Shown piece by piece: positions 1-64,000 of a stretch of 64,000 bases of DNA. The translations under genes were made by a program, and so were the position numbers. Under the pieces are notes generated by a model. The model was given only the letters and a program-made list of their open reading frames with translations, made no database searches and was not told where the DNA came from. Origin of the DNA: Patellaria atrata CBS 101060 (taxonomy: Eukaryota); assembly GCA_010093705.1 (NCBI GenBank), contig MU006110.1:265680-329679 (forward strand). Reading direction: 5' to 3'. Numbering within the stretch: the stretch's first letter is position 1; each line of letters starts with the position of its first letter.

Positions 1-488
1 ATGGCCAGGCCATGGTATCGGCATCAGACGACTGCACCGTCATGCTCTGGGACTCGAAGACGGGCGCGGGCCTCAGCACGCTCGAGGGCCACACGCGCTC
101 GGTCAACGCAGTAGCGTTCTCGCCGGACGGCCAGGTCGTGGCATCGGCATCATACGACCGCACCGTCAGGCTCTGGGACTCGAAGACGGGTACTAACCAA
201 AATGTTATTAATGTAGATGAGTATATTAGGTACCTTAACTTCTCCTTCGGTGGATATTACCTAGATACGAATAAAGGAAGGATTAGTATTTATCCTACTA
301 GCTCAAGTTTTTTACCGCAGCAGGTGTGTTCATTTGGTCTCTTCGTTCAACAAGATTGGGTGTGTAATGATAAGATGGAGAAGCTTATTTGGCTTCCGCC
401 GGATTTTCGAGTATCTACGGCGTATTTTCGGGATCGTCTCCTTATATTAGGTCATGTATCAGGCTTTATTACTTTCTTGAGATTATAG
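1..488 (+). CDS. C-terminal end of a WD40-repeat protein (HET-E/NACHT-WD NLR-like); 5' part lies outside the window
   Basis: Two near-identical 126-bp WD40 units (SASDDCTVMLWD / GHTRSVNAVAFSPDGQVVASASYDRTVRLWD) followed by the typical NWD tail (LDTNKG...LIWLPPDFR...ILGHVSGFI). Confidence 0.85.
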   Translation, partial: GQAMVSASDDCTVMLWDSKTGAGLSTLEGHTRSVNAVAFSPDGQVVASASYDRTVRLWDSKTGTNQNVINVDEYIRYLNFSFGGYYLDTNKGRISIYPTSSSFLPQQVCSFGLFVQQDWVCNDKMEKLIWLPPDFRVSTAYFRDRLLILGHVSGFITFLRL

Positions 489-1547
489 CTCTTATCTCCG
501 TCCAACCCACGTCCTCTTAAGTTGACCTTGTATTTATATCAAATTACGAAAGTTCGATTAGAAATTATAATATTATTATAATTCTGGTGCAGGCTCGCTC
601 AGACTGTCACTCACTAATCAGCTCAGATGGTCAGTCACAAAGCCAGATGGACTGGATAAGTACTGTCCGCAAACGGTTAACCGGTTACGGCATGAAAAGC
701 TGGTTGCAGCAACTGAATAAACGATAGTGACAAGACATGAGAGTATACAGTATCTTACTATAAGATCGGATGTTACGGTATTTGACTTAGCTCACCTTTG
801 TTATACTGTGTGCGTACAGCATCACTTGTCTCTACTGTGAAGCCTTGAGGAGAGTTAAGGGGATCGCAAGTTATATCGTTAACTTGGATTGCAAACCCTT
901 ACACGTTCTATCACGAAGCGGAAACCCAACCCTTTTCGAAGTAAGTCTCTCACCCGTGAGAAACCTTGCGCGTTTTTAGACTTGTCTTGTTCCGTCTTGA
1001 TAGGTGTAAACTCCGCGTCCAACTTTATGCGCTAAGGGGGATCAGGTTCTTGGTGTCTATTATCCCATGCGCGACCCACTTTCATGTTTTCTGGTCCCGC
1101 ACGCAGGGTATTCCCATCTTCTTTGCCGCCCGTTACGGGAAGTTATGCGCGTAGTTACTTAAAGGGGATACGGGAATAGCTCCTTTACCGGAATACGGGA
1201 ACGGCTCCCGCACAAGCGCTTAGAGAGTAAGGCAATGCTCCCGTGCGCAGACTGAGAATATGCGGGGACCAACTTCTGGGGATCTGTTAGATTTTTTATT
1301 GAGAGATGTCGCTCGATTCTTCAAATCTGCGGATACTATCTACTGTTTAAATACACGATAATTACTATGGCCACAATTGATACTATATGAAGTTAACAAG
1401 GAATGACGATACTCTCTGTGTACTGATAAAGCCAACGATACCAATTCTGATACTTATGATATAAGAGGTGATGTAAAGAGAACTTTCTGGAGTGACAGTA
1501 TAGGTAATGGTCGGGTGCCACCGGCTTAGTCAGAGACGACCATGATA

Positions 1548-3394
1548 ACGTGCCGCATCGGTCAGTGGCCACTATCAGTCAGTGGCTACACTCTACTAAA
1601 CTAACTGCGCTTTTTAGCTAATAGCGCTATAACAACAAAATTGGTTGAGCTAGAAATTAAGATAGAGATTCCTTAGATAGTAGTACATTGACGCCTGTTA
1701 TGACCTTGGATATAGCACTTTGAGCATGTTAGTGGTGCGCGCTGGCGCGTAGTAGAGCCCTCGCTCGCCACCACCTCTAGTACCATATTATCTAGCTGCT
1801 CTACTAGCTGCTGGCCTGCCTGCGCCTGTAAAGCTCCTCCGTGAGCAATATACCTACGGCGGATATCCTGCTTCTGTCTACGGCGTTGAGATGCAGCTCG
1901 TAGCTCAGTAACCTCTCTAGTAAGGAGCGCAGTCTGAGCTAGTGCCATATGGCAGCTTTTAATAACTTGGTTGACTGCCTGGCTTGTAGGGCTCTGTGAG
2001 TTGCGCTGGAGAAGCTGCTTAATAAGGTGAGCCTGCTGCTCAAGCTGAGTAGTAGTATGAGGTGTCTCTGCTATCCAGGGCTCTCCGTGTGAGGTTGATG
2101 GAGGTGATGGAGTCTTGTTAATAACCGTTAGCGATGATAGTATACGCTGTGGATCAGCTGGCACGAGGCCTGTAGCCTGGAAACCACTTCTAATTGTCTA
2201 CTCTATGAACACTATAGGCCGTGCCTCTCTATAGAGTAGTAGGAAGTCGAGCTTGTCAATATGATGGATACCCTGCCGAGCTAGCTCCTGTACACCCTGT
2301 CCGTATACTCGCTTGAGAGGAGAGAAGCAGCTGACGTCAAGCGGTTGGAGAAGGTGTGACGTATATGCAGGCATACAAAGGGTAACTATCCTATTCTCTA
2401 GACAGAAGGTGTCGAATTCTGGTGTTGTATGGCTACTATGGCCGTCACCGATAAGTAATCGATAGGTACCGACTATACGCGCCCTTGTAGAGCTATTAAA
2501 GTGCTGTAGCCAGGTGAAACCAAGCTGATCAGTCGTCCAGCCATTATCACTGACTGCTAGCATCCAGTTGGTAGGTAGGTCTTGGTACTAGCTTGCCTGG
2601 TGGACCTTGCCTGCGAAGATAATAAAGGGTGGAATCGCCCATCCAGACGCGTTAATACATTCAATAGCTGCGACCCACTCGCGATTGCCTGGCTGTATAA
2701 CTGCTCGCCGACCTATTGTATCTGAGCTTGTAATGACTTTTGATGTTGCTGTANNNNNNNNNNNNNNNNNNNNNNNNNNNNNNNNNNNNNNNNNNNNNNN
2801 NNNNNNNNNNNNNNNNNNNNNNNNNNNNNNNNNNNNNNNNNNNNNNNNNNNNNNNNNNNNNNNNNNNNNNNNNNNNNNNNNNNNNNNNNNNNNNNNNNNN
2901 NNNNNNNNNNNNNNNNNNNNNNNNNNNNNNNNNNNNNNNNNNNNNNNNNNNNNNNNNNNNNNNNNNNNNNNNNNNNNNNNNNNNNNNNNNNNNNNNNNNN
3001 NNNNNNNNNNNNNNNNNNNNNNNNNNNNNNNNNNNNNNNNNNNNNNNNNNNNNNNNNNNNNNNNNNNNNNNNNNNNNNNNNNNNNNNNNNNNNNNNNNNN
3101 NNNNNNNNNNNNNNNNNNNNNNNNNNNNNNNNNNNNNNNNNNNNNNNNNNNNNNNNNNNNNNNNNNNNNNNNNNNNNNNNNNNNNNNNNNNNNNNNNNNN
3201 NNNNNNNNNNNNNNNNNNNNNNNNNNNNNNNNNNNNNNNNNNNNNNNNNNNNNNNNNNNNNNNNNNNNNNNNNNNNNNNNNNNAGCTGCTGGGCGCTGTG
3301 TTGTAGTGGCATCGCGGGTTTGGTGGAAGACGTGTCGCGATTTTGGTGGGGTGTGGCCACTGACTGATAGTGGCCACTGACCGATGCGGCACGT
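1548..3394 (-). mobile_element. Fot1/pogo-like (Tc1/mariner superfamily) DNA transposon, RIP-damaged, spanning an N gap
   Basis: ~45-bp TIRs starting ACGTGCCGCATCGGTCAGTGGCCAC at 1548 and ending at 3394; TA duplication at 1546-47 and 3395-96; ~1.85 kb including the gap. Confidence 0.93.
1673..2753 (-). pseudogene. DDE_1 (pogo/Fot1) transposase with in-frame stops
   Basis: Motifs QPGNREWV..IECINASGW, SDNGWT, LLIGDGHSSH, HLLQPLDV and a C-terminal CSKC..GHNRRQC knuckle; TAG stops at ~2588 and ~2198. Confidence 0.9.
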
Positions 3395-3838
3395 TATCAT
3401 GTCTGTAACCAACCTCTGGGCAATTCACCACAGGGATCATAATTCAACAGGATCCTGCAACTTAGACGTATTCCAATCGTCGGGGGGATAGAAACATGTG
3501 ATCCTAGCTTCGCGGCTCGGGTTTATGCAAGCATGATTTGTAGAATGCCTCAAGTTCGAATTGGAATCCTACGCGCGCGTTGTAGAACTGGTGGTCTTGA
3601 GCCAAACGTCGAAGACGCCGCAGACGCCGCATTTCTCCTTTAATAACATTCGACCGTTCATAGAACAAGGGATTCAGGTGAAGCACTCCGCCTCATTTGA
3701 TATTATGAAAGATGAAACGGAATCCGTGGCTGGAGGGCGGGGTAAGGATGATAGTAAGGACATATAAGTACTTAGTACATCTCTAGCATTCTCGATATCT
3801 ATTCATTCTCAATATCAAGCAATCTTACATCGACTTAT

Positions 3839-4743
3839 ATGACATCATATACCATTGAAATGGCTACCGGTCCACATCACGAAATCGGAATCCTTGTTAA
3901 TGGTGTTTGGAAGCAGTGGTCAACTTCTGCAGGACAGGACTATTACGAAAATTTGACCACTAGAAAGACGCAATTTGAAATACCGGCTGGATGGGAGGAT
4001 GCCGACTCAGTGTGTATATACTAGACCTTACTAGGAATAAGTTATGCTAATCTAATTCGTAGGAGACCTGGCAAGTTGATACCTCCAAGGGTTGGGAACA
4101 ATGGTGAGTATTTGCCCACCATCTGGAATCTCCGCTTGGCGATTGGAGATCTCGATTGGGACTAATTTTCCGGGTCTTATGCAGGCGCAATGTCAGAACC
4201 GGTCGGATCAGACGTACAAACCCTAACCCCCCCGCACCTCATACCTATCTGGACAGGGAGAACATTCAAACGCACCTCCGGCTTGTCGAAAGAACGCCCG
4301 AATCCCAGGAGTACTTGTACAGAAGGGTTATGATGGCGATCTTGAGGTACTTTTTCAAGGAGGACGAAGGTTTTGATGTTTTTCAGGAGGAGTCGCGTGG
4401 GGAAACAAGCCAAGGCGAATCACGACCGGACATGACCGTGCTCAAAATCACAGCTCGCCCGGGAGGAAGCACATATGCGTATGATTACTGCTTAATAGAG
4501 AGCAAGAAGGCTGGTGAGAGTTGGGACGCAACGCAAGATCACCTGAGTAGGCATTACGGAGGCACAGAAAACCCGTCTAGGGAAGTCTACGGCATCGTTC
4601 AGATTGGACTATGCATTCGGTTCTTCACTGCCCGCAATGGGGTACTTACGGCGCAAAGCGGTTATCTACACGTACGCGACGATGTCAACGATATCACAGC
4701 CGGGATGGAAAACATGAAGAGACGCCCACCCCTATTTCAATAG
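3839..4743 (+). CDS. Three-exon gene (3839-4009, 4063-4103, 4185-4743; 256 aa): tandem WW-like domains plus a PD-(D/E)XK nuclease-like domain
   Basis: GT-AG introns join in frame. WKQWSTSAGQDYYENLTTRKTQFEIP fits the WW consensus; a second degenerate unit is WQVDTSKGWEQWRNVRTG..RTNP. RPD...LIESKK...Q..L..VYGIVQIG fits a restriction-endonuclease-like fold. Confidence 0.65.
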
Positions 4744-4882
4744 TGAAGAGTCTGCATACTAGGAAGAGATGTAGGGGTGATGGACGTCTTGTAATGCTGT
4801 TTAGTGGAATGGTGTTTTGCTTAAAGAGTACACAGGTTAGCTAGAATTTTTGTTTTTGAAATTAAACAAAGGGCATACTATA

Positions 4883-6222
4883 TCAATCATACCGCCTGTA
4901 GCTTCCTCGGGCTAAGTAGACTATTCCACTCCTGTGCTCACCAAACCAGACCTCGGATTCGACAGACGACCCCGAATGGCGAATTAAGTATCTTTCCTGC
5001 AATGCAACCTTTAGAGGACCATCTTTCCACAAGAATAGAGACCCCAAGCCAAGCAAGCAGCCAACTTTAGCAGCTACTACTGTCCCTACGGATATATAAT
5101 TCAGTATTATGTCCTGAACCTCAATAGGTAGCGATCGAAGAGGTGTAAGGATCGAAGGTCTGGCGGAGGCAGTGGCCCAGGTGAGATAATCTAGTGCCAG
5201 GTCTGACGGGGGTCCGATGCCATAATCGCCATTGAAGAGGGGCTCTGGAGCAGTATGCTGAAATAAATCCGGACCGGTGGCGTAACAGAGCATAATATGC
5301 CGGATTGATAGAATCATGTAATGTGCCTGTGTTTCGCCAGAGTCCGTCGTGCTAGGACTTTCAGTATTACTAAACTTCTGAGAAGATACGTGCTGCTGGA
5401 CTATTGATAGTCCTTCTTGGATAGCTTGGTAGAGGACGACGCAGACGTTGCCCACGCGCACAACGTCGGCCTCGAACGGCTTCCAGGCGGGCAACTGTGT
5501 GATCCATACATGTACACCCCGTGGGCCAAGGCCCCCGGTGTTTTCGTGGACTTCGAAATCAAGCGTTGAAAGCCTGATTATAGCTCGTGCAAGTACTCGT
5601 AAAGTAACGGAGTTATACCGATTTCGAAAAATATGTCTCCACTGGTAATGAAAGTCCCTGAGTAGGCGATGTGTAAATGCACGAGTTCTGTCGTCAACCT
5701 TAACTTGTGGTTTCCAGTAAGGCATTTCAGAATTAAATGTCGGCTCTAAAGGCAAGGGAACAGGTCCGCCGAGTCGTTCCATATCGGCTAGACTCACAAC
5801 ACGTTCTCGAAGAAGAGCAAGTAGGATCTGACTGCAACCGTTGCGATTGGTATAGCGCAACACGTCATTTTGGGTGTCGAAGGTCCAGAGGGCGTGGTAC
5901 TGGAGCTGTCGGGAATCGCCAAAGGGATTGACTGTGTCATATTTATCGTCATCATTCTATTTGAACGGGAGACTTTTGTGTAAGGCGTCGAAAGTTGTCT
6001 CTATAGATGTCATTAGTGCCGTTATCGAAAGCCATGGGCGGTGCACGGTGCCCACTCACCCTTTTGAAGATTAAGTAAGATCTTAGAAAAGCACTGCAGG
6101 TGTTCTTCATCTCCTTCATCAGTTGTTCGGCTACCAAAGAGTATACGGGTTTTCCGGTGATGAGAGCCGACCTCTGGCAACTCGGACAGAGGCGGCGAGA
6201 GAAGATAGGCTAGAACATTCAT
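4883..6222 (-). CDS. Hypothetical fungal protein with an F-box-like motif near the C-terminus; 5' structure uncertain (introns or frameshifts)
   Basis: 326-aa ORF plus upstream ORF pieces in other frames; LRSLPIEVQDIILNY resembles an F-box. Confidence 0.5.
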
Positions 6223-6272
6223 TGCGGTTATATCTGTTGACGGAGAATGGAGCACGGGCAATCAAGCGATAA

Positions 6273-6535
6273 TGTCGGAATATTGGTAACCAGGATAAAC
6301 ATGTTGCTCGCTTATTTCGCCACGGACTACGGTATCAGAGTAACCAGGGTTACTAATCTGATACAGCACTATCTTTTAGTTCTTACTGTTGGTACTATTT
6401 TCGTTATTTTCTAAGACATAGATTTCATACTGTTCCGTCCGTTTTGGTACACACCTGCGGTATATAACACCTAGATAGAACCACTCTTTTGAGAATGAAG
6501 CCATGCACCTTTTCAGCTACTGCAGCAATCTGACA
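6273..6535. mobile_element. Solo LTR (263 bp, family A)
   Basis: TGTC...GACA ends; 5-bp TSD GATAA on both sides; near-identical inverted copy at 12394-12656. Confidence 0.9.
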
Positions 6536-6670
6536 GATAAGAGATGGCGATCGTAACAGCGGCTCGGGCTACCTACGGATTAGCACTTGTCGGAGGATCC
6601 CGGCGGATTCGAGCTATACTCTTGGCCAACGTGCTACTCGCAGAAGTCACGTGATGCGGTCAGAGGATGT

Positions 6671-7140
6671 TTGTGAGAACTCTAGATTAGATAATCAGAT
6701 AGCTAGTTGCTTGGCCTTCATTTACGCTGTCACGTACAAATACAGCTTGGGGGCCCCATCAATAATACCAGCAAGTTCCTCCAGATTTCCACATGTTAAC
6801 TGATAGAGTGATAGATAGTCGCTTGATTGTTTTGTGCTAGGAGATATATATATGTATATTTATTCTCGAGATCTATTTAAAACACGTTTTCAAAACTCGG
6901 TGTTGAGATAGCGGAGATGTTGAGGAAACAGATCATTCTTTGAAGTGAGTGCTTTTGGGCGCTGAAATCTTTTGAATCTAAATCAGAGATGCAGGATGAG
7001 CACGCCCCCAATGAACCAAATGTGAACCCCGGGTGGGGAAGATCTGGAGGAGATATTGAAGCAGCTTCGCGTATTGTACGCGACCGTCTAATGAGGGCCA
7101 AGTAACCGCTATCTGATTATCTAATCTGGAGTTCTCACAA
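6671..7140. repeat. Diverged inverted repeat (6671-6737 vs 7074-7140) enclosing a copia-LTR-like relic
   Basis: TTGTGAGAACTCTAGATTAGATAATCAGATAGC (6671-6703) matches the reverse complement of 7108-7140 at 32/33 positions; the interior has GTCGCTTGATT and TGTTGAGATAGCGGAGATGTTGAGGA, as in the copia LTRs here. Confidence 0.6.
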
Positions 7141-7207
7141 GCCATTCCCATCGTTCTGCGCATCCACGGTATATTAGCGCGTGGTAAACATCCTTAAAAT
7201 TGCCACT

Positions 7208-8103
7208 CTTTTTTTTTTTAATCTATTGTATTGCATTTATCTACAATACTGCGCATGCAGCCTCTTGGGATATGGTGCTACTCTTCTATCTACATAAATT
7301 CCTATCCTAGCGCAATAATATGTCTAGTGAGAGTGTCTGAGGAGTGAAGCTCCCTAGTTGTCCAAACTTTACAGTCTAATCCAAAGATTAGAAAAACTTA
7401 ACCAACTCCCCTATATCCCTTGCTCTTCATTTACCTGCATTGTATATCAATCTAGTTTTTCCCCTGTATCCTATCATTTTTAATATGTTTCTTGTTCTTC
7501 TTCATTTATTTCTCCTTTATGTAGCAGCCATTTAGCTGTTGAGATTTATGTACTGTGTAAGTATTGAAAGAGTACTTCTTTCCTCTTCTCTGTACAAAAG
7601 AGTTTTGTTAATGTCATTATTGACTTTAGCTGCTTCTCCATGATTTTGCGTTCCTTGGAGTAATGTTTGCAGTGAAGAATTAGGTGTCTTGGGCTTTGGA
7701 TAAACCTGCAGTCTCCAAAACATTTCCCTTCAGTATCCTTTCCAATTCTCTTGGAGTATGACTTGAAGAAGCCTGCTCCACTCCTCAGCTGAAAGAATGC
7801 TGCTTGAGTCCTCTTTGAATATTTTGGGATTGATGATTTGGTTGAAAATGGGATTGCTACTCTACACACTTGGGTGTAATGCTTTCCATTGCTTTTTCCA
7901 TCTGTTATGATCTTTTCTCTACTCATACGTTTCAAGTGGCTAAGTGAGGTGAATGATGCTTGTACAGATTTCCTTTCTAATCCAAGTTTGGCCAGTTTGT
8001 CTGCTAGTTCATTGCCAAAGACGCCTTTATGGCTTGGAAACCAGCTGAAATTGGCATTCATGCCCCATTCTGTTTTTAGGATATATCGCACCTGACTAAG
8101 CAC
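7208..8103 (-). mobile_element. 3' fragment of a non-LTR retrotransposon (LINE with RNase H and Cys/His motif) with poly(A) tail
   Basis: WFPSHKGVFGNELADKLAK (RNase H C-terminus) and C..DC...SPRHLILHC; T-run at 7208-7219; near-identical copy at ~43240-43888. Confidence 0.85.
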
Positions 8104-8792
8104 TCAGTCGGGTATATATGCTGTCCTCCTCCAGTCTCTTCTGGATCAGACACTTCAATCTACATCTCACTTTACATGCCCTTGCCACCTAATAAGAACT
8201 ATGAGGTCGCAACTCTTCGTGCGGCAGACTCTAGGATTACAACGCTCCAAGCAGTTTCTTTCTCCCTCCCGACCAAATCTCTACTGATGGCTCAGGTGGT
8301 ATATGTGTTCCTCTGGATATTGCTTGTGCCATTGCCGCTTGTGGTTTGCAGGCGGCCGGTTGTTGTGGCTGTCCTGTTCTAAGGGAATGGTGACCGCCGC
8401 CGCACCGGCGACTGCCCATTTTTCCCTCTTTAAGGTTAGCAGTTCTTATTTTATTTTATTTTATATCCTACTATTCTTTATTATTTCTCATATATTTATT
8501 ATTTTCTATTGTTTTGGGTAGACATGGCGAGTGCGTAGTTAGATGAAAAGTGTCGAGCAACGTTAGAGGTTTAGCGCATTGTGAGATTATGTAATTTGCA
8601 GAAACGCGTAATTAATTGCTCATCAACAACACGCAGCCGTCGCTCATATACTGTCAGTCCTATATATCCCATGCTGTAATGCCCCGCCAGTCAGTTCTCT
8701 TATGGTTTGAGTAATTACCAGGTTCTACCGATCGCGAACAGAGGGGAAAGAAGCGCAAAAAACATCCTCTTGCTGAACGCTATCTAGACGCG

Positions 8793-10160
8793 ATGAATCA
8801 CCTTCTACCGCGCACGCCCTCGCCTTCCAAGAGACGTAAAAGGCAAGACACCGATATTCAGGGCAATGATGCAGAAAATACTGCACGGCCTTTTAACCCG
8901 ACAGCTCTATTATCCTTACGAGACGATGCTTCGCAGCACTCCACCTCTTCTGCGCGCAGCTCTGCTACATCCCCGCGATCTCGAAGTCCTACCAAGCGAA
9001 TATCTGACATGCTCTTTGCGCCACAGCCAATAGTTTTCAAGCAATTTGTACCTCGTGGGCCTGCGGAGCTCCCAAGCGACTTGAATACCATTCTCAACAC
9101 CATAGAAAGACGATTCTCGCGGGGCATTGCTGTGGTGTCAGATGCTTATCGGGTATAATCGAAGGCTTTATTGCCCTGCAGTTATGGGAGATGATAGAAC
9201 TAATATAGTGTACAAGAATGCAATCGAAGGCCTAGCGGACGAGACCTTCGGCGCAATCGATGATTTCGCATATACCAAGCCAATAAAGCTCCCTGGTCCA
9301 TCACCAGCTCCAGAGCAGTGTGCAAAAGCTGTTTTGCTTGCCCAGCGCTGCGAAGAAGGGGGACATTGTGAGGCGGCCTGGAATAGCAGTGTACACAACT
9401 TCATCCTTGATCTGGCGCTACACCACAATGTTTTTAAAGAAAAGCTGTACTTCCTAAACTGGTCTGTCCACTCTCTGTTCGTTAATTGTGCTTGATGTTT
9501 ACCAGAGTGAGTAGCACTTCTACCTGGATTTCACCACCTTCTCTTAATTCTCCTGGTCAAGCTGGCACAATGCTGAACTTTAAAATGGTTAATTTTGCCA
9601 TTCACATCGAGCCTTCCGAGTGCTTTCGCAAAGCTCTTCGCGAACGTGCTCAGCGAAGTGCATTGCCTATGTCTGCAAACCACACCCTTCACGAACCGTT
9701 ACGCTGGCGACCAATTTGCGTCAGCATTGAGACAAAACACACGAGCCAAATTGGGGTGAGGCGATAGCACAAGTTAGCATATGGACAACTGCGCAACTCA
9801 CCAATCTTGAAGAGCTGATTAGGGAGGCTAGAGAGGTTGCGGATGAGCAAGGAGAGGCTTCACAAGGATATGAGGTCTCACTGCCCTTCCTTCCTATTAT
9901 CATTGTGCTTGGCCATGACTGGAATTTTCTTCCCGCTATAAGGGAACCCGGCAAGCAAACTGTAAGAATCCAGCGGATCTGCTTATGTGTACTAGCTAAC
10001 GTCTTATCAGTGTATATATCACAAAATTCATTTTGGCAGCACCTCATCTCCGCTTGGTGTCTATCAAATAGTCGCGACTATTCAACTCCTTGCTTGTTGG
10101 GTACGAGATTCATTCACAGGTTGGTTTGAGAAGTTCTGTTTAGGAATGAGAGAAGACAAC
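8793..10160 (+). pseudogene. Fungal PD-(D/E)XK nuclease-like gene (PDDEXK_12-like), multi-exon, frameshifted
   Basis: S/P-rich N-terminus ending SRSPTKR, EAAWNSSVH, KMVNFAI, PICVSIETK, AQVSIW, LPFLPIIIVLGHDW; frame break after ETK; paralog of 25559-27154. Confidence 0.75.
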
Positions 10161-10591
10161 GGTAGTGTACATACGATTGAGAAACTGCTCGAGAATGTTA
10201 GCACAGAGAATTAAGTTTTGTGCGGAGGTGACTTCTCAATCGTCCTGAAGGCCAGAGAGTTCATACGAAGAGTACATGCTCCTACTAGCGCGAAGATGGC
10301 GTTTAGCGGTAAATTGTCGAATCGACGCATGCGGCTCAAGATCAATACAGCACCCATTACTATCGATCTTGCCAACGCCAATATGCCTATGTTAAGATTC
10401 AATGAGAATCAAGGAACTCATTGGAGATTTCCCAGTGTTCCGCCCTGTGAATCACCCAAACGAAGGTATTTACCCTTGCTTTCCTGTCCCCTCTATGGAA
10501 TAGAGATTGACTAAAATCATATAATCATGAGTTAGTTACTTCTTATTTAGGGCGCTTCTAAGGGGGCTTGAGGATTTGTCAAGCTTGAAAG

Positions 10592-11644
10592 TTACATATC
10601 TCTTCTTTCCTCTACATACGGTGGTGGATATATATTATATTTACCACTCAGTGCTTGGCGTAAAATAGCTGAAACTGGCTCAAATCCGGGTGATAGTACA
10701 GTATACCGTCTCAGAGCCGACCACACCCTGATTACTGATTTAACATACCCTTCCAGCTTTTGAGTTTCACTCAACAAGCTGAATACTCAAGATTCTCGCT
10801 CAAGTTCAGTGTTCACCCTTACCACCTTTAATATTCACCTTTACCATCTATACCGAAGATACATGAATATCCATGTATCAAAAAGGCACCAACATTCCTT
10901 CCAGCCCATATCTTCAAACTCTTACCTCTAGCTAGAAATCCTACTCTAACTCTGGGCCAGATTTAGTACTCTTCCGGTACTGTTGTGCGTTAGGGCAGTT
11001 CCATGGGCTCGTAGCTCTCTGGCTCTTGTTGTTTGGACTCTTCGAGGTTCAATTCGTGACTGGCAATGGTGTTGGCAGTGGTGCTAGCCGTGGTGCTGGC
11101 CGTGATACTGGCGAGACGAAACAAGGGTTGTGCTGTACGGAGGCTCTGACTGAAGTCGTGGCTGATGCTGTAGCCGTACGTACGCAAGGAAAGAACTGGG
11201 GGCCGTAGTGGTGGCCAGTCGTTGACAGAGGTGGTACATGGTCCATCTTGAGATGCCGTGCTGAAGGCATCAAAGCTGAGGACCATCGTAAAGGCCGGCC
11301 GCTGACTGAGAAATACTGTTGACCGTATTAGGCCTTATTTAACGTCGCTCCTGTACGACGGAAGCACTCATCATAGACGGAGGTGCGTGGCGGGAAAACA
11401 GTACGTAAATAAACAAAGGAGTACTATAGAGACATGAGTATCGAGCCCCTTTGATGTGAGATGATAATTGATCGCTTGATTCCTCTACATACGGCAGTGG
11501 ATAGGTGTTTATATAGACCACTCGATGCTTGGCTAAAACAGTTGAAACTGGTAAAAATTCAGGTGATACAGTATATCGTTTCATGGCCAACAACACCCTG
11601 ATTGCTGATTTTACAAATTCGTACCTTTTTATCTTTAATACCAA
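10592..11644 (-). repeat. Two diverged copies of a short coding-like module (10592-10777 and ~11470-11644)
   Basis: VKSVIRVWSALRRYTVLSPGFEPVSAIL...YPPPYVEE aligns with VKSAIRVLLAMKRYTVSPEFLPVSTVL...YPLPYVEE. Confidence 0.55.
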
Positions 11645-12287
11645 TACCGATCGGTAATGTCGCTGCTAGGGAGCAGGTGTTTGGGAGCCGGTGCTAGAGA
11701 GATAACCGTGCATGCGTCAAGCGAATTTCGATCGCACGGTACCGTGGTTATGGGTTGCAAGGGATGTGCTAGACTGGAAGTTCTGGAACTAATGATCGGT
11801 GGGCCGGGACGACCCACATTTCATACTATATTTTCGCCTACAAACAACCACAGGACAAGTAGTAGCGCTGTTGTTCCAAAACGCCTGCATCTGCAGTTCA
11901 CACAACGTTATGCTTTGTCAAATTCATAGCCTCGCAGTCTATTCTTTGACTCTTGTTGGAGCTGGCTGGGACGCGGAAAAATCAAACATCGTCAATCGTC
12001 ATGGTGCGTCGACAACATTACACACCCTAACTTCACAAAATGAGAAAATATCAGAAGTGTTCCTGCTGCTAATCTTGATGCCAAATTCCGCCGCACTTTT
12101 CGTCCGGACATGTTATTTCTTGCGTTTTTGTCTCCGCTCACTGCCTTCTGGCAAAGGCTTTTAACATCTGCGCAGGACACGCTAGGCTTAGTCCCGAATC
12201 CTCTACCCCAATGTCGATGATCGTCTGGCCCTTCATCCGGACGACAAGCCTTGGAACCAGGTAGGAACGGGAAATTTTCGCGTTATC

Positions 12288-12368
12288 GCTTACGGCTTAT
12301 GGCCTACGGCTTATGGCCTACGGCTTATGGCCTACGGCTTATGGCTTACTGCTTACCGTTTACTGCTT
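12288..12368 (+). repeat. Intronic minisatellite with a 7/14-bp unit (GGCTTATGGCCTAC)n
   Basis: Directly visible tandem copies inside the GT...AG intron 12261-12370. Confidence 0.85.
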
Positions 12369-12393
12369 AGATCGAACCATCGCAGACGATAGT

Positions 12394-12656
12394 TGTCAGA
12401 TTGCTGCAGTGGCTGAAAAGGTGCATGGCTTGATTCTCAAATGAGTGGTTCTATCTATGTGTTATATACCGCAGGTGTGTACCAAAACGGACGGAACAGT
12501 ATGAAATCTATGTCTTAGAAAATAACGAAAATAGTACCAACAGTAAGAACTAAAAGATAGTGCTGTATTAGATTAGTAACCCTGGTTACTCTGATACCGT
12601 AGTCCGTGGCGAAATAAGCGAACGGGATGATTATCCTGGTTACCAATATTCCGACA
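12394..12656. mobile_element. Solo LTR (family A, inverted relative to 6273-6535)
   Basis: TGTCAGA...CCGACA ends; TSD ATAGT on both sides. Confidence 0.9.
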
Positions 12657-13038
12657 ATAGTATACCACAACTGTTTTGATGGCCTTAAATGTGCACGTTT
12701 GCTCTTGCCATTGGACTGGAGTCATGGCGAGTCGAATGGTCCAGAAATCGCCGTCGCAGTGATAAGGCAACCCGCAAAGGTGAATGTCACCGATCCAAGG
12801 TACGGCGGTGCAGTCATTGTAAATCCTGGTGAGTGGGATATCCTCCAGATACAAACATGATCTAAACTATGCAGGTAGACCTGCTGCATCTGGCGTCCGA
12901 ACCCTTCTTCAAAGCGGTGAGCGCTTTCAAAATATTGTTGACGCTGATTCCGACCCGAAATCTGACCTGCGCGAGACGGCATCTGGTATCTAATACTTCG
13001 ATATCATCAGCTTCGATCCGGGCGGAGTAAACCATACT

Positions 13039-13348
13039 TGTTAGATGGTGAGGCTCGCCACCGGGTAAATGGATGCTTACTAGTTCAAAAACAGTGGTGA
13101 AAACTGTTGATGTATGGGTTTCCTGTCAGATCTGTCAGATCCCACCAAAAGCTTATATTTTTGAGGTATCTCTGTTTTGTATCCTCAACAGCTCCACTAT
13201 CTCAACAGATATCTCAACGACTATTACATGTGCTGAGATCCGGATACGTTGCCTCTGTAGCTCTTGAGCATATATAGTAGTATCTTCCGTAGCTAGTGAA
13301 CAATCAAGCGATATACTCCGTGCACCTGCAGATTCAGTTTATCTCACA
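13039..13348 (+). mobile_element. Copia-type solo LTR (~310 bp)
   Basis: TGTTAG...CTCACA ends; flanks ATACT/ATACC (one transition); its reverse complement shares TCGCTTGATT and AGTCGTTGAGATA..TGTTGA.ATAG.GGAG blocks with LTR 24477-24810. Confidence 0.65.
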
Positions 13349-14154
13349 ATACCCAAATCTAATGTCCAGAGAAAGATCCAAGCAGCCTATTTTCAACTCA
13401 AGACCGGTATTGGATTCTTCAAGTCTTATTCTAAGGTGCTTGGGAAAGATGAAGAAGGGAAGTGCTTCAAAGACTGTGTTAAGAAACGAGCATAGAGCTG
13501 TGGTAAAAGTGAGTTGAATTGCCCTAGTTCTAGCTACGAGTAGACGAGAAGACATGCGTGAGCCAAGCCTTTCGGGCCGACCAATCTCCCTTACCGTGAG
13601 GCCAGCGGTGCCTAGTCACTGACCGGTTAGTATACCGTTCCGTAACAGACTGTCAATCACTTCAAACACCAACACACCTTATCTTACATTGTGCAAACTA
13701 CTCAAAAGAGCGTAAGGAAATGAGGAAACAACTGAGATCAAAGCTAACAATGGCAAAGCTATTTTGCACAAAGTTAGGCAAACAAGTGTTATTTAAATAT
13801 ATAGCAAGAACTCAAATCTCTACTGCTAAATGGCTGATGCACGCAGGAGATGTAGATAGAGTGGAAGTATAGAGTCTACAGAAGATAACACGATGTATGG
13901 CATAAAACTGGGAATAAAAAACAGATGGTAAAGAAGAAGAAGGGATGGTTTTTCAACAATTTCCTTTGTATAGAGTTTAAACGTCCGGACTTTCCTTTAT
14001 AAATAAAATATCAGTAGGTTAAGCCACTAAACACTTTACTAAGCATATGAGGGCCCTGAAAAGGGATTTATGTATATAGGGAGTTGCGCCATAGCTTGAA
14101 GGCTGCATGCGCAGTATTGTAGGTAATATAATACAATGGAATTAAAAAAAAAAA
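13349..14154 (+). mobile_element. LINE 3' fragment (diverged relative of 7208-8103) interrupted by a solo LTR
   Basis: QAAYFQLKTGIGFFKSYSK..GKCFKDC, then after the LTR QSLQTPTHLILHC; shared 3' end GGCTGCATGCGCAGTATTGTAG plus poly(A). Confidence 0.85.
13477..13647. mobile_element. Solo LTR (171 bp, family B)
   Basis: TGTTAAG...CGTAACA ends; TSD GACTG; relatives at 44590-44752 and 54880-54957. Confidence 0.88.
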
Positions 14155-14167
14155 CAACTAGATAGAA

Positions 14168-14365
14168 TGGTGAAATTGAGGGTCACGCAAGGTGGTTGGA
14201 TATCAGATGGCTGGATATCAGATGGTTGGGGACCAGGATAAGTGAGATGGTTAAGTAGGCAATACTATAAGATAGCACAGGCACCCACTCCAGATAGTAT
14301 ACAATCAATGAACACTCTTACCCTTCTATCTACTACCTTAGCTCATACCTGTGTGGATTTTATCA
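14168..14365. mobile_element. Solo LTR (198 bp, family C) nested in an older copia-LTR relic
   Basis: TGGTGAAA...TTTATCA ends; TSD TAGAA; near-identical inverted copy at 34463-34660. Confidence 0.9.
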
Positions 14366-14746
14366 TAGAACCACTCTTTCGAGAATCAAGCGATATATTC
14401 CATGCACTTGCAGATCTAGATTATCTCACACTACTTTAGAATCGATGGTGTATCTCTACTTGTAGGGTGTGTACAGCTTAGGCGAGGGTATTTTTGGCCA
14501 CATTGCGCGCTCGTACAAGCAGATTAAATGAGCTATGCTAACGGCAATGGTTGCCCTCGTCCTCGCAGTTCATTACTTACCTGCCGCCGCCGTCCAAGTC
14601 ACAACCGAATCAATGCGAACCCCAACTCTCCTCCACGTCTCTGTTATGGCGAGCTACGCACGATATAACCGCTGCTCCCCACCCGCCTACAATCCACTTT
14701 TTCCACCTCGCAGAATCTAAGTTTCCCTATAACCGACAATCGCCAT

Positions 14747-15672
14747 ATGCTCGAACCGCAACTCTCAAGTTCACGAAAACGTCAATGCTCAGAGCAGCCC
14801 CAACTGAACGAAACGTCGCAACCCATATCAAAAAAGCAGAGGCTCTGCCCTCGTAATGGATCTGAACCACCGACGGAATTCTGGGACAACTTATCGAAGA
14901 TCTGGTTGACCAAGCGAGCGTTAAGAGAGCTAGGTCGAAGAAACATTCAAGCTGCTCCAAGCCCGCCTCATTCACCACATTCACCGCATCAACGCGCTTG
15001 CCGGCCTGTCACTCGAAACTTCGTCGCTGAGCAGAAGGTAATTATCACCGTTCACTACACAGCCGACTATCTTCACCGCTGCAAGCCGAGGGTTTTGAAG
15101 GACATAAAGTTATTCGCCAGACACGGTGGTCGAGATCTGTCGTATCTGAGGAACGTCTGTATTGCAAGACACTTACCGGCTTGCCCCAAAACCCACGACG
15201 CTAGTACCTCGAACCTATCTGTCGTTCAGATCATACAATGAGCTCCAGTCAGTCGAGTCAGAGCCCACAAAGGGGTTCTGCAACACCTCGAGCGCTAGGC
15301 CCTCCACGAATACAACAAGAACAAAGGGCACTGGGGTCTATGACCGTGACTTTCAACACCTCATCGATAATGCAGTCTATCCCCATGGTTGCAGACATTC
15401 AGATGGTAGTGCACCCGCTAAGCTGATGAATTAGAAGGATCCTAATAAAATCCGCCTTCTCTTTCGCCATCTAAGTTTACCGATGAAGACTACGAAAGAT
15501 TTCATGTGAGCAGATGCGGATGCATCAAAAGAAAAGCAAGTGTCTGGGTCGGTGATTCCAACATCATCCCTTCAACTCAGCACAACTTCCCATGGCGCCG
15601 AATTTCTTCCTAGCAGCTAAGGGGCCGGATGGATCGTTAGCGGTGGCTGGACGACAAGCGTGTTATGACGGA
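14747..15672 (+). pseudogene. Degraded member of a widespread fungal accessory family with a restriction-endonuclease-like PNFFLxxKG motif
   Basis: FWDNLSKIWLTKRALREL, FARHGG.DLS.LR, YDRDFQHLIDN.VYP and MAPNFFLAAKGPDGSLAVAGRQACYDG occur in broken frames; truncated after YDG. Confidence 0.6.
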
Positions 15673-16613
15673 GTAGAGCGAAAGATGGTCGTGGACAAAT
15701 AGCAAAATTCGATGTGATAGAGGGCAGGACTTTTTAACGGAGCAGGGTGCACTCCTGCTAATGTACGGATATATTTTGATGAAGGCTGGCCTGGTCAAGA
15801 AGGGAAGGAATTAAGACTGGATATCTATAACCCGTGAAATCATACTCCTGATGACGGTGTCTTAATATTCTATTTCCAATTTCTATCTTAAGGCTCTCTA
15901 GAAACCATGACGTACGCAATCATTTGCATCTATAAGTATCACCCGAGTAATTATGTATGTTGGCCAAACGCATTCGAATTGTCTTGCCATTTAAGTGCGC
16001 TTGACATGGCTTCGGCAGCTTCTTAGGGTCTAATGACGGTATGGTTCTGGATCGTTTAGCTTCCAGAGGGTCCTGCTCCGGTCCCCGCTGTGGGACCCGT
16101 TCCCAGTGCCAGTTTCGGATCCTCGCTCCCCTTCCGAGCACACGTTCTAGACCCGCCATGGAATCTCTATCCGCCCTATCAGACTTCACGTGGTCCTCTG
16201 ACCGTCCACTTCGTTTCGAGAAATAGCTTCCCACAGGTCGACCACCCTCCCTGATTGTGATGGCAACGTTCACTGTCATGTCTCTTTAATTACCGATAAT
16301 ATTATATATGTCACGAGCTGGATCTACAATCGTAACAGCGGCTCGGACTCCCGACGGATTAGCTAGTCGACCCGAGTTTTAGCATGTATATATTATCTCT
16401 CCCGTAGCCGTAGATAGCTTCTGTCCTCACCTTATTATTCTTCGTCAATAATAGTATCTGTTATGCTCGCTCGTGCCTGAAGATACTCGGCGGGACATAG
16501 ATATTTAGGGCCGAGAATCTATTTCTATAGCCGAGCATATAATATTAGTAGTAAAATAATATCGTTAATACGGCCTTGAGCCTTAGGCCTAAATGTGAGG
16601 TTAGTTATACTAG

Positions 16614-18262
16614 TTAAGGTGTATAGATGTCCCGCCCAAGCACCCTCATTCTCTTCTCCATCACCTGCACCTCCAGCTCTTCGGCCTCCTTCCATCGCCC
16701 TTGAGTGCTGTACGTCAACGCCAGGTTGACCATGCTGATCAGCGTGTCTGGATGCTCCTCCCCAAGCACCCTCTTTCTCTTCTCCATCACCTGCACCTCC
16801 AGCTCTTCGGCCTCCTTCCATCGCCCTTGATTCCTATACGTCGACGCCAGGTTGGCCGTGCTGGACAGCGTGTCTGGATGCTCGTCTCCTAAGATAATCT
16901 TCCTAGACTCGAATGTTCGTCGGTGCAGTTTCTCTGCCTTAGTATAAAGCCCTTGAGCTTCTAAAACCAGTCCAAGAAGCTCTATAGCAGCAAGCGTATC
17001 AATGTCGTCGTTGCCGCCTATAGTTCGGCGATCTTCTACTAATCTGCGAATTACTTCTTCTGCGGACTTATATCTTCCTTGGCTTATAAACACTTCGCCT
17101 AATATGGATAATATTCCTAAGTGCTTAGAGTGGCTGGTCCCGAACCAATTCTCCGCCCTGGACAATTCTTCTCGTAGACGCTCTTCTTCCCTTTGTTTAT
17201 ACCGCTGCGGTAGAAGAGCCGCTGCACTATCTATCTGGCCCTGGAAAGCGTTTGGGGTGGAGATAGGGTATGGGAGGGAGCTTGGAAGAGACAGATAGGT
17301 GGAAGCGGAACTTTGCCCTGTAAAAGTGCTGCTTTGAGGTTGAATTATGCTTGTAATTGAAGGAGCGGGAGAGAACATTTGCGGGCTCCCGGCGATAGAA
17401 ATAATGTCTTGCGTTGAAAGGATTGGAGTTGCTACTGAAGATACGGGACTATGGGCTAGGGAATCACACTCAGAAATGGTTCGACAATACACATCAGACG
17501 GGGTGGCTTCGGCATGTTAGTATCGTATGTAGCTATGTTTTTTACACTTCAACTTACATGCCGCGGGACTAGGGCTATATAAGAGACTCTTGGAAACCCC
17601 TTTCCTTTTCATCCATCGGTCGATTTTTCGTTGTTCTACTTTATTACCCCTAACTTCAGTTATAAGCTCGCCCTTAGTGACTTCAACAAGCTTTCTTCGC
17701 TGTTGTTTTCTCACGATTGTTTTCATCTCTGTCGGCTTGATATTCTTGTCCTTGCCCCATTGACTAACGCGCGTTCGGTACTGTCGTAGCCTGTCTAAAG
17801 TAAGTATATGAGCGTGTTAGGGGGTCTACCTTACTCTATTTAGACATACTCAGCAATAAAGCCAAACTCATTCTCAATCTTCTTCTTAACTTCCTTTAGA
17901 GATAGTCTTTGCTCAATATAGAGTTCGACGATTCGATCTTTATACGGCTCCCAAGCATTGGCGTGTAGGGTCGGAGCCTTCCTCTTCCGTGGCCGGGTTG
18001 GCGGACCCATAGGAATTACGGGCCCAGTTTGGGAATCACCAAAAGACCCTCCATTTTGGAGTGGATAGTCATGGAATGAATATGGTATATGACTTTGGCC
18101 AGTCATAAACTGTCCACCTTGGCCTTGCGTCTGTAAAGTAGAGTCAAATGCTAAGGGGACGTCATGGGGCCTATGAGCTTGCTGTGCGACGTAAGGGCTC
18201 GACATAGGATGTGGAAGATTGAGCTCCCCGAAAACGGGGAAATTGGAGATCCAGGGATTCAT
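16614..18262 (-). pseudogene. Clr5-domain plus kinesin-light-chain-type TPR protein, multi-exon, 3' end degraded
   Basis: Clr5-like WEPYKDRIVELYIEQRLSLKEV...QYRTRVSQWGKDKNIK; 42-aa TPRs (HPDTL.S..NLA.TY..QGRWKEAEELE); frameshift and AT-rich decay near 16630. Confidence 0.8.
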
Positions 18263-19178
18263 GTCAAGGCTTCTTCGTGCCGAAGCCGTATCAATCAACA
18301 AGACTGCCTTGTGGGTTCAGATCAAGAGTAATAGACCGGCTTGGGAGGAAAAGGAAGAGAAAGGAACGAAGCGATACTGCGTACTTAAGTAGACTGGTAA
18401 AGATATAATATATAGTAGAATAGTTAAGAAGCAGAGTTAATCGGTGGGGACTGACCAGCTAAATGACAAAACTCCTATTGTCGCTGAGTTATGGCTGAGC
18501 GTCAATTATGGAGGGGAGTAGATGACGCAGTATCCGTGCGCAAGCCTTAACTACCCAACTAGAATATGGCCGGCCCTAGTTAGCAAAAGTACTATCTCGC
18601 TAGTAACCAATCGCCTTCGGTCAGGGCGCTTGAAAAACTACAATCATGTTAAGCTTCCATCTCTCCCGCATGGCAATCCAGAAACCTCTCTTCACTAAGC
18701 CGAATATAGAGCTGAAACAGGGCGTCTGTGCATTTTATCCCACTACCTAACGGGCTCCTAGCAGCGGAAGCTTCACGCAAAAGTACTATTTTTCGTTTAA
18801 TGCTCACGCCCGCTAATTATAAAGCCTACTTAAAAGTCTTGGCGTATTACGACCACCATTAATGATACATATAATGGTGCACTGGGTGGCTATGAACCTT
18901 TTCATTCAGCGGTTCACCGCACTTCCTAAAGAGACTTGCTGTTCAGTTTTAATATCATCTGCAAAACTACTGAATATCTTTATATTAAGAGGGCTGTTGT
19001 CCTGACTCTTACACGTAGTTCTCTACCTAATGTCGATTTCAGACTGTCTAAACAGTACGATTCGTCACCTCACTGCCTGGAACATTACCAGTTCAACTAT
19101 CTCATCGCACTGAAGCATTATCAATTCAAATACCTCACGACATAGAGCACATCTATTCCCATTTCTAGACATTACGAT

Positions 19179-19395
19179 ATGGCTCGAGCAATGCTCTCCG
19201 CTGAATTCATTACCTCGATCGTCTTCGGCATCCTTCAGTTAACTATCGGGTTTATTTCTCTCTGGCAACAGCGCCACCTCCGTCAGGCAAATTGTACATT
19301 ATCTTCTATCCCTACGCACCAACCTCGGGACTCACATGATTACAGACCCAGCACCTCTAGCTAGAGAAGTACTTTCTGAAACCGTGGAAGAGTGA
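19179..19395 (+). CDS. Possible single-transmembrane microprotein
   Basis: MLSAEFITSIVFGILQLTIGFISLWQQRHLR: a hydrophobic helix with a basic C-terminal flank; possible short intron ending TACAG at ~19346. Confidence 0.3.
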
Positions 19396-19469
19396 TACCT
19401 ACTACTTGTTGTTGGAGGGAGTTAGCAAAACTAGAAGGAGGGAACTGGAGGTGATTCTATAGGAAATAA

Positions 19470-19806
19470 TGTGAGATTGTGGGTAACTGAATGTAGTCGC
19501 TTGATTCTCCGTACAACTACGGATTCTATCTAGTGTTTATATAATGACAGACCACCTTATTGATTAACCCTTTGACGTCACGAAGCCTAGCTACGTAATC
19601 TCCAAATCAAGGCGAACATAACGATACTACCTACGTCAGATATAAAATAAGAGATGACATCAAAAGAGTGAGCTAATGTTATAGTTTTGGTGATACTTAA
19701 CCGATAAGTCGGAGCCGAGCATTTAGCTCTGAAGATCTCCAACACGAACTCCTGGAGATCCTGACGATCTTCCAACATAAGGCTATCGGGGATCAGCTAT
19801 CTGACA
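19470..19806 (-). repeat. 3' LTR of the copia element
   Basis: TGTGAG...CTGACA, adjacent to the PPT (CACCCTTCC on the + strand). Confidence 0.85.
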
Positions 19807-22800
19807 CACCCTTCCAGCTCGAGGAGCTTGGGGACAGCTACTCGGGCTGAACCGTAGTCCTGATGGTGTTTTTGATGGAGATGGAGAAATTTCGAGAGGT
19901 GTTCTTATGCTTTCTCCTCTGTTCGTGTTCATGGATATGATGCTCGATATCAGCCATTCCAAGCTGTTTGAGAAAGGATTCGTGGTTCTGACGACCAAGA
20001 AGCTTTGTGAAGCCGTCAGCTGGCATTTCAGTCGTAGATCTCCACTCCAATCTGATACGTCCGGACTGAACTTCCTGTCGTAGCCAGTGCTGGTGGATAT
20101 CCACGTGTTTGAGCTTTGTTGTCAGCTGAGGCGTGTCAGCCTTAAGGAGACGTAAAGTCTGTTGGTTATCGCATAAAATCGAGATTTGATGCTCTGGATC
20201 AAAAGAGATTCCATTGAAAAGGCGTTGCTAAGCGATGAGCTCTCTGGCAGTCAGAAATAGAGCTAGAAGCTCAGCTTCAGTGCTTGACGTAGTGACTGTA
20301 TCTTGTTTTGTAGCTTTGATATGCTTGTCTGACGGATTAGTCAGATATTTGGACAGCTCAGAAGCCGCCCTAGCAACGTCTGGTCTCGTGGACGTGGATG
20401 GCCAGTTGATGGATCCAACTAGTTGTTGATAGTGGTGAATCTGAGATTGAGATGCTTGAGTCGTAGAGCGTCTCAAAGGCTCAATAGGTAGAGGTGTTGA
20501 GGGAAACTTTTGATAGTGAAGGTTGAATTTTGAGTAGATGCTCTCAATATAAGCATCTTGACAGAGCCATAACTTCCTAGCGTCAAGATCTCGGACTACA
20601 CGCATGCCGAGGAAATTCTGAAGATCTCCGAGCTCCTTCATGGGGTAGACAGCCATCAGTTGTGCTTTGAATTCGTGGAGTTCTTCGCTATACTGTTTTG
20701 AGCACAGCAAAACGATGTCGTCGACGTAGAAGAAGACGGTTAGCCACTCGTTTTGAAAGAGACAGTTAACTCCAATCACCTGAGAGAGGCCTAGAGCTTC
20801 AAGAGTAGTTGATAACGTGCGCCACCACAGTAAGGGGGACCTTTTGAGTCCGTATAAAGCTCGTTTGAGACGAAGCGCAGTCCCGGGCGAAGAGAATCCT
20901 TCCGGTGGGAGGCAAAACACTTCTTCGTCAACAGGACTATTTACAAAAGCGTTAACAGCATCTAAATGCAGAGCTATCAAGTCGAAAGCGGCTGCGATGG
21001 ATAGCATAGCTCTCATAGTACGCATGGCTAGAGTAGCGGCGAACGTGTCCAGTTCTGTATGGTGGAGATCACCTCTAACACAAAGTCGTGCTTTGTATTT
21101 GGTCAAAAATCCCTCCTCGTCGAATTTGTACGTAAAGACCCACATTAGGGGCAACAGTTGTGCTCCGTCTGGAAGCTCAGATCTCCTTTCAATAGTAAAC
21201 GTGCCACGATTTTGAAGCTCGTTATACTCACGAGTAGCTGCAGATAGCCAGTCGTCACGATACTGGTGGCTCAATACACCCTTCCAGCGAGACGGTACGG
21301 GGGGGAGCTGACTTCGGTGAATCCGGTTGGTTGGCTGAATCTCCTTTTTAAGGGAGGTGAGGAAAGAGGTGAACAATGCATGGTGGGTGGTACGACCTCT
21401 ACGGCGCTTACCAGTCAATATATTTGACTCATCAAATTCAGACGATATCTGATTGGCTCGAGGGGCTTTGTTGTGAGTACGACGAGTGCTTATTGTTATA
21501 TTTTCACCTATGGAGGAGCTTGGTGACTGATCCCGAGCTTTTTCGGTATCCCTAGCCAGCCCCTGAGCAGTGTCCTGGACAAGCTGGTTTGACGGATCAT
21601 ATGATGGATCCTCAGAGTCCGAAACAGCATCTGGTGTCGGTTGTGGCGAAGGTAGGTATGCTCTGGACTACTTTTCAGTGTCTTGAAGGGGAGTAGTGCT
21701 CAACGGTAGAGTAGCTGTAGATAGTGTGGGATCTGTGGTTCCTATCGGATTATCATTGTCCAAGATCACCGGATATTCCGCCTGCATCGCTTTTGCTCGG
21801 AGACTTGGTGGTATCTCGAGTATATCGATTACTTCTGTCGTGGATTCCTTGAGCAGGTGACCGATATCAATATCTCGAGGATTGTAAAGTGAATTTTCGT
21901 CAAAACGGACGTCTCTGGAGGAGAACACACGCCTCAAGCTGGGTACCCAAATACGGAAGATATTTGATGAGTCATAGCCAACCAAATATCCGATGTGAGC
22001 ACGTGGATCAAGTTTTTGAAGCCTAGGGATGTTTTTATTCAAAACGTAAGCTTTACAGCCATATACCCGTAGGTGGCTAAGATCGGGCTTCCTACCAGTG
22101 ACGAGCTCAAAAGGGATCTTCCAATTGAGCCTTTTTGTCGGTGTTCTGTTCAGCAGATACACGGCTGTGTGTATCGGCTCAGGCCAGATATCGTGTGGAA
22201 GTTGAGCACCAACACGTAAGCCTCTGCTTCTCAAAATAATCACCCTTCCAGAGGACTCAGCTCCTGCATTCTGAGCAGGAGTATAGGGAGCTGAGGCTCT
22301 GAAATTCCTCCTATGGCAGCAAGTTCGTCATAGAACTCGTTAGTAAGTGCGGACTCACCGTCTCGTTCAAAATAGACAACGGTATATCCGAATTGAGCCA
22401 AAATCCGGGCGACATAGTTCTTGCAAATTTGAACAATATCGCTTTTTCTTACGTGGGTGACAGCTTCGTGCCATCCAGTGAAGCGATCATAAAAGTGGGT
22501 AAGGTATTTACACCCATTGTAAGCTTCTTTCAAGTAAATCATATCAACGGCCACTCTCTCGAATGGTCTCGTCGGGGGCAACGTGGCCCGTGGTCTTCGT
22601 GAGACAATCTCTGTTGCTTTAGTCAGAGCGCATGTCTCGCACTCTGTTGTTGAGGGTCCCCTCCCATATAGTTCGGCACCCGTTACGTTGTCCTGGAGAT
22701 GTTCAAGTATCTCCGGGCTAGGGTGTGCCATGATTTTGTGCCATTTGTCAGCGGTAGCTGATACTGGCGGCCTAGGTTGGCTGGAGCGGGTTACCATGGC

Positions 22801-24476
22801 CACGGCCTTCTCATTGATGTCTAATTCGACGTAGTGGAGTAAGTAATGGCCGTCCATCTTGTGGACTTTGCAAATTTGCTTGCCTTTGGCATCCTCAAAG
22901 ATACCTCTCCGAGCGTTGTGAAAAACACCCTTTGCCTCAGCTTTTGACTGAGAGATTAGTGAAGTTCGGAACTGAGGGCACAAATAAGCACCACTCAGGG
23001 TGATGAAGCTCCGTCCATAAGGTGTATCCACGGGGACGTTTAAAGCTTCCAACAGCATCAACTGGGACGGATCTGTATCCCATACCTAGAGTCAGTCCAG
23101 GGTGTACTGTTTCAATGTTAAAAATAGCTGGGTTATTGCAGACGTGGACATCAGATCCACCGTCTAGAACGTAAGAGGCCGAGAATTTGAATGGCACATC
23201 TTCGTGAAAGGTCGTTGCCCTGAGGGTCGCTCCAGGGCTTACGGGTTTGTTTGATTTTGAAGGTTTAGAGTCTTGCCCTTGAGAGGATTCTTGGGAATTT
23301 TTGAATTCTGCTCTGATTTTGTCAATGGCAGATCTTATTCGCTCGCTGGAGGATTTATATCGTTCGTTGACCTCACGCTGTACCTTCTCTGAATAGTTCG
23401 CTGGCTTCGTTGCAGCCGGATTGATATAACAACACGATCTGAAGAAGTGATTTTGTCCACAAAGGCAAAGAGGTTTCTTCCCATGCTGTTGAGTGGATTT
23501 GTCGTTCTTGGTTGTATTTGATTCTCCTTGAAACGTGGCAAGGGCTGTGCCTTTGGATGTAGACACCGCCCCAGTGGCGCGCTTGTAGGCCGCATACTGT
23601 TTGACGATCTTGTGGACGTCGTCGACATGATTATGGACACTGACTGTGGCTGCGTTATCAGAAACAGGCACAAGAGGGGGTCTATTGTCAAGCTGATCCA
23701 TCAGTTTCACCTGATTTGCCACTGCCCAGTGCTCGTCCACTTGCTTGATAGCTTCTAAAAGCTCCACCTCAAACATAAAGATGCCGATAAAGGTATGCTG
23801 GATTTGTTTACTCTCTGAGTAGATGGTCTCGTAATCATTGAGCCAATCGTAAATATTCCTCTTCTTGATAGAGGCTCTGAGAGCGTTTAGGCGTCCGGAT
23901 ATCTCGAAGATAGACGAGTGATTAGCTGGACGGAATCTAGATCTAAGTTCAACGAGTTTTTCGTGGACCGATTTGAGGTTTATGATATGCTGAAGCGTTG
24001 ATGACGATATAGAGTCGTATATAGCGTTCTGTAAATCAACGATAGCTTCTTCAGCCTTATCATAGATCTTACACTGTCGTCTATACTTTTCAAGCTGAGC
24101 ATTAGTTGCATTATCAGCAAGCTCGCCTGGCTGGTCGATCTCAGGGGGTTCCGCTATATCAGGATTTACGTATTTCCATACTTTGCTAGCTTCAGCTTTT
24201 CCTTTGATCAGACCAATCCACGTGTTCCAATCGGAAGACGAGTTCAGTATAATGGAAGACTTCGAGGTAAGGGTTGAAGACGACATATTGGCAAGCAGAC
24301 AGCTTAAAACCAGAAGAGATAGGAGTATATTTAAGCAAAGATGTCCAAAAGTAGATGGAGCAGTAAAAGCACCACCACAACGGTAAAAGGAGTCAAGAGA
24401 CTGATAAAGATAATGCTTAAAATATCTGAAAATCTCAGCTGATCTCTCAAAGCTACGTGCAAGCCGGGCTCATAAC

Positions 24477-24810
24477 TGTGAGATTATGGATAACTGAATG
24501 TAGTCGCTTGATTTTTTTTATCTATCCACTAAAGGAATTTCTATATATACTGAAGAGCTACTAAGAGTCGTTGAGATAATTGTTGAAATAGAGGAGTCTG
24601 TTGAGGACGAAATAAATAATTGTTGAAGAGAGACTTTTTCGTGCTCCATGCTACTCCGTGGCTGACATCTGACAGATAGTTGATAGATCCACCAAAGCAC
24701 CGATACTCCAACAGCGCCACCATCTAACAATACTTAACTTATAAGTCGGAGCCGAGCACTTAGCTCTGAAAATTTCCAACATAAGGCTATCGGAGATTAG
24801 CCGTCTGACA
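24477..24810 (-). repeat. 5' LTR of the copia element
   Basis: TGTGAG...CTGACA, adjacent to the PBS; shares only its ends with 19470-19806. Confidence 0.85.
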
Positions 24811-25070
24811 GTTCTATATATAGATTCTAGGCGCTATTGGAAGAAAATTAAGGCATTAGTGGTCTTACGCGGTTATTCTATAATTAATGTAAGAATGAAG
24901 TTTGAAGAATCTTGTAAAAAACTTATGAAATATAGGAAACTGAAAACTAAAAGGGGAGGAGGTTAGCGAAGAGTGAAGACCGGAGAATATGCGGTGTATG
25001 ATTTGTGGCATATAAGCTACATAAAACGTGGAAAGAGACATGTCATCTCCGTTGTGGTCTAGTGGTTAGG
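24811..25070 (+). repeat. ~260-bp direct repeat of 37226-37489 (captain-proximal segment ending in a tRNA 5' half)
   Basis: Collinear high-identity match from GTTC(T/C)ATATATAGATTCTAGGCGCT to TCCGTTGTGGTCTAGTGGTTAGG. Confidence 0.92.
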
Positions 25071-25140
25071 ATTTGTCGCTCCCATTCGCACTGAAGCGAT
25101 TGGGCTCCGACAAGGCCGGAGTTGTTTTCCCGCAACGAAA
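25048..25140 (+). tRNA. Intron-containing tRNA-Glu-like pseudogene
   Basis: Acceptor TCCGTTG/CAACGAA, A-box TGGTCTAGTGG, anticodon stem TGTCG/CGACA around a ~22-nt intron. The loop reads CCC (CTC in the 37467 copy) and the T-loop is degenerate (GTTGTTTTC instead of GTTCGATTC). Confidence 0.7.
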
Positions 25141-25558
25141 AATTTATTTACACAGGTTTACTCCCTCAATTTTTACTTGGCTATCTCTCTTTTACTCCCG
25201 GGATGGAGTAAGTGTAGGCGGTCGGTGTTTTAATACTGTTGCTGTGTTTATTTTATGAGTTTTTATCCATGTATGAAGTAATCCGCAAGATTAGCCATCA
25301 TGGCCCGCTTCTTCCAAGGGGGAAAAGTAGTGGAATTTAATGTGACTGCTTATATTCTGTAGTCGGTTGGCGCGGAGTACTGATGTGTACGAGTTAGGAT
25401 TGTGTTTATGGTCCGTGCATGCACAGGCGAGGCAACCTAGGCAATAAACACAACTACGCCAGCGACAAGAAAGTTCAAGTCATCTACAATGAACCTCTTT
25501 ATTATTGCTTGCTCTCTGTTTTGTCGCCGTTACCCTTAACCTCTTCACCATCTCAGTC

Positions 25559-27154
25559 ATGGAGCGTGCAGACGCATGGTTGACAGTGACGTTCGCTGCA
25601 GGCAGCGATATCGAGCCACCGCCTTTGCCTAACATACCCGCAGACTACCTGGCGAAGCCTCGCAGGAAGCGCCCAACCTCTGCTCTTCTTCCCTCGTCCC
25701 ATCCTCGCATCATTTCTCTTCCTAAACGCAAACACACGACGCTCGCCGAGATTGACCTGCCCAACGAACCGCTCCCATCGCCGACCGAAGAGCCGTCTCC
25801 TTCCCGCTCCAAGCGTCAACGAGTAGTACGAATACCCAATATGAGGCATCAGTCTCAGTCACCGTCAAAACAGAAATACCCGGCAAGGAACAAAGCACAG
25901 GCTGGTGAAAATGCCTTCGATCTTGACGCCGCACCAAGACGACCTCGTCGTACCAACCCTAGACCTGCCAAAGTCTTGAGCGAGACAGTTATGCCAAGAC
26001 TGACGCCAGGCGTATCTGAAGGTGAAAATGAAGACTGGAACCAGCCAGATTCGTCCGTCACTGAATCAGCCGACTCGAGAACTTCAAAGCGATCCGTTAG
26101 CCCCACTAAGAGAATGGTTGACCTCCGGGTTGCAGACAAGAGGGTTTTACAAAAAAGCGTCCGTTCGCAATCGGATGTGCCGAGAGATGTGCAAGAACTC
26201 TATAGAAAGGTCCTAAGTTTAACCACATTTGCACGTAGCATTATTCCTAAGGGAATTGAGGTACGAGTTCTCTTCAACTTTGTCCACCCACTTACTCACA
26301 TTTAGTGATCAGGATGAAGTTGAAAATGCTTGCGGTGGTATTGAACCTTTTGATATTGTTTTGGTCTCGGAGCAAGAGGAAGATATTATAGACAAGGAAC
26401 GATTGCTGAATGAGCTCAAAGTTGTCAAGGACGTTCGGGATGCGACTTCATTCTGCAAAGCTAAGCACGTCCATGAGCCCACATGGAATGAGCGCGTTCA
26501 CAGTCGAATTCTGCAGCAAGCTGTGAAGCACCTCCCGGGCCTTGAATACCACAATATTACCACCGCACGGGTGATCAAGGGACTTGTGCCTGCCAACAAA
26601 TACGGTGAGGAGTTGAAGAAGAAGATAGTTGATTATGCCATCACGCTTCAAGATCCTCTTATCGCTGAAGAGCATATCACCCGCCGATTGGCCTCTTCAA
26701 CTGGAAGACTCTATAGAACGATCAACCCTTCAGATTACTCTCCGCTCTGTCACGAGCCTATTGCTGTTAGCATCGAGACCAAAACACCAGATGGCTCCAG
26801 AGAGAAAGCTTTAGTACAGCTTTCTATCTGGGTAACTGCTCACTTTAATCGCTTGCGTGCTCTTGCACCTGATCCCATCACCGTTACTCTTCCCCTAATC
26901 TTTGTTTCTGGCGAGCATTGGGAGCTGATGTTTGCACGGGACCTGGATGACTGTATTGTATGTGGGCCAATCGTTGTCTGCTTTGTCACCAACTAACACA
27001 GCTATTGCAGGAGATTATTGATGGTATGATTATCGGAAGTACGGGGACCATCCTTGGTTGCTACAAGATTCTTACTGCTTTACGTCACCTTTGCGGTTGG
27101 GCTTTATCAACATTTCAGCGTTGGTTCGTCGACAACGTTCTCACGCCGGAATGA
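25559..27154 (+). CDS. Fungal PD-(D/E)XK nuclease-like protein (PDDEXK_12-like), apparently intact; exons 25559-26260, 26313-26957, 27011-27154 (496 aa)
   Basis: In-frame GT-AG splicing; HEPTWNERVH, KIVDYAI, PIAVSIETK, QLSIW, LPLIFVSGEHW, IGSTGTILGCY. Confidence 0.85.
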
Positions 27155-27439
27155 AATGCATCCATTCGATACTCGCTCATCACTTTGCTACTCCAGCGGT
27201 GTCGCTGAGTCAGATCTTAAAACCACGATTTACTTACGGGTTCGTGCGAGATAGTCGAGATTTTCGCTTTCAGGTGTGTAACATCGTTGTTGTACAGTAG
27301 AGACGCTTCAGACTAACCGCATCCAGTTGTTAACTGTTTTAAAGGGGCCGGGTGGAAATAACACCTTTCGGCAGTTTCCACAAGGCTTCTCAAATTGGGA
27401 CCCAAGTCTTATACTGTCAGAACATCATGATGTATGCTG

Positions 27440-28572
27440 ATTAGGGTGACCAGTTATTGTTGTTCTTCAAGACAGATTTTCTGTAGTCTTCTGAAAACTA
27501 TTTGGCTATTAATCAATGTTCGGATAACTTGGGAGCTTGGATGTCCTTCTTCCTGCTCTTTTCTCTCCCTTGCCAAATCTTTTAGTACTGCAAAAATCTA
27601 TGCGTTCATGATCTCAATACCGTCTCCTATATCCCAGTTCCAGGAAGAATCTACGATATGTACCCCTCTACGGCTGGCGTAAAATTATATGCTTGCTCTT
27701 CTAAAGGCTGAACCGGTACGGGTCCGAATCATCGATGTATTGTGCACATCACAGACATCCAGCCCCTGCGATTCCCTAGGACATTGTTAAGGTATTAATA
27801 TTATCATTCTCTCCTTCACTCCATATGCTCCGTTATTATCGATTCAAATCTGTAAGGTTGGTAGCTGCACTGAAATATGGGGTAATATCACTTGATTGAT
27901 AATTGTAGAGACAAGTCCTATCCATATACTCAACAACGTCAACTGTATCAACTTAGAGGTTTGAACCGTACTGTTGGAGATACGTTTTGTACTCGCCAGA
28001 CGAGTGATCCAAAGCTATTAGTTAAACATTCCGCTCGAATGCAATACTGAACACTAACACGACCGCTACGCATGGAGTGCTTAGCTTTACGACTGCCATC
28101 CCACTCATGGCCGAACCTCACTTCTACCATACCGCAGTCGCTGCTTAACCCAACCGCTGTTTTTTCCCAACCATCGAGTAGAAAGCCTACTTAGGAACAA
28201 AGACCCCTAGAACCTATTATACTAAGGTTTTATCCTCCTTCACTAACTACCAACCCCCTTTTTCCATCTACGAGCGGCCCACCTAGCTTAAATTCTAGTC
28301 CGTCGACTATACACGACGTTCGGTTAAGCTGGAATAGTACCTCGCTTACTATAGATAATGTTGTACCGTACGAGCTTAGAGTGGAACCTATCCTTACCGT
28401 AATGAGGTGGGCGTACTTCCAAAGCGAACCGCTGGTGGGGCGTTAACATCTGTACCAGCAGTAAGAAGGGTTTGGACCACCTCATGTTAGGTCTCCCGGA
28501 GACGTGCTGTAGAGCGGTGCTTCCTAGTAGCGATAAATTAGGGTCCCCTTTTGCATTCTGACACTCCCGCAT
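27440..28572 (-). pseudogene. Heavily degraded gene relic containing an ankyrin repeat
   Basis: GSTALQ followed in a shifted frame by HEVVQTLLTAGTDVNAP (~28430-28530); many stops. Confidence 0.45.
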
Positions 28573-28964
28573 GATAACATGGAAATCCGGATTCTATTGC
28601 GCCCAGAAAAAGCTTTTCTGTAGATGCTTCTACTTTCGGACTCCGCATCGGTAGTAGGGGCCTAAGTGCATCAGTGCCAAAGGCTATGATTGATCACAAA
28701 TTGTAAAGATGGCAATAGATTGTAAGTTGAAGGAAAACTTGTGTATATAAGGAGGAGTATCCTCCAGCATTGCACATTAGAATAGTAAGTCAGTCAATAT
28801 ATTTTATCCTTTGCTTACAGTACCTAATCATCCATAGCTATACTCCCTCCCATCTTATTCTAAAAGAACAAAATACTTCTCTACGTGGCTTTATTCAGTA
28901 TTTGGCAACACGCTTCTAGAACTAAGTTTTAACGTGTATGAGAATGCTTCTTGAAGTTAGTCAT

Positions 28965-29951
28965 TCACTCTTCAGCTCTTGCAGCTAATCCGAGCTGAGA
29001 AAGCATTATACTTGGTCCCAGCTCCTTCAGATGATCCAGTTGAGTTTCTTTCATCAGCCATACAGAACCCATCATACCGGCAGTATTTGCTGTTGCACCA
29101 TGGTATTGAATGTTCCTGCGGGGGATTGAAATGATCCACTCTTTTGTTAACATAACGTTGTGAGAGCAGATCGGGTTCTCGTCCAATAACCCTAAGAGCT
29201 CTCTGGTTTGCTTAAGTAATCCTTCATAGACTTCAAACAGGTCGCTAGCGGTGATCGTTTTCTCTGAGTGTTGCTCCGAAAAGTATTTCAAAGAGTATCG
29301 GAATGGCACATTTTCCGGCTTCACTTGGTCCGTGTCGGGAAAGAAGCAAAAACCGCTCTTAGGATCAGGCATAGGGATGATATGCAGGTGTTTATGATCC
29401 CTGCTTGCCCCAGCTACTACAGTGCAGTTAAACATAGCATAATGAGGTGACTTCAAGCTATTCAGAACAGTCCATGCGGCATCGATGTCCTGGAGGGATA
29501 GCGGCTCATGTTGACGACGGTAAGAATCCGCCGTGAGGAGCAACAGATGCGGTCGGAAGAGAGGAAACTTGTTGATTACGAGTAAATGAGTATCTCTCAC
29601 AGTAGTGATAAGCAGGTCCGGGTGTGAATTAGCAATATCACTTCCCGGTCCGAAGCAAACCGGCCTGGAATCAACAGCATCCGGCAGTGTCTTCTCGGGA
29701 GATTTGAGCTCCTCTTCTGCCTGTGGCTTTCCGAGCAAAGAATGACTTATTCGGAACTCGAACTAGACATGCAGTTAGGCTCTGATCCTATTATTGTTTC
29801 TCGCTACCAGTATGTAAGCATGGGGGAAACACACAGGATATCCCCCGTCAACCAAATGTAATATGTTTGGAGGGCTGTAATTGATCACGCCCTGTGCGGC
29901 TAATGAATCGAATTTCAAGAGAATGCTGTCGTAGTCAACAGTCAACACCAT
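28965..29951 (-). CDS. Ap4A phosphorylase / ATP adenylyltransferase-like protein (Apa1/Apa2 family, HIT superfamily); exons 29951-29835 and 29762-28965
   Basis: FEFRISHSLLGKP, LLVINKFPLFRPHLLLLT, QHEPL, MFNCTVVAGASRDHKHLH, HNVMLTKEWIISIPRR, NTAGMMG. Confidence 0.85.
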
Positions 29952-31062
29952 ACTTGACAGAGAACGTGATGTTCGAGAATTTTAGAGAATCAAGATGGGA
30001 AGATGGGGGTTGTTGTTGTCGGACGAGGCTGCGAGACTGTTGGATGAGAGCAGCTTAGGCTCGCTTACGGATAAGTGTTTACTGACCGAGCTGAACGATG
30101 GGACGGAACTCTAGATTGGAACACTTCTCAGACCTTACGAGACCTATCTCCGACAGTACGGAAGGTACTACCGTTTCGGTATTGCTTATTGTATATAATG
30201 TAGTGATCTCTCAGTGTTTTGCCAATCAAGCGACATACTCCGTGTACCTGCAGATCAATTATTCTCCCAGAGTCCCGATAGAGGGGTTAGGTCCACCTCC
30301 CCCAACAACGGTTGGTTTACAGTATCGAGTCCAAGACATCCATTCTGCACAGAGTCTTTTTCCCAACTTTATCTTTTCATTTCAATCGTTGCGGTGTTTA
30401 TCTACGACACTGCGTATGCAGCCTACACATGTAGGGTTATGGCGCTACTCTTTTATCTACATAATCCTTTTCGTAGGGCAGTAATATGTCTACTGGGAGC
30501 TATCTTTGACTTGTGGTCAAACATTTGTGAACCCGAATGCAGCTGGATCACGGGCAGAGTTCCCCTATTCCCTCACAACCCCCAATTTCATGCGAGCTGA
30601 GACCAGAAAGGTGTACTTCGTCCCTTACTGGTTGATGACCGTCAGTATTACCCCTTGTTGTAACTTTGCGAGCATAACAACCGGGTCTAGGTTCTTTTTG
30701 GGGGGAAGACCAGTGACGAGGCTTCTATTGACACACATGTTTTCGCTTATCCTCTACTCTCTTTCTGCAACCCTCCTCTCTCACAACACCTTGGCAATTG
30801 AGCATTGGGGGCTAAAACTCTCCATCCGGTAATACACCCCCTGCGATACGCCTCCCGCGATACGCCTCTGCGATATCTTACGCGACTTTCCAGCAAGGAG
30901 AGATGAGGCTCAAGCGCGCGCAAAAATACATAAAGAGATGGGACGCGGGTAATCCTTCTCCATTATTAATTATCCTTGAATGTTCTATTTCTACTAACCA
31001 TTATCTGTTACCTTACTTTTCGATCTTTATCTCTCCATCTTTACTTTATCTAAAAGTTCATC

Positions 31063-33163
31063 ATGAGTACCTCAGAAAAAAAAGGGGTTGATGTCCAGAC
31101 AAGTGAAATAACCTTTTCTCGCCTAGAAGCATCGCTTGCGAAGGCTGAGGTGGTGCCACGACCGAACTCACGAGAAATGAAAGATGTCAATCGTCACGCG
31201 AAACCAGAAGATATAGATGTGAATGAACTTGACTTTGATTATGATCTTGATTCAAGTCATTACCCACTTGGGAACGTGCGATCTTTGCAGCAGGTTTTCA
31301 GTGCTGTTCAGCATCAACAGCACCTTTCCAAGAAAGAGAACTTTTCGGACTACACAGCAATTGAATGCTTCAGTATAACTAGCAGTGGTGGAGGTGAGCT
31401 ATATTGCTTAGCACGACAAATGTATTTCTCAGTCCATAACGAAAGACAGAATGGCAAAACTTAGACGAAGCGCGTCTTCGAGATTTCCTTGAGGTGTGAA
31501 ATGCCTTTTCTTTTCAAGATAAAAGCCTCTAGGTATGAACAACGTCATGATACCAACTTCCACACTTCTAGGCCACTGCAAAGGTAGAAGAACCACGCAT
31601 CTCACCCACTGCCAGTATGAATCGGAATGGAAGGAGGATGCTGCTCTTGTAAGGCCCTCATGCTCTCACACATTTTTGGGTCTAACCATCTAGCCTTGTT
31701 CCGTTAACGCCAACACCTCACACGTCTTTTGGAAATCGAATTCCGATGACTCAAGCGAGTGTATCTCATCTCTTCCACACGTTAGGGATTCATTCATTGT
31801 TCCTTTTGAATTTACTGGGCCGACCAGATTACTGGGCACCCCAGACGCACTGGGAAACAGCCGAAGGAGGAGATTTTGTAGCATGCGGTAAGTTGATATA
31901 TACTTCTCCAGTTCAAGGATATGGGTACTAAGAGAACCTCTATGCTAGACTTTTTCTGCCAGCACCCGCGATGGAACCTGCAGGTGCAAGGAGCACCGCT
32001 ATCGGTCTATATGCGTTTTGATGCTACTAGGGAGTTGATAACATATATCGTTTCGCACAAAGTAGGAGACACAAGCGTCAAAACGCTTAAGAATATTATC
32101 GACATCTCGATGCGAACGGCTTCTGGGAGTACAAAGAATGTTATGTTCCTAGATGATCCGTTTGACTTCCACACCATTCTTTCCGTATTATCATTTGAAG
32201 CGTCCAAATTTCACGTAAAAAGATTTCAACGGTTCATGTGGACACAGGTAAGTGATTGCATCAAACAAAATTAGTCCTTCAGATGACATGGGCTAATCAC
32301 GCTTTACCACACAGATCAACAAAGTTGACGACCATCTCGGAGGCCTCGAAAACAGTGATAGAGCTAAGCTGCGAGATTTGACGAAAGAGCTTCAGATTAT
32401 CTCTCAGAATGCCGATTCACACATTGGTAACGCGGATGTGGCGATTATAACAGCGAGGGGGATCCGAAGTGCCCATGCTAGGATCCATGTTGCCATTTCC
32501 AGCTCTGCATCAACATACCAGCGAGTAACAGACTCCATAGAATACATTATTAAGTCCATGGAAAAACAGAAGATTTGGTTCCTGAACTACAAGAACCGTA
32601 AAGACAGCACCATGAGTCTTGTGTATAACCTTGTCACTCAAGAAGACGCTGCCAACAACATCCGGCTTTCGCATGAGATGAAGCGCGATAGTACAAGTAT
32701 GAATGCAATTGCTGGTCTTACTATGGTATTCCTACCTGGGACATTCACAGCGGTAAATCCAACATATCTCTCCTAGTATAAAAATCGACGCTAATATACA
32801 TAGACTGTCCTGGGCGCGGGAATTTTCTCCGCGGTAGCTGGGACCAACAATGTCCGCGTTTCGGGTATCTGGTGGCTCTGGATTGTGCTGACCGTCCCAC
32901 TCACTCTTATCGTGATGGCTTGTTGGTGGTACTATAAGTATACAAAGGAAAGACCGTATAAGGCCCAAATGGCTGCGATAGCTGCCGCAAAGCGAAAAGA
33001 AGAGGCAGGCGATACTGAAGAACAAATGGGAAAGAGCAGCGCAGTTTCCTTTCTTAATGAAGTTAGAGCGGCCCGGCCCATCGGTAATTTGTCATTAAGG
33101 GGCTGGTCTTTTGCGAGTTCAAGGAAGAAATCTGCAGGTGAAAGTCTTCAAGATAGAGTCTAG
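31063..33163 (+). CDS. Multi-exon CorA-like fungal protein with two C-terminal transmembrane helices
   Basis: Helical stalk ending NLVTQEDAANNIRLSHEMKRDSTSMNAIAGLTMVFLPGTF, then a second TM (WWLWIVLTVPLTLIVMACWW); several GT-AG introns. Confidence 0.75.
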
Positions 33164-33989
33164 AAAAAAGCGAAATTCGGTTCGATATCAAAGCAATCGT
33201 TACAACCGTCTCTTATTGTAACAAGACCTTAATACCGAGAGGTATATGTCGCAACCAGGTCTGCATACTCATCGCATCCTACCTATATGCAGCATCAATC
33301 TATTCTTTGAATACGGATTCAATGGCTCTATCTATGAATAGTCTCTAGTAACTATATTCTAGCTATCCAGCTATCTAGTCAAGATGCTATTTGCACTCAA
33401 GACAAAAGCGAGATAGGAAAGGTTTCAGTGCTAAGTTAAGTTTGAAGACATTCTGCAGCGTGGTCAACAATTCTTCTTCGGTATTAAAAACTACTTAAAG
33501 AATACTTTGCTTATTTTTAGACGTTTGGGGAAGATTTGATTATACTGCAGACTTGCCACTCCTCATACATTTGATGATTATAATACTTTGTTATAATTTT
33601 TGTACTACTTACGCAAACCTCCATTACTTAAAAGAAAAATCAATATCTCTTACCAAAAGAATGGAATTTTTAAAATTAAAAAAATTAAAAAATTAAAAGT
33701 ATCGTCACAGTCACGACTTCTAGCAAAATGATGGCCGAGCCGCGCCACCGGACACGCCATTACGGGAGCATCCTTTCTGCGGCTATGAAATAGAGAAAGT
33801 AGCGAGAGTTGATAACACAGTTGGCGTTGTAAATCATTGCCCTCGGTTGTGGCGATGCTACCGAATTGAGGTTCCCTCACCATGTGCTGTTACTTGGGGT
33901 ACAGTGCGTGAAGCTGGGGTAATACCCAACTTGCGGCTCGGCATCATCCCAGCCCTCACGTCTCTCACCAGAGATCCACAGCTTCTATC

Positions 33990-34462
33990 ATGACGGCGCA
34001 TACGTCTAAACTCTCTATCGAAAAGTGGCTTGAGACGTTTTCCAATGAACTTCCCGATCCTCTTTTGACACCTGCGCAACTGTTTACACCGTCGTCATTA
34101 TGCTGGAGTCCGTCGACCTCCACTTTGTCAGTCAAACGAAAGCGGAAGAGAAACATGCCCGAAGATCGATCATAGAGCTCTAAACAGCCCCAACGGAGGT
34201 CGCACGATGACGATGACATATTTCGCAACGATGGTGCTTCAGGTGTAGGAATAACAGTATTATTGGAGAGGACAAAGCTATCAGGGCCATCGCATTTTGC
34301 GGGATCAAGTCCGAAGCGCGGAGCAAGACTTACTGCCGCCGATACGGGAGATATGTATGGAGATTTCAAGCTGTTGCGATAGCGAAAAGAGCAGCTGAGT
34401 TTGCGTCTGACGAGTATTGGTCGTGGCTGAATTACGAAGTATTGACGCCTTTGCCTTAGTTG
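33990..34462 (+). pseudogene. Possible 5' remnant of another PD-(D/E)XK-like gene, cut by a solo LTR
   Basis: SIEKWL start, KRKRK and SPKR.. organisation resemble the N-termini of 8793 and 25559; contains stops. Confidence 0.35.
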
Positions 34463-34660
34463 TGATAAAATCCACACAGGTATGAGCTAAGGTAGTAGAT
34501 AGAAGGGTAAGAGTGTTCATTGATTGTCTACTATCTGGAGTGGGTGCCTGTGCTATCTTATAGTATTGCCTGCTTAACCATCTCACTTATCCTGGTCCCC
34601 AACCATCTGATATCCAGCCATCTGATATCCAGCCACCTTGCGTGACCCTCAATTTCACCA
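34463..34660. mobile_element. Solo LTR (family C)
   Basis: Reverse complement of 14168-14365; TSD AGTTG. Confidence 0.9.
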
Positions 34661-34999
34661 AGTTGTGATGGCTGAAATCCGTACTAAGAAAGAAGTCAAA
34701 CGTTCCGCCGTTATAGTTGCACGTCTCAGGACTAATTTTAGGCTTAATTGCTGAGGATCTGTAGGTGCGTTTATTGTGCTTTTCTGCTCTTGTTCTCCCG
34801 TGGATTTATCTTATCGGGTTCTCAGCGCATCCGTCGGTCGTGATGTGCACACGGCTCCCTTTGGTGAATACGCTTCCACGCCAAACTTCTCCCTCGTCCC
34901 TGCCCATGGAAACTGACGATATCGCTTCGCAGCTGCTCCAGGTGCCGGCCTGAATAACTATACTATAAATTGTTATTACTCCATAGAATAGTCTAAGGT

Positions 35000-37044
35000 T
35001 TTCTAGGTGTGAGTAAGAGTGCGCCTCCCAGATTATTTTATTATCAATATATCCTGCGCAACTGTAGCAGAAGTACTGTCGATCCGGTATTGTTAAATCG
35101 TTCGGAATATAGTGCTCGGTTATTAAGTGGGCAATACGCTTTTGCCGAGCATATAAGAGTAAGTGCTTACTCTTTCGCGCTTTTCCGGCGCTATCATAGC
35201 TTGATTAGTTTTCACGTGCTATTGGCGTGTAGGAGAGAAATTTCACCTTGCCAAATCCGTATCGCAGTTGAAACAATTACCCTTATCATTAGGCTTCGCC
35301 TCAGGGTACCATACACCTCCGTTTAAGGGAGAAGACATCACTATCATCGGTTCGAGTATAGACCTCTCAGTAACAAGAGGAGCCCCTTTTAAGTTATATA
35401 AGGCATCGATGAGCTTAGCCCGTTAAGGCTCGTATCTCAAAACTGTCTGCATAAGTATATGTTCCGTTCGTGAAGGGAGAAGTATATCCGAAGCTTCGAT
35501 ATCCCCATCAAACTGGTGGTCATCTTGAACCATATCCGACTGAGGGATGCGATTGAAATGGGCTGAACGAGCTTCACGGAACTGGTCTCGGCGCATGCGA
35601 CTAATATCTGCACGCCTCCTTTCGGCGGTGGTCACGGTAGGTATCGCGATAGGCCTACGTCTCGGGGCCGTTAGGTCGGCGCCGTGGGGTGGCGGTGCGT
35701 TAATATCCCTCTCCAGAAGCATTGTTCTTGAGAAATCGAAAAGTTTTGCGCGCTGAGGCAAACCACGCATGATCGATTGGCCATCCACTACCGACTTTCG
35801 GGAAATATAGGCCTGAAAAGTGTCATCATTTATATGTCCCATGCGTTATCTCCTTTGGGCTGTAGTTGCGGCTTAATCAAGCTTATTTGCGAAACCACGT
35901 CTAAAGTAGTATGCGGATATAGGGTCTTTATATCCTGCTCTCTACCCAAGGGCTCGGAGTTGCCCTCCACAGCTTTTATGCTTCAAAATCTGCGTCTCTG
36001 ATATAAGGCCGGACGGTGTGATAGCTCGTATAATAGGAATATCCCTCATTCAGGTTTAGCTTCTAAGGTAATTGCGGCTCGGGAGGCCGGAACCTAGATC
36101 GTATTAAAGGCCGCTAGATTCGGAAGCGCAGTATAAGCTTAATCCGCAATCGCTAGAGCTAAGAAATGTGTGAAGACGCAAGTCGCTTTATCGGCTATTA
36201 GAGTTAGAGTAATCTCTAGGCTACTTAAGTTATTAGCTTATAGGCATTTACGAACTATGTTTAGGATCTAGCAAGATTACCTATCTAGTTTGAACCTACG
36301 ACCCTTCTAATTGCGAACTACTACACTTATAGTCCAAATTGCTCCTTTGGACGTAGTTATAGACTTAGTGAGAGTGATATCTTTATAATATAAACCCTCA
36401 TTACTCTCTAGCCAGCATCTCGACTCGATTAGTTCGCCAGGGCGGAGGCCTAAATCACTAAGTAGAAGAATTATAAAGTGAAGCTGGATCCGACAGCGAG
36501 GGTGTACGTACTCGAAGGTATCGAATATCCATAAATACTTGAGTAGATCCTTCGTGACGGGATACGATGCCATAGGTTTCGGTTAACATTTACTTAATAC
36601 CCCTAATCTTTCTCGAATATCTATGTGAATATAGTCGGTGATTAAGTCGATTTCTTTCCGTCCAAATTTATAGTTATGCTCAAGGAAAAGGAGTAGTTAT
36701 ATCTCTCTCCATACCCTTTCCAAAGTACGGATGGTGACTTTCTATTCGATTTGCCCCGGGTATTTCGAACCTAGAAATGGAGAAAAGCCTTTATTTATGA
36801 AAGTGCAGGAACTTCCGAGAGAGGTACATCTATATAGCGCGTGTTCGGTAGATATTAAATAGCATATCTATTCTATATATTAGCTATAGAAACTATAACT
36901 TAGAACAAGAATATACTATTGAAATCGACGGCGAAGAAGGTCGAACTTCTCCTTTAAGTAAGGACGAATAACGGGCTATACATTATCGTCGTTCGTAGCT
37001 TCCGTCCTGAGGATCTCGTTGATAAAATTATCCTCGTCGTCCAT
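35000..37044 (-). pseudogene. DUF3435-type tyrosine recombinase (Starship captain-like), inactivated by RIP-like stops
   Basis: Ordered catalytic signature GLRPGE (R), RN*KGRR (K), YYFRRGFAN (R), RMGH (H), FQAYIS (Y), then VDGQS..GLPQR and WYPEAKP..GNCFNC; FEYVHPRCRIQL upstream; ATG at 37044; many TAA/TAG stops; 3' end approximate. Confidence 0.85.
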
Positions 37045-37225
37045 GTTAGGTAACACACTTGAGCAGATGAATAGAGAAAGAAACGATAGAAAGGAGTAAA
37101 ATAAAGAGAACTTCAACGAAATTTATCAGAATATAAGGTAAGAAAGTTAAGGAGACGAGGAAACGCGATAGAGAGATATAGCGAGGGCGAAGTAGGCACC
37201 CCTATCCTTCCTGAGAATTGCTCTA

Positions 37226-37504
37226 GTTCCATATATAGATTCTAGGCGCTGTTTCAAGAAAATTAAGGCATTAGTGGTCTTACGCGGTTATTCTATAATT
37301 AATGTAAGAATGAAGTTTAAAGAATCGTATAAAAAACTTATGAAATACGAGAAACTGAAAACTAAAAGGGGAGGAGGTTGGTGAAGAGCGAAGACCGGAG
37401 AATATGCGGCGTATGATTTGTTAGTGGGATATAAGCTACATAAAACTTGGAAAGAAGCATGTTATATCCGTTGTGGTCTAGTGGTTAGGTCTTTTCACTC
37501 TCAC
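37226..37504 (+). repeat. Captain-upstream segment (repeat of 24811-25070) ending in a tRNA-Glu(CTC)-like 5' half at 37467-37504
   Basis: 23 nt identical to 25048-25070, then TCTTTTCA-CTCTCAC; no 3' half of a tRNA follows. Confidence 0.85.
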
Positions 37505-37940
37505 CTCCTATGCCGGGATCGGTGTTCTAAACTTTTAAAAACCAAAACCAGGAATTTCAAACGATAAAACATGAATCTAAGAGTATCGAAATAAATCAAC
37601 CAGAATATTGGTAAAAGTGCCACTAACACCTATAGAGTCTGTTCTTATGGGCGAATCAACCCAATCCTCCTAAGGCATTCATGGCATCATGCATTGCCAC
37701 AACTTCGTAAAGGGGCGAACCAGAATAACTCATTCCCTGGCATATATTGTAACAGGCTAGAGCCTAGTGGTATGAGCGCGCCCTGCATCCGAAGATCAGC
37801 CAGTAATATTTTCCTCAAACCTGCCTTCAGACTCTTCTCTTCTTCTTTATCTTGATTGTAGATAGCATCTGGACTAGATAGTTGGAACACAATTACTAGA
37901 GGCCGCTCACATACAATCAAGATCATTCAAGTTACTAAGG

Positions 37941-39095
37941 ATGGAACAGAATAACGAGCCTAATACTTTAAGCATCCTACTCGCAGAGATACAAAACCTT
38001 AGGAGCGAGTGTACTGAGCTACGTCGTCAATTTAACGAACGACTCCCTTCCCTAGAGCATCAGCAAACGACTTCCCAATTAGATCCCACAACAACCCCTG
38101 AATCTGATACCCCTCCCCCCTTCGCCGCGATCACACCTGTCGTCACGAAGCCGCGCTATAGCCTCCCCCATCCTCCGAAGTTTAGCGGTGACAAGTCACA
38201 ATGGAGGGGCTGGAAGTTAGAGATGGAAGGCAAGATAGAAGAAGACGCTATAGCCATTGGGTCCCTCCAAGCCCAATTGCGTTATATCTATATGCACCTT
38301 GAGAAAACCGCTAAGACAAACACGACAACATTTTATGAGTTGGAAGTTAAAAAGGATTTACCGAACCCTTATCGGTTACTTGAACGACTTGAAATCCTCT
38401 ATGGAGAGCGGAACCGTAAACAAAAAGCCATCCAAAACCTTCATTCTATTCGCCAACGGGATAACGAGACATTTATGGCTTTCTATCCCCGCTTCGAGAA
38501 AGAGATAGCTAATGCCGATGCTGAAGATTGGGATGATGACTCAAAGATATCCTATTTGCGTAATGCGCTGAGTGAGAGGATGAAGGATAAGCTTGTGGGT
38601 ATTTTAGGAAAGAAAAAGGATACCTATATGGAATTTGCTCAGAGATGTGAAGAAATCAGCAATGATATGGAACTATTTGGGCAGTGGACCAAGGTTAGGA
38701 GTAGTAAAAGTGCGCAGACCATAGATACTGAGACACCACATCGAGACATGATGGAATGGGAACCCACCCCATCAGTATCTACTTTAACCCAAGTCAATAG
38801 CACACGCACCCGTAATAACAAGGATGGATACCCATCTAAAAGACCTGAAGACCAAGCGCTTATAGGAAAACGGGCAAAGTGGGTTGATCAGAGAGAGATA
38901 AATGCTCGTATCCGGGAAAACCGTTGCTTCCGTTGTGGTAGAGATGATTGCAGGGTTAGCACCTACCCACTAGCAGCACCAATTCGACCAAAACAATCTA
39001 CTCATGTTAGCACAGCGGTATCTCCTCGGCCCACTATCACCCAAGCCATGGTGGAGGAAGATGATGATAACACTAAGGAAGACGCAAGCCAATAG
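37941..39095 (+). CDS. Gypsy gag
   Basis: LPHPPKFSGD, retrotransposon gag core, MEWEPT and a CFRCG knuckle remnant. Confidence 0.9.
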   Translation: MEQNNEPNTLSILLAEIQNLRSECTELRRQFNERLPSLEHQQTTSQLDPTTTPESDTPPPFAAITPVVTKPRYSLPHPPKFSGDKSQWRGWKLEMEGKIEEDAIAIGSLQAQLRYIYMHLEKTAKTNTTTFYELEVKKDLPNPYRLLERLEILYGERNRKQKAIQNLHSIRQRDNETFMAFYPRFEKEIANADAEDWDDDSKISYLRNALSERMKDKLVGILGKKKDTYMEFAQRCEEISNDMELFGQWTKVRSSKSAQTIDTETPHRDMMEWEPTPSVSTLTQVNSTRTRNNKDGYPSKRPEDQALIGKRAKWVDQREINARIRENRCFRCGRDDCRVSTYPLAAPIRPKQSTHVSTAVSPRPTITQAMVEEDDDNTKEDASQ

Positions 39096-42000
39096 GGACG
39101 CGCGGCAGCTCGAAGAGAATGGAAAGAAGTTGGAGAAGCAAAGATGGATGGAGACCCCTTTTTAGTGGATATTAGACTCAATGGAACCAAGTTTGTTACA
39201 GGACTCATTAACTCTGGCTGTCTTTGCTACGCTGCAATTAGTGAACAACTTTTCAAATCTTTAAAGCTGCCTCATCTCCGGATTGCACCAAGAAAGCTAG
39301 AAGAAGCTGCTGGAAAGAACGCAAGGCCCTCTACAGTCTTAGATACTGTGACCTATGCTTCAATCGATATAGATGGCCACCAGCAAAAACGTATCTTTTT
39401 CTATGTTATACCAGGCCTTAATCACGAAGTGATCCTTGGAAATCCTTGGTTAGAAGATACCAATTCAATCATATCCGCAAGGAAAGGGTGCTTAGACATT
39501 GGAATATCTAATACCCGTGTCTGGAACCGCGCTAAGAAGTCATACCAGCCACCCCAACTCAAAGCAAAACAAGTCATGGCCACAGTATTTATGGCAGACG
39601 TAAGAAGGAATAGAAGAGAAGCTAAGCAAAGGGGAATTAATATCTATACTAAAGTGCATGCTATCTCTATAGCAGATATTGATAAAGCCTTAAAACCACG
39701 TCAGAGGTTAGACCCTAAGACAAAATTACCACCTCAATATTTTCCTTGGCTGAAGGTATTCGACCATTTCCTAGCAGAGAAGCTACCTCCTTGTCGGAAA
39801 GGTGTTGATTTGCATATTGAGATTGAAAAGGATCAGGATAGTAATGAGAAGGCGGTCCCGTGGGGCCCACTTTATGGTATGGGTCGAGAAGAATTACTTG
39901 TTTTAAGGAAGACTCTTACTGAATTATTAGGGAAGGACTTTATTAGAGCTAGCAACTCACCCGCTGCGGCACCAGTGCTAATGGTAAAGAAGCCTAATGG
40001 AGGTATCCGATTCTATGTTGATTATCGTGGACTGAATAACATTATAAAGAAAGATCGCTATCCCTTACCATTATTCAGCGAAACCCTAAGGAACGTTGCA
40101 AAGGCTCGATGGTTTACTAAACTCGACGTTATTGCCGCTTTTCATAAGATACGAATAGCCGAAGGGGAAGAATGGAAAACCGCTTTCCGGACAAGATATG
40201 GACTTTTCGAGTGGAAAGTTGTTCCCTTTGGATTAACTGGAGCACCTGCGGCATTTCAAAGATACCTGAATAGCATTCTTCAAGATTATCTAGACGATTT
40301 TGTCTCAGCATATATAGATAATATTCTTATCTACTCATCAGGAACCCTTAAAGACCACCGAAATAAAGTTGGAAAGATTCTTCAACGGCTAATGGACGCC
40401 GGACTACAGATCGATATTGAAAAGTGCGAATTTGAGACTAAAAGGGTCAAATATCTTGGGTTTATTATTGAAGCTGAAACTGGGATCCGCGTTGACCCTG
40501 AAAAGATTGTTGCAATACGGGAGTGGGCCACACCGTCATCCGTCAAGACAGTTCGAGGGTTTATAGGGTTTGCAAACTTCTATCGGACTTTTATACCTGA
40601 GTTCTCGGATATTGCAAGGCCTCTTACAGATCTTACAAAGAGGGACGTCCCCTTTCGATGGGATAAGCCTTGTGATGAAGCATTTAAAAAGATAAAGGAG
40701 TTACTTATCACCGCACCTATCTTAGCTCACTTTGACCCAGATATGGAGACACTAATAGAAGCCGACTCGTCTAGTTATGCTACTAGTGGTTTACTTTTGC
40801 AGAAAGATAAGGCAGGTATCTAGAAACCCGTTGCGTATCATTCAAAAAAGCATTCTTCTACTGAAGCCAATTACCCAATTCATGATAAGGAATTACTTGC
40901 TATTATAAGGTGCTTAGAAGCCTGGGAACCGGAGCTACATATGGTTAAGCACTTCACCATTTTGACTGATCATAAGAATTTAAGGTACTTCTACACAGAG
41001 AAGCAGCTATCCGAGAGACAAGTACGATGGTCAGAGTTTCTTGCAAGATTTAATTTCACTCTGGAATGGAAACCAGGAACAAGTATGGGTAAACCTGATG
41101 CGCTATCACGTCGTGAATAGGACCTTCCAAATAACTATAACGACGAAAGGCTACGATCACGTTTTATACAACTCTTCCAGAACAAACATCTTAAGAGCAC
41201 TAGAGTCCTAAATATAAATGCTCTATCAGCTAAAGTTGACTTCTCTAAAGAAGTACCACTCTTTGAGAACGAAGAGATGCAACAGCTCTGGCACCAAAGC
41301 CGATAGGAAGACCAGCTCTACTAGGAGTTGACAGTTCTAGTGGCAAATAAAGGACGAGACCTACCAACAACGCTTCAAAAGGAGAAGTCTGTAAGTATTA
41401 CCGAGTGTACTTTAGAGGATAGAGGCTTGCTACAATTTCGTGGAAGAATCTGGATTCCTGGTAGTGAACCATTGCGTACTCGTATAATCCAAAACATTCA
41501 CGACTCTCACATTACTGGACACCCTAGAAGAGACCTTACTTATACCATTCTATCAAGGCAATTCTTCTGGCCAGGTGCTGCAAGCAATGTTCGACAGTTC
41601 GTCCGGAATTGTGAAGTATGTGGAAGAAACACCATTTGGAGAGAGTCGAAGAAAGGGCTCCTCAAGCCACTACCGATACCAGAACGCATTTGGGGAGAGA
41701 TCTCAATTGATTTTATCACCGACTTACCACCGTCTGGACGGGACAATGCTACAAACTGCATGGTAGTCACTGATCGACTAACGAAAGGAGTTGAGTTAGA
41801 AAGTATGCACGATATCTCCTCTGAAAAGGTTGCACAAAGACTCTTTGAACGCCACTACCCTGTTCATGGTATCCCCAACGCAATCACAAGCGATAGAGGC
41901 CCACAGTTCGTTAGTGACCTATGGAGACATTTCTGCACGCTTTTGAAGATTAAGCAGCGCTTATCAACTGCATATCATCCTCAGACGGATGGCGCAACAG

Positions 42001-42797
42001 AACGAATGAACCAAGAGATTGAGAAGATGATTCGCATTTGGGCAACTTACATGCAGGAGAATTGGTCGGAACTACTACCGATTGTCATGGGAGGAATCAA
42101 TAATCGAGAGTCTTCATCGACTGGACTGAGCCCCTTCTTCTTCATGCATGGATATCATAATGAGCCAATCCAACTTGTAGAAGAACGCACTATCCGGGAT
42201 CGAACAAGGAAAGATGGTGAGGTGCTAGCAGAAGACTTTATTAAAAGACTTCAAGATGCAACAGAATGGGCTCAAGCTGCCATAGCGATGGCACAAGAAA
42301 AGCAACAACACTATGCTAATAAAACTAGAATAGCTTCCCCGAGATATAAAGAAGGCGATTGGGTGTTTTTGAACTTGAAGAATGTCAAAACCCCAAGACC
42401 GTCAAAGAAGCTGGATTGGTTGCACTCGAAGTATCAAGTTGTTAAGCAGGTGAATTCTCACTCATACCAACTCAACGTCCCTGGAAAGATCCACCCAGTA
42501 TTCCATGTAGACCTACTACATCCAGTACCAAGTGATCCCCTACCATCACAACAAGTTAGTGATTCTCAGCCGGGCCCACTATTGATAGATGGGGAACAGG
42601 TATGGCTGGTAGAACGAATTATAGATGAAAGACTTACAAGAGCTGGAAGGAAAAATATCAAGGAAGCTAAGGTGAAATGGGTTGACTACGTAGAGCCAAC
42701 TTGGGAACCAGTTGAAAATGTCCGCAAGACAGATGCCTGGAAGCTATGGGTCAAAATTCAAAAACGTCAAAAGGCCAGGAATATAGACAAATCTTAG
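39096..42797 (+). pseudogene. Gypsy pol (PR-RT-RH-IN-chromodomain) with premature TAG stops
   Basis: Protease LINSG (D>N), RT YIDN (D>N), stops at ~40821, 41118, 41304 and 41322; integrase H..GH..C..C, SIDF, SDRG, TERMN; chromodomain VERII...VKWVDY.EPTWEP. Confidence 0.92.
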
Positions 42798-43239
42798 AGA
42801 GAGAGAGGAGGGGGGTAATGTAACAGGCTAGAGCCTAGTGGTATGAGCGCGCCCTGCATCCGAAGATCAGCCAGTAATATTTTCCTCAAACCTGCCTTCA
42901 GACTCTTCTCTTCTTCTTTATCTTGATTGTAGATAGCATCTGGACTAGATAGTTGGAACACAATTACTAGAGGCCGCTCACATATATTTCTTGGGTTTGA
43001 GTCACTACGATCGTTACAACACTTCTGTGGAGTAATCTATAATGCCTCTATGCCGTGAGCCGCAGAAGTATTCGAAAAGGGGCATCTTATGGCAAAGTAG
43101 AGATGTTGATCAGGAAGCACCCTATTTTCTATATCACTATGGCACTTCCTATGACATCTGATTACTTGTTTAGGAGGTTTATAAATTGAGAGATACCGTA
43201 GATGAGTCGTAGTTCTTTGTCAAGCCTTAACCTTACCCC

Positions 43240-43888
43240 CCTATCATCGATCCCAAAATATCTAAAGAGGACTCGAGCAGCATTCTTTCAGCTGAAGAGT
43301 GGAGCAGGCTTCTTCAAGTCATACTCCAAGAGAATTGGAAAGGATACTGAAGGGGAATGTTTTGGAGACTGCAGGTTTATCCGAAGCCCAAGACACCTGA
43401 TTCTTCACTGCAAACATTACTCCAAGGAACGCAAAATCATGGAGAAGCGGCTAAAGTCAAGAATGACATTAACAAAACTCTTTTGTACAGAGAAGGGGAA
43501 AGAAGTACTCTTCCAATACTTACACAAAACGCAAATCTCAACAGTTAAATGGCTGCTACATAAAAGAGAAATAAATGAAGAAGAACAAGAAACATACTAA
43601 AAATGATAGCATACAGGGGAAAAGCTAGATTGATTATAACGCAGGGAATTGAAGAGCAAAGGATACAGTGGAGTTGGTTCAGTTTTTCTAATGCTTGGAT
43701 TAGACTGCAAAGTTTGGACAACTAGAGAGCTTCGCTCCTCAGACACTCTCACTAGACATATTATTGCCCTAGGATAGGGATTTATGTAGATAGAAGAGCA
43801 GCGCCATAGCCCAATAGGCTACATGCGCAGTATTGTAGATAATGCAATACAATGGATTAAGAAAAAAAATAAAAAAAATAAAAAAAAT
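43240..43888 (+). mobile_element. 5'-truncated LINE copy with an A-rich tail
   Basis: Near-identical to the reverse complement of 7208-7835; tail (AAAAAAAT)n. Confidence 0.88.
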
Positions 43889-44491
43889 CTGCAGCAAAAG
43901 CCATTTCTAGAGTTTTGATTTTGATTTAAAGAGCGATGGACTGCTCTTATGCTAGGACCCGAAGTAATGCAACGGTGGTTACGTGAAAGCCAAGGAACAG
44001 ACAGTTGATGCTGCTTTAGGAATGCGTATTTAGAGGACTTACTGTGGATTTTAAATGCAGGTCCGGGTGTTGGATAAGTGTTGTTGGAATTAGCAAGGCG
44101 CTTGCGCAAAATTTACTCGGTTAAAGTTAGTTTGCCAGAACTTGAAACCACAAAACTCATTTCGTTAAACGAGAAACTTTAACTGTTCTCAGTATAAACG
44201 CGCTTAATTACAACAATGCGTCCAACTATTAGATTGAACTGTAGCACCTAAACCAAGAGCAAAGGTAAAGATGCCCAATAGTGCTACTAAGAAGAAAATC
44301 ATCCGGTGCGCAACTTGCAAAACTACATTTACAAGATAATGGAATCTTCGGCAGCACGAGAAGATTCACTTACCCAACCGTACGCGATATAAGTGCGATC
44401 TACAGGACTGCACTAAAACATTCCTTAGAACAGAGGAGTTGACACGACATGTTAACACAGTAAGTGATTCCTATCGAGATAAGTAGTAGAT

Positions 44492-44844
44492 TGTGAGGGA
44501 CTGGCAAAGGGCTGGAAACTAGTAGTTTTGAGTATCAACGAATATATTAGAACTGGGGATTTCCAGTAGCTACGGATTGGCAATATGATTGTTAAGAAAA
44601 GCACAAGTCATCATGGTAAAAGTCAGTTGGGTTTTTCCTAGGTTCTATCTACGGTCAAACAAGATGGTATACGTGAGCCAAGCTCACGTCGGGCCGATCA
44701 ATCCCCTGCTGGTTACCATCAACGGTGTCCGTCAACCAACCGATCCGTAACAATGATGTTGGTGTTAGCCAAGAGGTCTAATCTACAGATAAGATATGGT
44801 CACGTGACTAGCACAATAATGAGTGGAGCTAAGGAACCGTGACA
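44492..44844. mobile_element. Solo LTR (family D) in intron 1 of the zinc-finger gene, containing a nested LTR
   Basis: TGTGAGGG...CCGTGACA; flanks TAGAT/TATAT; shares GAGTAT.AACGAATATATTAGAACTGG and GGTCACGTG with 45091-45271. Confidence 0.7.
44590..44752. mobile_element. Nested solo LTR (family B relative)
   Basis: TGTTAAG...CGTAACA; TSD ATGAT. Confidence 0.85.
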
Positions 44845-45090
44845 TATATCGAATATATAACATCTTTCCTACATAGGTCCATCTGGATAAACAATTCCCT
44901 TTTCAATGCCGAATTTGTGGGAAGAAATATAATGGAAGCGATATTCTAATAAGGTAAGGTTTGGTATCAGGTTCAATAGTAATAGAAATTGCTAACGGCA
45001 TAGACATTTCAGAAACATCTGCTCACGTATAACCTTACCTAAGCTGGAAGTGAAAAGCGCACTAGACGAGTCCAAACTTTTATTAGGTCT

Positions 45091-45271
45091 TGTAAGGGCA
45101 CGTCAACGTAGTAGATAAACTAACAATATTGAGTATTAACGAATATATTAGAACTGGTTATCTACAAGCTACGAAGGATCGTTGATATGGCCGTTATGCT
45201 AAGGGATCCTATCTGTTAAGATAAGGTCACGTGCTCACGGGACGTGTGTATGTAAGTACCAAACCGTGACA
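45091..45271. mobile_element. Solo LTR (family D)
   Basis: TGTAAGGG...CCGTGACA; flanks GGTCT/GGCCT. Confidence 0.75.
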
Positions 45272-46900
45272 GGCCTTCCTCGCAAAGAGAGCCTTTTTTT
45301 TATGGTTAAGCCAACCGTATCTATGGTTATTTTATCTCTCATGAAGAATGGAATCCTTCCCTACTTTGGGTAGTTCTTGTTACGACGTGCTTCTCGTCTA
45401 CATCACGTGATCTCCCTACCACTTCCACTGACTGCGCCTCTCTATGATCTGTGGCTGTAACAAAATCTTTTCTTAAGAGTTGAATTCTCTTATTATATTA
45501 AGTAAATAGTTGAATTAATCTAGCGACTTTTACGCCACACTAAGACCTTTCGATTACCTTACTGTACTTATCCAGCTAGTTAACTCAGCCACTTCGAGTT
45601 GGGTAGAAATTCAAGAGTTGGGTTAAGTTGAGTCATATAACATGGTTCCGCCCTGTGCGAGGTCTATTAAGTATCTTTTATTATCCAGAAGCCCCATTAC
45701 TTATTTCCTCGTTCGCAAGTGTTTTACGCCAAAACGTTGGCGCAAACTGATCCAGGAAGGTGGGGTAGCGTCTAAACATCTTGTGTCGGGCCTCCATTTT
45801 AAGGCCAACTACAGACAAGACAACACCACTTCGACCTTTGATCTCGAACAGGGCCGAGTTATTACATGCTGTATATGCGGTCAAGCAGCACTTGAAGGGG
45901 TATGTTGTGTATATGGCCTTACTGCCAGCGATGTGCCGAGGCTGACTTGTATTTAAGCTTGATACTCACAACTCGACCTCCCTCTCGAATACGCAGATTG
46001 CGAAACTGCAATAGAGATGAAAAAGGATGTCACAAACATCACGGATGATTGCGAGCTTGAGGGGGAAGCAACAGCACTTGTAAGAGGTTCATAACACCTG
46101 GCAGTCGATATGCGCTAACACTTCATAGCTTGACACGCAAAAGTTGATATCGCTCGAGGCTGGCCTAGAAAGGACGGGGAGTGGCACATATGAAGTTGCA
46201 CCGCCCGAAATCTGCGCAGTATTGGTCATGGAACGGAGCGGAGATGGAGCCGTCAGGGTTACAGGTGGTAGTGAGGTAGATGATAATATTGTGACCAGTC
46301 CAACAAAGTCGCCTCGCAAGTGGATTATCATAGTGAAGGAGGGGCAGACATGTGTAATACTTGGACGGCCTGGATTTCGCTACTTCTATCAAAGATAGGT
46401 AATTATAAAGCTTCTTGCCTAATTACTGTGACGTTCTTTAGTATCTCGTTGCAAGACCTGTGAGAGAGTTCTAACTTGATATCTGGTTCCCCTGACGACT
46501 TAAATGTTAATGTTCCAGATAGCAATGGAAATGCATTATATAGGCACGACAGTTCCACTGTTTTGCAACCTCCGTCGTATCTTAACAAGAAGTCAAATAA
46601 GTCCTTAGTGTGCATTTTTACTTTGAAGCCTTTCCTTCTGTCTGAAAGCAGGCCATCTAAATTTGATCAGCCTTGATCTGATGACTCCTCGAATGTATAT
46701 ATTCATGAGCTCGTTTTACTAATTACTTAACTTTAATGATGATTTCTCATTTAATCCACCTTTAGAGTCTATCTTCTGCCGGCTCATAACAGGGGTCGGA
46801 GGTTCGACTCCTTTCTTTCTCCAGAGTAAAAATAATTTTCGAAGGGTTTGAGACCTGTATTCTGTCGTAGATGTTGGCAAAAGAAAAGATAGGATGGGCG

Positions 46901-46980
46901 AGGTGAGATGGGGTGAAATAGGGTGAGATAGGGTGAGATAGGGTGAGATGGAGTGAGATGGGGTGAGATAGGGTGAGATA
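46901..46980 (+). repeat. 10-bp minisatellite (GGGTGAGATA)n, ~8 units
   Basis: Directly visible tandem units. Confidence 0.9.
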
Positions 46981-47130
46981 GATAGACAAGCAAGTTTTAG
47001 CAGGAAAGTATCCTAAGGTAGAAGTAAGTGTATCACGCTAACCTTATAGATATCGTACTTCCAAGCCGCAACAATAAACCGATTGCATGTTACATTATAT
47101 TAGTAAGGGTGGGTTATGAACGGCGGTATA

Positions 47131-47210
47131 AGATTGGGTGAGATTGTGTGAGATTGTGTGAGATTGTGTGAGATTGGGTGAGATTGGGTGAGATCGGGTG
47201 AGATTGGGTG
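47131..47210 (+). repeat. 10-bp minisatellite (AGATTG(G/T)GTG)n, 8 units
   Basis: Directly visible; same GTGAGAT core as 46901-46980. Confidence 0.9.
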
Positions 47211-48135
47211 ACGGACTTCCTACTAGGATTGACATTGCACCTGGTTGAATAACAATGATACAGTAAATGCACTGGTAATCAGAACATACTGATTGTATAC
47301 AGTGTGATTCATATTAAACATAACTTACCTATGTTGCAGGCGAATGGCTCACATCTTGAAATATCACAACCATTGAATATAAAAGGGGCGCTGCGTGAAA
47401 ATAATAAGCTTCATTAACCAACTACTCCGCGAAAGAAGGCTCAGACTACACTTACTTCAGCCGAAAAACTAAAAAAGCACAGTACGTTTCATTCTATTCG
47501 TTTAGTAAATTCAGAACGTTTACTAATTTTTCCCTGTCTAAGATGTGTGAGAAGACAGTGTCCCTGAAAAAATGGGCGTGTGGCGATGAGGAGGAAGAAG
47601 AAGTCAAATTTGAATCTTGCGGCGATTTGAGCAAACCTGGTCATACAGTTAAAATTAACACTCTGGGCTCTAAACGCGTTGGAAGTAAATGCGGGAAGTT
47701 CGGCTGCCGCAACCCCTAATGGAATCAATAATCCGTGAGCACCTTCTCTCCAGAACGGTTCTCAACGCTAACAATCGCAAAGAGAGATCTGGATACCTTA
47801 CTTGGTGGGGTGATAGGATTGAGCGATTGGGGTACTTTTACGCATGGAAGACATGCAAGGCCACATTCATTAGCAAGCGATTATTGGACGTTATTGTTCA
47901 GCTTGTAGTCACTCTCCTTTAAAGATATAAATGCTATAAATAATGTAGTATTTATCGCCTAAATTCTCATGCTCTTGTGACTTTCTTACCATCTCGGAAA
48001 AGGCTAAATGGGTTGGTATGATGCGCACGTGATTAGTGAGACGTTCCAACATCGCATTCAAAACCGCAACTCTCTTCCTCATTAACTACCACAAACCATT
48101 CCATTCTTAAACACAAAGTACTCTCACACCACAGA

Positions 48136-49009
48136 ATGGAGTCTCTACCATACCACGGTTCTACCTCGGACTTCTTCCGCTTTGATACCGGCCGGATCAT
48201 CAAATTGCCTATGAAGGTTTGGGAAGGAAACCCAAACCACCAAGAGTTAGAGGAAGAAATGGAGAGAGCTATATCCTTCGAACGAAAGATTTTAGAAAAA
48301 CTAGGTAGCCATTCTAGGATTGTTCCGTTTGTTTTCCCCCCAACCATATATAGCCGCGAAGCTAAGCGTCCTTCACAGATATCTAGGAGCTTATGATAAG
48401 GGCATTCTGCTTAGAGAAGCAAGCCATGGAAACGTACAAACATACCTCAATTCCAACCTCGCGGTAATCGATAATTCTCTACGCTGGAAATGGTCTCTGC
48501 AAGCTGTTGAAGCTGTTGTATATATACACAGCGCGGGCGTAATACACTCGGACCTGCGACCCGAAAATTTCTTAGTACATGCTACAACTGAACTATCGCT
48601 AGACCTCTGGCTCTGCGACTTTGGCGGAGCGAGGTGTGATAAGCTGGGATTGAATGTCCACCACCTACCCGACGATCCGTTTTTTGACCCCCGATTGCCG
48701 TGGGTTTCCACACCGGCAGTTGATATCTTCAGTTTGGGGTCTATCATTTACACTATCCTCACAGGACACTGGCCGTATAGAGAGGGGTTGCCCCCGGTAA
48801 CTATGGAGGAGAAATGCTCATATGAGTCCAACGTGAACAAGATGTTTGAAGCGGGTGTCTTCCCAGATGTCTCCAGGCTGAGAGGCGGCAGAGTGATCAA
48901 AGGATGCTGGGACCACCAATACCAAACGGCTGAGGAGGTACTATTAGCTATTAAGTCGGAGATGGCAGTGCTGAATTGCAAGTCAGCCAGAAGGGCGGAG
49001 ATGCTCTAG
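48136..49009 (+). CDS. Small protein kinase-like protein; exons 48136-48326 and 48379-49009
   Basis: IIK, ERKILEKLGSHSRIVPYLG, IHSDLRPENFL, CDFGG, DIFSLGSIIY. Confidence 0.85.
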
Positions 49010-50542
49010 GAGCTAAGAGGGTTAATAGACTAGTCTATAGTCTGTCAACACTTGATCAAAACATATTGCAATGGGAGGAAGGGATATAAGCTCAATTACA
49101 ATCACTGTAAAAATTAGGATGATGGAATAGGACCTTAAAACACTTTCTAGAAACTATAGGTTCGATTCTCAGAAACTAGGGCGCATAAATCGACCAAATC
49201 GGTCATTTAGAGAACTGGAAAGCGGAATCACGAATTGTGATCTCTACGGCGCTTAAGTAGTTCCATAGTCAAATTAAATCCTAGTACAAACCTTTATAAA
49301 AAGGAAGGATTCTTGTACCTAGGTGGAGTCATCTACCCCAAGACAATGCTTTTTGCAACTCTGATTCGAGTCCTTACGGTATATCTTCTCGTCCGTGTCA
49401 GCATCCTCTCATATTTCTCAACTTGACCCCATATTCTGATCCTAGGAAAATGGGAACCATCGTTGTGATTATTGTAACCCGACACGACACATGGCGAAGC
49501 ACTTGTTCATTATGGGGTCATCTACGACGAATCTCCATAGTCCTAAAACGTCGAGTTGATATAAGGGCCGAGGGTCCGCCGCCATCTGAAGAAAGACTCC
49601 CTATAGAACTATCACCCCCGCCACCATACGTTGAGAACCCCCCACATCACCTAGAGCATAAAGATAACCCTACCGGAATTAGCGGTTGTTGCAAACCACT
49701 TAATTCTCACCAGCTGGACTAGGTTGAGAAGGTAACTGTGCCACTGAGACTATCAATCGAGCTTTTCGGAGTCTAACACGTTTAGATCATATTCTGGAGC
49801 CAGGTCCAAGATGTATACCACTATTGGCGGATGAGGTGGATTTCATGTAGTGCAAATACATGCACGTTTTCAATATGTCTTGTCCATGTTAGGGTTTCTT
49901 CGTAGATATTCTGGACTATCATCGTCACAATTTTCGAACGTTGGAAGCGCCATTATTACAGTGCACGTGAGTGCGAATACTCGAATGATCATACTACTGA
50001 TTTAGGCCAAAACTTGTAATAGTTTGCGAAAATCGAAGTGAATCTGCGGCACACGGATCTCAATTTCAATGCTTTGCGTATGCCCACACTACTGTGCAGC
50101 TTTTCGGTTGAGTATTGAGAGTAGGTAATTCCGTGGGTAACACGAAGTATCGGGCACCGCCGAGCGGTGGGTGGTCAGGGTGGTAGGATGCCCGCAATGT
50201 GGACCGTCGATTGTTTAGTCTCGCAAACGCCAAGACTTATTCCATAACCGTTACCTCGAAAGGAAAATCAGTACGGAGTACGAAAATGACGTTCCTCTCC
50301 GTACCTACTTTCTTCAGATACTTCAGTTTCACTACGTTGGAAGAGCACGCAAGTTTCTAAGTACATAGCAAAGAACACTTGTACAGTACCCCCTCACCCA
50401 AATCGAAATAGGACCAAGACACTTATCCACAGAGGGTGAGATACTAAGATGGGACATCCGAGTCTAAGTGATAAATGACTACAAGTACATTATAGAAGGA
50501 TCAGCAAATATTACGATGTATATAACTAAGATGAAGTATGGC

Positions 50543-51210
50543 CTAGCTACAAAGTGTCATTTCAATCCCCTTGCGAATATATAGACGAGCCACGGTGTTG
50601 ATCCAGCGTACTCGACCCCGAAGGGAGTCCCAGCACAATACTGCCTGATAGGGATCTTCCCTTAGCTGATCACTTTGTCTCGCAAGCTTCCGTCGTAATA
50701 CTCGAACCTGTCGTGTCTTTGGGGCGAGGGGGTCAAGAACAAACCGTGCCTGGGTGGTGTTCTCATATTGACTTAGTAAAACGCGGCGACGAGGTATGGA
50801 GTTTGACCAACCTGAGACATAACCCGTGAACTCAAAGATGCGATTTGGTCCTGCAAACCAATATTTTGCTTGCATAAACAATCATATTCCTCCATATATC
50901 TGTCCAAGTCCGCTTTACACTCCTGCCACGCGTTGTACCACCCAAGGAGATCGGCGCAGATTTCCTCTACCTTTTCCTCCGCTTGTTGGCGATGTCCCTT
51001 TGCTTTCTCGAGCTCGTCTTTAGTCGTATTATGGGCTTGTATCTCCGTTTGTAGAGCGAGAGAGCATTCAAGTAGCGTAAATCTACTCTCTGGTGTACTC
51101 TCCACTTCTGATTCGTTTGCGACTTCTGTCTCGGGTGACTCTACTCTGCGGCTGCGGCGTAGATCCCGAAGGAAAGGATGCTTAGGAATTGTACAAGCTG
51201 AATGACTCAT
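50543..51210 (-). CDS. Hypothetical coiled-coil protein (possibly two exons or frames)
   Basis: 145-aa ORF with heptad-rich ELEKAK..QQAEEKVEE; an overlapping second ORF continues to 50543. Confidence 0.5.
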
Positions 51211-51380
51211 TTTAGGGGCTGGGTGATAATTCTCTCAGAGACTCTAGTTCTACAGGAATCTATCCTGACTTTATGTGTCCGTTACACGCCCGTGTCCTGT
51301 TGCTCGTTTTGGAAGTACTAATATAAGACTTTAGCGCTGGATCAATTTACCTCTTGCACTGAGATGAGTTCCTGATTTAT

Positions 51381-52649
51381 ATGAGCGCTAAGCAGCGCTT
51401 ATATCTTCAGTTCCCAGCCTCATCCTTCTTTGAGACAGGAAAAATGTCGTTCGCAATGGACGGTGTTTTCAATCGACATCCTCGTCCTCAAGCTGCGTAC
51501 CTGCCCGTCCCAACTAAAGCGGCATTGTTGACCCAGAATATTATGAAAGACAAACCTCACGATGGCCTTGTAACTCTGGAAAAGCCAAAGCCTATCAAGT
51601 CTCGTCTGTCATACCCTACCCGGCTCATAGATAGCCACCGGCCCAATACCAATGTCCAAACTATTACTATCGAGCAGAAATTTCCTTCCGATATACTCAC
51701 ACGAATGGGAACCTTGACCCAAGGCCAAAAACTGTGGATGGTTTGCCGGTGTATCACTCCTAAGCATAGTGGCGAATTGATAATGTTTAAGGATTGTAAG
51801 CCAGGAGAAGCATCGCGTGAGATCGGAATTCTCAAGAAACTATCACATCCGAACATAGTCCAACTAAAACAAGCATTCATTCATCAGAACATCTGCTATG
51901 TAGGAATCACCTATCTTCGTTTTACCCTTAGGGAAATACTCTATGTCCATATGAGCCTTGGTGAACTACAAGTTAAATATCTAGCCAAGGAGGTAGGTTG
52001 CAACCCTATTGATACAGGATATCTACCCTAACGTTTTTACCTGTCCTGCATAGGTCTTTCAAGGGCTTCAGTATCTCCACGAGAAAAAGTGCACCTATAC
52101 TGGATTAAACCTAGACTCTGTACGAATCGATGGAAAGAAAGGGAACGTTGTTCTAGGTAAGTTCGATAGTGCGCTAAGGGATTATCGTTAACAACGATGT
52201 AGAGGGCTTCTCTCAGGCATTTCTAGATGATGATGATGCTGATGCTGATGAACATGGGACTTATATAATGAATTCGCATGATAGTCTACAAGATCTCGGA
52301 TTCATACTCCTTGAGTGTATGGAAGGACGGCCGGCGGAGACTAAGCGTGACATTGATTTCATAAAGAAACAACGGGAACAATACAAGGTCTTTGGATTAC
52401 ATAATGCTGAGGCCTGGAGTGGATGCAAGCAGCTTATCGACTTTCTCGATGAGTTATTCAATGTGGATAAAGAATTTACCGCGAAAATACAACGGCCAGT
52501 AAGTTGTCTAAGTTTTACGCGATACGCTCGCTTACGTATTGCAGCACGAATTCATCAAGGAAGATGGTGTAGGTCCATCATGCCTAATGCATTACCTGGA
52601 GTTGGTCTCGCTAGAATGTTTCACTGAGTGGCAGGCATATATAGCTTAA
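51381..52649 (+). CDS. Kinase-fold protein, probable pseudokinase, multi-exon
   Basis: MFK...EIGILKKLSHPNIVQL and VFQGLQYLHEKK; the HRD loop is replaced by YTGLNLDSV; no DFG seen; DLGFILLECMEG. Confidence 0.7.
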
Positions 52650-52876
52650 CGCGCGCCTGTACTGAGATATAAGAATACTAAAGATGAAGTTATTGGAAAT
52701 AAGTTATTATATTGTGACTATATGATTAAGGAATTCATAAACTCGAAGTGGAAATTTTCGCCGCCGTGCTAATTCTGAACTTGCTCAGACAACTGCCTTA
52801 CAGTAACCTACTTTAAGCGCAATCGTTCAATTTAGCGCCTGCTAGCACTATAAAAGATACATAGAATTTCTACCTT

Positions 52877-53661
52877 ATGTACACTATCGCAAGACAACCA
52901 CAGCACCTTCTAATCACTATGGCTTCCGTGCAACACCTTGAACAGCCTGCATCTGATCTTATTCTTAATAAACCTAAGGATTTGAGGCCCGAAAGTGAGG
53001 AGTTCTTCCCTAATAGTTCGATGAACACACCCCAACCAAACCCAAAGGCCCATGGTACATTGGCTAGAGACTGCTTAGAGCTTCCTCCTATCCTACCAAA
53101 CCCATCTGTTCCAGTCAATGGTCATCTTCAAACATATTTTCACAATTTTGGGCCCACACCTCTATATGCTCCTATGCAACCCTCGTTTGGACATGTTCTC
53201 CCGTCATTTCCCCCGAGCCACACATTCCTACCAGAGTTCCACAGCGTACCGCACCCCTCATTAGGGCCACAAATGACGATGGGTTCTCAATTATCCATAC
53301 CACCCCCTTTCTTACCAAGTGTGAACACTCCCCGTCACGGTGAATGTTGCATGGAATGTTGCATAAAGCAACGTGCTCGAGTAGTTTCATTGGAAAATGA
53401 AGTCACAGATCTTCGAAGGTATATAGTCCACAGTAATCTTGAGCGTATCGCTTATGAGTCAATAGATCCTACGATGATTTGCACTCTAAGATCCATAAAG
53501 AATCGAGAAATCTTGAGAAAATGGCGATATGGAGTAAGGAAGTCGGAACCTGGGCTATATTCATCAATAATCTTCTCCTTCCCATTACAGAAGACGAGTC
53601 GAGTGAACCGTTCCGGGGATTAGAAGTAGTGTCTGAAGACACTGAGGAGCAGTTGCCTTAA
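52877..53661 (+). CDS. Hypothetical Pro-rich protein with a Cys cluster and short coiled coil
   Basis: 248-aa ORF; ECCMECC then VVSLENEVTDLR; a likely intron near 53419 joins the 53479-53661 frame. Confidence 0.5.
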
Positions 53662-53868
53662 AACCTGGGATCTCTTTTATTCACTTTGACCCGTTGTAAT
53701 TATTTTTCCGTGAATCTCATTCTCGTAGCAATAGTTCCCATCTTAGAATAGTGATAATTACTTTCTTGAGTTTAAGAATTCTTAAATCTATTAGTCTCTC
53801 AGAATAAGCGCGTATAAAGGAAGATAAATTGAGGAATACACCCACTAATATGAATCCACAAGCAAAAC

Positions 53869-54234
53869 ATGACCCGAGTCCACTTTTCATACCCTCTTGT
53901 GACCATGATCACGCGTCATCCGACGGAAATTGAGATGCGAAATATGGATGACTTTCAGATTCACCTGGAAAGGTGTCCACGTTGCTATCATTTGTCTCTA
54001 GACGACCCTCGAGCGTTATGTCCCAGAGCTTGGAACCTCGCAAACCATCTTCAGGAATATTTATTCATGACCAATGGCCGACTGTTCAGTACATCATCTA
54101 GACAATTTCTTATCATGGTAGAACTACCAAAATACTTCGACTTTGTAGACTGGTTTTTCCGGTCTGTAATAGGTCAGAGGTACCGATATCGATATAGACC
54201 AAATGCGAGCATGCCCATTCATCGACTTCGATAG
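53869..54234 (+). CDS. Small hypothetical protein with an H..RCPRC motif
   Basis: 121-aa ATG-initiated ORF; F..HL.RC.RC...LC could be a zinc site. Confidence 0.4.
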   Translation: MTRVHFSYPLVTMITRHPTEIEMRNMDDFQIHLERCPRCYHLSLDDPRALCPRAWNLANHLQEYLFMTNGRLFSTSSRQFLIMVELPKYFDFVDWFFRSVIGQRYRYRYRPNASMPIHRLR

Positions 54235-54280
54235 GTGGAGCGAGCGAACGATCTTACTGAGCAATTCTAATATTCAAAGA

Positions 54281-54485
54281 TGTTAGAATTGAGAGTCACG
54301 CAAGGTGGCTGGATATCTGAGATGGCTGGCACAGGATAATGGAGATGGCTGGCACAGGACAATAGAGATGGCTGGACAGGCATGGATTTAAGATAGGACA
54401 GGCACTCACATGATAGTTGACAATGAAGGAACATTCTACATCATTCTATTTACTCTCTTAGCTCATACCAGCATATATTTCAACA
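54281..54485. mobile_element. Solo LTR related to family C
   Basis: TGTT...CAACA; shares AATTGAG.GTCACGCAAGGTGG.TGGATATC and TTAGCTCATACC with 14168-14365; no TSD found. Confidence 0.7.
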
Positions 54486-54658
54486 CGACTGTCCTCCCTG
54501 CTAGCGCGGGCGACACAATGTAACACACTATTGTTCTAACCGCTGCTTCAACCTATGAGTATGCTTACGCATCTTGCTTTAACTATAACACTACACTATG
54601 ACTATGAAATCCATTAGGAAGTAGCATTAACTTTATATTAGGAATTGATATATCATGC

Positions 54659-57600
54659 TCACTGATTACTGCGCAGTGCATCCAAGATCTTGGCAATACT
54701 GCGATAACTGTTGCTTGTACGCCCGAAAACTGCTTCAACACTAAAGAGAGCCTGTTCGCATAAGCCCTCTGCTTCCTGCATTCTACTAGTCTGTTAGAAG
54801 AGAACTGCCATATCCTCAGCTATGTTAAGTGCCGATATATACGTCTTCACCCCTCAGTCAAGTGCTTTTCTTATAGCCTTGTTATGAAACGAGAATAAAG
54901 CTATGGTAAAAGTGAGTTGAATTGGTTACCGACCGGTTGGTAGACCGTTCCGTAACAAGCCTTGCAGCGCTCGCCAGCACATCTCCGCCGCCTCGTCAAG
55001 CCGTCCCAGGCCTGCGTAGAGCCTGCCTAAGTTATTGACCGTCTTGAGTGTTGATGTATGATCCGGTCCCCATGCCTTCTCTTTGCCTTACAGCGCTCGC
55101 AAGCACATCTTCTCCGCCTCGTCAAGCCGTCCCAGGTTCGCGTAGAGCGAGCCTAAGTTGTTGACCGTTTTAAGTGTTGATGTATGGTCTGCTCCCTATG
55201 CCTTCTTAAAGCCTTGCAGCGCTCGTAAGTACATCTTCTTCGCCTCGTCAAGCCGTCCTAGGGATTTATAGAGCGAGCCTAAGTTGTTGACCGTGGCGAG
55301 TGTTGATGTATGATCCGGTCCCCATGCCTTCTCATAGCCTTGCAGCGCTCGCAAGCACACCTTCTCCGCCTCGTTAAGCCGTCCCAGGTTCGCGTAGAGC
55401 AAGCTCAAGTTGTAGACCGTAATGAGCGTTGATGTACGGTCTGGTCCCCATGCCTTCTCTTTGCCTTGCAGCGCTCGCAAGTACATCTTCTCCGCCTCGT
55501 CAAGCCGTCCTAGGGATTGGTAGAGCGAGCCTAAGTTGNNNNNNNNNNNNNNNNNNNNNNNNNNNNNNNNNNNNNNNNNNNNNNNNNNNNNNNNNNNNNN
55601 NNNNNNNNNNNNNNNNNNNNNNNNNNNNNNNNNNNNNNNNNNNNNNNNNNNNNNNNNNNNNNNNNNNNNNNNNNNNNNNNNNNNNNNNNNNNNNNNNNNN
55701 NNNNNNNNNNNNNNNNNNNNNNNNNNNNNNNNNNNNNNNNNNNNNNNNNNNNNNNNNNNNNNNNNNNNNNNNNNNNNNNNNNNNNNNNNNNNNNNNNNNN
55801 NNNNNNNNNNNNNNNNNNNNNNNNNNNNNNNNNNNNNNNNNNNNNNNNNNNNNNNNNNNNNNNNNNNNNNNNNNNNNNNNNNNNNNNNNNNNNNNNNNNN
55901 NNNNNNNNNNNNNNNNNNNNNNNNNNNNNNNNNNNNNNNNNNNNNNNNNNNNNNNNNNNNNNNNNNNNNNNNNNNNNNNNNNNNNNNNNNNNNNNNNNNN
56001 NNNNNNNNNNNNNNNNNNNNNNNNNNNNNNNNNNNNNNNNNNNNNNNNNNNNNNNNNNNNNNNNNNNNNNNNNNNNNNNNNNNNNNNNNNNNNNNNNNNN
56101 NNNNNNNNNNNNNNNNTCCGCCTCGTCAAGCCGTCTCAGGTCCGCGTAGAGCTTGCCTAAGTTATTGACCGTCTTGAGTGTTGATGTATGATCCGGTCCC
56201 CATGCCTTCTCATAGCCTTGCAGCGCTCGCAAGCACACCTTCTCCGCCTCGTCAAACCGTCCCAGGTCCACGTAGAGCTTGCCTAAGTTGTTGACCGTGT
56301 CAAGTGTTGATGTATGATCCGGTCCCCATGCCTTCTCAAAGCCTTGCAGCGCTCGCAAGTACATCTTCTCTGCCTCGTCAAACCGTTCATGATCCGAACA
56401 CACGTATCCAAATATATGCAGAATCGAGTTCTTCCCATCCTCATCCAACCTGCCGTCGTCAATAAACCCCCAACACCTTATCAAGTGTCGCAAAAGCCGA
56501 CGCTGGGTCAGCCACGAGTGCTGCACATTATCCTCGGGTGCATGTCTGCCTACACACTTTATAGCCACCCCCGCCATCTCTGAATCCCATTCTTGGTTCA
56601 CTACATGCACCGTCCATGAGTGAACACAGCTGTGCATCCCGTACCCCTGAGACTCGACCACATTTCCTTTAGAGGACTTGTCCACATCTATCAACCCGTA
56701 GTCACAGAGCACCCTTACTGCCTTGGTGAAAGTCAGCTCATCCTCTGTTAGTTGATAAAGCCACTGTGGCCCACCAGTTCTCCCTTCTCTCAGAAGCTCA
56801 AACCAGAGGTCCTGGTTGTCAAAGTATGCCCATAGCTGAAGTAGCTTGGATGCTATCTCGCTCTGCTGCTTGATGTGATCTAAAGAAAGCTGCCATGTCG
56901 AGTACAGTTGTCGGTCTTCGTATGTGCTTACTTCAGGGCTCATTTGTTGTAGCCTTCGCCATGACGCCCGGTACAGACAGAGGTAGTCGGCAAAGCTTGT
57001 CGCCACCTGATAAAGGTAGGCGCCTGCCGTAGCCAAGGCCAGCGGTAGTCCATCCAGCTCTCTAGCAAGCTCGGCGGCATTAGGATCTGAAAGGCGTTAG
57101 CGTTGCGTCTACAGCGCAGTACAGCGCAGGAATTCAAACAACTCACCGTCTATCACACCCTCGCGATGCGATATATTAGACAGGATCTGCAGACTATGGC
57201 GGACGTCTTCTAACTTGCCCACCTTCACGCGATAGCCCATATTGACCTTCGATGACCTTGTCGTGATGATTACCGAGCCGTGGTGCGCTTCAGGCAGAAA
57301 CTGCCGGATATCGACTGCACCAGGATCCACGTTGCCTGGCACCTTAGGGTTGTCGTAGTTATCGAACACAATTAACCACTGTGTGTTCTTAGGATGCTCC
57401 AGCCACCGTTTAGCCGCTGCCACCACTTCATCTTGCTTCTTGTCATCTGTGAAAACACCTAACCGACTGGCTGATGGGCAGTCCTGTAAGATCCGCTTTA
57501 CTAGCCGCAAGTAGCTCTGCTTCACCGACACTTCGTCTTTAATGTTCAGCCAGAATATCGCTGAATAGTTGTCTCGATGGGCCTTGATGTATGCAATCGC

Positions 57601-59020
57601 CAGCTGCGTCTTCCCGATCCCGCCTAGGCCATGTAGAGTGACTGCTTGACGACCGGTGCCCTCACTAAGCGTCTTGTGCATTGCAGTGAGCTCCGCTTGT
57701 CTCGCAACAAAGTGATTGGTCTCAGAGACCTCAGATAAGCTAAAGACGACAGAAAAGCTCTTTTCAGCATTGCTTCGAGCTATAGACAGTTACTGTTATC
57801 GCTATTATCGATAACTATATACAAGGGCTACATACCCGCATCAATCCTAATCTCTTCTTCCCATCGTAGGCTGATGACGCTGCCTGCACTTCTAACCATA
57901 GTAATCAAATGGCCTGAAACTTTCTCATAGTCGTTATTCTCTTTCGACTCGAACTTGACCATTTCTTTATGGTCCGCATGGATCATGATCTGCTCTGCGT
58001 CGGTTGCACCTGGAACGACTGCGGATGCTTTTGGCACCACCTGTATCATCAGTACTTGCGATACCTGCGGTCAACGTGAAGGCATACCATGATTGAACGA
58101 CCTAGCGCCGTCGGAGTCTCGTACTCCTCGTAAACAAACTTCGTCATAAACTCCCCACTGATCGGCCCGTACTGTCTAAGCTGCTGCTGGAGCCATTCCG
58201 AGTCTCGCTCCAAATGCTCTAGCAGCCGGCTGGTGGTGGCCTTGTATACCGATGCCGCATTCACCAGCAGCTTTCCGAACTGCACTCCGTTGCCGCCCTG
58301 GTGAGGTGTACCTATGAACATGATTCCGTACGTCGACGTCTTAATCGACCGGTGCTCTTCTAGTGCGCCTTTCCGCGCCGCGTCCGAGTGAATGAGAGCC
58401 TGGGCTTGATCAGCTGTGTATGCGACAGAGAGGAGCAAGACTGACGCCTTTGACGATGATGCCACCCAGGCTGTGCGCCACAAAGATTATCGGTCGTTTC
58501 GTGGTCTTCTGCTGTCAGAACCACATCTTATGAGTGTCCGCTCTTATCTCACATTTGTACGTTTTCTCCTGAGGCAGAGATCTGACACTAGCTGCTCTGC
58601 ATGATCGTGGAGGAATTGGTGGCTAACACGCTTGCCGTGCGTGTTCGCATCGTATCCCCAGCAGAATATGCGTGCATTTGGAATGTCCTTTGGTAGGAGA
58701 TCGCGGAGCCAGTGGGTGCCGTTCGCTGCCGTCCAGGTCTCGTCGCGGTGCCCGTTCAAGCCATGGACAGCAACGATGCTGGGCACTGTCAGTACGGGCT
58801 CTTGTGATGCTACGGATGGCTTACTCCACCACCGGCTGCTCTCCCTCCGCCACGACCTTGAGACCATGGGCAGATGCTTTAGACGGTTCCCGTGGCTTCG
58901 ATGAGCTGCCAGCCTGCTACAGCGTCAGCCTGACAGAGGCAGAGTATCAGGGTCGATAATTACAGAGTTCTGACGATTCTTCCGGAATGGATTCAGTCGC
59001 TGCAATCTAGAGCCCATCAT
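54659..59020 (-). pseudogene. Fungal NLR: SesB-like alpha/beta hydrolase, NB-ARC and highly conserved TPR repeats; distal repeats disrupted
   Basis: DIVAVHGLNG, WLRDLLP, AHSLGG nucleophile elbow, FIGTPHQG; P-loop GLGGIGKT, LIVFDNYD, GLPLA; 126-bp TPR units around an N gap; stops at ~55196 and ~55089 and an LTR insertion. Confidence 0.9.
54880..54957. mobile_element. 78-bp internally deleted solo LTR (family B) inside the NLR TPR region
   Basis: The ends match the two ends of 13477-13647; TSD AGCCT. Confidence 0.85.
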
Positions 59021-59706
59021 GGTTCGAACGCAGGATTCAACGATATCGCCAATGCTAAAAATTCGTGAGAACTGCTGGGTTCCATCGTACTGGGCAGCCT
59101 GTATTAACATTTAACACTGTCGGTTCAGCTGCGGGGCGCCGCCAATCCATGGCGCGGACGCAGTCAGCCCCCAGCGCCGCCTCTGTCACGTCCGCGCCGC
59201 GAGTGGGTGGGGGCCGAACTGCGCACAACAATCGTTCCATCGAAAGTTGTCGACGTACATTCACCTGAATATATGGTAACGATTATGTACGACGTGAGGG
59301 ATGGTTTTGCACTAGCCGGGATTGGAAACTTCTCTGATCGGAAGTACCAACTAGGGTGACGACCTTACATGATTTGCGCGCCATAGTAGACACAAGGCTA
59401 GTGATGACTTCCCAACATCGTAGTAAGGTTCTAGGGACTAGATAGGACCGCTAATAAACATTATGGAGTGATAAGAGCTTAACGGTGGTACTATAGGGAA
59501 GAAACTCTATTTCGCTATCGAAGGAGGTTCTCTGCGAATCAGGCACGGAAGTAACAATACGTAACGTTATTTTAGATAGAAGGGGTCCTAGATATCTAGG
59601 AGTAGTTATAGCACATAATTCATGTAGGATTATAATGAATATCAACATGTAAGGAATGACTAGGCGAGTTGAGATAGATACCTAACTGAATTGATCCCAT
59701 AAATGA

Positions 59707-61794
59707 CTAGAAAGTATCCTCGAATTTACGCTTACTCGGAACAGTTGGTAATGGCTTTTGAGCTACATGATCAGCCGTCCCAAATGGAGCGTAAAGACCT
59801 TGAGCTTCGATAAGATTCGAAACACTTCTTGGGAGGCCACTTAGCATCCGTGGTTTAGAAGTAATACCTAGAATCGAAATGCAGATTATATCATTCAGAG
59901 TAGCCACAGAAAACCGTAGACGTCGTCCGTATGGAGGAGCGCCACGTGGAACCCGTTCCACACATGGAAATGAAGAGCCCATGAACAGAAAGTATGAGGA
60001 AGTTCTCCGTAGCGCGTTGTAAAGAGCGACCGTCCCCTCTTTGTTCAATTCCATGCGGCAGTACACCATACCCTCACAGAGGTATTGTCCATCGCTAAAA
60101 GTCGGAGTCGAAACAAGTTCAAAGTAGAACATAGAGGCAAGTATAGAGTCCAGGATGCGAGGAACCTCAGAGTCTACTTTAAGTGACAATGAAACTTTGT
60201 CTTTGATGCCCTCCATCGATTGTACATCATCTAAAGTAGGTTCCAAATCGGTAAACGTTACGTTAAGTCGGTGGTAACGCCACTGAGATTCCCTAGGAAG
60301 CGAGAGCTTGAATCTTCGCCATGCATCCTCACCATCCATTGTCTTCATCAATGTGTCCAGGAGGCGGTACGCAAATCTACGGTTCACAGGTGATTGTGGA
60401 CCGACAGTAATCGAGTTAGAGCACATACCAGTCCCAAGGGACAACACAAAATCGGGATCAGCTTTGTCGGGCCACAAACATCTGGTCTCCCAGTATCCAA
60501 TATCAATCGGATTATTGTGTCGAAGTCCACCATCTTGATACGTGCCAAGGTTTCGTAGAAATTTTGGCCGGAAGTACCAAGGCGCGGCGGATGTGCAAGA
60601 TGCCCTTTGAAAAAAGTTAATGGACTCATGCTACTATGAGTTGAGGATTACTTGCGCGTCACTAATCGTCATGTCATGTTCCGAATCTAATGCTCGGATA
60701 ACTTGATAACCTAAATGATTTATTAGAGGCGATACGAAGAAGACTGTGGAATTTGGTGACTACCTTTAGTAGGAGACCTGGGTAGCCCGTTGTAATTCGC
60801 TATGAGACAAGGCATGGTGCCCCGAGCCGTTGTAGTTGTGACTGCTACTTTAGTCTGACAGCGCAATGGGTTGAACATTTTGACCGGAGTGTTCTCAGTC
60901 GAACGAAAGATTTGCTCAATAGCGCTTGAGTCGTATCTATAATCGTTAATATATGAGAGCAGTAGGTGCTGTATCCCTGCTAGAGACAAGAATGACTTGT
61001 TGCCGTGTTTGAATGTTTGAAGTGCAAGGTGTTCAAAATTCTTAACGCATTCCTGGATAGGCCACCGCATGGTCATCAAACCAAGGCTGATCAAACCACC
61101 AGTAGACGTTCCACAGACGTAGTCAAATGCGTCTCTTATACAGCAACCGAACTCATTAAGGGCGGAGTCGAAATATTCCAGGAACTTTAGAGGAGCTATG
61201 CCTCGAACGCCTCCTCCATCAATACTTAGCATTCGGATGCCTGCAGTCGGAGGTATGAATTGGAACACATCATCTTGATTAGAATGCCCGCAAAGTGGAC
61301 AAAGTGAGATGATGAATTGAAATTTCGACGTCCTGGAGCGCTTGCCGACGGTCTTTATACAGGTATCACACACCGCGTGTGCGCAATCGAAGACCTTCTC
61401 TGGTGAGCGCATAAGACAACAAAAACAACTCTTGTTGCTCTTGAGCTCAGGAAACCGGGTATGTAACGAGCGAAGGCACTCTAGGTGTAGCTCAACCACA
61501 CTTATGGGGGGTTTATTTGAGTTGTAGAGACGGATGAATTCACTTTCCGTCTCCGTGAGAAACTTAACATGAACATCCTCGTGTATAGTGTAACTACGAA
61601 TGGCTTGCTGACAGGCTTTTCGACACAATCGGTCGAATAAAAGAGCAGGGGGAAAAGCTACATGGGATAGCATTAGTATTACGAATGCAAATGAGAAGCG
61701 CCATATATACCATGAGAATTAGCGGGATAGTTGGCCAAGAAAAGACACGATGCCGTGAGCGGAACAACGACATGCCAGAGCCAGGCTTGGCTGG
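59707..61794 (-). pseudogene. RING-like plus patatin-like phospholipase gene, 5' part cut off by a copia insertion
   Basis: CFCC...CAHAVCDTC...CPLC; DGGGVRG, GTSTG and YQDGGLRHNNP patatin motifs; LSLGTG. Confidence 0.85.
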
Positions 61795-64000
61795 TGTCAG
61801 ATTTGTGATGCACAAATCGATGGGGGGATATCGCTTGATTGTTTAATGACTGTTCTAACGAGCGTTTAAATACATGAGAACATGCAGGCAACAGCGTTGA
61901 TACCTACTAGGCAGCTGTGTCAAAGGAATGGTGCTAATAGCTAGCGTAAGGCAGTAGGAAATATACTTGATTATCCGTTACTACTAACTTCTTCAGTCTG
62001 ACACACCCTTCCAGCTCGAGAGGCCTAGAGAGGGACTACTCGTGCTGTATAACCGTTTTGGGTCTTCTTTCTTGAATCGAGCTGTTCGACGTGATGCTGG
62101 ATATCCGTCATTCCTAACTGTAGGAGGAAGTGTTGATGCTTCTGTGGAGGTAACAATTTGGTGAATCCGTCAGCTGGCATCTCAGCTGTAGGCTTCCAGT
62201 TGACGGCAATGGTACCGTTTTGGACCTCTTGACGTAGCCAGTGTTGGTGAATATCTACGTGTCGAAGTTTAGTTGTGAGTTGAGGCGTATCAGCCTCAAG
62301 AAGCCGTATAGTTTGGCGATTGTCGCAGAAAATTGAGATCTGTTGTTCTGGATCGAAATCAATATGATCAAAAAGGCGTTTCCACGAGATCAGCTCTCTA
62401 GCTGTTAAAGAGAGCGATAGCAGTTCAGCTTCCGTGCTTGACGTGGTGACCGTATCTTGCTTTGAAGCTTTCCAATCAATTGGTCCACCAAATAACGAAA
62501 ATAGATAGCCCTGACTACTTTTGCGATCTATAGTATCATCAGCAAATGATGCATCTGAGGCAACTACGAAGATCGTGCTATCCTGTGGCTCGTTGCTATA
62601 CCCAATGGAGCAAAATCTAGTATGGTATAGGTAACAAATAGCTTGTTTTGCCGCTTTGATATGTCGTTCCGACGGATTGGTGAGGTATTTCGACAGTTCT
62701 GAAGCTGCTTTAGCTACGTCAGGTCTTGTTGTTGAGGCTGGCCAAATAATTGAGCCAACTAACTGCTGGTAAAGGCGAATTTGAGAAGGAGATGCCTGAG
62801 TTGTGGACCGTTCTAAAACACCAGATGGAAGCGGTGTTCGTGGAACTTTTCCGTCGAATTCGATCAGTTTGAATTTTGAGAAGATATTCTCAAGATAGGC
62901 ATCTTGACAGAGCCATAGCTTACGTGCGTCTAGGTCACGTACGATACGGATACCTAGGAAGTACTGAAGATCTCCAAGATCTTTCATCGGATACTGAGCC
63001 ATTAGTTTGGATTTGAACTCTTTTAGTTCTTCAGAATAGTATGCTGAGCAAAGTAAAACTATATCGTCCACATAGAAAAATACGGTTAGCCAGTCATTCG
63101 TATACAGGCAATTGACACCTGATACTTCAGATAGACCCAGATCTTCAAGGGACCTAGATAGTGTCTTCCACCAAAGTAGAGGAGATCTTTTAAGACCATA
63201 TAGGGCTCGTTTGAGGTGAAGAACGGATCCAGGGGTTGTAAATCCGTTAGGTGGGATGCAGTATACCTCTTCGTCAAGTGGGCTGTTTACAAAGGCGTTT
63301 ACAGCATCTAAATGGTGAGCTATTAGGCCAAAAGCAGCTGCAATCGATAGCATAGCTCGCATAGTACGTATAGCTAGAGTAGCAGCATAGGTATCCAGAT
63401 CTGTGTATTGCAAATCGCCTCTGACGCAAAGTCGCGCTTTGAACTTGGTTAGAAATCCCTCCTCGTCGTATTTGTATGTCCAAACCCAAGTCAGGGGAAC
63501 TATCTGAGTTCCTTCTAGCAGATCGGATCTCCGTTCAACAGTAAACGTGCCACGACGCTGTAGTTCAGTATACTCCCGAGTGGCTGCTGTTAGCCAATCT
63601 TGCTTAAAAGGGTGATTAAGAGCTTGCTTCCAACCACCTGGTGCTGGGGGAAGCTGACTTCTATGTAGCCGGTTCGTTGGTTGGATTTCACGTTTTTGGG
63701 AGGCTAAAAAGGAGGTAAATAGCGCGTTATGGTCCGTTCGGCCACGGCGACGTTTAGAAGTTAGTATATTTGATTCTGAAAAGTCAGACGAGATTAAATT
63801 AGCTCGTGGGGCCGTGTTTCGTGAACTTCTAGCATGAGCTGTGGTGTTTGACGAAGTGGAGGGGCTGGGCTCGTTTTGAGCCAAATCCTGAGTATCTTGA
63901 GTATCCCTTGCTAAATCTTGGGCAAGCTCCTGGGTGAGCTGATGGGACGGATCCTCAGGAGCCGAATCTAAGGCATCATAAAAGTCATGATACTGATCCA
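61795..64000 (-). mobile_element. 3' part of a Ty1/copia element (RT-RNase H ORF 62025-63884 and 3' LTR 61795-62003)
   Basis: YVDD, SDASFA and RHVDIHQHW in one open frame; same PPT (CACCCTTCCAGCTCGAG) as at 19807; LTR TGTCAGA...TCTGACA. Confidence 0.92.

Follow-up and report, generated by a model that had tools for sequence, protein, structure and literature searches.

Why does one and the same stretch of DNA stand in front of two different tRNA-Glu-like sequences, with the remains of a captain-type recombinase gene beside just one of them? We addressed this question in a window of 64 kb, by which we mean the whole stretch of DNA that was analysed (64,000 nucleotides; all positions are counted from its first base). 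The repeat that had been described between 24811-25070 and 37226-37489, in the same orientation, is real: blastn of the window against itself recovers a direct repeat of 24810-25084 with 37225-37503 (279 columns, 89.6% identity, E 5e-86), and MAFFT and a global alignment of the two copies are concordant with it. The global alignment contains 25 substitutions (17 transitions and 8 transversions) and one indel of 4 bases. The two copies, hereafter A and B, lie 12.4 kb apart, with a period of 12,415 bases, and in each of them an upstream block leads into a tRNA-Glu-like sequence (Table 1). The block occurs twice in the 64-kb window, and there is no third copy. A scan of metagenome contigs with a 27-base piece of the block gave 0 matches.

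Table 1. Coordinates of the features discussed, given as positions in the window.
Feature	Position	Strand	Remarks
Copia-type retrotransposon (RVT_2)	19470-24810	-	LTRs 19470-19806 and ~24476-24810, unlike; truncates copy A on the left
Upstream block, copy A (237 bases)	24811-25047	+	Recent duplicate of 37226-37466
Decayed tRNA-Glu-like gene A	25048-25140	+	Head 25048-25084, insert 25085-25106, 3' exon 25107-25140
PDDEXK_12 nuclease-family gene	25493-26996	+	Appears open; candidate 52-base intron 26261-26312
Ap4A phosphorylase-like ORF	28965-29762	-	Pfam domains Ap4A_phos_N and ATP_transf
Dead captain-type (DUF3435) recombinase gene	34806-37044	-	Many frame pieces; broken by a 198-base repeat at 34463-34660
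Upstream block, copy B	37226-37466	+	Starts ~181 bases from the candidate captain ATG at 37044
tRNA-Glu-like relic B	37467-37545	+	Head 37467-37503, intronless, worn 3' part, TTTT run
Gypsy-type retrotransposon	37748-42982	+	LTRs differ at 1/169 bases; target-site duplication TATAT; long gag/pol ORFs

Copy A ends in what, judged by its bases, is a dead, intron-bearing tRNA-Glu gene. As natural references we used two tRNA-Glu(CTC) genes from metagenome contigs, found by a scan with the 23-base head: L001, which is intronless, and L002, which has a 33-base intron at position 37/38. Copy A matches these genes at 34-35 of the 37 bases of the head and at 27-28 of the 34 bases of the tail, and its 22-base insert lies exactly at the canonical position 37/38, the same place as the L002 intron. 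These matches and the position of the insert mark it as a descendant of a tRNA-Glu gene, and all pairs of its anticodon stem (TGTCG/CGACA) are intact. It differs from the natural genes in the features that a functional tRNA-Glu should have: the anticodon loop is CTCCCA, giving the anticodon CCC and not a Glu anticodon (CTC or TTC), the T-loop is damaged (GTTGTTTTCCC, against GTTCGATTCCCC in L002), the T-stem carries a G-to-A change, the acceptor pair 2:71 is C-A, and there is no clear T-run terminator. The intron, the CCC anticodon and the broken T-loop reported in the initial annotation are thus all borne out by the comparison with L002.

The default detectors do not recognise this gene. ARAGORN at its default threshold, also with introns allowed, makes no tRNA call in the window; at -ps95 and at -ps90 copy A is the sole call in the whole 64 kb, labelled tRNA-Gly(ccc), and calls were obtained in 0 of 10 shuffled windows at -ps95 and in 2 of 10 at -ps90. 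Rfam gives no tRNA match, either in the window at the gathering score or in the two copies at E values up to 10. A 17-base motif of the tRNA head, allowing up to three mismatches, occurs within the window only at 25054 and 37473 (chance expectation 0.11), and the window contains no third tRNA-Glu head or 3' half. In the block of copy A, a TATA-like CATATAAGC lies about 38 bases 5' of the tRNA start. We also considered the tRNA head, taken in reverse complement, as a primer-binding site, and rejected this in view of the intron and the upstream TATA-like box of copy A. The intron has a match within the window at 19105-19116, exact over 12 bases and at chance level (E 0.26). Within the insert, TGGG can fold against the CCCA of the anticodon loop, a 4-base complement that is not significant in 22 bases; were the intron matched to the CCC anticodon, CCC would be old.

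The tRNA-like sequence of copy B has a different body. Its anticodon loop, CTCTCAC, is the same as that of L001, and like L001 it aligns without an intron. Beyond the anticodon loop, 12 of 26 bases are in register with the 3' half of the natural tRNA-Glu in the MAFFT alignment, a level reached by 1391 of the 127,950 26-mers of the window. Copy B had been taken for a cleanly cut half tRNA. With a worn 3' part in register this is probably not the case: on modest evidence, a worn, partly deleted, intronless tRNA-Glu is more likely than a clean half. Body A, then, contains an intron and has preserved its 3' half fairly well, and body B is intronless with a worn 3' half. One upstream block, at least 237 bases long, is attached to two different tRNA-Glu bodies.

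Where the recent homology of the two copies stops can be bracketed. The first 23 bases of the tRNA are identical among copy A, copy B, L001 and L002. Because unrelated natural tRNA-Glu genes carry the identical head, the agreement of A and B over these bases is uninformative as to recent ancestry, and the 23-base head does not by itself belong to the terminus of the initial annotation. Block and head together have 20 mismatches in 260 positions (~8%), as against 17 in 40 at tRNA positions 24-63 with the intron skipped (Fisher p 1.2e-7); positions 24-37 alone have 5 in 14 (p 0.003). Mismatches are also more frequent in the last 20 bases 5' of the tRNA, with 5 in 20 compared with 15 in 217 farther upstream (p 0.010). 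These jumps place the join somewhere between about -20 and the anticodon loop. The preservation of relic B (23 of 23 bases in the head, 12 of 26 in the tail) makes a join inside the gene more likely, at any rate for copy B. On the 3' side of the tRNAs the homology between the copies is not above that of shuffled sequences, of which 104 of 300 and 262 of 300 were as good under plain and transition-tolerant scoring. We also looked for an older tRNA head within the block and rejected it: the pattern GTGGTCT-N(1-8)-GGTTA occurs there four times against 0.07 expected, but it was picked post hoc, and local alignment of the block to a natural tRNA is not significant (212/1000 and 282/1000 shuffles).

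On the left, copy A is cut off by a copia element. The homology begins, as had been claimed, exactly where the copia LTR stops: the LTR end TCTGACA lies at 24810, and the first homologous base of copy A is the one right after it. Both LTRs open with TGTGAGATT and close with TCTGACA (at 19806 and 24810), and their middle ~190 bases are not alignable. Outside the element, the adjoining five bases read AATAA on its left side and GTTCT on its right side, so there is no target-site duplication. Because the target-site duplication is missing and the LTRs are unlike, the element is not a simple insertion; its structure fits the signature that recombination or deletion between two copia elements would leave. 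The DNA to the left of the copia element does not resemble the DNA to the left of copy B above the level of shuffled sequences (77/300 and 231/300 as good), and this absence of likeness across the element indicates that it was not simply inserted into a longer duplicate. The left limit of the repeat is therefore imposed by the copia recombination, which removed the DNA to its left, and is not inherent to the repeat. Whatever its nature, the leftward continuation of copy A was plausibly lost in a copia-copia deletion. Of the earlier proposal that a copia-mediated deletion had removed a captain from this side, the deletion is supported by the missing target-site duplication and the unlike LTRs; a captain on this side, if one stood there, has left no relic in the window.

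At copy B, in turn, the block is uninterrupted on the side of the captain up to the candidate ATG, 181 bases off, and the captain reads away from the block. The gene matches the DUF3435 profile in collinear pieces, with profile positions 7-56 at 36307-36582 (E 0.0053) and positions 223-314 at 35423-35845 (E 1.4e-6). A tblastn search of the window with 22 minus-strand ORF pieces of the captain region revealed no second captain relic: there were only 4 matches outside the region, from 3 pieces that overlap the inserted small repeat. The statement that no captain stands beside copy A thus holds for the whole window. A Starship captain has DUF3435 at the element's 5' end and reads inward; here copy A is without a captain, and that of copy B is broken. 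The small repeat of ~200 bases found in the dead captain (34463-34660) has an inverted copy at 14168-14365 that is 98.5% identical and a third copy at 54252-54490 with ~71% identity, and is probably a young MITE or solo LTR.

The 12.4-kb interval contains the PDDEXK_12 gene, the Ap4A phosphorylase-like ORF, unassigned ORFs and the dead captain. The label "CorA-like" that had been given to a gene of this interval is not retained, as the ORFs at 30-33 kb have no CorA match and no Pfam match above the curated cut-off. We found no terminal inverted repeats around the PDDEXK_12 gene at 25.5-27 kb, and our literature search on PDDEXK_12 returned no paper. Elsewhere in the window, at 6270-12659, inverted repeats of 266 bases (96% complementary) enclose 5.9 kb that include a second, broken PDDEXK_12 gene (ORF pieces at 8715-10126), with only about 28% identity to its counterpart at 25.5-27 kb. 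This segment may be an element bounded by terminal inverted repeats that carries the PDDEXK_12 nuclease family.

How did one block come to be attached to two tRNA-Glu bodies? Our preferred answer, a tentative one, is that a Starship-like element with a tyrosine recombinase, now dead, recombined at the conserved 5' part of tRNA-Glu genes and perhaps did so in tandem. The block would be the captain-proximal end of that element, and both copies would represent the same type of junction, composed of the element end and the tail of the target. Two direct junctions 12.4 kb apart would then correspond to a tandem pair or to two nearby insertions, the left element having lost its body, captain included, in the copia-copia deletion. 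A tandem pair with a lost left member was the first option offered by the initial annotation. We base this answer on the repeat itself and its jump in divergence within the tRNA, on the intron that copy A has and copy B lacks, on the want of homology 3' of the tRNAs, on the position of the captain at copy B and its inward orientation, on the shared core of only 23-37 bases, on the copia element at copy A with its unlike LTRs and no target-site duplication, and on the precedent of Starships in 5S rDNA. A shared core of 23-37 bases is short for homologous recombination and usual for site-specific recombination. Several observations weigh against a Starship-like origin. There are two copies only, with a captain at just one of them, and the window holds no third junction carrying the target's own 5' half. 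The 3' part of relic B is far more worn than the block, which would not be predicted for a target intact at integration. The head, being identical in natural tRNA-Glu genes, need not be element DNA, and the captain is dead, with no defined family or ends. The locus is now dead and shows no sign of present-day mobility.

PMC11162782 describes Starship families whose insertion target is 5S rDNA, likewise an RNA polymerase III gene, and a parallel between Starships and bacterial elements at tRNA genes is drawn in PMC9156397. The 5S rDNA Starships (Voyager, Enterprise and Arwing; PMC11162782, PMC9156397) share with our locus a DUF3435 captain at one end that reads inward, and an element end that abuts a small, dispersed, conserved RNA polymerase III gene damaged at the junction. 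They differ in that the target gene here is tRNA-Glu and not 5S rDNA, and in that the captain here is dead and copy A is without any captain. The direct repeats described for Starships measure 6-16 bases, whereas the stretch shared here is ~260 bases long, most of it upstream of the gene. Known Starship targets are 5S rDNA and AT-rich DNA; no report of a tRNA-targeting Starship was found in the article text searched.

The integrative elements that reside at tRNA genes in bacteria and archaea (attL/attR) likewise combine a tyrosine-recombinase gene beside the tRNA junction with direct repeats to which a portion of the tRNA belongs. They are known to form tandem arrays as well, and as a rule they bring the 3' part of the tRNA with them and leave the gene restored. 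In our locus, by contrast, the shared part is the 5' head with the region upstream of it, both tRNAs are dead, the host is a eukaryote, and the recombination is putative. Should the block prove to be such an element end, with tRNA-Glu genes as its sites of recombination, fungal captains would have the classic strategy of integrating at tRNA genes in common with bacterial islands, and the block with the tRNA head would provide a sequence handle for finding live relatives. A more specific version, which we consider doubtful, is that a captain-type family integrates with site specificity at the conserved 5' part of tRNA-Glu genes and carries its own upstream promoter block, perhaps with a complete tRNA-like attachment site; the locus would then have kept a tandem pair's right-hand junctions in two different tRNA-Glu bodies. 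Such a family would be the first eukaryotic counterpart of the bacterial tRNA-targeting integrative elements.

A close rival to a Starship-like end, and a possible explanation in its own right, is an ordinary rearrangement in which a segment ending at tRNA-Glu was duplicated, ectopic recombination or gene conversion among dispersed tRNA-Glu paralogues followed, and the captain is a mere neighbour. The window is a patchwork of transposons and repeats, the 23-base head common to all tRNA-Glu genes examined offers homology for recombination, and the copia recombination at the left edge means that such events have occurred at this locus; in yeasts, gene conversion among dispersed tRNA genes is known. 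The identical core is nevertheless short for homologous recombination, the repeat is not accompanied by a large duplication such as unequal crossing-over would yield, and it would have to be by coincidence that the captain at copy B has the position and orientation it has. If the locus records merely ectopic recombination of tRNA paralogues, it is an ordinary scar and an example of tRNA genes as breakpoints. We regard it as improbable that the block instead forms the end of another kind of repeat, such as a solo LTR that landed just upstream of tRNA genes in the manner of the Ty3 sigma element, or a dispersed SINE-like family, with the captain unrelated. In yeast, Ty3-type elements as a rule insert upstream of tRNA genes, and Ty3/sigma insertions resemble our case in placing the same repeat directly in front of different tRNA genes. 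The excess of mismatches in the last 20 bases before the tRNA would agree with a block that ends just upstream of the gene, and both copies have CA at -8/-7. For the block, however, we found neither LTR ends nor a target-site duplication nor a reverse-transcriptase partner: inspection by eye of copy B revealed no TG that would start an LTR and have a matching target-site duplication (in copy A, the left end has been lost to the copia element), and blastn detected no resemblance to the LTRs of the copia and gypsy elements of the window, which also lacks a third copy of the block. In a SINE the tRNA part should lead the repeat, whereas the homology seen here precedes the tRNA head and fades within the tRNA; moreover, the contrast between head and tail of relic B points to a join inside the gene.

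The second option of the initial annotation was that the two repeats bracket a unit of about 12.4 kb that could excise as a circle. In the form of a unit with the nuclease, the Ap4A phosphorylase-like gene, a membrane protein and the captain, which would integrate, and excise as a circle, by way of a tRNA-like site of its own, this option appears very improbable. The layout does equal that of a circle bearing block, head and intron-bearing tail which has recombined with a tRNA-Glu site, with the observed period, and the PDDEXK_12 gene appears open. But the target would need an upstream region that resembles the block, which only a tandem array provides, the captain is dead, and recombination is possible between any pair of direct repeats; 12.4 kb is also below the usual size of a Starship. 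The circle is in effect the model of a captain-bearing element seen from the other side, and works only in tandem. An assembly artefact is scarcely credible, because a collapsed or duplicated assembly would give near-identical copies, whereas the two copies differ at 25 positions and by an indel and have different flanks. The workable readings, including the Starship-like element that we prefer, all place the recombination site at a tRNA-Glu gene.

Several other repeats and genes were found in the window. The gypsy element, 241 bases to the right of copy B, has the structure of a young and simple later insertion. A piece resembling the 3' half of a tRNA, with the loop CTCATAA followed by GGTTCGACTCC and with no 5' half, lies at 46775-46825; after it, at 46892-47226, come two arrays of the 10-base unit GGTGAGATNG. 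A repeat of 629 bases is present at 7209-7837 and, inverted and 93% identical, at 43243-43869, with more diverged copies at 13663-14154 and 30374-30499; an ORF that overlaps one of its copies has a weak RNase H match. NLR-type genes are located at 55534-61718 (minus strand), 16617-17516 and 3-485. One of them combines patatin, NB-ARC and TPR parts with near-identical repeat units of 126 bases, and the set also includes a TPR piece and a WD40 piece with 126-base repeats.

Follow-up and report, generated by a model that had tools for sequence, protein, structure and literature searches.

Starships of the Voyager, Enterprise, and Arwing families insert into 5S rDNA (Gluck-Thaler et al., 2022; Gluck-Thaler and Vogan, 2024), and these insertions are described, in the available portions of that literature, as disrupting the 5S gene. 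The available part of the starfish paper reports a tRNAscan analysis of insertion sites that places 23% in 5S rDNA and 26% in AT-rich sequence (Gluck-Thaler and Vogan, 2024), and that of the earlier study names tRNA genes solely as targets of bacterial elements (Gluck-Thaler et al., 2022). Starship direct repeats are given in these portions as 2–16 bp, and those associated with 5S sites as 6–16 bp. Throughout the available text of the Starship papers examined, the targets are 5S rDNA and AT-rich or TE sites, tRNA genes not being among them; in the further Starship papers examined, again as far as their text was available, tRNA appears in methods or unrelated text only. An initial annotation of the locus described here had taken insertion of some Starships into tRNA genes as established, a premise that finds no footing in this material.

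Bacterial genomic islands, ICEs, and phages use a tyrosine integrase to integrate into tRNA genes, and the part of the target that they carry restores the gene. Among Cryptons, we know of neither tRNA targeting nor carried target sequence. The Dada DNA transposons of fish, according to the available part of the source, insert into tRNA and snRNA genes (PMC8869645).

The locus described here lies in a stretch of DNA of 64 kb, analysed as a whole and referred to below as the window, and hints at, short of proof, a tRNA-gene-targeting mobile element. It resembles the 5S-inserting Starships, as portrayed in the available portions of the literature, in that a DUF3435 recombinase would stand at the 5′ end, reading inward, that a multicopy Pol III gene would be the target, and that the junction falls within RNA-coding sequence. 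It differs from them in that the target here would be a tRNA gene, that the shared block is 264 nt long and takes in the upstream flank, in place of repeats of 6–16 bp, and that the element would rebuild its target instead of disrupting it; the copy is dead, and neither cargo nor a distal end was found. With bacterial islands it shares the tyrosine recombinase, an exchange inside the tRNA, and a carried copy of the target that would restore a whole gene at one junction; however, the part carried is the upstream region and the 5′ part, on the A-box side, and not the 3′ part of the tRNA, the host is eukaryotic, and the recombinase belongs to the DUF3435 family. Like Crypton-type fungal transposons, it is a compact RIP-marked unit of ~2.6 kb made up of a recombinase gene and an upstream end, with no convincing terminal inverted repeats, although Pfam matches it to the captain family, DUF3435. 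The likeness to Dada, judged from the available part of the source, is specific insertion into multicopy small RNA genes, a safe haven, whereas the transposase class and the hosts are different (PMC8869645). The recombinase relic and the adjoining tRNA piece seen by the initial annotation are confirmed, and its interpretation of them as an element is partly supported. All readings of the locus need several events.

A captain-type recombinase pseudogene and its RIP-marked unit

The recombinase pseudogene starts with an ATG at 37044 on the minus strand (Table 1). Its stop-free piece 35423–35845(−) matches PF11917 (DUF3435, profile 223–314) with 27.9 bits, above the Pfam gathering cut-off of 25.8, which places it in the family that the initial annotation had named; a second stop-free piece, 36307–36582(−), scores 16.2 bits with profile positions 7–56. 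In tblastn, five intact relatives (P0003, P0005, P0007, P0016, and P0020) cover 36824 to 34839 in three frames, and the HSPs contain 4+4 in-frame stops for P0020 and 7+4 for P0003. The reading frame as a whole has at least eight in-frame stops and at least two frame changes. Relics of the catalytic motifs follow one another in R..K..R..H..Y order: GLRPGE (36450–36433), RN*KG (36321–36295), LG*RAGY (35950–35924), FRRG (35911–35885), and MGH..AYIS (35845–35801). The fragmented tyrosine recombinase with this motif order, as first annotated, is thus borne out; the motifs are not contained in any single open reading frame, and since the frame is broken no active recombinase is encoded. The Cys/His-rich C-terminal region is recognisable down to ~34839, while homology to the relatives ends ~100–300 residues short of their C-termini. 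Their last conserved block was searched for at the locus and was not found, which suggests that the gene is probably truncated at its 3′ end too.

A read-through of 35423–36058, with X at the stops, was used as a phmmer query against 1.84 billion representative proteins. It yielded 215 proteins at E≤0.001, 58 of them at E≤1e-10, and wherever a source is named for a match, it is a fungus. Among the intact relatives the best is P0003 (448 aa, 47% identical), from a named Dothideomycete. When longer proteins related to this piece were sought through a word index, none of the 873 candidates reached E≤0.001. The pseudogene is the sole full DUF3435 copy within the 64-kb window, and tblastn across the window detected no further DUF3435 sequence to the left of the copia-type retrotransposon.

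Table 1. Features of the locus, with positions counted from the first letter of the window
Feature	Position	Strand	Basis or remark
Copia-type LTR retrotransposon abutting copy A	19472..24810	-	Pfam RVT_2, SH3_retrovirus, gag_pre-integrs
Repeat copy A: upstream-type sequence (24811-25047) and tRNA nt 1-23 (25048-25070)	24811..25070	+	Self-BLAST, alignment
Full-length tRNA-like gene A, 93 nt	25048..25140	+	Rfam RF00005, ARAGORN -ps90
PDDEXK_12 nuclease gene, between A and B	25493-26993		
Scrap of a second, different DUF3435 gene, ~40 residues	27647..27775	+	tblastn, E 0.002 window-wide
Ap4A phosphorylase gene, between A and B	28968-29762	-	
DUF3435 (captain-type) tyrosine recombinase pseudogene	34839..37044	-	Pfam, tblastn, RIP indices, phmmer
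Spacer from recombinase ATG to copy B, 181 bp	37045..37225	.	Not matched elsewhere in the window
Repeat copy B: 241 nt upstream-type sequence (37226-37466) and tRNA-Glu-like nt 1-23 (37467-37489)	37226..37489	+	
Diverged, intron-less tRNA-like continuation of copy B, ~nt 24-55	37490..37521	+	Loop CTCTCA
Young Ty3/gypsy-type LTR retrotransposon	37748..42982	+	LTRs ~165 bp, 99% identity

RIP indices flag 35001–35500 and 36001–37500, and the signal ends at ~37500. No flag is raised over 25501–27500, 28501–30000, and 30501–35000; the interior bins 28001–28500 and 30001–30500 are flagged, and both contain other repeats. A signal that extends over the recombinase and the block and ends near the tRNA piece argues that captain and block formed one repeated unit of ~2.6 kb when RIP acted. 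A recombinase paralogue at ~90% identity does exist. A public sequencing run (5% of sampled words, 80% likeness) gave patchy contigs, apparently of the same strain, and one paralogous captain contig; over 243 positions this contig differs from the window at 23, most of the differences being G/C against A/T in the window. This low-coverage run supplied no joints and no information on element ends. The divergence of the captain paralogue resembles that between the two copies of the block. On the protein side the ~90% paralogue is represented by P0152 (153 aa, from a named Dothideomycete), with which P0002, the 115-aa model from the window, forms a cluster.

A block present twice, with a breakpoint in tRNA-like sequence

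The block, 264 nt long in copy B, occurs twice in the window in direct orientation, with copy A 12.4 kb to the left and a whole tRNA-like gene at A; A and B may be ends of one element or of two. Self-BLAST pairs 24810–25084 with 37225–37503 at 89.6% identity, and an alignment over 24806–25084 has 250 matching columns, 8 with gaps, and 25 with mismatches; transitions, running in both directions, make up 17 of the mismatches. The 23-mer 37467–37489(+) is identical to the start of the tRNA-like gene A and is present twice in the window, against zero expected. It begins (37467) 423 bp from the recombinase ATG, where the initial annotation had given ~420 bp; the ATG lies 445 bp from the junction at nt 23, and the gene reads away from this junction. 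A TATA-like element is situated ~30–35 nt upstream of the tRNA start, at the end of the block, as in the flank of a native tRNA gene, so the block may be ordinary tRNA flank and not element DNA.

Copies A and B are ~92% identical up to tRNA nt 23, and the identity breaks off beyond. With copy A read without its 22-nt insert in a fixed register, mismatches make up 20/260 of the block but 12/32 of tRNA nt 24–55 (Fisher p 2e-5). The sequence of copy B past the junction (37490–37521) still matches copy A without the insert at 20 of 32 positions, a score that 3e-5 of window positions reach. Positions nt 38–55 of copy B match 11/18 in this register (p ~0.001), and the register that keeps the insert is worse (13/28, p ~0.009). 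The continuation has no pairing anticodon stem, and its tRNA likeness ends in the T arm, near nt 55. What had first been annotated as a tRNA half with no 3′ half is therefore followed by a diverged tRNA-like stretch. An identity drop after nt 23 together with a tRNA-like continuation identifies the junction as a recombination breakpoint inside the tRNA, and the fusion of one block to two different tRNA-type 3′ parts indicates that copy B is a recombinant and not a simple half tRNA.

The tRNA-like sequences are themselves degenerate. RF00005 aligns to gene A over the full model (1–71), accommodating an insertion of 25 nt within the anticodon loop, and the score of 22.8 bits (E 0.007, in a 151-nt search) is below the gathering score of 29. 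Default ARAGORN reports zero tRNA genes in the 64-kb window; at relaxed stringency only, it finds gene A and calls it Gly(CCC). Copy B by itself gives no match in Rfam or ARAGORN, relaxed stringency included. From its acceptor and D-arm sequence we take the body of gene A to be of Glu type. Its anticodon loop reads CTCCCA, as against the loop of copy B (Table 1), and an intron-like insert of 22 nt (25085–25106) directly follows nt 37 and pairs with the anticodon; the position after nt 37 is the canonical one of eukaryotic tRNA introns. The T loop/B box of gene A has decayed and its acceptor stem has one mismatch, so gene A is probably dead (a pseudogene). Both tRNA-like copies are relics.

To trace the missing 3′ half of tRNA-Glu at other sites in the window, a B-box motif was searched for, giving 2 matches against 1.7 expected, and blastn-short with tRNA A across the window gave chance 10–12-mers only. 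One of the B-box matches falls at 46801 in a separate partial tRNA-like sequence, Met-like by eye, which has no match to the Rfam tRNA model. Derivation of the piece in copy B from a tRNA-derived SINE or an LTR primer-binding site was rejected, the conserved part lying upstream and the piece being the 5′ end of a tRNA.

Origin of the recombinase–tRNA junction

The analysis directly establishes four things: a relic of a recombinase gene, a block in two copies, a mosaic breakpoint within tRNA sequence, and the pattern of RIP. We favour, with a probability of somewhat under two in five, the reading in which a DUF3435 (Starship/Crypton-like) element, now dead, has left its captain-proximal end at 34839–37489, an end that carries the upstream region and nt 1–23 of a tRNA-Glu gene. 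The outer end of such an element would bear a copy of this upstream region and of nt 1–23, A-box part included, and the block would be element-borne DNA. Strand exchange by the recombinase would have taken place in nt 1–23 of tRNA-Glu-type genes, tRNA-Glu being the presumed preferred target. Each insertion would have joined the block carried by the element to the 3′ part of the tRNA gene hit, the element's upstream and A-box half and the B-box half in the genome together rebuilding the target. Two insertions, each into a different tRNA gene, would then have produced A and B as their captain-side junctions. Junction A (25070/25071) would hold an intron-containing tRNA 3′ part, the element body having later been destroyed by a copia insertion and copia–copia recombination, and junction B (37489/37490) a tRNA-like 3′ part that has no intron and has since decayed and been truncated, the recombinase gene having stayed in place beside the block. 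RIP may afterwards have inactivated the repeated parts.

The favoured reading draws on the mosaic breakpoint, since a block on two different tRNA-like 3′ parts is expected from an element that carries part of its target. It is also consistent with the Starship-like distance and orientation of the recombinase, the joint RIP marking of captain and block, the similar divergence of A from B and of the captain from its paralogue, the DUF3435 identity, and the motif order. The initial annotation, too, had proposed the captain-proximal end of a tRNA-targeting element, and these features lend it partial support; copy A, which has no captain, argues the other way. The link between captain and block is seen once, the appearance of copy A is that of a native tRNA gene, only a copia LTR adjoins it, and the interval between the copies is mostly free of RIP and contains ordinary-looking genes (PDDEXK_12, Ap4A phosphorylase); no distal end or cargo was found in the window. 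The truncated 3′ part of copy B, with no pairing anticodon stem, requires at least one extra event, and the published surveys of Starship targets that used tRNAscan give, in their available portions, 5S rDNA and AT-rich sites only. The stronger claim, that the relic is the first tRNA-gene-targeting Starship-type element, with exchange in tRNA-Glu nt 1–23 and a transcribable tRNA gene rebuilt at each insertion, is doubtful.

The absence of a captain at A has to be read together with the structure of its left flank. The left edge of copy A is the exact end of the copia LTR, the copia element is flanked by AATAA on one side and GTTCT on the other and so has no target-site duplication, and its LTRs align at their ends only (222 matches, 60 mismatches, 104 gap columns). 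Unlike LTRs and a missing target-site duplication suggest that the copia element is probably a recombinant of two copies and that DNA to the left of A was lost. The left limit of A/B homology is accordingly set by the copia insertion and is not an element end, and the same rearrangement could account for the lack of a captain beside A. The initial annotation had held that homologues of the ~265-bp segment at ordinary tRNA genes, with neither a captain nor presence/absence polymorphism, would speak against its reading. The window's only other copy, A, is half such a case, with the copia LTR beside it, and its weight is lessened because the rearrangement erased its left side.

Much of the same evidence can be accommodated with no role for the captain. 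The block would then be the native flank and the start of the tRNA-Glu gene A, and copy B a partial local duplicate, next to the captain by chance, in which ectopic recombination or gene conversion involving a tRNA-Glu paralogue remodelled the 3′ part before it was truncated, in a RIP-affected graveyard where transposons pile up around tRNA genes. We consider this tentative account almost as likely as the favoured reading. It fits a full-length tRNA-like gene A that has no captain and is preceded, at about −30, by a TATA-like element, a window packed with transposons and repeats, the failure to find a distal end or cargo in the window, and the lack of tRNA targets in the available portions of the Starship literature examined; the unrelated DUF3435 scrap 2.5 kb from A, moreover, suggests that captain relics accumulate here. 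However, it requires three separate events (a duplication, an exchange ending inside the tRNA, and a truncation), and it leaves unexplained both the Starship-like distance and orientation relative to the captain start and the shared RIP unit.

A third, unlikely, account starts from a captain element upstream of gene A that would have moved ~264 nt of flank to B by way of a cryptic end inside the tRNA, no tRNA targeting being involved. Such flank transduction accounts both for the native look of the tRNA at A and for the position of the block next to the B captain, but the B flank past nt 23 is tRNA-like beyond chance, unlike a random new site, and no captain is left at the donor site.

The interval between the block copies

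In addition to the nuclease and phosphorylase genes, the interval between A and B contains several uncharacterised ORFs, LINE scraps, and a 198-bp repeat. The scrap of the second DUF3435 gene also lies between the block copies, 2.5 kb from A. Bounded by direct repeats of the block, with a captain at one end reading inward and other genes inside, the 12.4-kb segment 25071–37489 is a candidate element in its own right. It would have integrated at the tRNA-Glu locus with A and B as attL and attR, by exchange in the long shared block, either through the recombinase or through homologous recombination of a circle that had captured the locus. This arrangement matches the canonical integrated topology of an element carrying attP. 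We nevertheless regard it as improbable, if a little less so than flank transduction. A shared block of 264 nt, part of it upstream DNA specific to the locus, does not resemble the 2–16 bp repeats given in the available Starship literature and needs prior capture, the complete tRNA stands at the captain-distal end, and the captain is RIP-marked while the interior, bins 28001–28500 and 30001–30500 excepted, is not. The segment is also small for a Starship, with unrelated TE scraps inside, and the RIP-marked unit measures only ~2.6 kb.

Searches for element ends within the window bear on the favoured reading and on this one alike. With RIP-type changes and three mismatches allowed, no third copy of the 23-mer was found in the window. 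Short direct repeats that might mark a distal end were not significant (two 9-mers, against ~2 expected), and no convincing terminal inverted repeats were detected over 24700–37800. The sole flanking repeat is the block of 264–283 nt, in place of Starship-type direct repeats of 2–16 bp or terminal inverted repeats, and no distal element end was found within the 64-kb window. The leftward cargo that the initial annotation had envisaged finds no support, 25.5–35 kb being mostly RIP-free and no distal end having been found. On present evidence the recombinase locus cannot be classed as a Starship: the recombinase belongs to the DUF3435 family, and its orientation and 445-bp distance from the putative element end fit a captain, but cargo, a distal end, and short direct repeats were not found in the window.

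Related loci, implications, and the right-hand flank

A first metagenome scan for related loci matched 35 patterns and a viral-contig scan 36, none of which was confirmed in either case. In a second metagenome scan, tRNA-, 5S-, or block-like sequence was found at 0 of 10 loci, weak evidence given that these are distant relatives (~30–55% identity to the window's recombinase in tblastx segments).

If the favoured reading is true, a captain family that uses and restores tRNA genes would mean that the safe-haven strategy takes in a second Pol III gene class as well. Such a family would represent convergence with bacterial islands on att-site logic, as a mirror-image eukaryotic counterpart in which the 5′ and not the 3′ part is carried, and would provide a sharply defined recombination site usable for captain specificity. 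At present the locus is one dead copy in one genome, and its value is that of a lead.

On the right-hand side, 258 bp of unique sequence separate the junction at tRNA nt 23 from the LTR of the Ty3/gypsy-type element, which is flanked by its own 5-bp duplication, TATAT, at 37743–37747 and 42983–42987. The gypsy element was therefore rejected as the cause of the tRNA truncation; it inserted later. Further to the right, ~250 unique bases are followed by a 5′-truncated LINE with a poly(A) tail, and the window as a whole is dense with copia and gypsy elements, LINE 3′ ends, a DDE transposase, and other repeats.

LTR retrotransposons and a DUF3435 scrap

The gypsy-type LTR retrotransposon at 37748-42982 is intact in appearance: gag, protease-RT, and integrase are present as long open ORFs, the LTRs (~165 bp) are 99% identical, and a perfect TATAT duplication flanks the element. 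It appears young and possibly active; its neighbors, in contrast, are RIP-affected. The LTR pair of the copia-type element (19472-24810) is alike at the termini only, and the flanks lack a target-site duplication; these features suggest that the element is the product of two copies recombining, with loss of the intervening DNA.

A second DUF3435 gene is represented by a ~40-residue scrap (27647-27775, +), the closest relatives of which are the Pleosporales-type P0007 (one of the five intact recombinase relatives used as tblastn queries) and P0156 (another relative). The scrap adjoins a strongly RIP-like stretch (28001-28500, TpA/ApT 1.92).

A second tRNA relic and dispersed repeats

Within the same TE nest lies a second tRNA relic, a partial tRNA-like 3′ portion at 46770-46825. 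Its loop (CTCATAA) is Met-like, its stretch GGTTCGACTCC resembles a B box well, and CCA stands at its end. No 5′ half is recognizable, and the Rfam tRNA model gave no match to this piece. Two minisatellite arrays are positioned immediately to its right (see table).

Repeat features of the window
Feature	Description	Positions
Inverted repeat pair	266 bp, 95.9% identity	6270-6535; 12394-12659
198-bp repeat	three copies	14168-14365; 34463-34660; 54287-54490
LINE 3′ ends	several, single family, dispersed	43243-43888; 7209-7837; 14031-14157; 30397-30499
Minisatellite arrays	10-bp units, GGTGAGATRG/GTGAGATTG	46892-46991; 47117-47226

The 266-bp inverted repeats enclose ~6.4 kb containing a fragmented PDDEXK_12 gene (9106-10126) and LINE scraps, a unit that may be DNA-transposon-like; a second PDDEXK_12 gene (25493-26993) is better preserved. 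Two copies of the 198-bp repeat are inverted relative to each other and 98.5% identical, with the third 73% identical; the recombinase relic has one of the copies immediately beyond its 3′ end. This repeat may be a MITE or a solo LTR, both being only candidates. One LINE 3′ end retains a poly(A) tail (43860-43888).

An NLR-like gene row

Consecutive ORFs at 54957-61718 (-) encode Patatin, NB-ARC, and TPR_10/TPR_12, an arrangement typical of the fungal NLR pattern. A tandem repeat array (unit ~126 bp, 54957-56386) is located at the TPR end of the row and extends partly past it.
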